Source: Rhizodiscina lignyota
Taxonomy: Eukaryota
Length of the DNA: 64,000 bases
NCBI GenBank assembly: GCA_010015805.1
Contig: ML978127.1
Location: 744,001-808,000 of the forward strand
Reading direction: 5' to 3'
The position numbers were made by a program, and so were the translations under genes. Below are positions 1 to 64,000 of the stretch, one piece after another (position 1 is the stretch's first letter; every line of letters starts with the position of its first letter). Below the pieces are notes generated by a model, which saw only the letters and a program-made list of their open reading frames with translations, had not been told where the DNA came from and searched no databases.

Positions 1-1887
1 GAAATAGAAAAACCCTTGAAGCCGTCCTCACACGCGGGCAGGAGGCATGAAGAGAAGAAGACAGAAGTACTCTTCTTTCAATTGACGGGGAGAGAGCCGG
101 AGAAAAGGTAGGAGGTGATAGATATCAAGGGGGATTTGCGGCAGAGTTACTCCGTAGAGGATTCTGATGAGACAATGTGTGGAGGATTGGAGCACGGATG
201 TGAGTGGGGACAGAGTAAAGGGGAGAGTCAGGTAGATAGCAGAATAGAAGCGCTATCCAAGTTTTGTGTGGTGGAGGACATCCACAATGGCGTTTGTTGC
301 TTTTCAACCATGCCCTTCTTGGCGGTACAACAGCATGCACGGCGACGTCCATGCGGGTTGGCTGAGACACAGAGGCCAAGCATGACGCCGGTCCGTGGCA
401 CTCGTCTACGGTAGTGAAATTTAGAGTTGACGAGAAAACGCCTCTGCTCGGCAGTCGCCGAATCATGGTGGCAGTTTGATTGCCGCGGGCGTTGCTCGAG
501 GTGATGGAGGCGCCGAAAGCGCCTCTGAATGCGGTAAGGTTAGATGAGAGATGATCCACGTCCAGGAAATTGAGAGATACGAGATAGCAAGCCGTCAATT
601 GAAGGACCGGACGATCTTCTCTATGTTGAACATGGTCTCAAGCGCCAGATAATTGGCCATGTCGCTTGTCAAATGACGCGAGAGACGTCTTTTCGTCTGA
701 AGTCTTCCATATGCAGGAACCCGCTGTGCCTTTCCAACCTCCTCGCAAACTGCAGTCGACCAAGACGCGGCACGTGAAGCAGGCTGCCGGAGAGTCAAGG
801 ATCCCAGCTCTTTCGATCCGATGTGGTCAGTGTCCTTTTGTTCTTAACCGGCATCTGCTGTGTGTTTTCGGTGAAGTGGCGTGGGCGCGGCGGGCTGGAT
901 TCGACCTGCTGCCCCTGAAGCCATCCCACACTGAGCAGCTCCAATCATTAGCGCGTTCGATATCTCATCCTTGCAAATTGACATCGTCGAATTTGACGTT
1001 CCTTTCTCAGTCTACCGCTCCATCTCGAGTCGTGCTCCAAGAATACCGCCGCTCCCTTCTCCGCAGCCAAGGGGAGCGCATCTGCAGTGAGAAGCACTTC
1101 AAGCGAGGCAGGGAGAAATTTCTCCATGCTGTGCGACGTGAGAAAGGACTTCAACAATCTGCAGCCAGCCATCGCAGCCTCCTGCAGACTCCCGGGTCCC
1201 AAAATTTCATTGCGGTGACCCCTAGGAAGACGCATTCGGCCAGTTTCGAAAGGCGCTTTGTTCTTCTTGCCCTTCAAGCACCGAGGTTCAGAGCGAAGCG
1301 CGACCTATCTTCATCCAGCCCTTCCTCCTTATCACCCTGCTTCTTTCTAGAGAAATAATAGAAGCTCTCCCGTATCTCCTTCGTATGATCGTATCGTCAA
1401 TTTAGCCACCGTCCAATGTCATCGTTACATGCATTTCCGTTTCGCTTGTCAGAGTCCAGACACGATGTCAGAAAATGCCCAGCCGGAGACATTCCTCTTC
1501 ATGCCGATAGCTGTCTTTCGTCGTCCGGGGAACAAGTTTAAGCTCATCTGCTAAGACTGTAGTCATCTGCAAGTCAGTTTGTAAGTGGGGTTGCACGTGG
1601 TCAAAAACTGCAGCCGTTTTCGTCATTGTGTTTCTTCGAGTTTCAAAACTACATCTTTCGGAGCAGATCTGCCGCATATATGCCCATGTGGACTTTCATT
1701 GCATCAACGTTGGGAGCCAACGTCTCATACATTCCGATTGGACGTCTATTGCGAGCATTCTCAAAGATGCCACCATCTTTTGTTAAATAGTACAAAGTAA
1801 GGGGCAAGTCGCTAAACAGACAATGCTATACAGGAAACATAGACCAATCTTTCCAAACAGAACATCAATAGACACCACTTATGTCTC

Positions 1888-3547
1888 TCAAGGCATCTGA
1901 TCCTCCACCCTCTGCAGCAAGGGCTCTTGCTCGTGCGCCTCTCGACTGCCATCCAACAGGACACCGTTATACGGCATACTCTTCCACCTTCCATCTTTCA
2001 CCCTGTTGACCCTCCAGCTCCCTTGCTTTGCGGCCTCCTCGAAGAACTCGACGTTGTCTTCAAAACTCCGATTCCCGCTTTCCGGCAGATAGAAGTACGT
2101 CCACACGCCCCCGATCGCGTTCGTCACCGCAAACACAATGAAGATGTAATGCGTCAGGTAGGTGAACATGACTGGCGTGAGAAATGTTATCGCAAAGTTC
2201 GCGAAGCCCCATATGATCACGGACACAGCAGCAGCTTGTGCCCGCGCAGTGGTAGGGAATATCTCCGTCGGCACCAACCATACCGTCGAGAGCCAGCCAA
2301 TACCGAAAGCGCCAGTGGCGATGAACAACGCGACAGTGCCAAAGATTGCGACGAGCGGCTGGTAGACGTGCAGGCTGCCCGAATGCATCGCGAGTCCGGC
2401 GAAGAGGCCGAGTAGAAGGAAGCACGACGTGAGGACGACAGAGCCGCCGAGGAGTAGCTTGCGCCGGCCCATGGCGTCGATGAGCAGCCAGGCAATCGTC
2501 ATGAGAATGAAATATGATACGTAGTTGGCCATTGTCAAGTCTTCCGCAGTCCACACGCTGAAGCCTAGAAGTTCGAATATCTGCGGACCATACACTGAGA
2601 CCGCTCCGTATCCAGTGAGTGCCTATGCGAACCATCCACGTCAGACAAGCTATGTATTTAGTGTCATAGTAAGAACATACCTGGTTAACCTGTACCATGA
2701 TGGTAATAATCGTCGGGTGAAACTGAGGGTGTCCAGGTGTAAACATGTCTAAGTAGCTCACATGCTTATCCGCCTCCTGTTCATGACTTTGTCTCAGCTC
2801 CTCAAATTTCGCGTCCCCTTCGCCCTCTCCTTCTTCACCACCGCCGCTACCAAGAATATCCTCAAACGCCAATCTCGCCTTGTCCTCTTTTCCATGGTAT
2901 ATCAGCCACCTGGGGCTCTCTGGCAACCTCCCAATCACAGCAAGCAATACGAGCGGATAGGCCTGCATCACGATAATTGGTACGCGCCACGCCCACTGAC
3001 TCCTCTTGCCCAGGGCCCGCGTCGCCAGGAGGTTGATGGCAAACGCCATGTTCAGACCAAATATATTCATTTGGAATTCTTGCGCTAACGCCCTGCCTCT
3101 TGCCTCGTCGCTCGCGAGCTCTGCTGAATAGATCGGAATGACCGAGTCTATGCCTCCAACCCCCAGACCCATGACTACTCGACCCAGTATCATGACTGCC
3201 AACGCACCCTTCATACCTCTCAAGCCTGCAATGAACATAATCGCATTGCCTAAACTCGCCATTGTCAGGCATGCGAATATCGCCTTCTTTCTTCCCCATC
3301 GGTCCGCGACTTTGCTGAATATCACTGCACCCAAAGCGCAGCCGAGATAGTAGACTGAGACAATCACCCCGACAATCGGCGAATTATACTCGATGCCCAT
3401 CGTTCCAAGATAATTGAGATTCGTGTTGATCATGGACATCATGCCTTGGTCGTAACCGTAAAGCGCAATGGCAGTGGACGAGAAGAGGACGACCTGCGAC
3501 TTTTTGGAGCGCCATAGCGACAGAAATTTGGATGAGAAGTAGGACAT
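1888..3547 (-). CDS. MFS sugar porter family transporter (2 exons; intron 2623-2680)
   Basis: Motifs LYGYDQG, DRWGRKK, GRVVMGLGVG, YSAELA, PESPRWL, Q-ALTG, D-GRRKLLL, PTEIFP and LPES. The GTATGT..CTGAC..TAG intron joins ORFs 2060-3547 and 1888-2595 in frame (NQ|ALTGYG). Confidence 0.93.
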
Positions 3548-4377
3548 GCTGGCGATAGATTGGGCCTTCTCGTCGACTCGCGGGAAAGGAGAGTATGGAT
3601 CCCGAGATGGAGAAGAAAGCGGTCAGACGGTGAAGGGAAATGGCATGCGAAAAGGAAGCGAGAGCGCAGTTAAAGACAAAGCCCAACAGCTCCAATGATG
3701 GATTATATTCTATTCAATTGAGCGCAGATGTGCCACCCTATACAAGGAAAACGTGCAATCGTCTACGATGTCTTCATCCGAGAGACTGGAGGATTGGAAT
3801 ATGAGGTCTTGACCACGTGGGGCACTTATGACGACGGAGGCGGGACAAGGGTTCAGTTTTCGCGATACTAGCGCGTGTCCCCGCGAGAAAGTATCGTCGG
3901 ATGGGAGCTGGTATGACCTTGATCCGGTAATAAGCAGGAAAAAGCTGGCGGCCGTGTGCTGTAAGTGGGCACGCGCCGACTCGCATGAGAGACATGCAGG
4001 TTGTATGCGGGTAAGAGATCAACGAGATCGGAAAGCTATGTTTGTCTGGGCATACATAACCTCGTATGGTTGCGAGAGGGTTTGAATTGAATCAAAGGAA
4101 AAAAAGACCTCGGAGACTTTGAGCAGGAGTTGGGAGAAACTCAAGTGATTTCATAAGATGCCGCAAGATGCCGCAATGCCAGTACGTCATGAGCCAGGCA
4201 CAGAGTCTGGACTCGTGCGAGAGGGATCGAGCATACCAATGGAAGATTCATAATATTCAGTTCTACTAAATCTCCAGCAACACATGCAAATATAAGTATT
4301 GCTTTCGACAAGATGGGCAAGCAGACTCGCAGCAAGTCTTCGTCTCATTCAATATCGAACTTATCCACTCTCCAACC

Positions 4378-5210
4378 ATGGCGACCACCGGACCTAAATA
4401 CCATCCCGTAGCAACAGGCGCGGCAACGGAAACAGTCCAACAGCATCAGGAACCAGAAGACTTGACACTATGGGCAGGCTGGTTCTGTCCTTTCACTCAA
4501 CGCGCTTGGATCGCTTTGGAAGAAAAATCCATCCCGTACAAATACATCGAAGTCAACCCGTACCTCAAAGATCCCGGCTTCCTCGCTATCAGCCCGAAAG
4601 GCCTGGTTCCCACTCTCACGCTCCCAGATGGCCGTCCGGTAAACGACTCGCTCATCATATGCGAGTATCTCGAGGATGCGCATCCCTCATCGAGCCCACT
4701 ACTGCCCAAGGACCCGTATGAGCGTGCACAAGCCCGGACGTGGATCAAGCATATCAATGAAGCCGTCGTGCCAGCATTCTTCCGTTTACTTCAAGCCCAG
4801 CCGTCGGAGCAAGATAAACAAGCGAAGGCGCTCGCAGAGCTGAATGAGGCGCTGAGAACAGTCTGTCAGAAGGTCAAAGGCCCGTACTTCTTCGGAGAAG
4901 AGTTCGGTCTTGTTGATGTGGCGATTGCACCGTGGGCGGTGAGAGATTTCATTGTGCAAGAGTACAGAGGATTCAGAAGGGACGATGTGCCAGGTTGGGG
5001 AAGTTGGGCTGAGGCATTGGAGTCCAGGGGAAGTGTTGCGAGAACAACCAGTGTAAGTGCGGCCCACTCAAAATAAAGCCATGGAAGAAAGGTACTGATG
5101 AGTTGATGCAGGAGAAAGAGAGATATGTCGAGTTCAATCAGACATTTTTAAAGAACGAGGGCCATAGCATGGTTGGCAAAGCGGCGAGGAGCGGAAGAGC
5201 AATCGAATGA
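4378..5210 (+). CDS. Glutathione S-transferase, cysteine-type (omega-like); intron 5053-5111
   Basis: Active-site motif WFCPFTQRAW, plus SPKGLVPTL, DSLIICEYLED and FGLVDVAIAPW. A GTAAGT..CTGAT..CAG intron gives the C-terminal exon EKERYVEF...RAIE*. Confidence 0.92.
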
Positions 5211-5391
5211 ACGGTAGTGATAAATAACAGGGATTTCCCAGTACGGTTCACCAAGATTGAAGTGGGCAAAGCAAATTCGAAGCAATGTTAAATTCTCTCA
5301 TGAAAACTACAAGAGAGCACAGAAACTCAGAATGTCCGAAATTGCCCTGCAATCGTGTAGCGCCACGTGATATTGTACAGTTCAACAGGAA

Positions 5392-6735
5392 TCAGATATC
5401 CTTCCAGCTCCCGTTAACTGGTTTACGGTTGAAGCCGCCATCCCAGCCATCGACGTGTGAGTCAGGCTCTGGAATCTCATGCTGCGGCCTGTACTGCTCT
5501 GGGTAGTCCATGCTCGGCTCAAGCGTACTACCGCTGTAATTTGTGCGATTCGGGCTTCTTTGGCCCTGATACGTCCTTTGCCCGGGGTAGGTGGGCGCGT
5601 TAGAATCTGAACCGGTCGCCGTGGGAGCGTATGCTGCGTAGCTTTGCTGCTGTGGCTGGCTCGATGCGAACTGCTGTCTCGTAGGGGTGTTCTGAGCTGG
5701 CGTGCCATATGGTGATTGCTGGTGGTCATAAGATTGCTGGTTGCCATATGGGGATTGCATATGCGCTGGTGGTGGTGCGGCTCCACGATAACCGCCTGTC
5801 GCAGCGCCAGCATAACCACCAATGTCGTTCGCAGATTGGTATCGTCCGCCTGAGCCGTTGCTGTTTGCGCTAAAATAGCTTTCACCTTCTGTAACAGGCG
5901 TCATGTAGCCGTTATTACTACCATGTCGCGAGTTCATGCCAGGCCTCGGAGCTCCAGCTGCAGCAGCCCCTCCAAGCATCGGCGCCTCTGACTCTGCGGT
6001 GCCTGGAGGGTGTCCATGAGGATCAAGATCGTTCATTTCAACTGGATCTTCCAAAGTCTCGATTCTTCTGTCCTCCGCATTATCCCAAGTCGGCATCGAG
6101 GGCAGCGCGTCTGGGTTCCCCGGCTTCGAATAAGCCCCTTTATTGTTACTGACATCGAACCGCGCGTATTGCGGACCCGAGTTGTATTGCGGAGTCGAGT
6201 TATATTGTGGAGTCGAGTTGGATTGTGGAGTTGAGTTGTATTGTGGAGCTGGGCTATATTGTGGTTGCGGATGTGACTGATATTGGTATGCGCTCGGATT
6301 TGCAGAGTTTTGATAGCCATAGTTGTCATCCTGAGGAATCTTTTGACCACGTCGTCGTGGCGAAGGGCAGCACGCATTGCAGCAAGATAGACAACCACAA
6401 CAGCATTCAGCGCCAAAGCAGAGGCACCGGGCGCAGCAGAAGATGAGTGAGAGGAGGATGAGACTACCGATAATTATTGCAACAATAACTGGCCACCTAT
6501 AGTTCCTTGTCAGCAAGAAAGACCATCTGAGAGGCTCTCGCGCAAAGACTTACTTGCAGTACGCCTTTGACATGCAACTGTCCCAGCTGCTGAGGGTATT
6601 CTTAACGTTATCGACAGTACTATCTACACTTTGACGGGCTACAAGCTCCAAGTCACCGAGTGTATTCGCCGGGCTATCGACAAGGCCATTTATGCTTCGA
6701 TGGGCCATAAGCGCTGTGGTGTATGAGACTGGCAT
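5392..6735 (-). CDS. Single-pass membrane protein with Cys-rich juxtamembrane segment and Q/Y/P/S-rich tail (fungal 'fibroin-3-related' type); intron 6497-6553
   Basis: SSWDSCMSKAYCK|WPVIVAIIIG..., a TM helix, CCARCLCFGAECCCGCLSCCNACCPS, DALPSMPTW, and a low-complexity C-terminus. Confidence 0.8.
6166..6270 (-). repeat. Coding 18-bp tandem repeat (PQYNST-like hexapeptide, about 5 copies)
   Basis: Translates as PQPQYSPAPQYNSTPQSNSTPQYNSTPQYNSGPQY. The nucleotide unit is about GAGTTGTATTGYGGAGTC on the + strand. Confidence 0.85.
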
Positions 6736-7678
6736 TTTGATCGTATCGACCGCTCAACGGTCCCCGCTTTGTCCACTCCAAGGTCAATCTTTGTTGAACG
6801 CCGTCGCAAGGCTGATGGAGCGAGCGAAAAGTGAGAGGTGGACGACAAGATCAATGAAAGTTGGGAAGAGTTAATGTTATAGCTGGCGCGTCTACGGTGA
6901 GGCTGTGTCGCGATGCCTTTGCCATTCGCCGTTGGGCTCGCGCGTGCGAGCGAGGGTGGAGTTGACAAGTTCGATGTTGGTGCTACAACGAGAGTAATGA
7001 GGGAAGCTGATCGACGTCATCTACCATGAACGAGAGTATTGAATAGAGCGAGTGATTTGGAAAAACAGGGTGAACGATACGTAGGACGATCGATTACTTC
7101 ATAAGTTCGAGGGACTGGGATGTGCTTTAATCTGAGACCCAAGGGTTGCGAATGCACAGGGGCCGTGCGGAATCTGTGGGGCGTGTGGGGTGTGGCTAGA
7201 GATATCAAATGTGGCGTCCAGGGAATCGAGAGCGCCTAGTTATAATGTCAGGTAAACCTGCTTCTTCACCAATAGCGTCTCAGGCGTCGTATTTCCACTG
7301 CAGAAAGTTGCAAGTCGGCCAAGTCGTTGATGTGGTAGATGTTGACCAGGATAAGAGGGGTTCTTAACTGTTGCAGAAGTATGAGTGAACTTAGAGCTGG
7401 AGTCTTCTTCATCAGAAGTCCAGCATGGGCGATGTGCACGGATGCAGGCGACGGTCATAATTGCTGGGTGCACTTGAAGAGTTTCGACATTATAAATCAT
7501 CGCCAAGAACTTATCTATAATCTTCGACTTCATATGAACTCATCTAGATTCCTCTTGCGATTCAAATAACAACAAGTCTGTACCCTTGGCGTGCGGCATT
7601 TTCCGAGCGAGGGAGTCGCAACTCCAGACCTCCTCAAACCTTAACCTCTCCTTCATCCACCATACAATCGCAATCAAA

Positions 7679-8617
7679 ATGGCGACAACGCTTAGGAAGT
7701 TCAACTTCCTTGAACTGCCTGGGGAGATACGCAACATGATCTATGGACATCTCGTCATTCCTCGATCAATCACTAAGGTGCTCCTTCTTTCCGCCTGCAA
7801 ATGCGCACCAACTTGGAAGCCAGGACTCTGGCGACCTCTAGATTTGACCATACTCCGAGTGAATCGGCAAGTCCACGACGAAGCAACCTCACTTCTATAC
7901 AAGGAGGCCACGGTAACCTGCGACTTGTATGGGCGCAAGAGTGACGGCAACAATCCATCCCGCAAGCGTTGCAACAGGTGTGGCTCTCACCTCAATGCGT
8001 GCTTTAGCACCTTACCCCTCGACATTATCGCACAGTTCCAGAGGATCGATTTGACGGTCAAACTCGGCCCCGACTTCCCTTTGCGCGAAGAGTGGAGACA
8101 TCTGGAGGAGGTTCTTAAGCGATTTGTAAGAGCACTCGAGCACCGCAAATCCACGGGAGAAGATTGTATACTTGGGATCGATTGGGGCGATTACGAATTT
8201 GTCAACGTGGAAATTCGCCCTGATGACCACTTTGGTGTTAGCCGTGATACCCAGCGTACCTATCATTTTCGACGGCTGTCTGCGATGCTCGAGACTCTCG
8301 ACTGGCTATTCATGGATATCAGCGGCATCAAATATGACTCGACTCGCTCATTCCGTCCCGACGGCGAGGTTATCCTTGAATTTGACGAACCTGGCAGAAA
8401 TGCGTACATTCCAATCGGTTGGGGTCCTTGGTGGAAGAATCCAGGCATAATCGATGAGACAGTCGAGTATATGGACGGCTCGGAAACCGACAGTGACACG
8501 CGGGCAGCTGAGGAAGACGAGGAAGACGTGGAAGGCGCGGAAGATGAAGATGAAGTTGAAGATTTGGAAGATGAGGATGAAGGTGAATATTTCGAAGATG
8601 ATGAAAATTGGGAGTAG
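7679..8617 (+). CDS. Hypothetical protein with N-terminal F-box-like motif and acidic C-terminal tail
   Basis: FNFLELPGEIRNMIY...ILRVNRQVHDEATSLLY is the common fungal F-box-like signature. The tail is D/E-rich and the ORF has no introns. Confidence 0.75.
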   Translation: MATTLRKFNFLELPGEIRNMIYGHLVIPRSITKVLLLSACKCAPTWKPGLWRPLDLTILRVNRQVHDEATSLLYKEATVTCDLYGRKSDGNNPSRKRCNRCGSHLNACFSTLPLDIIAQFQRIDLTVKLGPDFPLREEWRHLEEVLKRFVRALEHRKSTGEDCILGIDWGDYEFVNVEIRPDDHFGVSRDTQRTYHFRRLSAMLETLDWLFMDISGIKYDSTRSFRPDGEVILEFDEPGRNAYIPIGWGPWWKNPGIIDETVEYMDGSETDSDTRAAEEDEEDVEGAEDEDEVEDLEDEDEGEYFEDDENWE

Positions 8618-8888
8618 GATGAGGTAGCATTGGCTGAGAAGAGGTCGACATGATCGCATCCTATCTGCAGCAATGGCGCAAGTCGATCAGAAGAACGTCT
8701 GGAATATCGCATACTACCTGAAGCAAAAGTGCGGCAGAGTAGGACGGGCATGCTAGGATATCGCGGTTCAGCTTACGGCACGGTCGGGGAAATGTTTAAG
8801 AGGGGCAGAATGACTTGCAATTGAGAAGCTTTGCTATTGACTAACTCCTGTTTCGCAACCTCGCGCGTTCCTACCTTTCTATTTGCAA

Positions 8889-10730
8889 TTAATTCTTCAC
8901 GTACAGATCCACATACTTGTCTACATCCATGGCTTCCAGCTTCTTTGGGTCCTGTCCGAGCTCAACGAGCATGTTCACGTGGTCTGCGGAATAATGCGGT
9001 CCTGTATTCAATGTCAGTTTCTACTTCATGTAATTTAGCGTTCAGCGTGCAATGGCTACTCACCCAAATGTCTCTGGTACTTCTTCAAAATCTCAGGCTT
9101 AGCCTCCTCCCTGCGCCACTTGTGACCCAAAGGCGCCTCTACAACCTCCTCTTCCAAAACAGTGCCGTCCTTTAGTGTGACCGTCAAAGCATTGGCAATC
9201 GTCCTCTTCTCGGGGTCATGGTAATCCTTCGTGAACTGCGGATCCTCGACACAGCTGATGCGCTGACGCAAGCTCTCTACCAACTCGCTCGACGCCGCCT
9301 CGCTGCCATCAGTGTAGTCGCTCGCATCAAGTCTATCAAAGACGAACATTGTCGATACCATGTACTGCACGCAGTGATCACGGTCAGCGAAGTTGTCCAT
9401 TGGCTTGAACTGTTTGTCGATGATGCGGATGCAAGCCTCATGCGTGCGGTTGACTACGTTGTCGATGTCCTCAGCAGTCTTACCCATGGCCTTGAGCTTG
9501 CCATTGAGGCGCTTGGCGGCTTCGATGGCAGTCTGCGAGTGGAACTCGGCTGGGTAGGAGACCTTGAAGAGCACATTCTCCATCACGTAGCTGCCATATG
9601 GTCTCTGGAACTTGAAGGGCTTGCCGCCAAAGTTGACATCGTAGAAGCCCCATGTCGGAGTGCTCAGCACGCTCGGCATGCCACCCTCGCCCTTGAGCAC
9701 CTTGAAGACCAGATTCACCGCCTTCTCACACGCGTCGCCAGCGGCCCAGGACTTCCTGCTCATGGTGTTCGGGCTGTGTCTGTAGGTACGCATGCTCTGT
9801 CCGTCACACCACGCCTGACTGATCGCATCGCGCGTCTGCGCCTCACTGAGGCCCATCATCTTCGCCACGACCGCGGTGCTTGCAACCTTGACGTTCACAA
9901 CGTGGTCCAGGCCGACTTTGTTGAAGCTGTTCTCCAACGCCAAGCACCCCTGAATCTCATGTGCCATAATCATCCCCTCTAGGACGTCCTTCACCGTCAG
10001 CACCTTGCCATGTCCCAGCTTCCCACCGTCGCGATTCGTGCGGCTGATCCAGTCTGCAACGGACAGGATCGCGCCCATGTTATCGGACGGATGGCCCCAC
10101 TCCGCCGCCAGCCAGCAGTCGTTGAAGTCGAGCCAGCGAATCATCGCACCGATGTTGAACGCGCCAAGCACGGGGTCGAGCTGGTAATTTGTGCCGGGGA
10201 CGCGCGTGCCGTTGGGAACGACAGTGCCGGGGACGACGGGGCCGAGCAGCTTGCGACATTGGGGGAATTCGAGGGCTTTGAGGCCGCAGCCGAGCGTGTC
10301 GAGGAAGACCCAGCGAGCAGTGTCAAACTTTAATGAGCAAATGGTCAGCCAATTGGTAGGGAGTAGAAGAAGCAATTGGTGAAGGAAAGTGATGGGGATG
10401 GCGGATATACAGTTCCTGGAGCTGGTTTGGTACTGAGAATAATTGGTATAGACGTACAGCAAGGTCAGAGTCGATCTTGTAATTGTGCACATAACTCGCC
10501 ATGTCCACTATCTCAGGATCCCACTCATTGGGTCCCTTCGGCTCTGCCGCGCCGGCCTTGAGACTCGACATGGTGGAGAAGCTCGCGGCCGCCGGTCGAA
10601 AAGCGGTGGCAGGTCTGGAGAAGGTCGAGGGCCTGGGAGAGCAAGAAGCAGCTCTAGCGACCGAAGATGAGGATGGTCGGAGAGTTCGGCGCGCAAAGGA
10701 CCTGCAGAAGCTGCGACTGAGAGTCGACAT
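8889..10730 (-). CDS. prpD: 2-methylcitrate dehydratase, mitochondrial (introns 10328-10457 and 9002-9063)
   Basis: R/S-rich mitochondrial presequence. Motifs IRWLDFNDCWLAAEWGHPSDN, GLDHV, YRHSPNTMSRKSWAAGDA, FKVSYPAEFHSQTA and DRDHCVQY. Confidence 0.97.
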
Positions 10731-12844
10731 CTTTTTTCCAGAGAGCGTATTAGCGAGGATAGCCGACGTCTGCTGTCTCCGATTGCGGCAGCGTCCTCTA
10801 CAGCATCAATTGAGGAGTGAAGAAGGGGTGAAGCAAAGGGAGGATGATATCGTACACGCGCAAAAGATTGAAATTGTTTTCTTCCCGCAAAATTCTCGAG
10901 GGTCGCTGTGCTGGCTTGGTTTGTTGATTTTACATCAGACCTCCATCAGTCTCGTCGCGGGGGAGCTTCCCCGTGCTCCGATGCTTTTGACCGGGGGTTC
11001 AGGGCGCAAGTGGGTAGCTATAATGTCCAGAAAGCAGAAAACCTTAAATGTTTATGTCAGCTTTGCCTTCTCTGTGCACAGTATCGATGTCCGCAGCTTT
11101 ATTAGAGTTAAGTCAATTCTTTAGGCCTTTTTTTGCAAAAAGGAAGGTGCTATAAGTAGTATTCTAGATTATGAAGCGAAGTAGCTTTTAAAAAAGACAA
11201 AACCATAAACTTCAGGTGGAAGAAGTCGTGATCTATAGTAGGATAATCTATACGTTGATCTGCACGTGACTGAAGAGGCTAAACCAAGTCGGCCTTAGTC
11301 AGGCTTGACGGTCTAGACATTATAACGAAAGCCCTCAGGGGCCGCAGCCGTGGTTATCGTCTACCGAGCTTCTCGCCATCTCTCGCCATCTCCGATGCCC
11401 GAGCTTACTGCTTGTGCTTCTCAAAGCTTTCTTATCAACTTTGAAGCGACTTCGCTGCATTCGCCGAATTCGCTGCCGCAAAGATGAGAAAATGATTCGC
11501 AAAAGAGAGTATGGTCCGAAATCTCGCCGCAACCGAAGGTGCTAAGGAATTCGGGCGAATGGGCCTCATGAGATCGGGCATTACTTGTAGCGCCGACCAG
11601 ACGCCCCTTAGCAGTATTTTTCTGAAGGAGAAGAGCAAAATAATCTATGTTGAACATTCACAAGGGTAAGCTCCGATCCTAGCTTGCTTATAATTCAACA
11701 GCAGTTCAATTGGAGATATTCCTTCCTCGAGCTTAGCGACAGTGACACAGAAGGTACCCCGATGCTCCACCTTGCTCCAGGCTGCTTGAGCTTCGCCGAG
11801 TGATTGAGCTTGCTTCTGCTTGCTTCTTCAGTTTCTTCTATGTATCCGGCACCAAACAAAACTATGATATGTGCTCCAAGTCAGGGCTTTCTTCAGTCTA
11901 TTCAGTCTGCCTTCTTATTCTACAATATTGCTCTCTTCCAGTCTTCCTCTTCTTGCCTGATCATGAAAGCGATATCATCACTAATTAAGTTTGTGTATAG
12001 CTTGCTCGGGCTACTCATCTGATTTGCTGACGACTGTCATGTTTTGATCTTGGGGTCATAAGTCAGAGTCACCGAAATTGGGCCAGCGAGTTCTTTGTTA
12101 GAGTCGAGAAGTCGCCGAATTCAGACACCACGAAGTTCTCGTCCCGAGTTGCTTTCCTTTGTCTAGCAGGCGCTTAATTAGTCCAACCACACCCGTGGAT
12201 AATGCGTGCGAAAGTTGTTCTTGCACTTCCGATTAACGAGACTCCCGCCCTGAGTCCAGACTGTTCAATACTAACTGTACGCCAGTTTACGCATAGAATG
12301 GATCGTGGCTTGGCCGCACGAGATCAAAGATTGAGCTGACTTGGAATTTTCTTCCGCATAGGACTGCTCGAACCTCTGTTAACGAAGCAGCTTTCTAGGA
12401 TTAATTATATATCAGCTGTTCGACTACCAACGTCTATTGGTTGCTCAGATGTTTCAGGCATGGTGTTGACTACGCCCGCAAACGTCACTAACACCAGTAT
12501 CTACGGAAGCTAACGGTTTGACAAAGGGTGTCAAAACACGCTAAACATGATGCAGATCACATAACAAAAAACACTCCACGCTCCTCGGAGATGCAGAACT
12601 TTTTACAACACCTCTTCCCTCCACCACACACCTTTCCCATAACGAAAGCTGCGTCCTGGTCAGTGCGACAACAAACGTCATATTCAGCGTCGTGAATTGT
12701 TTTTCATTGTAGTTGTGTGTCCTTCGACTTGGTTAATCTGCATCAGCCGCTACTCTCATCATGTATAGAAATACCAGAACCCGTGGACAGAGAGACACGC
12801 GCTCTCTCGCGCTCCCATCGCCGTGCGGCATCATCTTCAAGCTC

Positions 12845-15331
12845 ATGGCATCTACTACGGACTTCCGCCGGCCTATTCAATACAAGGCGAAGAATGAAAA
12901 ATTCGTGTCCTGGCTCCGAGATCAGGCTCGTAAGCTCAAAATCAAGCAGCCAACAGGTGTCTCCGAGGAAAACAAAAGCGCAAGTTTGACGACGGAACAA
13001 CTGAAACACCTGGCTGCAGATGTGGCGGAAGCACTCCCGCAAAACACCCCTATACCTCCACATGTCTTCTATCTGCTCGAAGGTGTAATTCGAGACCGAA
13101 AGGCGGCCGCACAATGGCACCAAGAACTCGCGCCACCATTTACGTCCAAGACTCATGCCAGCAATAAGCGACATAAATATTTCATCAAAGTCCTCGAAGA
13201 TATTCTGCACGCACTACGAAAGGCCAGAGGCAACGAAGCGGCTCGACGACAGAAGAAATTGAAGCGCGACCAAGATGCTCTCCTAGTTAACGAGACAACA
13301 CGGCCCGTGAGGGAACTTCAGAACATGTACGAACCTCTGGAAGTCTTTTCAGTTTCACCAGAGGATACGGAACCGGAAGTACAGCCCGAGGACGATAAAG
13401 GTGATTGGGATACGGAAGAGACCGATGCGGATGATAGCAACTCGAACCCGATTTTCGACTCAAAGCCGGCGGATGACGATCGTTTCTGTGCTATTCTCAG
13501 CTTTTTCAAAGATTTTGCAAGACTGCGATTCTTTGTACGCAACACTTGGACCGACTATCGACGCCACAAGATCAGCTTGACAAATGCAGCGACGCTTACT
13601 CGTCTCGCAACGCTCCTCGCCGGAGACAAGGTCGTGGAGCTCTACGAATCCCCGCACGCATTCTCTGGCATGAACGGCGTCGCAGAATTCCTTCAAAAAT
13701 ATCTCCATCCAGATGCCACTCCCTTACATCTCTGCAAAGTACCTCCGGAGCTGCAACCAATGTCCAAAGATGAACTTTTCGAGTCACACATGTTCTGTTA
13801 CAGTTCATTCAAGGCACTTCTCGAGGTTCAAGATCAGGTGATCTTGGCAATGGATGAACTTCGTGTTCGCGAGAAATTCAGCATGTCTGCAGAGGAGTTA
13901 ATCGCTCAGAGGCGATCCAAATTGAACCCAGTGGTGCTCAAAGCCCATAGAGATGAGTATCTCATGGACGTCGCGATGCATGTGGTTGGGGCAATCTCTT
14001 CTGCTTCCCACAGAAATGAGGATCTCAAAGAGCTTCCCAACACCCTGGAGTTGCTCGCCCCAGTGATGGCGCTCTTGCTGAACCACCGCTTGATTGGCGT
14101 AGATTTCCTCTCGTTCGTCATGTTCACACTGCAGGGAGAGGTGAGGAAAGGCATCGGCCATTCAAGCGGAGCTGCATATGAAGACTTCAAGACGAACATA
14201 CACGAAATCATGCGGAGCGTTATCGCCTGGAACGTGCCTCGGATCGGCTTGGATAAGCTCCTCGCTACTATGAAAAGCGATTTTGCGCGTACGCTGCGGT
14301 CTTTCGATTTTGTGCCGGCGAGATTATTATACGATATAACCAGATATCTGCCAGGCAAGGATTCACCCGGTCCACAGCTGAGCCCTGAACAGATGTCAGG
14401 CGCCTCGCATATCGAATGGCTTCTGAAGGAAAATCCTTACCTCTCCGGCACCTTCTTGAAGATGAATCACTGGAAGTGTCAAGATTATGGCATCGAACAG
14501 GCGAACGAAAGCCTGGCCGTTCACGTTCTAGTCCATCTCTACGTCGCTTGCAGGCAACTCGGAATACTCAAGAAAGCTTGGCAGCTACTGGACGACCTCA
14601 TCGAGGTACAGGGTGAGCAGTATCTATTCTTCGGTGGCTTGCCAACAAACGCACACGAAAGCTTCGTCAAGTTTGGCTTGGCGTTCTCAATGGACCTCAA
14701 GACTCTCAAGCAGGGAGTCGGTCCAGATGAGATAGCCAGGCTTTCCTTGCATGGCAAAGTCAAACGGAGCTACCGTCACACGGATCTCGAACGCATTGCT
14801 TGGGACAAGTGCGATTCGAACGGGCAGAATGGATGGGTTCACATATTCCAGCTGCTGAAAGAGGACCCGGAACCGGATGCGGAGAAGAACGGGAAGCACC
14901 AGCACCAGCGCCCAGCGCCCGTCAGTGAGAGTGAAGCGCTAAAGAGAGTGACGATGCGCCTGAAGAGAGACGAGAAGAGCTCATCTTTCGACTACATCAG
15001 GCTTTGCGCTCGAGCTCGACAGGTTTTACGATTGGTGGACGAAACTCCCCAAATCAAGAACCTGGTTGATGGGGCAATCGGAAGATCGAGGATCCCTCCG
15101 GCCGTATTTCAGCACAACGAGCAGGCGCGATATGTGATGAATGGATTCGTTGTGCTGAAGCCGGCCGCTGGCTCGTACAGGTACCTGGAAGAGGTCAGCG
15201 ATCGTATTTCGCACGTAGCGCAGTTTGATGAAAGGCTGCAGGAGGCTGGGGTCTCTCAGGACCCCCGAAGTTATGAGGAGGCGGAGGAAATGGCGAGAAG
15301 TGTGCTTGATGCCGAATTGGCGCAGAAATAG
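12845..15331 (+). CDS. DUF6604-like domain protein (fungal, unknown function), intronless
   Basis: N-terminal QYK...KFVSWL...L-HLAADVA...LEGVIRDRK...SNKRHKYFIKVLE and FFKDFARLRFFVRNTW-DY resemble DUF6604 proteins. The ORF is 828 aa. Confidence 0.72.
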   Translation: MASTTDFRRPIQYKAKNEKFVSWLRDQARKLKIKQPTGVSEENKSASLTTEQLKHLAADVAEALPQNTPIPPHVFYLLEGVIRDRKAAAQWHQELAPPFTSKTHASNKRHKYFIKVLEDILHALRKARGNEAARRQKKLKRDQDALLVNETTRPVRELQNMYEPLEVFSVSPEDTEPEVQPEDDKGDWDTEETDADDSNSNPIFDSKPADDDRFCAILSFFKDFARLRFFVRNTWTDYRRHKISLTNAATLTRLATLLAGDKVVELYESPHAFSGMNGVAEFLQKYLHPDATPLHLCKVPPELQPMSKDELFESHMFCYSSFKALLEVQDQVILAMDELRVREKFSMSAEELIAQRRSKLNPVVLKAHRDEYLMDVAMHVVGAISSASHRNEDLKELPNTLELLAPVMALLLNHRLIGVDFLSFVMFTLQGEVRKGIGHSSGAAYEDFKTNIHEIMRSVIAWNVPRIGLDKLLATMKSDFARTLRSFDFVPARLLYDITRYLPGKDSPGPQLSPEQMSGASHIEWLLKENPYLSGTFLKMNHWKCQDYGIEQANESLAVHVLVHLYVACRQLGILKKAWQLLDDLIEVQGEQYLFFGGLPTNAHESFVKFGLAFSMDLKTLKQGVGPDEIARLSLHGKVKRSYRHTDLERIAWDKCDSNGQNGWVHIFQLLKEDPEPDAEKNGKHQHQRPAPVSESEALKRVTMRLKRDEKSSSFDYIRLCARARQVLRLVDETPQIKNLVDGAIGRSRIPPAVFQHNEQARYVMNGFVVLKPAAGSYRYLEEVSDRISHVAQFDERLQEAGVSQDPRSYEEAEEMARSVLDAELAQK

Positions 15332-16695
15332 CTTTCATATTTCAGTTAAGAGAGCGTAAGTGTAGCGTACAGCATAGGAGCAGTTAGCTCCTCGCGAGCT
15401 TATCAGAGCCGCAATGCCATCTGTTTTCCACGCCCACGAGAAGTAAACCTTCTAAGGCAGACCTGCTAAGTTACTCCTTGACAACCTCGAATGTGAACTC
15501 GTAGATACGCGGAAGCTTCCTAGAAGTGCTAAAGGTAGCTATAATAGAGTGGCTCGGTGGGCTGTTCGCTCTCTGGAAACTACTCCGTAGCTTCGTGGCG
15601 TTACATATGCATTGCCCGCCAGCTCCGCCAATGCAGAAGTAGGATGGATGCGATACGGCCATCTCGCGCTTTAGTCGTCGCAGCGGCAAATGGATATGTC
15701 TACTGTGCTACACAAATTGCGGAACGAGTTGCTACTGAACTCAGCGGACTCTGTGTATGATGGGATATCGGTATGGCTTGTATTGTTTACGGTACGGTTT
15801 AGAAAATCCCGTAGGTTACGATATGGGGTACGGACAGGCACTGACAAAGCGCGAAATATGGAAATCTCCGAAGTTAATTTCGCACCTCTTGAGCGATCTC
15901 GGCGTATAATTAAACAAGCGCTCGGTCTACAGCTGTGCCCAACCTGTGTACGAATTGAACTAACAAATATTTAAGCATTTCCTCTTGTTTGACCTTACAT
16001 AAGCTGTACTGAAGCGTAACCTGTTACCTGAATTTTCACGTCTTGGCACAATGTAGTTGGATGGATCCGCGTATAAGTGAACGAGCGCTACACGTACAGC
16101 AAGGGAACTGTTTAAAAAAGACGAGAAGGAATTTTTAGTGCTGTTCCTGCTTCTGCGAATCGCCGTGGACCGGAAAGGCATGCCCAATGCAATCAGTCGG
16201 CGGCTGACGGCAATAAATTTCCGGACTTTCACGATCCACAATTTTTTTCGTCCCTCAGAGGACCCCTCCATTTTGTCATGGCACGCGAACATTTTCGCCT
16301 CCTGAGGCGCTTCATACGACCAATTCAGAGGTCGCAACTTATATTCGCTGATATGGCACTCAGCCATGATGTCCATTGACCATCTACGCCCCTTCCCAAC
16401 CGTTTAGACTCTCCCCAGCTTCGATTGGATTCCTCGACCCGCAAACAGCCGCGGCGGTAAAAGTTTGAACCTCTCTCGTCGTACGTAGTACGTATTAATC
16501 ATCCCTTGGCCACCATTTGTTTGCGTGATGATTTGTATTTCCAAAAAGATGTTAGACTTCTGAATCTGCTGAAGAAAATCACATTTCCTGACTTGCCTTT
16601 GTCTTCTGGAATCGTACTCCCTATCCAAAGCAGCTCGAGCATTCGACTAAGAGCTTTATAGAGACTAGGATCAGGATCCAGATATTCTCGACATC

Positions 16696-18748
16696 ATGTG
16701 CGGAATCATAGGTGTAATGCACGCAGATCCAGAGTCCAACCTGGGTTAGTCTCACTATTCATTCTTCGCGCTCTACCATTCAGCCTTCCTGCTCGGGATG
16801 CAAGCTTACAGTCGACAGCTGCATACGAATGTCACGACGCTCTCTACCTTCTTCAGCACCGCGGCCAGGATGCTTGCGGGATTACAAGCTGCGGACCTGG
16901 AGGGCGCATATACCAGAACAAGGGCAATGGAATGGCATCAAAGGTGTTCAAGGAGGGCGCCACGGTTGGAGATCTCCCTGGATATATGGCTCTTGGGCAT
17001 TTGCGCTATCCGACTGCGGGCAGCAGCGCAAATTCCGAAGCGCAGCCTTTCTATGTCAATAGCCCGTACGGCATATGCTTTACCCATAACGGCAACCTCA
17101 TAAATGCGCCAGAATTAAAGAGATTCCTTGACAAGGAGGCGCATCGGCACATTAATACCGACAGTGACAGCGAGCTCATGCTAAACATATTCGCGAGTGA
17201 GCTGAATGAGACCGGCAAATCGAGAGTCAACGCCGACGATATATTCGCTGCGCTAGAGCGCACTTCTCAGAGATGCGTTGGGGGCTGGGCGTGTACTGCA
17301 ATGCTAGCGGGTACGTGATTGATAGCAGTTTGGTATTAGGCCCAACTAAACTAGTATCAGGTTTCGGTCTCATTGGGTTTCGAGATCCGCACGGAATCCG
17401 ACCCATCGTTCTCGGATCCAAACCATCAGAAACAGTCCCGAACACAACCGATTACATGCTCGCGAGCGAGTCTGTTGCACTGACGCAATGCGGATATAAA
17501 ACGTTCGTCGATATCAGGCCGGGACAAGCAGTTATCCTCGAGAAGGGGAGGCCGCCCGTGTTCCATCAAGTTGCGCCGCAACTCGCATATGCGCCTGACA
17601 TATTCGAGTATGTCTACTTCGCAAGACCCGACTCGGTCATCGACGGGATCGACGTCGATGAGAGCCGCCGTAATATGGGCTTCCGTCTCGCAGATACCAT
17701 TAGGAACCAGCTGGGCGAAGAGTTGCTTGCAGACATCGACGTTGTCATGCCGATTCCTGAGACCAGCATTACTAGCGCTTTGTGCGTTGCTGAGAGCTTG
17801 GGCAAGCCATACGTCCAAGGATTCGTCAAGAATCGATACATTTTCCGAACTTTCATTATGCCGAACCAGAAGATGCGACAGAAAGGCGTACGCGCAAAGC
17901 TCAACCCAATGAAGAAGAAGTTCGAGGGGAAGAACGTTCTTCTTGTTGACGATAGCATCGTACGAGGCACAACAAGTAGAGAAATCGTACTGATGGCTCG
18001 AGAAGCTGGTGCAAAGAAAGTCATCTTTACCAGCTGCGCACCGCCTATCACCAACGCCCATATCTACGGCATAGACCTTGCAGTACCGTCTGAACTTATC
18101 GCACACTCAAGGACGCCCGAGGCGATTGCAAAACACATTGGTGCAGACGCTGTCATCTATCAGAACTTGCCTGATCTCATCACCGCATGCGCTGAGGCTG
18201 CGCTGGACCCATCTGACCCCAAAAATCCTAAGAACTTCGAAGTTGGCGTAAGGCACTCTCTCTTTCCATTTCGTTAACTAGTACTGACATACTTTAGGTC
18301 TTCTGTGGGAAATACATCACTCCAGGTAAACATCCATCCAGCAAGTCTTGTGGAGAACGACTGCTTACTAATATGTATAGTCGACGATCAATACTTTGTA
18401 CATCTGGAGCGCATCAGGAGTAAAGCCGCCTCTCGTAAAGCCGCGGAGCGCGCACGCCGTATGGTCGCCGACAATGCAGCCATCAGCAACACCGCGGAGA
18501 GCTATTTCGACCACAAGCACGTTCTCGAAGCCTTCGAGTCTTCACCCGTTAGCCTGGTCAGCGGACTTACTGGAATGACTTTGCTTAATGGAAATGGGCA
18601 AACGCAAGCTGGTAATAGCACTGGTCTGAACACTGAATCAGCAATGACCGCGCCAACGACTCCCGGTGCACTGACAGATGCTGAGAGGCGGGTTACGCAG
18701 AGCCAGGATATCAGTTTACACAATCTAAATGATTATGCAAGCCCATGA
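16696..18748 (+). CDS. ADE4: Amidophosphoribosyltransferase (glutamine PRPP amidotransferase), 5 exons
   Basis: Starts MCGIIG (N-terminal catalytic Cys). Motifs [35 protein letters not shown] and PRPP-binding [14 protein letters not shown]. Introns at about 16745-16818, 17311-17360, 18248-18297 and 18326-18380. Confidence 0.97.
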
Positions 18749-19580
18749 TATCACGGGACTGGACTCTTGGCGTTAACGGGATTCTGGGCACATCATAAGT
18801 GGAATTTACTCGAGCACTGTTCAGTGGTGGCGGTTTGATTCATAGTTGCAATGGGCACCCTCACTAGGTAGAATGAGGATGATCGCGAGGTCGGCTTCTT
18901 GCAGAATTAACCCTGTGATGATAGACAATGAAAGCAATTTCAACCCATTTCCTCCTCTCTCGAGGACTTTTCTCAGCGACGATTATGTGTAACAGCCAAA
19001 ATTTGTTGTGTTGAATTAATTGGAGAGGGAAGCCTCCCAATCCCTAACGTCCCTTATTGAACCAGACGCAGACAACGAACCAGATGATGCAAAACGAGAA
19101 TATGGCACGGATCTAAGCTTGCGTCCTCCAGTGCGAAGCAAGACTACTGAGCTCAGCAATAGTGCCTATGAATGATTCGCCGATTGCATCAAGCAAGCCA
19201 TAGACTCGATATATCACTCAACCAACCTTTTCCAACGCGGAGAAGAACACTCTAGAAGAAAGTATAATTACAAAACACTCCTCTGTGGAGAATCTCGCGA
19301 CGGAGTTATATTCTAGTGCATACATAGTGAAGAAAATATTTTACATTACGATACATGACGCTTTCATTAGACACGTCAGGAGATAATCCTCTTCGGGCTG
19401 ACATAGAGTCCAAGCCACACTGTGCGACATCAAACGATAGTAGTACACTAAGCTTTTTTTTCCATGGTCTTCCGTACCATTCTACCCAACCATTGACATA
19501 TGACCTGTTGAATGGCCGGAATTGCTCCTGCTGAAATTTAACATCAAAATTTTTCAGTCTCCAGCCTTCAATCCGGTGAC

Positions 19581-20915
19581 TCAACCAAGAATTTCACATA
19601 CTCCACACTTCCTTCTCGGCTTCCCCCTAGCACCAACAAGTTGATAGATCCCCTCCATTTGCACTTTCAGGCTCTCGTTCGCTTCTAACACTCGATCCCT
19701 CTCGCGCTCCAGCTGTTTAATGTAGCTGGTCGCACCCGAAAGGATCTCAGCCTTTGACCGCTTGTAGAGCGCCGACGCTGTCGCAGGATCTTCCATGTCA
19801 GCGTTGCCGCCGTCACCGTCACAGGTCGATGATCCCGCGTCTCTGCTGTGGTGCTGCGGCTGCAAGAAAGGAATCGCGCGCCGCAGACTCTCGATCTGTG
19901 TGTTTATTGACTCACGATATTTGCGCTCTATTTGATGATGTGGTGTTCTGCCTTTATTGTGAGACGAGGCAGGTTTGGTTGCTTCTTCCTTGGGTTCCGG
20001 CTCTTGAGCTCTCTTGAGTAGAGGCCTGTCCCTGCCAGGCTGAGGTTTGGCTTCGGAGCCTGGTTGATGCTGAGCCCGAGCGGCGGGAGTTGTGTCTCGA
20101 TCCGATACGCTGTCGGCGGACCTATCTCGGCGCCTAGTATGGCAGGGACGTTTGGAAATCCGTGGCCTGCCACCACCAGTCATCTGATCCCAAGAGGAGG
20201 TCCCGGCCAGCGGGCTCTGGGGGAGCTCGGAGAACAGAAGTGGGGTACAGTTGCCACTACACGTCGCCGGGTCCAGGTCTATCATGCTATCAGTGCCCTG
20301 TTGAAAGCGGAAGGATGAATTCCCGCAAACAGCATGAGAGTCTGCTCGAGCTGCATCTCGGTCGCGTTTAATGCCGATAACTCTCTCTTCCGTTATGGGG
20401 GAGATAGGAGGCTCCTGCATGCTACTTGTGGACCCTTGATTGGAAGAGACCATTCGCAATTGATTCGCAAGCAGTGGTTCTAAATCAGTGGTGGCGCCGA
20501 AGATGGAGCTGCCGAGGCATGCTGCCTGGTCTGCAATTGGATCCCTCCATGGTGTCATCCGTTGCGAGTCTACCGTCCCTAAGCGACCTGCAGAGACGAG
20601 AATGTTGCCCTGACGGTGGCTATCTGAAGCACTTGAGCTTGAACTGTAATTGATCGCGCGATACGAGTTGAGCAGATTATTCCCGGTCGCTGTCACGGTG
20701 GGCTGGTTCTTGCCAGCATCGGCAGCACTTAGCGTATCCAGATCTGCATTAGCGAATCCTTGTGGCGACGGTGACGAGTCGAAAGGTGATGCGAAAGACT
20801 GCCGAGTGTATCCGTCTTCAAGGAGAGAATCCCAGTATGAGTCGTAGCTATGATCCACCGGAACGTTCTCGCAGCCTCCACGGAAGTCATACAAATCGAA
20901 GTCCCGTAGTGGCAT
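19581..20915 (-). CDS. bHLH transcription factor, SREBP-type (Tyr in basic region), no TM segment
   Basis: HHQIERKYRESINTQIESLRRAIP...SKAEILSGATSYIKQLE followed by a zipper. The ERKYR tyrosine is diagnostic of SREBP-like bHLH proteins. Confidence 0.85.
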   Translation of the reverse strand: MPLRDFDLYDFRGGCENVPVDHSYDSYWDSLLEDGYTRQSFASPFDSSPSPQGFANADLDTLSAADAGKNQPTVTATGNNLLNSYRAINYSSSSSASDSHRQGNILVSAGRLGTVDSQRMTPWRDPIADQAACLGSSIFGATTDLEPLLANQLRMVSSNQGSTSSMQEPPISPITEERVIGIKRDRDAARADSHAVCGNSSFRFQQGTDSMIDLDPATCSGNCTPLLFSELPQSPLAGTSSWDQMTGGGRPRISKRPCHTRRRDRSADSVSDRDTTPAARAQHQPGSEAKPQPGRDRPLLKRAQEPEPKEEATKPASSHNKGRTPHHQIERKYRESINTQIESLRRAIPFLQPQHHSRDAGSSTCDGDGGNADMEDPATASALYKRSKAEILSGATSYIKQLERERDRVLEANESLKVQMEGIYQLVGARGKPRRKCGVCEILG

Positions 20916-22081
20916 GGCCTTGAAATTGAAATTGAACTCGTGTTCTTTTGTTGGTTGGTGCCTGATGTGTCTGTCATTCAGTAGGCACAGTTCTCGAATC
21001 GAGTGGTATTGATGTTCGAGGATGTGCAAAAGAGGACCACGGTATGCGCGGTATCACGCGACTATATCTTTGACGTTACGATCGTAGGGTGACCAAGAGA
21101 TCGGAAGTAGTTTAAGATGATTGAGTTTGAATAGGCATAGATGGTATACGAGATAACGTCGTGGGAGAAGAAAGAGCTCGAAGAATGTCGTCTGCTTTTT
21201 TATTGTTTGAAGATTAACTCGAAGAATGCTGATGATGAAAGGAGATATATCATACTTCTGCGTTGCACATTTCAAGCCGAGCCGCCGAGCAAGGACCCTT
21301 GGATATACGGAGATATCAAATATATCACAAGGTTTAAATGAACACCCAATTACGAAAGAGAGTCCACATGGCTGATCGCCTAGCGTGAACAACACGTGGA
21401 AATATAAAGAATTTCTTGCTTCAGCGTTCCCTTTTGAGGATCCTTGCTCTGCAAGCTGAGCAGTTCGGTCGCTTTCCGGTTTGACGGGAGCACCTGCATC
21501 ATCTGCCTCCTACCGATGATAGCACCCGCATCCAAGAGCATGCATTGCTCGAGCCCAGGAGTACGAATAAGTGTGAAGGCGATCCAATTGCAAGATATAA
21601 AAGTGGGGCGTAGGGCCGGGGAAGGTTCTGGTCGTAAGTAGCAAGTCATGGGCGTTATGATGAATATCGGAGAGTTCCGCAGCGGTGGTCGGAGGTAGCT
21701 CCGCTGCCCAGGATATTCTGCAACAACATGGCCTGATAATATGGCATGCTATCATGCCTCCATTGCTTCTCGGCTGTTCCGACGGGGCTTTACTGCCGAA
21801 AGAAAGTTCGAGCAGGTAATGCCAAATCCGCGACGGGGAGTATGGAGCATGCAATTCGGCACTCCTCAAGCCCCTTGAAGACAATTTCACATGGGGAGCA
21901 ATTCGAGGGTACACTCGGTGTCTCCGCGTGAAAGCGATCCCGACGAAACGAGCAGAGGATGACTTGCCGGGCCGAGTTGCCTATAGAACGGTGCCAATGA
22001 TGAAAGCTCCAAGGCTTCGACGGTGAGATCTGACAGCCTGTGAGAACATCGCTCCCAATCATACAGACATTCCCAATTCAT

Positions 22082-24220
22082 TTACTGCATAAGCAACCGA
22101 ACCGCCCACTGCACGCTCAATCCCCTCAAGTCCCCATAATGCTGTCCGACGCCCAGGAAGACCACCGGTATCCCTGTGGCATGCACCATGCTGACAATGA
22201 CCCCCACCATATCCCCCACAGTATCGCATTTGCTAATGACGAACCCATCCAACCCTCTTCCCTTCCCAAAGGCTTCGTTGAAATGCCTCGCCTGCTGTAC
22301 TGAGTCGCTTCCAACCAACGCCTCTCCAACCATGAGGATCTTATCTGGGTTAGCCAGTTTGGCAAACTTCTCGAGAGATGACATGAGGCGCTGGTCGTTG
22401 TGGCGCCGGCCTGCGGTGTCGATGAGAACGACTTGGTAGCCCTCCTTTGCAGCGTAGTCGACAGCTTCCTTGGCGATGTTCGCGGCGTCCTTGCCGTAGC
22501 CCTTCTCGAAAATGTCGACTTCTGCGCCGCCGCCTTCTCTAGTGACTAGCTCCTTCAGATTCCGCACATGGACGCGGAGCTGCTCGACTGCTCCGGAACG
22601 GAATGTATCCGCCGCTGCGATCAGTACGCGATACCGGTTCTGCAGTAAGAAGTATGCAATCTTCGACAGATTCGTCGACTTGCCAACACCGTTGACGCCG
22701 ACAATGGAGAGAACGTATGGACGGGGCTTGGACGGGTTAGATGAGAGAAATGATGATGAGGGTGCTGTGACAGATTGGATCTCTCGAAGGAGGTCAAGGG
22801 ATGTTGTTGGTGTGAGGATTTTGCGGAGGGCTGTCTCCATGGATGTTCGGATGGTGGTCTCTATGCCTATAACGAAGTCAGTAATGCAGTTCATTGCGGA
22901 TCACAGCTACAGTAAACGTACTCGTGAAGCTCTCAGTCTTCTTTCCGACGAGGTCATTCTCCACACTTTCACATAGCCGCACCGCTGCTTCTCGAGCCAC
23001 GTTTTTATTCAGGAGATGGTCTTCCATGCCTTTCAACGGCTTGGCCAGATCCTCCTTAGTCAGAGTCTTCCCACCTACGACATTCCTGAACAGTCCAGTG
23101 ATTGCACCTAAGCTCGATCCCACGAGGCCTGAGCTACCACTGGCCTCTGCACTTGAGGCTTTCTTCGCATTTGCTGAAGATATGATGGAATCCATTTCAT
23201 CATCAAGCTCTTTCAGAACGAACTCTCCTTTACCCGTCCGTGTCCCCCATGATGACGAGCTCACAGCTTCAACTCCTGATGTTGGTCCTGCATCTTTTGA
23301 TGACTCGTCCCCTCGTCCAGCTGAAGAGTAGTCCAACACAGTGTCGTCTTCCTCGTCCGCCATGCCATTCGCATCCCATTTGCGCGCCTTCTTCGCCCTC
23401 AGGGTTTGCGACTTGTACATCGGCGATTCGTCCCCTGATGACGCTGGAGCGGAGTTCGCCGCTACGCTGGCAGCCTTTCGCGCGCGACGAGACGTGGGAC
23501 GTTGTTTCGCTTGAAGGAGATGTGAAACAGCAGGCGAAGCTGGTCGCGAAGTATCGGGCGTCGGGATAGGAGTGCTATCTGTCGAAGGAGCATGTTCGCT
23601 GAAGGTCTTCTGCCCAGCTGCTTTGAGCAGTGGGAGTGGTGGCGGAGGAGGTTCGTCAGCGCCTGAGCTCGTCGATGGAGGTGTCAGTTCTGCAGCAGAG
23701 TTCGAAGTGGATGATTGCGCCGCGATTGATGAACCACCGTCAAGTTTCTCCAGCTCTTGCACCTGACGGTCGAAGTATGGTTCGAAATTGCATTTGAACG
23801 ACGTAGTATTTCGCTTCTTCAAGTCGTCGCGATACAGCTCGGTGAATAGAGCGCGCACGTTATCGAGAAGCTTGTCTATCCAGGAGAGGTGGATGAGCGA
23901 CTGGTACACAGCCTATATCGTGGATTTGTATTAGCAACTGTGTCTTCACTGAATCTCGCATGTGATGCGCTGCTCGGCTGCCAGAGTCGCCGTACCACAA
24001 AGATGAGGCCCAAATCTTTCGCCGTTGTCCACTTTAGTGTGTAGCCTTCCTTCTTGTAAGTTGGCTTCTGCGCGATATCCTCGTCAATTGCCGCGCCCGC
24101 GCGTTCTTCGATGAAGATGTCCTTAATTAAGCTGTTGATCACATTTGCGCCGATTGGGACGTAGGTCTTTGACCAAAGGACAACGCCCGACGTCGACAGG
24201 ATTTCGAATGAGTCCAACAT
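22082..24220 (-). CDS. SRP101: Signal recognition particle receptor alpha subunit (introns 23913-23995 and 22867-22921)
   Basis: N-terminal SRX domain MLDSFEILSTSGVVLWS. GTPase motifs GVNGVGKSTNLSK, DTFRSGAVEQL, DTAGR, SKCD and GVGQHYGDL. Confidence 0.97.
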
Positions 24221-24457
24221 CCTGCCAGCTCTTTGTGTGACTTAGAAATTCAAAAGTTGACGAAGATGAAGAGAAGCGGCTTTCAAATGGCATATCAACG
24301 GGTATGACGAATGACGGTCCCAGCTCGGACACTTGGCATCAAATGTTCAGATCAGCACGAGAGCAATTATCTGTCCACTTCACCCAACTTCACCTTCTTC
24401 GCTTCCAACCTTCTCTCTTCTCATATACACGCTGAGCGCTGCATTATACTCCACAAA

Positions 24458-25685
24458 ATGCATCGCCCAGGGTATCAAAATCCTGCGCCCGCACACTCTC
24501 CTCCACTCCACCACCCCGTCCCTCAGCATGTATCTACCGTTCCGCAACTGCGAAGTCCTCCTCCGCCAGTGTCGCAATCGCAACAACAACAATCCGGTGG
24601 CTATGGCTATGGAGGGGCCCCGCAAGGGCAGGGTCAAGGCAATCCGTACATGAACCAAGCATTCGGTGGCTTCATGAACGACACAACCGCGCAAATGGGA
24701 ATACAAGTAGGGAAGAGCGCAATGGTGGCGGGACAGGAGTATATGGAGCAGAATGTAGGAATATTGACGCCTTATTTTGGCCCTCCTGAAGCTTGACTTG
24801 AGCTAATACATACTGAACAGTTTTCAAAATACGTCAACGTACCCGTTTTAAAGCACTACTTCAACGTCTCGAACAGCTACGTCCTCCAGAAGCTTTACGT
24901 CGTCCTCTTCCCCTGGCGGCATCGGCCATGGTCACGGAAACAACAGATCTCACCAAATGGACAAGACAGCTTCTATCTCCCTCCTCGGGAAGACGTCAAC
25001 AGTCCGGACATGTACATTCCCCTTATGGCTCTCGTCACATACATCCTCCTTTGCACCATCCTCGCAGGTGTCCGTGGCGCCTTCGACCCAGAATTACTAG
25101 GCGGTACACTGGGTGCCGCTGGTGCGGTCATTCTGTTTGAGATTCTACTGCTCAAGCTTGGTACCTATCTCCTCAGCATAAGCAACGAATCCCAGTTGCT
25201 CGACTTGGTCGCATACAGCGGATACAAGTTTGTGGGCACGAACGCGACGCTTGTGATCAGCGAGCTTTTCAATCGAGGGCAAGGCACGGGTGGTTATGCT
25301 GGTTGGACCGTCTTCATCTACACATTCTTGGCAAATGCCTTCTTTCTTGTACGTGTCCTCGTCCCCTTGCACACCTCACAGATTGCTAATGCAGCAGCAG
25401 CTCCGATCCCTCAAATATGTCCTCCTCCCCGACCCCTCTTCAGCTCCAACGCCCTCCGCAGGACCCAGCGCAGGCTCCTACACACTCGCGCGCGCCCAGC
25501 GCAACCGGCGGACGCAATTCTTGTTTGTCTACAGCTACGTTGTACAGCTAGTATTCATGTGGATACTGAGCAGACAGGAATCGGGACCAGCTTTCGCGGC
25601 TGCCGGTATTACTAGTAGCAAGTTGACTGGTGGTGGAGTCGGAAGTGGAGGCAGTCTCGCGGGAGCAAAGGGTCCAAGAGCATGA
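24458..25685 (+). CDS. YIF1: ER-Golgi transport protein Yif1/Hrf1 (introns 24755-24820 and 25349-25400)
   Basis: Motifs LKHYFNVSNSYV..KL..VLFPWRHRPW, PPREDVNSPDMYIPLMALVTYILL, LLDLVAYSGYKFVG and FFLLRSLKYVLLP. Confidence 0.95.
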
Positions 25686-28600
25686 AATAGTGCATCTCTT
25701 AATTGGAGAGGCGTTGGGGGAATTTTGGTTGGGCATAGCACTTGATGGGCATGCTCGAGGATAAAAGGAGAGCTTAACGCTTCGGTTGTAGAACTTACAA
25801 AGATATCTATTTCGCCGACCTCCGCGCGTAAGATATGTAACTTCCCCAGAAGTATCGTTGATTCCATTCTAAACTCCCCATATCTCTCTGCAAGGCCATT
25901 GCTGTCGCCCAATTGTGCAGCAACTTCATCCGCATGCTGCATCTACCTAGATATGGTCAATTGCCAAAGGACGGAGACCGACCTCGCTATGGAGGAGCAT
26001 CACAAGCTATTGGAAGGAGGTATTAGATGGGCATTGAGCTTGTGCATGTATACTTGTCACAGCTTATGGTATACAACGGTCTAGACCTCATGAGTTTGCC
26101 ACTGAACGACCAAGCTACGATCAGCAAAATCCTAGAGTCCGCAACCCTTCCGCACTTTCACATGGAGTTGTCGATCATCATCACATTCTAAATGCCACGA
26201 TTATTGAGCGCGGGTAATGATGCTCATAACCATGGTTTTGTAATGATGAAACGAAATTTTCTTAAGGTTGGGAGTTCGAGCCCAAGAGCCTGCCTCCTAT
26301 CGGGCGCCAGAAATGTGAAGACTTGGGGGTTCGAACTAGTCGTATTGTTCAGATCTGTTATGTAGGTAGCTAAGTCTGTATAATGAAGAGGACGTGACAT
26401 GTTTGGAATCCGTTCAAGCTTCCGACTGTTGTCTTTTGTCGACGATCATAATTTTGTACTAAGCTTCATAGCAGTACTGTATAAGAGCGTCCAGTTGAAT
26501 AAGTTCAAATAAGGGAGAGCCAAGCTGTTCTGTCCATATGCACATTTTTCGATTTCGAAAATGGACGACGACGTTATTGGCAACCTCACAACTTCACAAC
26601 CTCAAAGTAGAATTCTGAGCGAATGGAGGTGGTCTTCGTGACCTGAACAAACTTTCCCCGTACTGATACCTCAACTCGATCAGGCATAGATATCAACGGG
26701 TAATCATTACTCACTCAGTTCCGCGGGTGTTTCCATTCCAGTCCACGCCGCGATTTGGATTTACGGCCGGAATTGAGGGCGAGGAACTGATCGAAACTGG
26801 CACTTACGCGAATAAGTCTCCGCCGTATCGTCAAACTGCTTCTGTAGATGCTCGCCATCGCTAGTAGCTGTTCTATATCTTCATCGTTATGATGATGCTT
26901 GTCAGCACAGTCCAATAGTAGTGAGAAAGACTAGATTTTAGTCTTTGCACAGGTCAAACGAGAAAGGTTGAAATGTCACTTCAGTCTTGCCAATGTAAAG
27001 CTGTATGATGACAAGGGCACGTCTGAGGGGTGCGCAGGATTAAATGGATGGTCCAATCAGCTTTGTTTCGCTTCCGGGCGATATAAGACCTACAGCGAAG
27101 CGTCTCTAAGTTCCACGCCTGCCCAATATTCTGCAGCATTCGTACCATTCGAGGGCGGCAGCAGATACGAAATGATAGACCCCATTTAGTGTACGTCGGC
27201 GTTGGAATGTAAGAACGTGTCCAGAACGCAGCACGAGGAGGTTTTGCAAGATCCACTGTTCCACTGCACGACACGGCCTCGGCGAGTTGTGCGGCGCACC
27301 GAGAAGTTTTCTCACCAGCAGACGGACGGTTGAGCGGCGTGGATTTGGAGGCCAAGTGCCAGATTGACCACATTTACGCGGCACGGTTGCAAAGTGTTGC
27401 ATTCCAGTCTCACAAAGTCGAGGGGAGGCAGTAGGAATGCGTTGGTACTGCGAGTCTAGATTGATGTCAGAAAGTACCAACGGAGGCCGAAACGGAGGAT
27501 CTGAACCCCAAAGCGAGCCAACGTCCTTTAGCCCTGGAAAGTGATCGGCGGCGCGATACCCACAGTTTCCCCAGATCCAGACATGGGGGTTTGGTGAACG
27601 AAGTACGTCAAAATGCGCAGGGCGGAAGACTACGGAAAGCGGCAGTGTGCGAAGCTGACAGAACGAGAAGACGCGACACAGGAACCCTTTTTGAATGCAC
27701 ACGTGAGAAATCGGAAGACTTGAGACTTTTGGACAGACAGTGCCTATTTTTCGCAGCTTTGATTCGCTACTTCTAGATATTTTGCATGTGGCAGGCACTG
27801 AGCTGACTAGAAGGCTTGATTTAGCACAGCCTCAGCGCAAGATCTCAAATTCTGGAACTGAGAGGTTGACAATGAGAAACTTAGCGAGAACTAGAATTGG
27901 CTTTCACCGGAACTGTATAGGATTGGAAGACTGATTATTGAGGAAAGCATGCGCTGGTCAATTGAACTTCATCGGCCCCAATCGTCGATGCAAGCCGGCG
28001 GCACAGAAATGAAATCGGAGGGTTCCGTTGATGAAGCACAAACCGGTTGACTGCATCATCTTGTGCGGCACGGAGGAACAACCGACACTGTATTACGTTG
28101 AATTCGATCGTAGATGGGACTTGGTTAATCTACCGAATGTTGAGTGCAGCTCTCGCGAAGCAGTGGTGTCGAGTTGATAGGATGCGAGAGATGTGAGACC
28201 AGGAATCGCAACATGTGTCCTCTGTCGTGGTACAAGTGCCGTCATATGTGCTGTTTGGCGAGAGAGTTCTTGTTGTTACCTGTCATCACCCGCGCAAAAG
28301 GCCCCGAAACAGTACTGCACTCGGCGACGATCCTTCGCGCGACTCCATCGTCCAGCTCATTAATTGGGGGCTGTTGGCGTCGCAACACCAACAAAGACTG
28401 ATCGGTTGGTGATTTTCGTACGAGAACGTTCTGGTCACAGCGGCACCGAATACGCTGGGGCTGCTGCCTCCTATTCACGCCTGATGATGAATTCGCGAGG
28501 CACAGCTGTGCAGAGTGGAGTTACTGAGATGGAATGGATGCCACAAGAGGAGAGTGTCATTGATGCCAAGAACGGCACGTGGTGTGGAGAATGAGGAAAG

Positions 28601-29812
28601 CGCAGCGGAGGCGGCCGTGACGACGCTCGAAAATGTGTTTGACAATTATAACAAACGAGAGCTTACAGGACAATGCTAACATAAGGTCATCAACACTACC
28701 GCGTCTGGAAAATAGAGTCGAACTGGCCAACGTCTGCCGTCAGATCGGAGGTCGGAGGCTACTTTTAGCTGCACTGGCAGGGGTGCTGCATCAGGGCTCG
28801 CACAGCGCAAGCAACCAGATGTCGCGACTATCATTCCTAATTTCTGGACCAACCATGACCAAGCGGGTTGCGCGTCCGGAGCGTCGTGAAGACACATCTC
28901 TGTTCCTTGGGCAGGATTTCAAAATCGACGGACTCTGTGCCTCCACCGCGAAATTGCGGCAGAGGCAGTCGTGCTGTCGATGTCGATATTGCTCTCTGCG
29001 GCCGTATTCGGACGGGCACAGCCGAGCGCCTCACCCGAACGAGCCACGTCCAACGGCTCTGCGAATTTCAAGCGCACAATGCCATTGTGAGGGTCAGAGG
29101 CCGCGAGAATAGATTAAATCTGCTCTGGCGCTCCACTCTCTTCATATAGCGACGACTCTCTCCAAGCATTCTCGCCGTCCGGCGGAGAGTCCAGCTCACG
29201 CAGGTGCTATAGTCAATATTTTACTTTGCCTCTTGTGGCTAAGCATGCTCGGAATAGGCCATCTGGCCCCACAGCCATGCATTGGCGCCTATTTATGGAA
29301 GCGTGGGCGGACATGGTGTGGAGGGCCGCCGATCCCTGATCCTGACGTCCAGCCGAAAAACACCAGTCGCGTACGCGATCTTCTCACGACACGAGAGCTC
29401 CAGAATAGCTGTCTCGTAACTTGGCGTATGCATCAAACGAGGATCACGATGCAGCTTAACGTATGACCAATTCGCCGTGCTATGCAGCCCTTCTCGCCCG
29501 CACCCTGGCTGCAACGCCGGTGCCATGTACATAATGCCACCGTGAGCCATGAGGGGGCGGTGTTCTCTAAAGATACCCTCACTGCCTCCGTGCGCTTCAT
29601 ATTATTCTCTCTTTCCGACTGGCCAAAGCCTCCGACCTGTTGGTTTTGCTGCCAGTAATATCTCATGTCTCTCCTCTGCTTCACTTCATGCAGCTTCGTC
29701 TTTTCTTCCACTTTCCTCATGCCGGCTAGTCACTGATCGTGACTCTGCCCTAACGTCCTGTTGCATATTTACATTCGTATGATCTAAGTTCTTGGTTCGT
29801 TTCATATACAAG

Positions 29813-32800
29813 ATGGCTTCCCAAGAAGTCGTACCTTTCTCAGCCTTCTCTCCACTGGACATCACCACCAGTGGAGAGACTCCCAACCCTCGACGAAGCC
29901 TTTCGATATTCAGCCGCCGAGGAGCTACACCCAAACCCCAGATCGATCGCCTCCCGAGCATAGTATCGAAGAGGACCTCTATCAGACACTCAATTGCCGA
30001 ACGACGACCCAGCAAGATGTTTAAAACTCGGAGGTCGGAGTCGAAGAGCGGCTCGCAGGGCACAATCTTGAGGGCGGTACCTGAGGCTTGCTCAGACTGC
30101 ACCGGCTTTGGGGCTCGCTCGATGAGCTCTCTAGAGCTTGCAATGGCAACATCGCCGAACGAAGAGATCCTGAGCGCTATTGGCATGCCTTCGCCCGACG
30201 TCACCACGCCTACATCTGCCACTTCCCCATATCTCACCGAACGACCACAACTACAACAAAGCTCACAAGGAACAACAAAGCGTTCCAGAAGGCATTCTGA
30301 GACCAAATCGAATGTCATTGGTATGTGGATGAATGGCCGGACCAAGTGGGTCTCGGATGCGACCACGTCTGCCACATCCAAAGAGAGCTTAGGTGAGACT
30401 GAGGCTATTTCAAGCATTCAAAATTCCGAGACACACGATCCAAAGTCCCGGAGGCCAAGAATACAAGTCATTATTCCAAATGACCGGCTAACTGGACCCT
30501 TCCCTTCCATACCTTTCTTCCAACCTGTAGCCTCATACTCTTCAGTCGACGCCAAAGCCTCAGCAGGATTCGTTTCAACACAGGAGATGCATGTCCCAGC
30601 TGGAGCCATTGGCCGGACCACGACTATTCACATGTCCACATCGGCTCTCGAGCCACACAACCCACAGCCTCAACGACCTTTTGCAAACCTTCCCGTTCAG
30701 CTCAAGGGCCCAGAGCTTGACCTCCCTTCAGTTGCAGCACACCTTACTAGACCTTCACTATCTAATTCCACATCATCAGATGGATCCAACTCGAATACGG
30801 AGGAAGAGGAGGATGACCGGTCCAACTACAGCGCCAGGTCGTCCATGACCAGTGTCAGCAGCGACATGGCTGCCAACCCCGAGCTCCTGAAGCCTAACAC
30901 CCTTCACAAGAGGACTGGTAGCCAGGCCTTCTCGATCACGTCACCAGCTGCAGCAGGTGTCTACGATGACGCCTCCCGAGCTGGTGAAGACTCGCCTTCG
31001 GTTGACAGCATATTCCCAGTAGAGCTCCCAGGCTCACCAGTACCAAATGACAAACTCTCTAGAGCATCATCGCAAGCTTTACCACGTTCCTGGAGCCGGA
31101 AGCGGATGTCCTCTCGACGTGGTGTGAAGCTTTTGACTGCACCGAGGGAAGAACCAGCCACCAAGCCGAACGGCGAGCCACGAACTCCAAGCCCGACACT
31201 CAGTGACGCGGAGAAAGACTTGGAAACCACACTTACCTCAATCGAGGAGAGGGCCTCTCCGAAGCAGGAATGCTCTGAGAACGAGACATCTCCATTGCCC
31301 GAGGTTGTACCAGAGCTTCCTCCCCTTGAAGCCAAACCTCCGACTCCTCCACCGAAATCTGCTCGTCGACAATCGATCCGTCCGCAAGCACTTCGTCCTT
31401 CTGTACAGTCGAGGCAGGCTGAGGAGCTTCTCCGAGCCGACCGTGAGCTAACGGAGCAGGCGAAACTGCGCAAGAATAAGCCAAGTCTGAAAAACTATGG
31501 CCTGCGCAGAATCAATTCGCTGTCCATGCCCGACATTGCCGAAATGGTAAGGTCAGAAACGCCTGACCTGGCGAGGAAGCAACAAGAAATGGCTGAGCGA
31601 CAGATTTCTGCACAACAAGCCGAGGAAGTCATTCTCCATATCATGGAGGCTTTGCAGTCTTTGGACGATCTGGTTAACACGGCTGCTCTGAACAAGGGCT
31701 TCTACCGCGTCTTCAAGCGCCACGAAATCGAACTTCTCAGAGGTGTCCTGAAGAACTCTTCCGCGCCAGCGTGGGAGTACATGGAGACCTGCAGACCCAC
31801 TGAAGACCGCGTTGATGAGGACGGCAGCCCAATCAGCGCCATCCCATCCGACTACACTCCTTCCTCCTATCTCAAATTCTACATTGAATCACACGCCACT
31901 CTTATTTCCTTGAAGGCACTCATTCTGGCAAAATGCCAATCTTTCCTTCGTGCCACTACGGTAATCGCACTGGCCAGCCCCGATCCAGCCATCTCTACTC
32001 GCGTTGACTCGGCGCTTTGGCGCATCTGGACCTTCTGCAGGATCTTCGGCTCAAACCGGAGCCGCGAGGACGACATCGTTGGCCAAATGGATTGGCTTCG
32101 CGGCGGGCAACTCGCACACCAGCAAACATGTACATCAACCATTGTAAGCAGCGACAGCTTTTACCTCAGCAGTGTTCTCTTGAATGCACCCGAGCACTTT
32201 GCGCGGGGAAATGGCAAGAAGGGGCTCGGCGCGGAGGACCTGTATGATATGACCGAACTCTGGAACTGCTTCAACTGGCTTGTGCAAGGTCTTGAGGGGA
32301 GGACGGAGCAGGCAAGGCAATTCGGTGTGTTTGACAACACTGAGGTGCGCGGTGGTGATATTGATGGAGAAGAGGCTATGCTTGGTAAGCTTTCCGATTT
32401 CTTCGAATGGTCACTCAATCATGCGCGGAAATACTTTTGATGATTTCTGTGTATTTCTTCTCTTCATTTCATCTCAAACTTTGTTATTTCCTGCTTTTCT
32501 TTTTAAGTCCTATTTCGAAGAAGAGCACACTTCTCGTTGAAATGATGGAACATTTGCTGATTTGCTATTGCAGAGGAATTCCAATCATACGTCCTCACGC
32601 TTGGCCTTTACCCACTTCTCACCGTCGCCTCCGCACTTCTGCCATCCGATGACAACGCATCCATCGAAGACATTGCCGCAGATCCCACCGCACTTGCCCT
32701 TGCGAAGGAGCATGGCTGGAGTTCCTGGACCCCTCCACCAGCCGGTGGCTCTCGCAGCACTTTCCTTAAGGAGCCTCTCGCACGCTTGTACGAAGAGCGC

Positions 32801-33607
32801 ATTGCAGCAGCTTTCGCCGCAAACGAGGACCAGGAACGCCAAGCGAAGAGCGAGGAGATGAAGGAGGTGCGCCGCCTGCGTGGCCAGAGCTACGCAGAGG
32901 AGATCAAGCTCCGCAAGAGGAGCATGGGCGCCGAGGAGCCTCCAAGACCGCGAACTGGATGGGGCAACGAGCGCCCGATGAGCGACTGGGAGCTTGTGAT
33001 CAGCAAGCTCGCGAGCCCGACATCGATCGAAGCACACGCCGAGGCCGAGCCCGCGAGGTCTCTCGAGATGGTTTCCCCAGAGGAGCTCGAGAAGGACCTC
33101 ACCCGGAGCGCCACCCCCTCAACCGCTGTTTCCCTCAACTCGGTCCCGCAACACGCCTACGATAAGTACGCGCCATCCGCGCTCTCCGGCCCGTCCGCAC
33201 CCGCCTCATCCTCCTCGTCCAGCCCTCACCTGCGCCCCCTCCCACCATCTCCGCTCTCGCCAACTTTCTCGCACTCCATCTCCTCGCCATCCTCCTCCAC
33301 CTCACTCTACAACGACATCCACCCGGCCCTCCGCCCGGCCGTGCACACGCGCGCCGTGAGCGCCGAAAGCCAGGAGACGTTCTACTCGTCGGCGCGCAGC
33401 CGCGCGAGCATGCAGCATCCTATCCAGACGCAGCTGATGAGCCTGCCCGGCGCGGACCTGGCCGCACACAGCGCGGAGCGCGCCATCTTCCGCATCGTGG
33501 AGATGGGCTGGACGGCGGACGAGGCGCGGCACGCGCTGCGGGTGACGGACATGGGCGATGGGCTGCGGGTTGATCGCGCGGTTGAGCTGTTGCTTCGACA
33601 GACGTGA
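29813..33607 (+). CDS. Large S/P-rich protein with F-box-like central region and C-terminal UBA-like domain (intron 32385-32573)
   Basis: Long ORF containing AEEVILHIMEALQSLDDLVNTAALNKGFYRVF. The intron joins in frame (ML|EEFQSY). The C-terminus IFRIVEMGWTADEARHAL...DRAVELLL is UBA-like. Confidence 0.8.
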
Positions 33608-34199
33608 GATGAGACGGTCTTTCGACGATCTTTTCTTTTGTTTTGGGGATGGGAGGGACGGACTGGGTTGCATTCGGATGCGGAAATGAGACCAAAAATG
33701 TGAAATTGGTAAAGATAATGTTTATAGCTAGTGAAAAAGGGGGCCTGGGATAGGCAGGATCGTGGGCGCTGGCTTTCTGCTTTTTTTTGTTTTGTTTGAG
33801 ATTATGAGATACCCAGCCAAGGACTATTGGTAATGTTTGAAAGTAAAATTCAAATTGTTCAATATTGAAGTACTTGCTCCTCATGCTCAGATTGAACTCG
33901 GTGAACATTCGACTCGAGGCGCATCTTACACTCGTATCAAGGCATGCATAGTCAAAAAATGTCGGCGTAATGACTGTATTTGTGCACGGCAGTTGCATTT
34001 ACCTATACTAAACTTGCGTCATAGAGATTCATATCAGAAGGATGGGAGTAAATGTACGTGTTTTGTGCGTGCTCGATCACGGACGGGAGTTCCTCATGCA
34101 CATAAACAGATATCCATGGATGTTGAGAATGTGGTCATCTAGAAACTCTACCTCATTGCAATCATCTATAACATGACAACAGTAGCCACTTTTGATACA

Positions 34200-36077
34200 C
34201 TACTTCGGGGGTATTCCCTTCTCCAGGTTCTCGCCGACGACTTCACCAGCGCCCAAAGCGACGACTTCACCCTTCTTGCTATCCGCTGCACCCGCGTTCT
34301 TCTCGTCCCTCATCATCGGGAATGCAATGACTTCCTTGATACTGTAGTTATTCGTCAAGAACATGACCATGCGATCAATGCCCATGCCCCAGCCTCCCGT
34401 CGGCGGTAGGCCGTGCTCGAGGGCCTCAAGGAAAAGCTCGTCCACCATCTGCGCCTCGTCGTCGCCTTGCGCCTTCTGTCTCGCCTGCTCCTCGAAGCGC
34501 TCGCGTTGCTCGAATGGGTCGTTCAACTCAGTGTAGGCATTAGCGATCTCCTTCTTGCACACAAATGCCTCGAAACGCTCTGTGAGGCCCTGGTGCTCGC
34601 GATGGTCCTTGGCCAGCGGGCTCATCACCTTGGGGTGGTTCATGATGAACGTCGGGCTCACGCAAGTCTCCTCGATGAACTCGCCGACCAGCTTGTCGAG
34701 CATTCTTGCGTTCGTTAGCGGCGGTGAACAGTCGACCTTCGTCTTCGCTAGGACCTTCTTCAAGAATTCGTTCGTCTCATCCGTGTGGAGCTGGTCTGAA
34801 GGTGGGAACTTCTCCCCTGTAGCCTTCTCCAGCTCCGGTATCATCTCGACGCGCCTCCACGGTCGTGACCAGTCGACGTCGTAGATCTCACCATGCTGCG
34901 TCTTGAACTGTGTCTTGAGGCCGCCAGTGACATGCTGGACGAGCCCTGTGACTAATTCCTCCGTCCTGTCCATGACGTCATAATAGTCGGCATATGCTTC
35001 GTAGAACTCGCAGGTCGTAAATTCGGGGTTGTGCGTAAGATCAATGTCCTCGTTCCGGAACTGCTGCCCAATTTCAAACACTCGGGGAAATCCGCCAACT
35101 ACGAGCATCTTAAGCCACAGCTCAGGCGCAACGCGCATGAACATATCCAGGTCGAGGTCATTGTGATGTGTCTTGAAAGGTTTCGCCGTCGCACCTCCAG
35201 CGATCTTGTTCATCATTGGTGTCGAAATCTCTTGGAAGCCGTTGTCCTCGAAGTACCTGCGAATGTAACTGACGATCTTTCCTCGTGTCAGTATGGTGTT
35301 GCGGCTGGTAGGATTCATCATGAAATCGAGGAAGCGCTTGCGTATGCGTGTGTCGTGATCCTTGAGACCATAATGCTCGGTCGGCAGTAAATGTATGCAT
35401 GGGCTGAGAAGCTGAATCTCTGTAGCGAAAATGCTGAGCTCGCCGTCGCCGTCGGTGCGGTTCTTCGGATTCGTCTTGCCGGGAAATCCAACCACACCGA
35501 TAGTGTCACCGCGTTGCAGACGGCTATGCTGGTCGTCGAATGATGGGGAGGGCACGGAGTTCTCCTTTTGTCCAACCACCTGAACCTTGACCCCCTGTGC
35601 CTCTACAACGTAGAACTTGAGGGCACCGAACGATCTTCTTGACAGTATCCTGCCCCCAATGCGGATCTCGTCGTCCTTGACTTGCTCTCCCGCCGTGAGT
35701 CCGTTGTACTTCTCGAAGAACTCGGGCATATTCGTGGTGACTTTGAACTTGTGAGGGTATGGGTTGGGGCTCTTGGTGGAGCGAAGCTCTAATATGTCCC
35801 GAGTCCGGTTCTCCGTGAACTGGGCGGGGTCTAACTCAACATCACCGGCCTTCTTCTTGCTGGGTGCAGGCTTGGGAGGTGCGGCAGCAGCCTTGGCCTC
35901 CTTCTTCGCCATCTTCTCCCGTCTTTTCTGTTCGTTCTTGGATATAGGCTTGTCATCGTTGGGCTGACCATCGGCAGCCTGTCCAGCGGGTGGAGGAGCC
36001 TCGCCATTGGAGATGGCCGCTTGACTCAGTGACTCAGATAGCTGTGCGGCTGCATCTTTGGGAGCCTCGTCCCCCAT
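34200..36077 (-). CDS. KRS1: Lysyl-tRNA synthetase (class II, cytosolic), single exon
   Basis: PYPHKF, an OB-fold region, [13 protein letters not shown], motif 2 [32 protein letters not shown] and motif 3 [14 protein letters not shown]. Confidence 0.98.
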
Positions 36078-36250
36078 GATGAGAAGCTATGTATCGATGC
36101 GTGAAGTGTATGTAGGTTTACGGTGTGGTTGTTCCCGCGAGCTCGACGATTGAGCTGCTTAATGTTTTGGATGTACGATGGTGGAGAGGAAATTTGGAGG
36201 GCGCTTAAAATAGCGAGTGCGTATGCGGCGCCGATGTGATTCGATACCGA

Positions 36251-36257
36251 TGACTCA
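36251..36257. promoter_or_regulatory. Gcn4/CpcA (cross-pathway control) element TGACTCA upstream of KRS1
   Basis: ATGACTCA lies about 175 bp upstream of the KRS1 ATG. Aminoacyl-tRNA synthetase genes are established Gcn4/CpcA targets. Confidence 0.6.
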
Positions 36258-36786
36258 CAGGCGCGGGTGCGCAGCGAAATTGAACAGCTTCGAGTGCAGG
36301 GAGATTGCAGAATGGCGGCAGAGCTTTGGCAGTACGGTAGTGAGATGGTGATGTTAAATTTGTGGTGGCTGTCCCCGCGAAGTCTTGGCGAGTTTGCTCG
36401 ACGCCAGGAACGCGAGGCTCACAGCGCGACAGCTAACCTCCGACTCTCCGCGTCAAAGAACTCGCACATGTGTCCTCTTTATTCGCTTCATTTGTGTTTT
36501 GCAAGGAATGCTGAGGGTGCGGAATTAATAATTGTCCTTTTGATTTGAAGGATGCGACGCTCACCTCCCAAGTCACAGCGTGTCTTCATATAGAGCGCAG
36601 GTGCTCGCTTGTTGCACCTGCAATGTTTGCTGTCATCGGAGGTTGTACTTGCATCAGATTACACCGCCACGGAGTATAGATCGATTGGTTTGATACCCTC
36701 TTTGAAGAAGCTTCAATTGTTGTCCTATACTAGATTCTTTTCTAAACCTCTCTCATGTACCTCCGTTGACTTTGCCTCACCTCAAT

Positions 36787-37593
36787 ATGCCTTTCCCATA
36801 CGTCACCGAGGTCATACAAGCGGCCATTCTCAGTGCAACTTCTAACGTCCTAGCACAAGGCATTTCAGCATATAAAGAGGACGTCAGTCATTTGCGCCGC
36901 TTCTGTCCTCCACCAAAGAGACTCTAAGGCTGATATGAAGTCCGACAGCGCGCATTCTCCCTCAACACCGCCCCAATCGTCCAGTTCGTCACCTACGCAA
37001 TCCTCAACACCCCTCTGAACTGCGCCTGGCAGGAATGGCTTGAATCTCAGTTCCCTGGCTCCAGCTCCCCCGACCCTGCGTCCACGCACCCGGCTGGCCC
37101 GAACGCGTACAATGAGAAGAGATCAGACGAGAAGCCGGCGAGCGAGCAGGTCAAAGACAAAGCAGTCGCGAAGAGGAGCACAATAAACGTGCGCAACACG
37201 GCCATCAAGTTCGCCTTGGACCAGACCATCGGCGCGACGTTCAACACGGTGCTCTTCGTGGCAGGCATCAGCGCGCTGAAGGGAATGGGATGGGACGAGA
37301 TCGTGCATGCGCTCAAGAACGTACGCTGAACCTCCCTCTGCCCCTGCCCCATCTACCCTTGAACCGTGCTTCCGTGAACCTCTAGTGATGTCTACTTTGG
37401 CTTGCGTTAAAATATGTAACAAAGAATGACCCCGCCCTAGGACTGCATGCCTATCTACTGGGCCGGAATGAAACTCTGGCCCTTAGTGTCGCTGATCAGC
37501 TTCACGCTCATTCCTGTGGAGAAGAGAGTAGTCTTTGGCAGCATTGTTGGCGTCGCCTGGGGCATCTTCTTGAGTCTGCAGGTCGCACAATGA
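36787..37593 (+). CDS. Mpv17/PMP22 family membrane protein (introns 36883-36948 and 37321-37440)
   Basis: QAAILSATSNVLAQ, PLNCAWQEWLESQFP, KFALDQTIGA and KLWPLVSLISFTLIPVEKRVVFGSIVGVAWGIFLSL. Confidence 0.9.
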
Positions 37594-37870
37594 GCACGCT
37601 CGCGCGATTTTACGGCGGCGAGACGAGAGGACCATTCGGTGTGGGCCTCGCGGTACTGGATGCTGGGATTTCGGCGCTGCTGTACGTAGTTGAGAGTGGG
37701 CTTATGGCGTTGGATCTGATCGAAAGAGATGTCACACCTGCAGTAGAAGATGGATAGACATTGATATTCACCGATTTCATTGTTTATATTCTGGTCAGGT
37801 CTGTTTCGCCCAACCACCGCATACAACATCTCATCATCTGTAGTGAAGCAAGTATGCCATGACGCCTGAC

Positions 37871-38037
37871 GCTCTTGGTCCAGAAAGATCAGTAAATCCA
37901 TTCGCAAATGGATCACGTGCGAAAGACCCTTTTTCTCGTCTTTGAACGCCTAAAATGTAGAAGCAGATCGCTTTTGGTCTAAAAGACAGTAAACCCGCTT
38001 GCAAATGCAATGCAATGGATCACGTGCGGAAGACCTT
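37871..38037. repeat. Imperfect direct duplication (about 60-68 bp x2), each copy containing GGATCACGTGCG
   Basis: Copy 1 (37871-37930): GCTCTTGGTCCAGAAAGATCAGTAAATCC...ATGGATCACGTGCGAAAGACC. Copy 2 (37970-38037): GCTTTTGGTCTAAAAGACAGTAAACCC...ATGGATCACGTGCGGAAGACC. Confidence 0.75.
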
Positions 38038-38196
38038 CCCGACATGCCCATAAAACTCCGAAGCCAGAAAAGAAAAGAAAAAACAATTGCAACGCCGCTG
38101 AAATGGGCCCAAAAAAGCAAAGTTGGTGCAAGTCGTAGATGGTGAAGTCTCGTGTCGTCATATCGATGCTGGTCGAGTTGTTGGATGCGGAGAGGT

Positions 38197-39069
38197 TTAC
38201 TCGATGCTGTATCCGGAGACACCGTCCTCAATGATGAAGTCCATGCGCTTGAACTCGATCGTCTCGTACAGATTACGAGCCTCCAACCGCGCACGCTTGT
38301 GCCATGGTCCGGTACCGCCCAGCTTGGCGTCTTTCTCGGAGCGCCACATGCCTGTTTGATATGTCATCAGATTTATGCTAAATTAAAAAACGCCATAGCT
38401 GCATACATGGATGTACAAGATATAAATGCACGATGAAAGTACAAAGCTTCAAAAAATGGAGATAGGGAAAAACTCACAAGTCGCGAGGTTCCTCCTCTCC
38501 TCATTCGGCGATCCGAAGTAGTACATCAGCAGTCCCCCGCTCTCCACGGCCTCGCGGTGGCTCTCCTTGTCCAGCTGGTACAGTAGATCGCGGTCGACAC
38601 CTTCCTGGAGTTTCGAGAAGAACGCCACGGCATAGAACGTCTGCTTGGACCACGTGTGGCCCTCCTCGGCACAGAGGTCGCGGAGGCGCTCCATCACGAG
38701 TGGCCACTTGATCGCGGTCTCATAGGAAGCAGTCGCATAGGAAGGAGTCGCAAATTCGAAGGCGGTCAAAGCACGTGCCAACAAAGCAGACTGGATGTCG
38801 AGAGTTGAGAGATGGAGCTGATGGCTGAGTTCGGTGTACGGCGAAGTGATGATCAGATCCTGGGCGGTAACTGCAGAGTCTTGACGAGCTTCCATGGCCT
38901 GTGCCTCCCGATGCTTCTCCGGGGTGACTTCTCCGGCGCGCTCGACATTTTCAGCTGGCGATTCCGGAATCTCGCGGGTATCAACAGTCGCTGGGCTCTT
39001 TGCATTTGTCGTTGTCGTGCTTACGTTAGGAAGCGTCAACCCGAGTGTTTCCTTCACGAGAGTAGCCAT
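38197..39069 (-). CDS. UPF0643-like conserved fungal protein (intron 38352-38477)
   Basis: LITSPY...HQLHL, YAVAFFS, LDKESHREAVESGGLLMYYFG and RNLATC|MWRSEKDAKLGGTGPWHKRA. Confidence 0.82.
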
Positions 39070-41333
39070 TGCTGCTCAGAAATTCGAGAGAATCTAGAGT
39101 GTGTTTATTCGGAAGTCTCAACGGCAGCGATGTCTGCAGCGCTCTTGAGAGTTTCTGGTGCTTCGAGATGGTGAATTAACGACCAGTAGGAAATACGAAG
39201 CACGAAAACGCGAGAGCGAGTGGATTGATGGAAAAGAAGCAAGCAGCGAGTGTAACGGAGAAAAGGAAACAATTGTCTTACGGGCGATGGATGGAATGGT
39301 GCAATTGCACAAAATGTGAGGCCACTGGTGAAAGGAAGCACGCAATAGAGGCTTGTGCGTTCCATACAACGGGCGGAAGTCGCGAGCCTTAATCTCTCTT
39401 TCACCTCCTCCCACAGGGCGCCGGGGGTACAATTCATTTTCTGCCCGCTACTGCCACGTACCATCGATGGCCGAGAGGCCGTACTAATGGGTAACAGCGC
39501 TCGCATATTTCTCTGGCCCGATAAGAGAGGGAGCGAGGTGAGAGGATGGGAAGAGGGCCCAGAAAAGTGGTCTGCGGAGCGCGAGGACAAAGCTCAGCGA
39601 GGAATGCCATACCAAAAGCGGCTTAGTAATGCTGGCCACTCCGATGAATTCCCAACAGACGGCAGTCGAGAAGTTCGCCTCCACGCCTCGACGGGCGTCA
39701 ATCTTCGCGAACGGCTGGTGTCAATCGGCCTTGTCCTGGACTTGCTCGCAGGACGCATGTAGGTACGTTGCAGACTGGCACGAGGCACGAGGCCGCCGGA
39801 CAGGCGTGGAAAGACGTGAGGTCGTCGACTGACGAATGATCGCCAGTAAGGATATCGGCGCTTTTGGCCATGCAACGAGATGCACTGTTAGGCGGAGCAA
39901 ATAAGAGGTCGAGGTCGCCGACTTCCTGCGTCCACGCCTCGTCTCTGCTGGATAGCTGCAATCGTCCCTTCGACACGGCACGCCGAGGCGTCCTGAGAAC
40001 GACAGATGCATGTATGCTTGCCTTTTACGTGGAAAGATACCATCTCACCGGGTTCCAGGCTTCCGGTTGTACGGGTACAGGATCAACGTCGGAAGACGTG
40101 GCATGAGGCGGTGAAGAGCCATCTTCGCCTTCCTCCCCCCAACGCCTTCTTCGACCAGGACGAGGAGACATGAGGGTCGTTTACCGTTTTCCATGAGATG
40201 CAACGATCCCAGCCACTGACATCAAAAACGCCATGAGACCCTGCAGGCTGTACTCCATAGTCGCACGACCTGACGGACTCCATCCCGGCCACGACTCGAA
40301 GGTGTGCTCCCATCGTATATGCAGCTCGAAGATCCGGCAGACTTCGTTATACACGGGATTATGGGTAGCCCTCCCGTCAATAGTGGATCTTGAGGGGCTG
40401 GAGCCGCTTCGGATGCAGCATCTTTTCTTTCATGTAATTGCTTCTGCCGTTGAATCGAGATCATCCCCCAGCAAGTGCTGAATTGGCCAGGGGATCTCTT
40501 CTGGATTGACGCAGAAGAAGCTTCAGCTACACGACCCTGGCGAGCCGCGTATAAATCTCCCACACCCGGCTCGCCTGACCTCGCTGTCTCAAAGTTGGAG
40601 ATGCGGCCGCGCCGCGTCGACCTTTGCTGGATCATGTGGCCAGAATCCTCAGAGCTCTGAAGAGCCTCACCCGGCCGACTTCCGTGCCTTTGCCGAAGTC
40701 TAATTGCTCCTCCCACACCGCTTCTGTAAACGACTGTTTCCGAGCAGAAGCGGAGATCTTGTCTGTTTTAGCCCGGCAGATGCAGAGAATATTGGTGTGC
40801 CCGCTGACTTCCACAAGGAGATCTCGGGCGAGAACCATGAATAATCGATCCGGTAGTCGGCTCGTAAGCAAAGAGGCTTCACAAACGGCCAAATATAAGG
40901 TAGGACGCGGTCGATTCCCAGATGATTAAACAGTGGGAGACGTATTACAGAGACAACGTTGAACTACAATATGCAGCATTGTAAGGGAAACTGATGTCTT
41001 AACGGCTCTCGGGAATAAGAAACCTCAACAAAATTAGAGGGCGGTACTTGCAGATATTTTTCGGCAGGATATTACTTTCACGTTTGAATTATAATACTGC
41101 CACACTCTTCTTCGGGCTTGGTGAGGTTCAACATGAAGTCATCTGACGCAACCGTGACACCAGAGACGTCACTGCCATCAAGTACAAGCCCAGAGAGGAA
41201 TTTAATGCAATCGCACCCATGCGTAGCCGGTGCGCTGGGAATATTCCCGGACACGCCTTCAACTTCCAGGTTGGGATTTTTATTATTCAGGCAACGTAAT
41301 CGGTACATCCACTTCATCGTACATGATTTCACC

Positions 41334-43160
41334 TCATACAGCTCCAGGACAAATCTTCAAGCACTGCAACAACTCTTCCACTCTCGCAATTGCATACCCC
41401 ATGCCCGCATCCTCAAGCCCGATCCCAATGACAACTTCATCATCGAGGTAACCCATCTGCATTTCTTCCAGTCCATGCCTCTCCGTTCTCTTTCCCTTCG
41501 CCTTATTCTTCTTGTTCTTATTCCTTCTCCTTGTCTCCCATTTCGCTTCCTCTCTTCCAAACGTATAGCTCACGCTAACCGTATACGTGAAATACACACC
41601 AAGATCCTTTCCCCTCTCCCCTCTCTTGATCGCATCCAACTGCTCCTCGTCACCATCCCAGTTTTCCTCCGCTGAAAAGTCACTTGCACTCTCATTAGCG
41701 AAGAGCAGCGGATGGCGAGTTATAGCAAGCATGTGAAATGGTGGAGTTGCGGACCAGAGCACGAAGTACCGTTCGTACCGCATGGGTAAGCCGAATCTGT
41801 TACCCAATTTGCGCTGTATCACGGCAAGAAAGACGGTGTTGGACTTGGCAGGCTTGCAACTTTCATCGCTCCGCCGACAGAGGATGAGCTTCAGCGAGTT
41901 CGACGTCTGATGCCAGCTCCCCACATTGTCTTTGTCGTAGTGCATTGATGGTAGGTCTTGTACATCTTTTGGTACTGTCTCCACGCAACTTGGCTCCACT
42001 GGACTTGTCAGATTCTCGGAAGTCAGCCCATTGCCGAGCAGTTTGGCGAAAGTGCGCTTGCGTGGCTTGATTTCGTACTGGATGTAGCTCGCCTGGCCTG
42101 GCCCGGCCGAGAAGTACATCCAGTTCTTCTCAATAGGGCCACGACTGTGTGGCGGATTGCGTGTCAGTTCTGTGAGCGTAGGGTAGGACATCAGTGGTGG
42201 TGCCCGTAGCGGGTCATCGTTGCTATTGGTGGCATTTGATATCAAAACATGAAGAGGGTTGTAGAGCGTGCGAAGGTCGACTAGCCAAAGCCCGAAGCAT
42301 GCATAGCGAGACCTGATGGTAAAAAGCCATGTCAGTTTGATATAGAATGGAATGAAGCCTTGATAAAGCTTTACATACTGTGAGTTCGCAATCATCAATG
42401 GCTCTCCCTTGCCGCTCCAGAAAATCCTAGGGTCGTGGAAGCCAGGTATGTCCGGATACGCCTCGAACTCATCAATGCACTTCTCTGCCGGTGTTGGTGG
42501 TACGTTCAGTAGTATTGGCTTCGTCGCACACCGCATCCCTCCTCCAAGTGATACCAGCAATCTCAAGTCATCTGCAGTACATGGCTGCTCCCATTTCTTT
42601 CTCCCATTAGGCGATCCAGTATAGCAAATGTTCGCTTCACAGAGAACGTTCTCTTGGTGCAAGCCGGAGGTGATGATTCGCGATACGATGAGATATTGGT
42701 TTGGCGACCAGTCCGGAAGTGGTATGATCGTGGGATTGAAGAAGACTCGAGTGTCGTCCAGGTTGTCAGGCGGTGTCATCGAGATGTTGAAAATCGGTGA
42801 TGCCGTCAGTCGACTGTGGCCAGTGAATCTGTTCGGCTTGATTGGACATTGGCTGAGCGGCTCGAGATATCTCTCGGTACTTGTGCTGTTGTTGCTGTTC
42901 GAAGGTTGGGGGGAGTGATGCGTGTAGTGGTACGACAGGGCAGGCGACTGATGGTTCTTCCGCGGGCGCTGGAAGGGAAAGACATGCTGATTGAGATCTG
43001 AGAACGGTATGCGGAGAAACAGTTGAAGTTGGAGCGACCGCTCGAAGATGTGAGACACATGAGGGACGTAGCTGTGAGAAAGGGCGCGATACAAGACCAC
43101 GAGAGCAAGACACAGAAGAGAAGGGACGAAAAAGCGGCGAAGAGACGGAGCGTACAACAT
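41334..43160 (-). CDS. Type II membrane protein, putative glycosyltransferase (beta-mannosyltransferase/GH130-like motifs); in-frame intron 42313-42378
   Basis: N-terminal signal anchor (FFVPSLLCLALVVLY). Motifs FFNPTIIPLP, GFHDPRIFWSGKGEPLMIANSQ and IEKNWMYF. The gene is well supported; the function is inferred. Confidence 0.7.
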   Translation of the reverse strand: MLYAPSLRRFFVPSLLCLALVVLYRALSHSYVPHVSHIFERSLQLQLFLRIPFSDLNQHVFPFQRPRKNHQSPALSYHYTHHSPQPSNSNNSTSTERYLEPLSQCPIKPNRFTGHSRLTASPIFNISMTPPDNLDDTRVFFNPTIIPLPDWSPNQYLIVSRIITSGLHQENVLCEANICYTGSPNGRKKWEQPCTADDLRLLVSLGGGMRCATKPILLNVPPTPAEKCIDEFEAYPDIPGFHDPRIFWSGKGEPLMIANSQYVKLYQGFIPFYIKLTWLFTIRSRYACFGLWLVDLRTLYNPLHVLISNATNSNDDPLRAPPLMSYPTLTELTRNPPHSRGPIEKNWMYFSAGPGQASYIQYEIKPRKRTFAKLLGNGLTSENLTSPVEPSCVETVPKDVQDLPSMHYDKDNVGSWHQTSNSLKLILCRRSDESCKPAKSNTVFLAVIQRKLGNRFGLPMRYERYFVLWSATPPFHMLAITRHPLLFANESASDFSAEENWDGDEEQLDAIKRGERGKDLGVYFTYTVSVSYTFGREEAKWETRRRNKNKKNKAKGKRTERHGLEEMQMGYLDDEVVIGIGLEDAGMGYAIARVEELLQCLKICPGAV

Positions 43161-43539
43161 GGTGCGTGTCTCGCAGAAAGCGCAAACAGTAAGGAACGAA
43201 GTGGAAGATGACACGAACATTGACATGAATGTGCATATGGAGAAGGCAAGGCATACTCCTGCATTAGCAAGTGCTACCTTACGCGCCTTCCTCTAGGCTT
43301 CAACAGCCCTGGCGCATCAATTCTGATGACGAATATCTTTAAACAGCCTTGTGAATCCCCTGGGATTTATGTACACTGCTTAGAGGACTCGAAATCCGCG
43401 TGGTATCGCAGCAAGGCCCGAAAATGCTGCACCTTTTCCGCCTTTACAATTCCCGGTAACGGTATCATAACGAATCGAAAAGCGCCTTAACAATGCTAAT
43501 GCAACCATCAAACCATTTCTCTGTCATGAGAGGTTTACG

Positions 43540-44949
43540 TCAACTCGCTGTGCTTGAAGCCTCATCGCTGACTTTTTGCTTCTTCTTTGGTGTGTTCTCC
43601 GCATCATCATCCTTATCACTTTCCCTTTCCCGCTTCCCATTCTCCGGCTTCACTTTCGACCCGTTTTGTCCTCCAGGTTTCGGTGGCCTCTTCGCGGGTG
43701 TGCCCTCTTTCGTAGTCGGGACACTCGTTTGCGACGGCTTCATCTTCAATACGATCCTCTCCTTGTCCACACTCTTATCTTTATCCTTATCTTTATTCTT
43801 GTCCTTGTCCTTCTCTAGCTTCTCCTGGCTCTGACTGTTAGCCAATGTCTCGCTCGAACTTTGTGCTGCCAGTCTCTCTCGATCCGCCTTCTTGACATAT
43901 TGCCTCTTCTTTACCTTCTTGAGGGGGATATCCTCCAGCTCGTCTCCATCGTCGTCGTCACGGTCTCTCTTCTGTCCTTTCGCCTCGCCCTGATTGCCAG
44001 GACCGGGAGTGCCGGGTCGACTACCCATAGGTGTGCTGCCCATACTTCCGTTCTGCCCACTCAGCTTTGCCATCGCATTTCGACTACTCTGCCTTCCGCT
44101 AATGCCCAGGCACTTCTCCAAGTGTTGCGCGAATCTCGTAATCAGCAGACTCCTCTTGCACCTTGGACACGTATGCCACGGGATGTAGTTCGCGCCTTTA
44201 CTCTGCGGTTGTAGCTTATTGATGCCGTTCTGCACCTGCACGCTTTCGGAGTCTTGTGTGCCACCCTGCGGATCGCTGTTCTGGCTTGCGGGCGTAGAGT
44301 CCTTCTCTGCCCGTGCTTGCTGCTTGATGAGCTCGCGTTCCTTCTTTGTCTTCGCTTGGTCGGTCGGAAACGGCATGCCATACACATCATGGCCGGATTT
44401 CGACACGAATGGGTGGCGTGTGCAGTATTGGGCGTTGAGATCGTCGGGCATCTGAGCGCCGACACCGGAGAGCGGGTATAGGAGACGAGGAAGACGACAT
44501 TGTGGACAGTATATTTGAGGCGTGCTGCGGAGAGGGTTGCCCTTCAGTGTTATGAGGCCATCATTGTACGTCGCACCCGGTGTTTCGACTTTGCCAATCT
44601 TCGCAGTTGTAGGGGTGGGCAAGGAGTTGGAGGGTTTGGTCGGTGTTTCGGAGGATGGGTGAGGAGATTGGAGTTGTGATGACGATGCTGCCATCGAGAC
44701 CTGAGTGGCAGCGGACTGCATTCGTAGGAGCTTCTCGGAGCGATGGGTTTGGAGGACGACGTCGTGGATGATGTTGTACATGGTATCCTCGAAGACAGAA
44801 GTTACCTACAGTTGATTCATGTTAGCTTTGTCAAATTCGTGCCATCATGGCAAGAGTAGACGTACTACTGATGAAAATGTACTTTGTGATATCTGGAGCT
44901 TGGAATTTTCTGACGGCCCCGAGCCGTCGGCTGCGTCTTCTTGCGACAT
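43540..44949 (-). CDS. SGF11: SAGA deubiquitination module subunit Sgf11-like protein (intron 44806-44865)
   Basis: N-terminal helix YNIIHDVVLQTHRSEK and zinc finger TCPRCKRSLLITRFAQHLEKCLGISGRQSSRNA. Confidence 0.85.
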
Positions 44950-46240
44950 TGTGAGTGTGGCGGGTGTAAGATGTAGATGCCTGGTCTGGGAGGCCGAGAA
45001 TATTGGTTTGTATGCTGCCCTTTTCTGTCAAGGAGGAGGGCAGAATGCAGGATGTTCGAGTATTGTTCTATTGTCAGGAGCGTTGGTTCGTGAATGACGC
45101 AGCGGACAATAGCGCTTTCTCGGAAAATAACTGGCGATCCTCCCTGAGCCGCAATGCGGCCACCACCGCCTTCCCCGAGTCTTGAATCCGATACACTCCC
45201 CTCCTCACGCTTCCATGCTATGTCCGTAGAAATCGAGGATGGATGTATGTGTCGAAAGGTCGCGGAGCGTCAGGTCGCTCTTCGGGGCGGAGAAGTTTCG
45301 CTTGAGGGATGCAGTGTCCGGAGGAGGTGATTACTGATCGAAGGCGGTGCGAGACGCTCAGATAGCCGTATGGTGGAATTATTCCTCCAGAATAGCCAGT
45401 ATTGCTCGTTGGCAGCGGTTCCTGGATGGATATATGTGCGGAAGTGCTGTGTGGAGGTGCGGCTCTTCAGTCTCGTGTGCTGGATTTAGGACGCTGTCGC
45501 GCTAACGCAAGCCATGCGGGCCCTCCCGCTTGGCCGTAATCTGGCCAATCGCTCGTCAGGGACGCCCGTCCACTCCCACTCCGCACCTAACTTTCCCCGC
45601 TCTTGGAAAAAGCTTAGGCGGATGTTGGATATTGCCATCTGCATGTGGGGAAACTCTCCGCACGCTGTCGATGGTGGTACAGCAATCGATGAGGCATGTT
45701 CAGGCGCAAATGCTACTTCCCGCCACCTTGTGCTGTCCAGCAGTACAACTTCAGGTAAAGGGTCTTCTGAGCAGGTAGGACAAGAGCCCAACCTTTGGTG
45801 AAATGGGCCCGGAAGCGTGCTTCTGCGGTTTGCTACATGGCCTCCCACATCAGTTGGCCCTGACACGGGAGCAATGCTTCTCCACCCGCCCCGTTCATTG
45901 AGAACGACCGGGACTGTCACAAGTCATTCTCCAACCCAGATTGGACACAAGTCTTAGGATCAAAAAATTGTCTAACAGAGCGGGATGTAACGCTCTGCTA
46001 TGTGCTATCAGCTATGTTCACTCCTCCACACATTTATTCGTTCGTCCAATACCATTGTCGGTCGTTCTACTGCAAGAAATTCTTCATACAAACAATAGCG
46101 TGCTATTCACTTGACGAGTTGGTCATCGGACATCCTGTTGTCAATCATCGTGATCTGCCGTTCTTCCTGGATGCCCTCGGCGGTAGCGCTCTGTAGAAGT
46201 CCCTCAAGGCCGAGCAAAGTCTGTATCTAGCCGAACGGAT

Positions 46241-46360
46241 CAGTGATAGAAATGTACTGGATCTTATCTGGATTAGACTGGATATCTAGTATCATGTAAT
46301 CGAATAATATGGATCTGGATTTTGGATATCCATTTGATCCAGTGGATATCCAGTGACTGG
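46241..46360. mobile_element. Possible DNA-transposon terminal remnant (CAGTG start, dense TGGAT/GGATATCC subterminal repeats)
   Basis: About 8 copies of (C)TGGAT or ATCCA motifs, in both orientations, within 120 bp. No transposase or matching second end is visible. Confidence 0.35.
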
Positions 46361-46936
46361 CCATTCAAGGCTAGAAGATGATATAAGAGATTTCTTCCTG
46401 AGCGAGTGCGGTTTTATGACATCTGAGGAAAGCTTGGGCGATGGTTGGAGTCTCTGTAACTGTGCAAGACAAAGTCGAGGGATATAACTCATGCTTGAGA
46501 ATGTATTCTGACAGCTACTTGAGGACAGTGCTCCCTGCGAACAGGAACACGATTCCTTTCCTAAACTTGATCTAAGTCATCGACCGGGAGGAGGTCGGAC
46601 ATCGACGACACCTGGGAGGAGTAGGATTCTTTGTTTGCCGAGGCCGAATATGATGATGGTGCCGAGGGAGCCGACACGGTACAGGGAAACACGGCGCCCT
46701 TCGACGGCATACCCTCCGCCGCTTTCTGTTCTTCCGTGTTGAATTCATCGATGGTGGAGTATCCGGTCAGTCTTTTGAGGTCTTTGTCCTCAGATGCCTT
46801 TATGGGGACGATTGGATATGAAAAAGGAGGCTTGTTGATGCCTGTGATTGCCATTTGAATTGATGATATCTGATTGTGAAGCACTGGAGAGCGGAGTAGA
46901 GCGTTTGAGTGTCCAAGTGTGCAGGTTAGAACCTCG

Positions 46937-47773
46937 TTACATCTTTTTCGCCAATCCCCCGAGTATGTAGCAGTCGTCAGGATCTCCTTCGACTTTGTCA
47001 CCATCATCGACCCTCCACGCGCCAACGTTAGCTAGTCCTGGCTCTTCCATCTCCCATCCATCACGTTTGAAGATCTTATTAACGATTTCCTGTTCGGTCC
47101 TGCCGTAGGTATTCGTGGAGGCCGCACGGTACTGTTCTGCGACCTGCTCGCCCTTGTCTTCGTCGTATCTGAACTTGCCGTCTTCCGGCGTGTAAAACTG
47201 CGAGGCTGCAAAGTAGCTTCTTGAACAGGCCGCGTTTCGGATTGGATCTATGATAACCGGAAGCTGCGCGTCCGAGAAGAAATGTAAAAGAGATATCATG
47301 AGTATCCCCACAGCTTGCGAGAAATCAATAAGCTGCCGGACATCGGGGTGATCAAGTATCTCTTGCGGATGCAAACAGCTCTCAATGACAACAGCTGAAT
47401 TCTCATCCTTCGCCAAGATCTCTGACCCCAAGGTCTTCACAATCTCTTCATGGTCGACGTACACTACACGCGCATTCGCTTCCCCGAGGACCTCCTGTGC
47501 GATTTCATGCGTGTTGCCATTGGTGGGCAGGCCAGACCCAATGTCAAGGAATTGTCTGACACCTTGGCGTGCCATGAATCGAACAACTCGCCGCAAGAAC
47601 CCACGGTTCATTCGAGCCATTAATGAAATTGTGGGAACGGCATCGAGAGCTTTCTGTGCCGCTGCACGATCAACGGTGCTGTTGTACTGACCGCCCAGGT
47701 AATAATCGTACATGCACGGGACATGTGGGCGGCTTGTGTCGATGATGGTGGAGAGGTATGTCTCGTCAATCAT
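46937..47773 (-). CDS. SAM-dependent methyltransferase, actinobacterial Methyltransf_19 (DUF574) type, intronless
   Basis: IDTSRPH-..MYDYYLGG..N..VDRAAA, ARMNRGFLRRVVRFMA, GVRQFLDIGSGLPT-GNTHEIAQ, ARVVYVD, LIDFSQAVGIL..SLLHF, EPGL..V..WR and YILGGLAKK. Confidence 0.9.
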   Translation of the reverse strand: MIDETYLSTIIDTSRPHVPCMYDYYLGGQYNSTVDRAAAQKALDAVPTISLMARMNRGFLRRVVRFMARQGVRQFLDIGSGLPTNGNTHEIAQEVLGEANARVVYVDHEEIVKTLGSEILAKDENSAVVIESCLHPQEILDHPDVRQLIDFSQAVGILMISLLHFFSDAQLPVIIDPIRNAACSRSYFAASQFYTPEDGKFRYDEDKGEQVAEQYRAASTNTYGRTEQEIVNKIFKRDGWEMEEPGLANVGAWRVDDGDKVEGDPDDCYILGGLAKKM

Positions 47774-49333
47774 GTTTGTGCATCAAGCGCGCCGTGGGCC
47801 GTCGCTTGTCGAAGTAGACGAAGGTTTGTCCCTAGCCAATCGACGCCTTTCAAATAGGGTCCTAACGATTGTCACTTTCCTTGTGTCCGTGTGGGGATCT
47901 GTTCAATCTGATGAAGAAATATAAAGATTAGCAACTGGCAATCCACCAGGTGGTTACGTTCTGGCCCTGATGAAACAGTTGAGCGGTATATTTTGAGATG
48001 CATATATGACTTGAAACGACGATGAAATGCCAAAAACTCCGATTGTCAACGAGCAGGATTTCCGGTTTTGTGGTTTTGTCACACCTCAGATGCGAACTTG
48101 ACCACAATCCCCACTTTGGGGTTACGTCGACATGTCGTACGATACAGGTGATGAAGCCGATCCCCTCTGCGCCTTAAATCTTCAACGACGATCTCATCAT
48201 TGCGTGATTGAGAAGTCGAAGCTGAGACTCGCGAGGAACAACATCGCTTCGCCTGAAGCAACGAACACAATGAAATGTGTAGCATCTTTCACCGTACTCT
48301 AATTTGCAGATCACGCGTCTTGCAAGGAACTCAGCAAAGCGAAACAAAGCGAGTAGCGAGTTGCTGGTATGTATCTTCAGATTCGGGCCTATCGTACCGG
48401 CATCACGAGTCAGCTGTCTCGGTGTTACAATTCCATGAGTAGGTTGCCTGGACCGTTGGAACCACTCCGTATGCATCGCTTCGTTCAGAACAGGCACGGC
48501 CACGGGCAGCTGTGCATATATTCGCCCCTCCTCGAAGTGTTGGCCTTCGTGGCGTCCGGGGGACACTCCGATGCTTCTGTTCTGTGCGGATTAAAGCGGA
48601 GAAGATGGCAGGCGACCCCTCTTGTCCTCTTGTGAGTATGAGGCGGTGATGGTTTAGTTCCCGCCAGCAGGGCGAACCGGCTTGATCGGCAAGTGCTCCG
48701 ACTGAAGAATTGGAACAAAGTGACGGGGACGGGACCAGCATGTGGCACATGAGAGATACGTGGATAGATAGGGAACTCAGGGACTAGTGTGCTGGAGTAC
48801 GCTCGGCAGATTACCTGAAGAAACGACGAGATACTAGATAGACACTGGGAAAAAAGTGCGAAGTGACTAAGCGCTTGCCACGATACCAGAGCAAGCACGG
48901 CGGCCTTGTGATGATGCTGGCCTCGTGGGAATAAAGGGACGATGCTCGGGGTAGTCGACCTGTGGCGGGGAGGGCGTTGTCCACATTGCTCACGCATGGC
49001 AGCTCCGCGCGCTCTAGAAGGCCCCGGGGCTGCGGTGCCACCAGCAGGGCCACTTGGGCATGAGAGCGTGTGCGAATAACGGCTGCACCGCTGAGTTTGC
49101 TCGCGTATCTATTCGTTATCGCGCGCCGTATCATGCAGCAGCAGCGGATGGGCGTGAGATGAGCCTGGTTAGTCCCCACGTAATTCCGCTCCCCTCCCAC
49201 CTTCACAGGCCAGTCCACACCCAACTCCAGATTGTTCGTCAGTCAGAACCTTCCCCACTGCCTGCTTGCGAATCTGGGTCGCTGCACTTGAGGTCGAGTC
49301 GAGTATGGGACACGCGCCTTGAGCGACGCTCTT

Positions 49334-52009
49334 ATGGCAGAAACGATCACCATTCCCTCGCCTTCTGTGTTTCTCGATCCTCGCCCGTCCCCGCTCGAGC
49401 AAGCTGCTGCAAAAAGCGGCGCTGCCACCGCCAATGGCGGCCCCAAGACCAACAACGCGAAGAGCGATGGCGCGGCGAAGAAGCGAAATGCCGTTGCGAA
49501 ACCGTCGCAATCGGCCAAAGATGAGACCACGAAGGTGAACGCTGACGGAGTGACCAAGAGGAAACAATCAAAGAGCCGTAACGGTACGCCGTGATTCCAT
49601 TATGACGAATTGGAATGAGTGCACTTTGCTGATAACAAAATCTCCGCAGGCTGTGTTACTTGCAAAGCGAAAAGACTCAAATGCGATGAGTCGAAACCTA
49701 CCTGCCAACAGTGCACGAGAAGAAGTGTGACGTGTGGAGGATACAAGAAGGACTTCAAGTGGCGACCATTCGAGGAAACTGCATACACCAGCAAGGCACC
49801 ACCAGGAAAAGTGAAGAAGCGTAAGCGTCTCAAGAACTGATTGTCATTTGTTGCGCATTCACTAACACCCCTTCACAGCCTCTCCACCTCCACCTACGTC
49901 GACGACCGCGCCGATAAAGCAGGATAGCCCGACCGCATCGAAAGATGTTACCCTTCCTCCCACAGATATGCCCATGGACACACTCTCCTCTACCCCTACC
50001 GCCTTCGCACACCCTAACTTTCCTTCCCCAAGCCAATTGCTTGATCTCGATCCCCCATATGATGATGCGCCGACATCTGCGGACGTACAAGAACCGTTTG
50101 ATCCTGGACCTGTTGATCCGGGCCCGATGCGGAACATAGATCCTATGCTCGAGGATAGCATACCGATTGTCCCCGAGAATACTGCATCGTCGAGCTTATC
50201 GTCAGGCCAATCACCTCGTCTTATCGACCTTTTGCTCCCAGGAACAGACCTGAACCTGCCAAATCCTGAGTATGTGGATTATAGGGCCCGCTTTCCCGAC
50301 GCAATGTACCAGCCTGTTATGCATGAAATCACAGAGGCGATGGTCGAAGAGGAGGGAGACATTGAGGAGGTTATTCGCCATCATCCATCGTTCTCGGATG
50401 GGTTAAATCCAGAGCATGAGGCGTGGGTGATGCGACTCCCTACACCACCAATTTCTTCTTCGTCCTCGAGCTCTTCGGAAGGTACGATGATCAATCCATC
50501 CACGAATCCGTGGACATATATGGTTCGAGAACCCTTGTTCTCGCCCAGCTCCCCGGAAATGTTGACGCTACGTTTCGACCGCCAAACTTGTGGCGTTCTA
50601 TCTGTCAAAGATGGCCCGACAGAGAACCCGTGGCGCACTCTCATTTGGCCGCTCGCACGCGACAATTCCGCTCTCTACCACGCTATCGCGAGCATGACTT
50701 CTTTCCATTATGCTCGTGAAGAGCCAGGCTTGAGAGTTCAGGGTATTGAGCATATGCGCACCAGCATCAAAGCCCTTGCACAGGGCATTGGAAACATGCG
50801 CCTTGATACTGCAATTGCCACGACGCTGGCCCTTGCTTTCTCTGAGAGTTGGGACCAGCATATTTCTACTGGTATCAACCACATCAAAGGCGCCAAGATT
50901 CTCGTGAATCAAGCGCTCACGAAGCACCGCCGCTCTCCTTATGGTGGAGAGGAACTTTCGCGCTTCAAGTTCCTTGCGAATACGTGGATATACATGGACG
51001 TCATCGCACGCCTGACATCGGTAGACGAGGATGAGAGCAACGACTTTGAGTTCGTCTTCTCCGAGCTCTCAGATCCGTTTGGGGCTGAAACCCAGCTGGA
51101 CCCTTTGATGGGATGTGCTGGCAGCTTGTTTCCGATCATTGGTCGTGTCACGAATCTCGTGCGCAAGGTTCGACGGACGCTATCCAATTCGCCGGCCATC
51201 ATCAGCCAGGCGCTTGATCTGAAGACACAACTTGAAAGCTGGATACCTCCGTCGTTCTTCGATCCTCCAGAAGATCCGTGCTCGGCAGTTGAGCACTCTC
51301 TTCAAACGGCCGAGGCGTACCGCTGGGCTACGCTCTTGTATCTTCATCAAGCTGTTCCGGAAATTCCGTCAGCCAGCTCTGCAGAGCTTGCGAAGAAGGT
51401 CATGATATATCTCGCGACCGTTCCGCTTGGCTCACGTGCCATTATCGTGCAGATCTACCCACTTATTGCGGCTGGATGCGAGGCCTTTGATGAAGAGGAC
51501 AGGCAATGGGTGCGGGATCGCTGGATGTGGATGGCTCGAACGATGAAACTTGGTATCATTGATCGCTGTGCGGAGGTCGTGAAAGAGGTCTGGGATCGAC
51601 GCGATTCGTATGAGCCACGCTCGCCGAAGAGGCGTAATGCTTCGACTGTGCCACCAGGCTCACTCAAGCGTGGCTTCAGCCTTGACGAAGACGATGTGGG
51701 CGATCCGTTTCAATGGGATGTTGATGATATTTTCGGTGGCGGCAACAGTCGCAATGGTGGAGGGAAGCGTCGAGCTACCACTGGAGTTTATGACGTCCCT
51801 CACGCCTTGAGACTCTCGGCGTCTGGACCAAGGATCAGGAAGAGCTCCACTGATGCGGATTCGCCTGGCGGTATCGACCCCGAGTTTACTGTGAAGGGTA
51901 GCCTGCATTGGATCGGGGTCATGAAGGACTGGAAGTGGGAAGGTACGGTCACTTCACTCTACTCGAATCGAAGCATGTCACTGACATTTAAGCAGTTTTG
52001 CTAGGTTGA
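49334..52009 (+). CDS. Zn(II)2Cys6 transcription factor with Fungal_trans_2-type domain (Acr-2-like); introns 49584-49649, 49821-49878 and 51943-51995
   Basis: SRNG|CVTCKAKRLKCDESKPTCQQCTRRSVTCGGY, ENPWRTLIWPLA, WIYMDVIARL and DPLMGCA. Confidence 0.92.
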
Positions 52010-53325
52010 TCTAGCACGACTTAACACTTCGTCAGCCTGTTCCTGTGACTACTTGTACAGCGCTAGGGTTGAGGGGTAATATAGTGTCGCGCATGCTTCA
52101 TTTCTGTCGACGATCATGCTGTTGACTGATACGGTTTACGAATTTTTACTTTATCAGGAGGTCTTCTCTGTACAATTTTTCGGATTTATTGCTTTGGATT
52201 TGGGTTGCTTGCGGTTTCCTTTGGGGATACGACTTTCGCCACATGTTGTGTTATTGAGTTTGAGAATAGCTTCATGTTTGGCGCTTTTGGCGAGTTGGAG
52301 AGATGCTTTTTTGCTTCAGGGGCATTCTTCCAACGAAGGTTCAGGAATCAGGACAGCATTTAGACTTCAACTGGGCCAGACGTGTCTTTATACTCGCTAC
52401 CGGAACAGAAGCGTTTCCCACCGTGAGCTCGAGCCTCGAGCGGTACAGCTCCTGACTCTCACCTGAGTGCTCTCCGCATCATGTGCGTTGGCCCACAGCT
52501 TAGGGGTGGCTGCAAGGCACTGCACTGCACTGCACCACTGCGGATGGTAGGACAAACCTGCTGCATGTGGAACACAGTGCATGGCGGATCATCCTTACCT
52601 AGCGTTTGCCTTTCGTCCTCTAGCAGAAATGAAAATACACGGAAGAAGGAGAGTACGTCAGCAAAACATCTTTCTAGCGCGAAAGTATTTCTCTAAACGG
52701 TAATATTTTCCCATCTCCCTCTCCAAACTTCTTACATCTTGGCGCTGCTGACGCCCAGGATCGTAAGATTTACAGCTTTAGCCCTAAAATAGCAATCAGT
52801 ACCATTATCGCTGATACGTAACCCCCCTATTCTGAATACCTTTGCCCAGACGGGCAACGCTGACTTACAACACCGCATACGGCGAGGATTTTATAGGATG
52901 CCGCTCATATGCAGCCCTCCAGCTTGCTATCGCGACATGCGGGGCCAAAGCCTTATGGCCCTTTAGACCCTTTCGGATACGCGTCTTGGACCTTAGCCGA
53001 ACGCGTTCTTTCTCCTGCTTCTGCGAATGCAGCAATATAGTCCGGCTGATCGGGCGCTAGCGGTTCGAAGAAAGAGGATTGGCCTTTTTATGGCATTGCT
53101 AGGCACGTCGCGAAGTCGCGGCGCGTCATCCGCGGATGGCGAAAGATAATGTGAGATGGTAATTGAGGGGTGAAGTATTTATCAGACGCGTTTTCCCCTC
53201 TCAGGTGAAATCTTTTTGAAAGTCACCTCTCACCTCGTCAACTCCGAGCCAGTCAATTGCTATAATTTCTCTTTCTTCCCGAATCGTTACTTCTAAAGTC
53301 TTTGATTTCGAATCACCTCTTCAAT

Positions 53326-53864
53326 ATGTCTCCTCCAGCTCTCAAGCACTTCCCGAAGGCGCAATCGACCTTCCAGATCCCACTGATTGCGAACGAGAAC
53401 GCGTTTCTGGGCGATATCGCGACCAGGTAAACTTTTCACTCTTCTACGGAAACGCTCCATTTCTGGCATCCTTGATCATTCTAAGATGAGTGAAGTTCCG
53501 TTTGAATGGACATTGGCTCACATTTATCAACACAGCACCGACTCCGACAAGCCCATCTCGGCCGGCTTCTACCGCCTGAAGAAGGGCACGCCGCTCGTCT
53601 ACGAGTACACCTACCATGAGATGAAGATCATCCTCGAGGGTAGCTTTGACATCAGCGACGAGGCTGGCAACAAGGTGCACGCAGTACCGGGAGATGTGTT
53701 CTACTTTCCCAAGGGCAGCAAGATCACCTTTACGACGGATGACTATGGATACGCGTTCTACGTAAGTGCTTCGTGGAGGCCCAGATCACGTGGGCAAAGG
53801 TGTCACAGGAGAGGAGCTAATTAGAACCCCACAGACTGGCCAGAGGGCGGAGGGCGCCGCGTGA
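53326..53864 (+). CDS. EutQ-like cupin (ethanolamine utilisation protein family); introns 53427-53534 and 53762-53834
   Basis: NAFLGDI...PISAGFYRL..G.PLVYEYTYHEMKIILEG.F.I.D..G....AVPGDVFYFPKGSKITF. Confidence 0.88.
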
Positions 53865-55027
53865 ATCGGAGCATGGTTCGGAGTCGTCGATGTTGGATGG
53901 CTCAAGGAGCTGAGAAGAGAGGAGATTACCAGACACTCCAGACCCACGATGGTCGGAAACGGATGGAGAAAGACGGAACACATCTGGGGAAGGGTAAAGT
54001 CAAGCTGATTATGCTGACATGACAAGAAAATAAAACTATTGAATCGAAGGCTATCCTGGGCCTCATTATATTTCAAATTTCCCTATGTGCCAAGATCGCC
54101 CTTGAGATAAGCGCAAGCGCACGCCCTTCTGCTGATATTGTTCCTTACCCTTGAAAGACGGCTCCGACATGAATGTTTTGTAAGACTTCAGTGCACATTT
54201 TGAAGTGCTGAGTGATTAAGGCTAACGTAACCTATGCCATTTTCGAACAGCGTCGCTTGAGGCAAATAATTGAATTAACAGGAACCTAACTCTACCAGGC
54301 TCTTATGCTATTCAAGACACAATAAGTATAGCTGCACTTTCGGCTACCTACCTAAGAGAATTGGAGATAATTATATAACATGTAAGCTGGATTGTTAAAG
54401 CTATCCTTTGCTGATCGTGGCCGCAGTTTGAGTTTCTGTCGAGGACGAGGAGTTAAGGTCCGATTGTATGATTTCGCGAAGTGGAACGAGATGCTCCGGC
54501 CAATCGTACTGTGTTATATCTACGCTTTCATACCCGACAGAAGCCCGCTCAATTCCACCTTCAACATCAAATGAGTTGCATTGCTGTCCATCACTGCGTT
54601 CATATACCCGCAGACGTTCTGACATTAGAGTCGCTGCCGGGAAATCCGTAGACATTGTGCATACTCGCACATCGACTCCCGAAGAAGAGACAAGCGCATG
54701 GTATATTTTTATTGACTTTACCTTCATGGAGGAATTTAAATGGGCTGGCGAATGGAAATAGCTCACGAGCACGAGCCGTCCAATGGGATGGATTCGGCAA
54801 ACTCCGCTAGAAATGGCCGCTAAGATGAAAGAGCACTAGCGCCAACATGAGGGGAATCCTCAGCTTCACCCATCATCGCGCCGAAACGTTTAATTTCTTC
54901 AACTTCAAACGACTCTGCGCCTCGCTCTACCCTCTCGTACTCACCGCGGCCTGTAACCTCCAATTTCGACATGTAGACGTAACGCGCACGACTGCCTCCA
55001 GGCCCTGTATACCTTGCACCAACCGCA

Positions 55028-57160
55028 ATGAGCCTCTTTCAACCTCACCCTACCACAGCGGCTACCGCGTCGAATCGTACCACTTCCATCGAAGCCATGC
55101 TGGCGAGCCAGTTGACGGAGCAATTGCGTAGCCAGAGCAGCCAGAGCGACCATGGAGGGGCGAATTCCCAAGAGGAGTCAGGCAAAGGCTCCGTATACGC
55201 CGTCCGGACACCTTCCAAGTCGCCGTCCAAAGCGCGCTCTCTATCCGACTCCACGCCAAGATTGTCACCGTCTCCGAACATCAAAGAATCGATCAGAAAA
55301 TCGAAAGATGATCATACAATAGAGACGAATCCAAAAACTCCAAGGAGGCCGGACTTCCTTGCGAGAGGGCTGTCTCTGCAAATGCCATCCAAGCAAGGCT
55401 CGCCGAGCACGGGTCTGCTTCCCTCTCGCGGCCCATTATCTCCAAAGCTGGATTCACGTAACATCTACAGCTCTCCCGCATCTGTGTTGCCCCGCCATTC
55501 GCGAGGTCTAGACTTCTCACGAGCGTGCACGAACCTTCATCACTCCACCGTCGCCGAACAATCCTCTCCCGACTCTTCACCGACCATAACACAGAAAGCT
55601 ATCGCTATCCCTCCACGATCCTCACTTTCGCATAGTTCTATGATCCTGGATTCACCACAAATGAATAGCGGGGCTTGGACACATGCAGGAAACAAGGACA
55701 AGTCAATGGCCTCGGGCTCAGTCAGCAGCATTAACATGCTCGATTCGTCATCAAGTGACTCTGATGGAGGCGACCCAATGGAAGGCGACGACAATGACGA
55801 CCTCATGATTTCAACACCTCAAGCGTATAAGTTGAATGACGCGTCGGCTCCAACACCTTTTGCCGCAGCACCAACGACGCGTCTTTGGCCCGGCCCCGGG
55901 ATTGCCGCGCCATCAAGCTTCATGAGCTTCCAGAGAGCGCGATTGAGGCATCGGCGAAGCAGACACAGTTCAAGTAGCGCGAGCGGCCACAGCTCATTGG
56001 CGAGCCCTATTCCGCAGTCTCCGCCAAATGGACGCGCCGATGGCAATTCATATTTTGCAAGGGAAATAACCCGGAAAGCCGCTTCGCGGAGAGAGTCTCT
56101 GAGCCTTGGTACAAGCGATCTACATATCTCTTCGGGCAATGATAGCGGCGACGAAGCGGGGCAGTCTGGTGTATCAACACCTGGTGTCGTACAACGGCCG
56201 GTGACCAGGCGGACGAACATGCTGGTAAATATCGTGGATGGCAAATTGGAGAACACATACACTGATGTATTGCAGCCCAAGTCGCGTGCGTTTGGCCGCA
56301 TTCGCGCTGAACTCATTGAAGAGAGTTCTCCAGTCGACACAGAAGTACGCCGCGAAGCCCAAGTCGTCCGACAGGTCCGTGAGAGCGATCTCAATATTGA
56401 CCAGCCTCAACAAGGCGGTGAAAGTTCTCCGATTCTGCCAGCCGCTCCGGATGGGCTAGACGACATACCAGAAGGGAACCCCCTAGGGACCAATGTGCCA
56501 GGCGCTCCAAAGGGTTTATTCGGAGCATTCTCTCGTCAAGCGTTCAAGAATTCGATTTCTGGAGGAAAGGACTTTTGGAACAACTTCGACAATCAGATTC
56601 GCACACCGCCACCGCCATTTTTCCCTCGAGCAGGTTCTTCAACTGTGAGCGATGATATTAACATGGATTCACCAACGACTTCGTCCTCTACACCTTCGAC
56701 GATGCTCTTCTCGACTAGTCTTCCACAGCCGCAGGAACAAGCGAAAGAAAATAACGTGGGATTATCTTTGTCCCGAGCTTCGACTCCTCAACCTCCTGCT
56801 CCGCCGCCGTCTGCTGCTGAAGGTATACGTAAGAACAACAAACGTCGCCGCGATGACGACTTGGACGGAATGTCTATCAAACGCCGTGCCGTCTCACCAG
56901 GCATGAGCGTACAGAATAGCCCTATACTCTCACAATCTCCCGGAAACCGAGAGACCAACCTCTGGGGCCAGCCACATTCGCAGAGCCAAGCAAAAGCTTC
57001 ACGAGAGGGTTCAGTGACTGGACATGCAGCAGGACAAAGGAGTGATAGCACTGGTAGCCAAGCAAGTGTGGTCCCGGCTATTGGCCCGTTGGGGAAAAGG
57101 ATTGGAATGCAAGGAATGACAGACACTAATGATGGGCTTATGAAAATGAGTATTGAGTAG
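55028..57160 (+). CDS. Conserved fungal S/P-rich hypothetical protein (probable in-frame intron 56225-56275)
   Basis: Long ORF with conserved-looking blocks LPRHSRGLDFSRACTNLHHST, RRTNML|PKSRAFGRIRAEL.EE, KRRAVSPGMS and DTNDGLMKMSIE*. Confidence 0.8.
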   Translation: MSLFQPHPTTAATASNRTTSIEAMLASQLTEQLRSQSSQSDHGGANSQEESGKGSVYAVRTPSKSPSKARSLSDSTPRLSPSPNIKESIRKSKDDHTIETNPKTPRRPDFLARGLSLQMPSKQGSPSTGLLPSRGPLSPKLDSRNIYSSPASVLPRHSRGLDFSRACTNLHHSTVAEQSSPDSSPTITQKAIAIPPRSSLSHSSMILDSPQMNSGAWTHAGNKDKSMASGSVSSINMLDSSSSDSDGGDPMEGDDNDDLMISTPQAYKLNDASAPTPFAAAPTTRLWPGPGIAAPSSFMSFQRARLRHRRSRHSSSSASGHSSLASPIPQSPPNGRADGNSYFAREITRKAASRRESLSLGTSDLHISSGNDSGDEAGQSGVSTPGVVQRPVTRRTNMLVNIVDGKLENTYTDVLQPKSRAFGRIRAELIEESSPVDTEVRREAQVVRQVRESDLNIDQPQQGGESSPILPAAPDGLDDIPEGNPLGTNVPGAPKGLFGAFSRQAFKNSISGGKDFWNNFDNQIRTPPPPFFPRAGSSTVSDDINMDSPTTSSSTPSTMLFSTSLPQPQEQAKENNVGLSLSRASTPQPPAPPPSAAEGIRKNNKRRRDDDLDGMSIKRRAVSPGMSVQNSPILSQSPGNRETNLWGQPHSQSQAKASREGSVTGHAAGQRSDSTGSQASVVPAIGPLGKRIGMQGMTDTNDGLMKMSIE

Positions 57161-57608
57161 GCGTACAGGCTTCATGATACCATTTCATAAGGGAATATCT
57201 TCCTTTTTTGGGCTAGGCGAATGGGATAGCAGCATTAGCGTTGGCGCTCCGGACGGATTTGAGCTGAAGTATGATACCTTGGTTTCAGATTGCTCTACGG
57301 ATATTGCTGGGAGCCAAATATGGATAGTACTTTGATTGTAATGGAATTCTTGAAATCTTTATCATCTTGATTATCCCACATAATTACTGTCTTCTGGTCT
57401 GTGATTGCCGTTTGTGCGCAAGTAGAAATGATGCCAAATCGCGTCCGCGGAGGAGCTTCACTTCACGGAGCGCGGTGGCCCTCTGAAACCACACGTCCAA
57501 CACCAAATTCGCACACCACAGCCCACGGAAGCTACGACTCTTACATCGGACCTCAGTGTTTATTTATATACTATTTGGGTACCATAGAGAAAGACCAGCG
57601 AGAGCAAT

Positions 57609-58800
57609 ATGGGCAACTTAGAGACACTGGGCTCCTTCATAGAGTCCGCGCCGCCAGGCGAGGTGGGTTCCAGCTCCAGCTATCCTTCTATTTACCAGAC
57701 GCTAATACAGCGCACAGTTGCCAAACGTTACTACTGGTACTGAAAGAGTTTTACTATCCAATAGCGCAGCACTTGAACTATTTTCCTGACTTTCTTGCCC
57801 TCAAAGCTATCAAATCAATCGTCGGCGACAAGCCCCTCAGCGACCTGCAACCCGCATTCGAGAAATACAATGAGGAGCAGTTCACTACGGTGAAATTGCC
57901 TGGTGGAAGTCAATCGGTGCGTAGGTTCTACATGCGCCTTTGCACTCCGACGACTCGTGGTTGCTTTTACGGAGGGCTAATGTGGGATGGGTACAGGTTG
58001 TCATCAGTCCATACAACAAGTTGGACGATGGCCGATACTTCGACGTCGAGTCCTCCACTTCGTTCGTATTCGATCATTCCACACAAGTGGGTACAATCTG
58101 GACACCTTGGATGGCACAAATCGCTGATTGGGAGCTATAGAAAGCTTCAAACGCGCAGAGCTACGTGCTAGATAGCTCGAATGCAGACCTCATGTGAGTC
58201 TCGAGGATACGCAGTTCTTGCGGAAAAATCTATTTTCACTCAGCTCTTACGTATACTACTATCCACAGCAAATCCCTCCTCAAGTCCTTCAAGACGTACG
58301 TCGACGAGCACTATCCAGACTCCTCGATAGGCGTGTACCCCACAGACAACGACTCCAAAGTCGCCGTAGTCCTCGTATCGAGCAAGTACAGCCCGAACAA
58401 CTTCTGGGGTGGCCGCTATCGCTCCTCCTACCTCCTGACGCCGTCCTCATCCTCCCTCACCGGCACAATCTACGTCGATGTCCACTACTATGAAGATGGC
58501 AATGTCCGTCTCCTTACTGAAAAGTCGGTGTCCCCGTCTACATCTTCATCCTCGGCGGCAGATATAGTGAAGACAATCAGGCAGACGGAGCAGAAATACC
58601 AGGAGGAACTGAACAGGGCGTTTGTTAGCATGAGCGAGGGCGCGTTCAAAGGGCTGCGGAGGCAGCTACCGGTGACGAGGCAGAAGATCGAGTGGGATAG
58701 GGTTGGAGGTTACAGGGTAAGTACTGGGCTGGAGGCATTTATAAGACGGAGTACTAACGGAGAGTAGATCGGACAAGATATTGGAGGAGCCAAGAGATGA
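57609..58800 (+). CDS. CAP1: F-actin capping protein subunit alpha (7 exons, including a 19-nt exon at 57718-57736)
   Basis: SFIESAPPGE, AFEKYNEEQFTTVKLPG, KYSPNNFWGGRYRS, VDVHYYEDGNVRL and FKGLRRQLPVTRQKIEWD. Confidence 0.96.
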
Positions 58801-59269
58801 TACAGATCCTCCTGGACGGCGAACTGGCGCATACAAAAAGCTGGCCATGAAAGAGCCCTATTCGACAGTGGTTACGATCTCATTAGCCTGTTAGCTAGTG
58901 GGCAGCGTCCGCATAGCATCAAAACTTCAGTATAGACGAAGAACCTCTGCTTGTATCCAAAAGGGAATTCAAGATCCACTGAGACATCTGATACAGTTCT
59001 GTCGCACGTCACGTCAGCATGATTACCGATTATAATGTACTATGTAAACGGTTTCATTTGTCCGAGCAAGAGCAAGGGCTACCGCTTTCCCGGAAAGCGT
59101 TTCAACTGACTATGTTGACTGAAATAGACGCAGACACTGCCACTCCTACCAGAAGCTGCAAAAGTGATCAGCCCGACAACCTTGAGTGGACTCCGCTTGA
59201 TCTCACGCCGGCTAATACCCACCACTCTAGCCCTGCGGGAGTGGACTACATTTAGCTTCCTTGATATCA

Positions 59270-59877
59270 CTACTTCTTTCCCAAATCTTCTCTGAGCACT
59301 CCATCCTTTCCCATACCTTCGATAGTTTTGCCATATACGAGGTTCGTATATCCAATCATAACTCGCATGCCTCCATCTTTGTCAATGAAGTGGTCAATGT
59401 CAGCTACAGTGCGATTGATCAGTTACTTTCGCCTCATTCGCAGATACTTCCCGTCCCCAACTGGAGCCGAAAACGTTCAGTTTCACAAGATGTCGCGAGA
59501 TGGCACATACACAGCGAGTTCACGTATTCCTCACTCTTCAAGAACGCCGCAAAATCGTCCACCTTTTCAGCAAGAAACTCCGAACAGGCGTCCCATTCCA
59601 TCGCCGGCGCGCCAATCTTGTACGCTTCTTCTCTCCCTTCCGGTGTCTGGAAGAATTGCGTGTAACGCACGATATTGTTGTCCGTGAAGGCTTTCATAGA
59701 TGTGACGAGGTCGGCGTGGACATGGTGCCAGTGCTGCACGAAGTACTCATAGCTGATGCCGGGCTTCTTCTTGAAGAATGTGTTGATGCGGACATACGGC
59801 TGTTTGTTAGGTGGGGTGTCGTATGACAGGGAAGGTGAGGAGAAGGCGTGAGGAACTCGTGGCGGGTCTGATTGCAT
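59270..59877 (-). CDS. EthD domain protein (intron 59404-59510)
   Basis: FFKKKPGISYEYFVQHWHHVHADLV...RYTQ...WDACSEF. The spliced C-terminal exon reads SDIDHFIDKDGGMRVMIGY...GKK*. Confidence 0.85.
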
Positions 59878-60280
59878 TATTAGGGATTATTATAAAGAAT
59901 ATGATGTATTTCTCGGCTCTCCATGAGGAATGTGTAGCTTTAATCAATGTATGATGGAAAAGAGTTTCCGGCATTTCGTGACCACGTGAGAGGCATTTGC
60001 CCGCACAGCTGCTAGTTGTGGTACGGGACGGAGCATTTAGATGCGTAATTTGGGTCTGATTAATGTGACTTTATCAAAAGGAAATTTATAAACAATAGGT
60101 GGCGCTCAATCTTGGTTTTCTGATGGAGGCATCATAGCTCGCAGGGCTTTTTCACTAATGGAAGGTCGCTCCCTCGACGTTGGACTTGGATCTAAACATG
60201 CTACATACAGAGTACATACATATCACTCACAATTTGACCTTTAGGACTCAAAAAAGCATTAAGAACTCGAAAGAAAATCA

Positions 60281-60306
60281 AGACCCAAAAAAATAAAAAT
60301 AAATAA
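60281..60306 (-). terminator. RNA polymerase III oligo(T) terminator of the 5S gene
   Basis: Minus-strand TTATTTATTTTTATTTTTTT lies directly after the 5S 3' end. Confidence 0.8.
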
Positions 60307-60425
60307 ACATACAACAGGAGGGATTCCCACGTGGTCACCCACCGTAGTACTAACTTCCCGCTTCGTGGCTTGAGTAAGGTCGATCGGACGAGAGGCCCTA
60401 TTTTCCACGAGCTATGGTCGTATGT
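60307..60425 (-). rRNA. 5S rRNA gene (dispersed copy, 119 nt)
   Basis: The minus strand reads ACATACGACCATAG...GTTAGTACTACGGTGGGTGACCACGTGGGAATCCCTCCTGTTGTATGT. The ends pair (helix I), GCTCGTGG/CCACGAAGC forms helix II, and T-runs follow. Confidence 0.96.
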
Positions 60426-60450
60426 GACAGAACAGAGTTTTAATATTGAA

Positions 60451-60456
60451 TATATA
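60451..60456 (-). promoter_or_regulatory. TATA-like box at -31..-26 of the 5S gene
   Basis: TATATA sits at the position where filamentous-ascomycete (Neurospora) 5S genes carry a start-site-determining TATA element. Confidence 0.6.
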
Positions 60457-60766
60457 CATGACATTGTTACGATTAGATAAAACCACACTATTTCCACCCT
60501 TTTTCATTTTATCCACCACGATTGCTGAATTCTTTACTCTTTTGTGATTTCACCGTTCAAATGTTGGGTCTACATTTACATTCCAATTTGAAGACAAGAT
60601 CAAGCATATTTATCAATTTCACGCTGAACCGGTCTGATCACAAGTGAGTGCACAATCTGAGCGCAGGTTGAAAGTGATCTCTTCAATTTCCTTCGTACAA
60701 GTAAAATGACTCGCATTGATCTTCGCTTCAAGATATTTTAAATACAAAGCAGCCTTAATTCGCCTA

Positions 60767-63342
60767 TTACCGTTTACTTCTCCTGAAAATGCTCCTAAAG
60801 CGCTGCTGGTGATCATTGCTAGACGCTTCCGAAGATGATCGGTGACCTCTGTCAGGCTCAATTTGCGAATTTGAGTGACCTGAAATGACACTGTCTCGTC
60901 GCCCAGAATCGAATGCATATTGCTTGAATGCTGGATACTGTGCAAATCGCTTCGGGAGGTGATCACGCACGATCTGAACGTCTGCTCCGCTTTCCAGCAA
61001 GAGTTTGACAAGTCGCCCTCTTTGCTTGGTGTATGGTCCATCAGCAGCAAAGTATAGCGCCGACACAATGTCTTGCTCGCCTCCTGCAGTGACATTCACC
61101 TCTGCTCCATTTTCAATGAGCGCTCTGGTCATTTCTAGATGTCTAGGCTCGCTTCGGTTTGGACTCTCGGTCAGTTGCATCAAAGGCGTCCGGTCGTTGA
61201 TGCAGCGAGCATTAAGGTCAAGATCGAGATTATCAGAGGACCTCCTCTCGAGGAGGATGGCTAATGCGTTAGATGCGCTGGCTTTAATAGCGTGATGTAG
61301 CAGTGTCCATCCATCTGAGTCAACAACATTCGCTTTTGCGCGGAAATCGAGAAGCAGATTTACGGATTCAGCTTTGTTATGCCTTACGGCGAGTGCCAAG
61401 GGCGTACTCGGAGAAGAAGCATCGACCTCAGCACCAGCCCTCAGCAAAGCCCTAGCAGCCTGTAGATTGTCATACCGGATAGCGAGATGAAGAGCGGTAT
61501 CGTTCGTAGATTCTCTTGCGAGGTTGAGATCAGCGCCTTTCTCTGCCAATTTGAGAATCACTTTGGCACAATCGTCGCAACTTCCATCGTGCCGGCACTC
61601 CGCAGCATACATTAAGGCTGTCCGTCCCTTTGCGTCGTGCTCATCGATATCGACATCGGAATCCAATAGCTCTTGGAACTTCTCTGGGAGGTTGCACACA
61701 ACTGAGTCGATTAGTGGTGTGCGGTCTTGATCGTCTGTTCGAGATACTGATTCTGCCTCCAAAGTATGCTCATGTTGAGAACTTTGGGAAGAAATCCCGT
61801 CGGTACTATTCCGCGTTGAGTCTGAATGTTTGCGTAGGTTGAATTGCCTTCGCCATTCGCTAGCCTCCGTCATGTCTCCTTTGTCCTCGAAAATGTCGAC
61901 AATCAGGCCAACACATTCAAGTAGATCTGGATGGTCTTTGCCTATCACTCCACTCTTATAGAGCTGCCAGTACCGCGAGAAACTCTTTTCGACGAAGCCA
62001 TCTGCACGGGCTAAGTCTCCATCTATGGCTTCGTCGCGGTCATGATTTTTGAGCTTGACGTGCTTTGTGTACCAGATTTTCGCGAGCAGAAAATACAGTC
62101 CTGCCTGTTCGATGGATTCATCGGAGGTGAAGAGTGGCTGTATCCATTGCGCTGCTTCAGCAAAGCGCTCTTGCATCATGTATATGTCCGCGACACGCTT
62201 GCGTAGATGGAATCGCTCAATGAAAGGTCGGTCGCCGCGCTGTTCTAACCTCTCGCCATATATGATAGCTTTAACAACGTTTGGTTCGGTAGCCGAAAGA
62301 TTGCCATCATCGAAATCTGTCTCACTCCGTTCGATACAAGCTCGCAATGACCATTCCAATGCCTCGGAAGGATAGTCCTCGCTCCCATTCGTACGACTCC
62401 TAATTCGCGAGTGTCCAGCCAGATCATTCATTGCGACTGCCGAATATGAATCGAGATTCTCCTCCAGAATCCTGCTTCTTTCTTCATGTTGTTCGACCCC
62501 GCTCTGTACGTCATCTACAGTAGAGAGGCCGTTCGATATCGATCCGGCTTCTAGAGACGACGTCGAGCCACTGCATGAGTAGACCTGTTCCGCAAACTCA
62601 ATGCATCTCTTTAAGGACTGTAGGCCGAGAAGCTCTGGGTCGGCGGCCAACTGGGCGTCATGAGTACTTAAATTCTTCTTGCTCAGGCCTGGCGATGTGT
62701 TCCCCTGTTGCAAAGTTGTTCCGAGTCTCTGTTTTGACTGAAGATGTTGTTGATCTGGATAGTCTCGCCAGCATGAAATAGCCTCCGCTTTCGTCAGCTC
62801 CAGGCGCTTCATTCTCTCCTGAAGATGTTCATTGTCAAGGAATCCAAGCAAATCAAGCGATGTCTGCATAGAAAGAATGTTCATCTGCAGCGACCTTTCA
62901 AGTTTCTGAATCGATCTGGCGGATAAGGTATATCGAACACTCTTGGCCACCTTAGATGTAAACTGGATCGGCTCTCCATTCCCTAGCCCTAGGCATTTAC
63001 GGGCCAGGTCCTTGGTTCCCTTTCGGCATGTTTCGCAGACGTCATTAGTGCTTTCCAAGACTCGAGCTTCAAAGGGTGTTATGCCATTCGGTCCTTGAGA
63101 CTCTGCTCGTCGCTGTAGAAGCTGTTTAACGTTCTCAAGGAGAATTGCCAAACTCTTTGACGTGTTGAAAAGAGTTTCCGCCTCTTTTGGTGCGTCTTTA
63201 ATCTCCTTAACTTTTTCGAAAGTCTCCCACAGTTCCTTCGCTGGCCGGTGTTAATGTCCAGAGCTCCAATGAAGCGATCGAGAAAGCACTTACTAATGCT
63301 GAATGCGGCGGAAACCGTCTGAAGTGCAGACACCGGATCCAT
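60767..63342 (-). CDS. Ankyrin-repeat protein with N-terminal HeLo-like domain and central TPR-like helical region (intron 63241-63293)
   Basis: The spliced N-terminus reads MDPVSALQTVSAAFSI|TKELWETFEKVKEIKDAPKEAETL. C-terminal ankyrin repeats include GRTALMYAA, DTALHLAI, TPLALAV, GWTLLHHAI and SALYFAA. Confidence 0.85.
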
Positions 63343-64000
63343 AGGGGAGAGTCGTCAAGGTATCATAGGAAGGATCTTGTAGACATCTCAAGGCTCACTC
63401 TAAGCACTACACTGTGCTATATTCATTAGCATGACAAATTTCAGCCCAGATTTCAGCCACATTCATAACTACGCGTCTTCGACACCCGGTTTGCAGTACC
63501 ACGGGAGTAGTGCCAGACGAGACGAGACGGAGAAGGGGGGAGCAGCGCATAGATGTCGGTTGATCATGCCATCTGATCGCTGCACCGCCACAAATGACCG
63601 CACCGGATTCTTGGAAAGCGATACCCAGAACCATTCTCCGCCGTTGGTGATTGATGGCATATGCAGTGTCCCATGGGGTGGCAATATCGAGATTTGAGCA
63701 ACCAATGAAAGTAAGGCTTGGCATGGAGGATTTAGGATAGCGTCAACCCTTTTGTCGATCTCCAGCTCTGCTTCCTTCTATCACCACAAGGCTGATGACG
63801 GGTCGAGCAATGCTGATGATTCGCCTAAAGGATGGCCAAGGCAGACTCACGTCCTACTGTAATATGCAAGCCACATTCTCCGCTTTACGCCCGACAGAAT
63901 ATCCTAGAGACTTACGTCATTATTCGATCCTCCTTGCGTGGCCTGTCGTTGCTTTTCCATACCCAGAGCGTGGATTTTGCTTTCAGCATGCAGGTCTCCA

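Follow-up and report, generated by a model that had tools for sequence, protein, structure and literature searches.

A solitary PF04672 methyltransferase gene of probable actinomycete origin, ameliorated in the genome of the Dothideomycete Rhizodiscina lignyota

The genome of the wood-dwelling Dothideomycete Rhizodiscina lignyota carries, at 46937..47773 on the minus strand of the window (the whole 64-kb stretch of DNA that was analysed), an intronless coding sequence of 278 aa, stop codon included in the coordinates, that is assigned to the class I, SAM-dependent methyltransferases of family PF04672 (Methyltransf_19/DUF574). The reading frame opens with an ATG, and an in-frame TGA four codons 5' of it makes an upstream extension impossible, while the absence of introns follows from the end-to-end alignment of the product with bacterial homologues. 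The match to the Pfam profile (E 1.1e-62, 212.5 bits against a cut-off of 26) extends over nearly its full length (positions 5-267 of 268); an NCBIfam search with the methyltransferase returned zero family matches. A preliminary description of this DNA had proposed an intronless 278-aa ORF of the Methyltransf_19/DUF574 family on the basis of a series of motifs, and this reading is borne out, as every quoted motif is found in the translation (IDTSRPHVPCMYDYYLGGQYNSTVDR, NRGFLRRVVR, GVRQFLDIGSGLPTNGNTHEIAQ, ARVVYVD and EPGLANVGAWR).

The gene lies between two genes of fungal type. On one side, a spacer of 2.15 kb (44782..46936) separates its stop codon from the start of an Sgf11-domain gene (43540..44781, minus strand; PF08209, E 9.4e-13), annotated as a subunit of the SAGA deubiquitinase module and contained in a single 413-aa ORF. 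On the other side stands a Zn2Cys6/Fungal_trans_2 transcription factor gene (49334..52004, plus strand), with the PF11951 domain (E 1e-53) in the ORF at 49968..52004 of the same strand, the Zn2Cys6 motif at 49652-49735, and two canonical GT..AG introns at 49584-49649 and 49821-49878, for which a CACTAAC branch site could be read. Both flanking genes had been described as intron-bearing; this holds for the transcription factor and not for Sgf11, whose reading frame is uninterrupted, with no intron seen. The 1.56 kb that extend from the methyltransferase start to the first ATG of the divergent Zn2Cys6 gene (47774..49333) presumably hold the promoters of both. Between 44790 and 49320, no Pfam domain reached the cut-off in the 21 ORFs scanned out of 52 of at least 50 aa (the two best had E 0.03 and 0.06), and the repeats in the flanking DNA are short two-copy matches only, so that neither a mobile-element relic nor a co-transferred bacterial ORF was seen around the gene in these ORFs and in the repeat search. 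Likewise, no biosynthetic cluster is evident among the larger ORFs of the window.

The base composition of the gene is that of its host, as had been noted before. The GC content of the ORF region is 0.51-0.52 against 0.515 for the window, and its GC3 of 0.58 nearly equals the mean of the host (0.586, sd 0.078), for which, as for codon usage, 16 ORFs of the window served as reference. The methyltransferase has a codon-usage score of 0.018, where the host ORFs average 0.035 (sd 0.031); thus, in the comparison that the preliminary description had recommended, both measures fall within 1 sd of the host ORFs. Bacterial homologues are very different, with a median GC3 of 0.935 (range 0.76-0.98, n=80), and the amino-acid make-up differs too, the GARP/FYMINK values being 0.26/0.25 for the methyltransferase and 0.35/0.17 for the bacterial median. 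Fully host-like codon usage in a gene whose bacterial homologues are so rich in GC3 supports the earlier proposal of an old, ameliorated transfer and suggests a long residence in the fungus.

The relatives of the protein are for the most part actinobacterial. A protein search gave 5716 matches at E <= 1e-3; among the best 120, five besides the query share 52-73% identity with it, and the remaining 114 share at most 47%, those with organism names being all actinomycetes. At least seven close relatives (P0002-P0006, P0121 and P0392) were found in total, at 51-73% identity, all other listed matches being at or below 47%, and the nearest named relatives among the matches listed are all Actinomycetota. 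In agreement, a scan of prokaryotes (185,579 species genomes) confirmed at least 600 loci, the best 80 of which all belong to Actinomycetota, with identities of up to 47%. The family comprises 6880 representatives (clusters) at E <= 1e-3 and, as had been claimed, is expanded in actinomycetes, where it is large and often multi-copy: five actinomycete genomes have 25, 4, 5, 8 and 8 matches, compared with none in 14 control genomes, and a match occurs in 19 genomes out of 201 sampled evenly from Actinomycetota.

In fungi, the distribution is patchy rather than broad. The matches listed include two named fungi, at 39-40% identity, and fungal-like sequences amount to about a dozen among the 328 family proteins examined, a lower bound for the fungal membership as the lists are confined to the top 120-150 among more than 5000 matches. 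Two lists of the best 120 contain no named fungal protein at least 50% identical to the query, other than the window's own, and in metagenomes no relative was confirmed when the window protein or P0392 served as query. For comparison, most of the best 120 matches of KRS1, encoded in the same window, are named Pezizomycotina. Aulographum hederae, of the same order, is among the KRS1 matches and absent from the listed methyltransferase matches, which is no more than suggestive. The seven closest relatives are themselves putatively fungal, given their position in the tree between two named Dothideomycetes together with their amino-acid make-up. Make-up was rejected as a proof of fungal origin in its own right, since a protein from a Chloroflexi MAG (P0215) has the same one. 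As copies are also carried by these seven relatives, by Zopfia rhizophila and by Penicillium samsonianum, the transfer probably predates the species R. lignyota.

Phylogenetic analysis places the fungal protein beside a defined group of actinobacterial proteins. In a careful IQ-TREE analysis of 64 rows, the window protein and its seven relatives form one 8-row clade (support 100/100) on a long stem of 0.8 substitutions per site, and this clade joins an actinobacterial orthologue group drawn from several orders with a support of 93/96; two quick trees, of 98 and 96 rows, have the same topology. All trees are unrooted and lack an outgroup, so the evidence for nesting of the clade comes from a midpoint root of the bacterial rows and from the parsimony of the distribution. 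Midpoint roots obtained from the bacterial rows alone fall 8 and 4 nodes away from the point of fungal attachment, which leaves the clade several nodes inside the paralogue diversity. Minimum-variance rooting chose long terminal branches and was set aside as uninformative. The topology was further examined by AU tests (iqtree2, LG+F+G4), in which the four constrained searches were stopped at 120-130 s; the resulting trees may be suboptimal, which biases the tests towards rejection, and still none was rejected at the 5% level. A tree with a single fungal origin (p 0.50) is indistinguishable from one with several (p 0.48), and forcing the clade together with a deep paralogue group costs 33.8 lnL units (p 0.07). 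Thus, the ML phylogeny and topology tests that the preliminary description had called for favour the actinobacterial group as sister of the clade, with the alternatives marginally disfavoured (p 0.07-0.08).

Taken together, the data make it probable that an ancestor of R. lignyota gained the PF04672 methyltransferase gene horizontally from a bacterium, most probably an actinomycete, and that the gene has since been ameliorated and is likely functional. Acquisition from an actinomycete, as first proposed, is supported by the actinobacterial nature of the best prokaryotic loci, by the grouping in the trees and by the linkage of the gene to fungal ones; from these data we infer both the direction of transfer and the identity of the donor. 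The donor would most probably have been a mycelial, large-genome actinomycete and the recipient an ancestor of the species rather than R. lignyota itself. The gene would then have been fully ameliorated in base composition and codon usage and have gained a fungal-type start context, and it now stands alone beside a Zn2Cys6 regulator.

A first alternative, which we regard as unlikely, is that the donor was a moderate-GC bacterium outside the actinomycetes, for instance a relative of Chloroflexota, and that some or all of the relatives at 51-73% identity are bacterial; the transfer could then be more recent, with little amelioration needed. Some sets among the Atlas clusters of PF04672 do have Chloroflexota as their most frequent phylum, P0215 from the Chloroflexi MAG is low in GARP and high in FYMINK like the members of the clade, and a tree constrained to unite the clade with the Chloroflexi-type rows survives the AU test at the 5% level (p 0.08). 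That tree is however 29.9 lnL units worse, and in all three IQ-TREE analyses P0215, P0183 and P0142 stand elsewhere, whereas the clade groups with the protein of Zopfia rhizophila and with the actinobacterial orthologues; in addition, no phylum other than Actinomycetota is represented among the 80 best prokaryotic loci.

The actinobacterial orthologue group comprises proteins of 261-278 aa (e.g. P0007, P0011 and P0019) from Actinomadura rubrobrunea, Actinoallomurus, Planotetraspora, Nonomuraea, Sphaerisporangium, Saccharopolyspora, Micromonospora, Cryptosporangium and Couchioplanes. Its members are the best-scoring named relatives listed, covering 87-99% of the query at 42-47% identity, and are sister to the clade in every tree (SH-aLRT 92-94, in addition to the support in the careful tree); they differ from it in having a GC3 of about 0.94 rather than 0.58, short branches in place of the long fungal stem, and none of the insertions of the clade. 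Two further fungal members are named. The DUF574-domain-containing protein KAF2186687.1 of Zopfia rhizophila CBS 207.26 (P0181) groups with the clade of the window protein (86/94), while XP_057140767.1 of Penicillium samsonianum (P0148) branches within the actinobacterial group, on a stem of 1.2, with weak support for its placement (63-68). Both are encoded on Mb-sized contigs and have a low-GARP make-up like the window protein, with which they share only 39-40% identity. Transfer of single metabolic genes from bacteria to Pezizomycotina is a well-known class of events, and the present case resembles its known examples in being a solitary intronless enzyme gene, patchy in fungi, with bacterial nearest relatives and a host-like composition. 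A literature search by the family identifiers PF04672 and DUF574 found no report of a transfer of this family, the papers retrieved not concerning fungi.

Two structures of the family have been solved, those of Tfu_2867 from Thermobifida fusca (PDB 2qe6) and SAV_2177 from Streptomyces avermitilis (PDB 3giw), and the fungal protein matches both in sequence (E 3.8e-41 and 1.4e-34, respectively). Its predicted fold is that of a class I Rossmann methyltransferase with the N-terminal helical extension typical of the family: the AF2 model (pLDDT 76.6, pTM 0.79, with pLDDT 48-62 over the N-terminal 50 residues) is matched by Foldseek to 2qe6 with TM 0.81/0.84 and to 3giw with TM 0.79/0.83, all further matches having TM values of 0.57 or less, and an Atlas model has pTM 0.90. 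The three proteins have in common the N-terminal MYDY..GG..N..DR helices and the DIGxGxPT motif. In the structural alignment the identity of the fungal protein to the two bacterial ones is 33-35%, and, apart from its eukaryotic host, it differs from them by a Cys in VPCMYDY and by two clade-specific insertions, one of some 5 aa around residue 200 and one of 2 aa ahead of DGWEM. As the preliminary description had held, the frame is uninterrupted throughout and the SAM motifs are intact, namely the glycine-rich DIGxGxPT that follows strand 1 and the acidic residue that closes strand 2 (YVD); the AF2 model has strands at 74-78 and 102-107. In an alignment of 10 sequences D77, G79, G81, D107 and D150 are invariant, the first four of which we take to be SAM contacts from what is generally known of class I methyltransferases.

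Since most of the residues conserved in the family are retained, including the SAM-binding motifs, the protein most likely still binds SAM, with a small molecule as its methyl acceptor, and it is probably functional. PMC2954221 reports that 3giw contains an unknown phenylalanine-like ligand, and proposes a role for this protein as a small-molecule N- or O-methyltransferase. The literature search by family identifiers found no substrate for any PF04672 member, and a role in detoxification is speculation. It is improbable, on the other hand, that the intact-looking ORF is a decaying relic of an old transfer, not expressed or not active as a methyltransferase. Points in favour of a relic are the long stem of the clade and the alteration of 10 out of 51 sites, chosen for a conservation of at least 90% in 52 bacterial rows; among the changes are DP to EE just past the SAM-ribose-binding YVD strand and the replacement of a conserved H by Q. 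Against it, the other 41 of these 51 sites are kept, a far higher proportion than the 32 of 106 variable sites that agree with the bacterial majority; none of the eight clade members is truncated, and seven of them have 83 invariant columns in common; and the usage of codons remains that of host genes. Moreover, both crystallised members of the family also lack the conserved His, which is thus not essential to PF04672. The window protein shares with its three nearest relatives the loss of some residues that are conserved elsewhere (R to C, DP to EE, H to Q or L), and its function may be altered or reduced.

Vertical descent from an ancient fungal or eukaryotic ancestor, with near-total loss, or a transfer from fungi to bacteria appears very unlikely. 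As the tree is unrooted, a root on the fungal stem is formally possible, and the placement of all fungal-like rows in one clade is compatible with the data (the p-AU of 0.50 given above). Nonetheless, both bacteria-only midpoint roots lie off the fungal attachment point, a dozen or so fungal-like sequences stand against thousands of representatives of a bacterial family with many matches per actinomycete genome, and KRS1 finds the named Pezizomycotina that the methyltransferase, among the matches listed, does not find at 50% identity or above.

As previously claimed, the gene is integrated among fungal genes and is not part of a separate bacterial contig. Indeed, a contig of 1,995,651 bp carries it together with KRS1, an SRP receptor gene, Sgf11 and the intron-bearing Zn2Cys6 gene, and the KRS1 of the window is 100% identical to the NCBI protein of Rhizodiscina lignyota. 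A separately assembled Logan contig of 39,399 bp spans window positions 43000-50442 with 0 differences and joins the gene to both flanks, at a depth of 149.7 against 155.9 for the adjacent contig; the run behind it may be the genome assembly's own source and is therefore no independent sample. Bacterial contamination or a chimeric assembly, in favour of which nothing was found beyond this possible identity of the runs, is effectively refuted by the 2-Mb fungal context, by the even depth and perfect agreement across both flanks, and by a GC3 that misfits an actinomycete contaminant at about 0.94.

A more elaborate reading, unlikely as a whole, may also be put forward. A single ancient transfer from a bacterium to Pezizomycotina would have founded a fungus-specific PF04672 lineage, of which only the Rhizodiscina clade and the copies in Zopfia and Penicillium samsonianum would remain, scattered among species. 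The function would have shifted, in the subgroup of the window protein, with the loss of the conserved His and of the DP motif and with the gain of Cys20 and of the clade-specific insertions. As one possibility, the enzyme might methylate and thereby neutralise a metabolite of actinomycetes that share the wood or soil niche, and it may be under the control of the divergently transcribed Zn2Cys6 factor.

Collectively, the locus represents a clean and well-delimited case of probable interdomain transfer into Pezizomycotina, as it involves a single, fully ameliorated gene with a recognisable putative donor phylum; the case is ordinary, and the understanding of horizontal transfer in fungi is otherwise unchanged. 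Its interest lies with the family, which is large and actinobacterial and has a few eukaryotic members. As each fungal host appears to have one copy, compared with up to 25 matches in an actinomycete genome, a fungal knock-out would probably not be masked by paralogues, and the fungal copies may thus offer a tractable route to the function of PF04672.

The methyltransferase gene of the window is an ATG-initiated open reading frame (46937..47773(-), from the ORF scan) that encodes 278 aa and starts in the context ...CACAAACATGA, with an in-frame TGA four codons 5' of the ATG. PF04672 (Methyltransf_19) is the sole Pfam family found on its product by hmmscan (E 1.1e-62, 212.5 bits for a cut-off of 26 bits, profile positions 5-267 of 268), and no NCBIfam model matched. 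The protein also matches by sequence the two solved DUF574 structures, 2qe6 (Tfu_2867, E 3.8e-41) and 3giw (SAV_2177, E 1.4e-34), and as these alignments span residues 8-11 to 258-277, the frame represents a complete, intron-free gene. It is a genuine member of PF04672, and the preliminary description of an intronless 278-aa frame of the Methyltransf_19/DUF574 family holds, including its series of motifs, all of which are present in the translation. An 18-nt inverted repeat (46468-46485 and 46982-46999, 89% complementary), which has one arm within the 3' end of the coding sequence and its second arm some 450 nt past the stop codon, is probably due to chance.

The gene lies between an Sgf11-domain gene assigned by Pfam (43540..44781(-)) and a transcription factor gene whose first ATG is at 49334. 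In the latter, two introns that are canonical in the DNA, 49584-49649 (GTACGC...CAG) and 49821-49878 (GTAAGC...CACTAAC...CAG), link three frames into a single gene carrying both the Zn2Cys6 motif (CVTCKAKRLKCDESKPTCQQCTRRSVTC, 49652-49735) and the Fungal_trans_2 ORF recognized by Pfam (49968..52004(+)). Both flanking genes had been described as intron-bearing, a term that applies to the transcription factor and must be limited to it, because Sgf11 is one uninterrupted 413-aa ORF. The proposed integration among fungal genes is confirmed by a 39,399-bp Logan contig from one public run, which bridges both flanks (window 43000-50442) with 0 differences and at a depth of 149.7, similar to that of the adjoining Logan contig (155.9); this is a check of the assembly and not an independent sample, since the run may be the genome's own source. 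The 2.15-kb and 1.56-kb spacers flanking the gene contain no Pfam-recognisable relics (21/52 ORFs of >=50 aa scanned) and no repeats beyond short two-copy matches.

Elsewhere in the window the sequence is typical of a fungal chromosome, with genes for an MFS transporter, PrpD, DUF6604, an HLH factor, SRP receptor alpha, lysyl-tRNA synthetase and an ankyrin protein. The lysyl-tRNA synthetase (KRS1) ORF is 100% identical to an NCBI protein of Rhizodiscina lignyota (Dothideomycetes, Aulographales, Rhizodiscinaceae), and its next best matches, from Aulographum hederae, Saccharata, Phyllosticta, Botryosphaeria and others, reach only 62-68% identity. No connection with the methyltransferase is evident for either the PrpD/MmgE (2-methylcitrate dehydratase-type) gene at 9056-10507(-) or the DUF6604 gene at 12737-15331(+), and the larger ORFs scanned included no PKS or NRPS. 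Three long frames without a Pfam match at E <= 0.001 (29783-32440(+), 41334-43292(-) and 54983-57160(+); 885, 652 and 725 aa) presumably encode lineage-specific or low-complexity fungal proteins.

The composition of the gene is host-like, as the preliminary description had proposed. Its GC1/GC2/GC3 values are 0.59/0.38/0.58, with a host GC3 of 0.586 ± 0.078 in 16 ORFs of the window, and its leave-one-out codon-usage score is 0.018 versus 0.035 ± 0.031 for the host. The coding matches at 80 actinobacterial loci have a median GC3 of 0.935 (range 0.76-0.98). GARP/FYMINK is 0.263/0.248 in the window protein versus a median of 0.35/0.17 in the 90 tree-set rows outside the clade, which include two subsequently named as fungal. 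Assuming a high-GC actinomycete donor, the gene has been completely ameliorated.

A word-indexed search with the window protein retrieved 5716 proteins at E <= 1e-3. Of the best 120, the query aside, five (P0002-P0006, singletons from Logan or ENA assemblies) show 52-73% identity; the remaining 114 are at <=47%, and all organism names among them are actinomycetes. An exhaustive search of representatives (6880 cluster representatives at E <= 1e-3) added P0121 (55%), and a profile of the seven clade members added P0392 (51%, JGI metagenome), with no named fungi among the best 120 matches of that profile. Across 185,579 prokaryote species, one genome each, there are 600 confirmed loci, and the 80 best all belong to Actinomycetota at <=47% identity (Micromonosporales 30, Streptosporangiales 23, Pseudonocardiales 7, Mycobacteriales 5, others 15). 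Five actinomycete genomes contain 25, 4, 5, 8 and 8 PF04672 matches and 14 control genomes none. Of 201 evenly drawn Actinomycetota genomes, 19, for the most part large, carry the family. Among neighbours in the ESM Atlas, bacteria account for 95-100%, with Actinomycetota or Chloroflexota the most common. Two PF04672 domains occur in tandem in many bacterial proteins, and in one the family matches three stretches (P0122-P0127, P0130, P0390, P0391 and P0393-P0397; 545-917 aa, P0397 441 aa); in Atlas clusters the domain is also fused to a BTAD transcriptional-activator domain, a hint that some members of the family act in regulation or sensing.

Further fungal copies emerged from a low-GARP, high-FYMINK screen of 328 family proteins, which set apart 15 outliers. 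These outliers include P0181, a 'DUF574-domain-containing protein' of Zopfia rhizophila CBS 207.26 (2.1-Mb contig), P0148 of Penicillium samsonianum (XP_057140767.1; 4.45-Mb contig), P0183, P0185 and P0142. Counting R. lignyota, these two fungi bring the named Pezizomycotina with PF04672 to at least three. Make-up alone was rejected as proof of fungal origin because the outlier P0215 comes from a Chloroflexi MAG; P0215, P0183 and P0142 form a moderate-GC Chloroflexi-type subgroup, similar to the fungal copies in make-up and placed elsewhere in the tree.

That the window protein, P0002-P0006, P0121 and P0392 (the eight) form a clade is firm. Seven of them already had an SH-like support of 100 (stem 0.62) in a FastTree of 309 rows, and in a quick IQ-TREE (LG+C20+F+G4 PMSF; 98 rows, 30 of them paralogues drawn from five actinomycete genomes) the eight score 100, with the Zopfia protein as sister (94). 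Together they are sister (92) to a tight actinobacterial orthologue group (98) with members in Streptosporangiales, Micromonosporales, Pseudonocardiales and Cryptosporangium, inside which the Penicillium protein falls. A 96-row quick tree concurs (97 for the ten-row clade of the eight, Zopfia and P0185; 94 for the sister relationship), with the Chloroflexi-type rows elsewhere. In a careful 64-row tree (UFBoot/SH-aLRT), the eight obtain 100/100 (stem 0.815), the ten 86/94, the orthologue group including Penicillium 77/94 and the union of the two 93/96. A midpoint root on bacterial rows only, without a true outgroup, falls 8 (98-row) or 4 (64-row) nodes from the attachment point.

AU tests under LG+F+G4 readily accommodate a single clade of all fungal-like rows (dlnL 5.8, p-AU 0.50), hence a shared origin of the Penicillium copy and the Rhizodiscina clade, as well as a grouping of Zopfia/P0185 with the actinobacterial group without the eight (dlnL 8.5, p-AU 0.48). 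Joining the eight to the Chloroflexi-type rows (dlnL 29.9, p-AU 0.08) or to a deep paralogue clade (dlnL 33.8, p-AU 0.07) fares worse. The affinity of the eight to the actinobacterial orthologue group is the best estimate and only marginally significant. The actinomycete origin first proposed is favoured by the union in the 64-row tree and by the best 80 prokaryote loci, and tempered by these last two alternatives. The Penicillium protein and its near-identical Logan counterpart P0448 have a very long stem (1.0-1.25) within the short-branched orthologue group, where the position of the Penicillium protein scores 63-68 in the 64-row tree; this Eurotiomycete copy may represent a second, independent bacterium-to-fungus transfer, and fungi may have gained the family anywhere from one to three times.

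Integration, patchy distribution and amelioration, all criteria of horizontal transfer, are observed here; as to nesting within the donor group, point estimates favour it, in trees lacking an outgroup and with two alternatives at p-AU values of 0.07-0.08. Transfer of single enzyme genes from bacteria to Pezizomycotina is a well-known phenomenon, and the window protein is already in NCBI and UniRef. No literature reporting PF04672 transfer to fungi was found, and the word 'horizontal' is absent from the searched passages of the R. lignyota genome paper (PMC7082219).

The AF2 model (pLDDT 76.6, pTM 0.79) shows the alternating strand-helix core of a class I methyltransferase with four helices N-terminal to it. 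Foldseek ranks 2qe6 (TM 0.81/0.84) and 3giw (0.79/0.83) at the top, followed after a gap by ML2640c (0.54-0.57) and by small-molecule O- and N-methyltransferases of natural-product and plant metabolism (about 0.45-0.5). D77, G79, G81, D107 and D150 are invariant in fungal and actinobacterial sequences. The window protein retains 41 of 51 sites conserved at >=90% in 52 bacterial rows (39-45 in the other eleven fungal-like rows) and, of 106 variable sites, shares the residue of most bacterial rows at only 32, a sequence pattern that would be expected under purifying selection. Among its losses are R to C (in VPCMYDY), DP to EE (after YVD) and H to Q (in AASQ); this His is missing from both crystallised members as well. 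In the literature searched, the only functional lead is a remark on 3giw, which is said to bind a phenylalanine-like ligand of unknown identity and may be an enzyme like PNMT, HNMT or COMT (PMC2954221). Fold and retained residues make it somewhat probable that the R. lignyota protein is an active SAM-dependent small-molecule methyltransferase.
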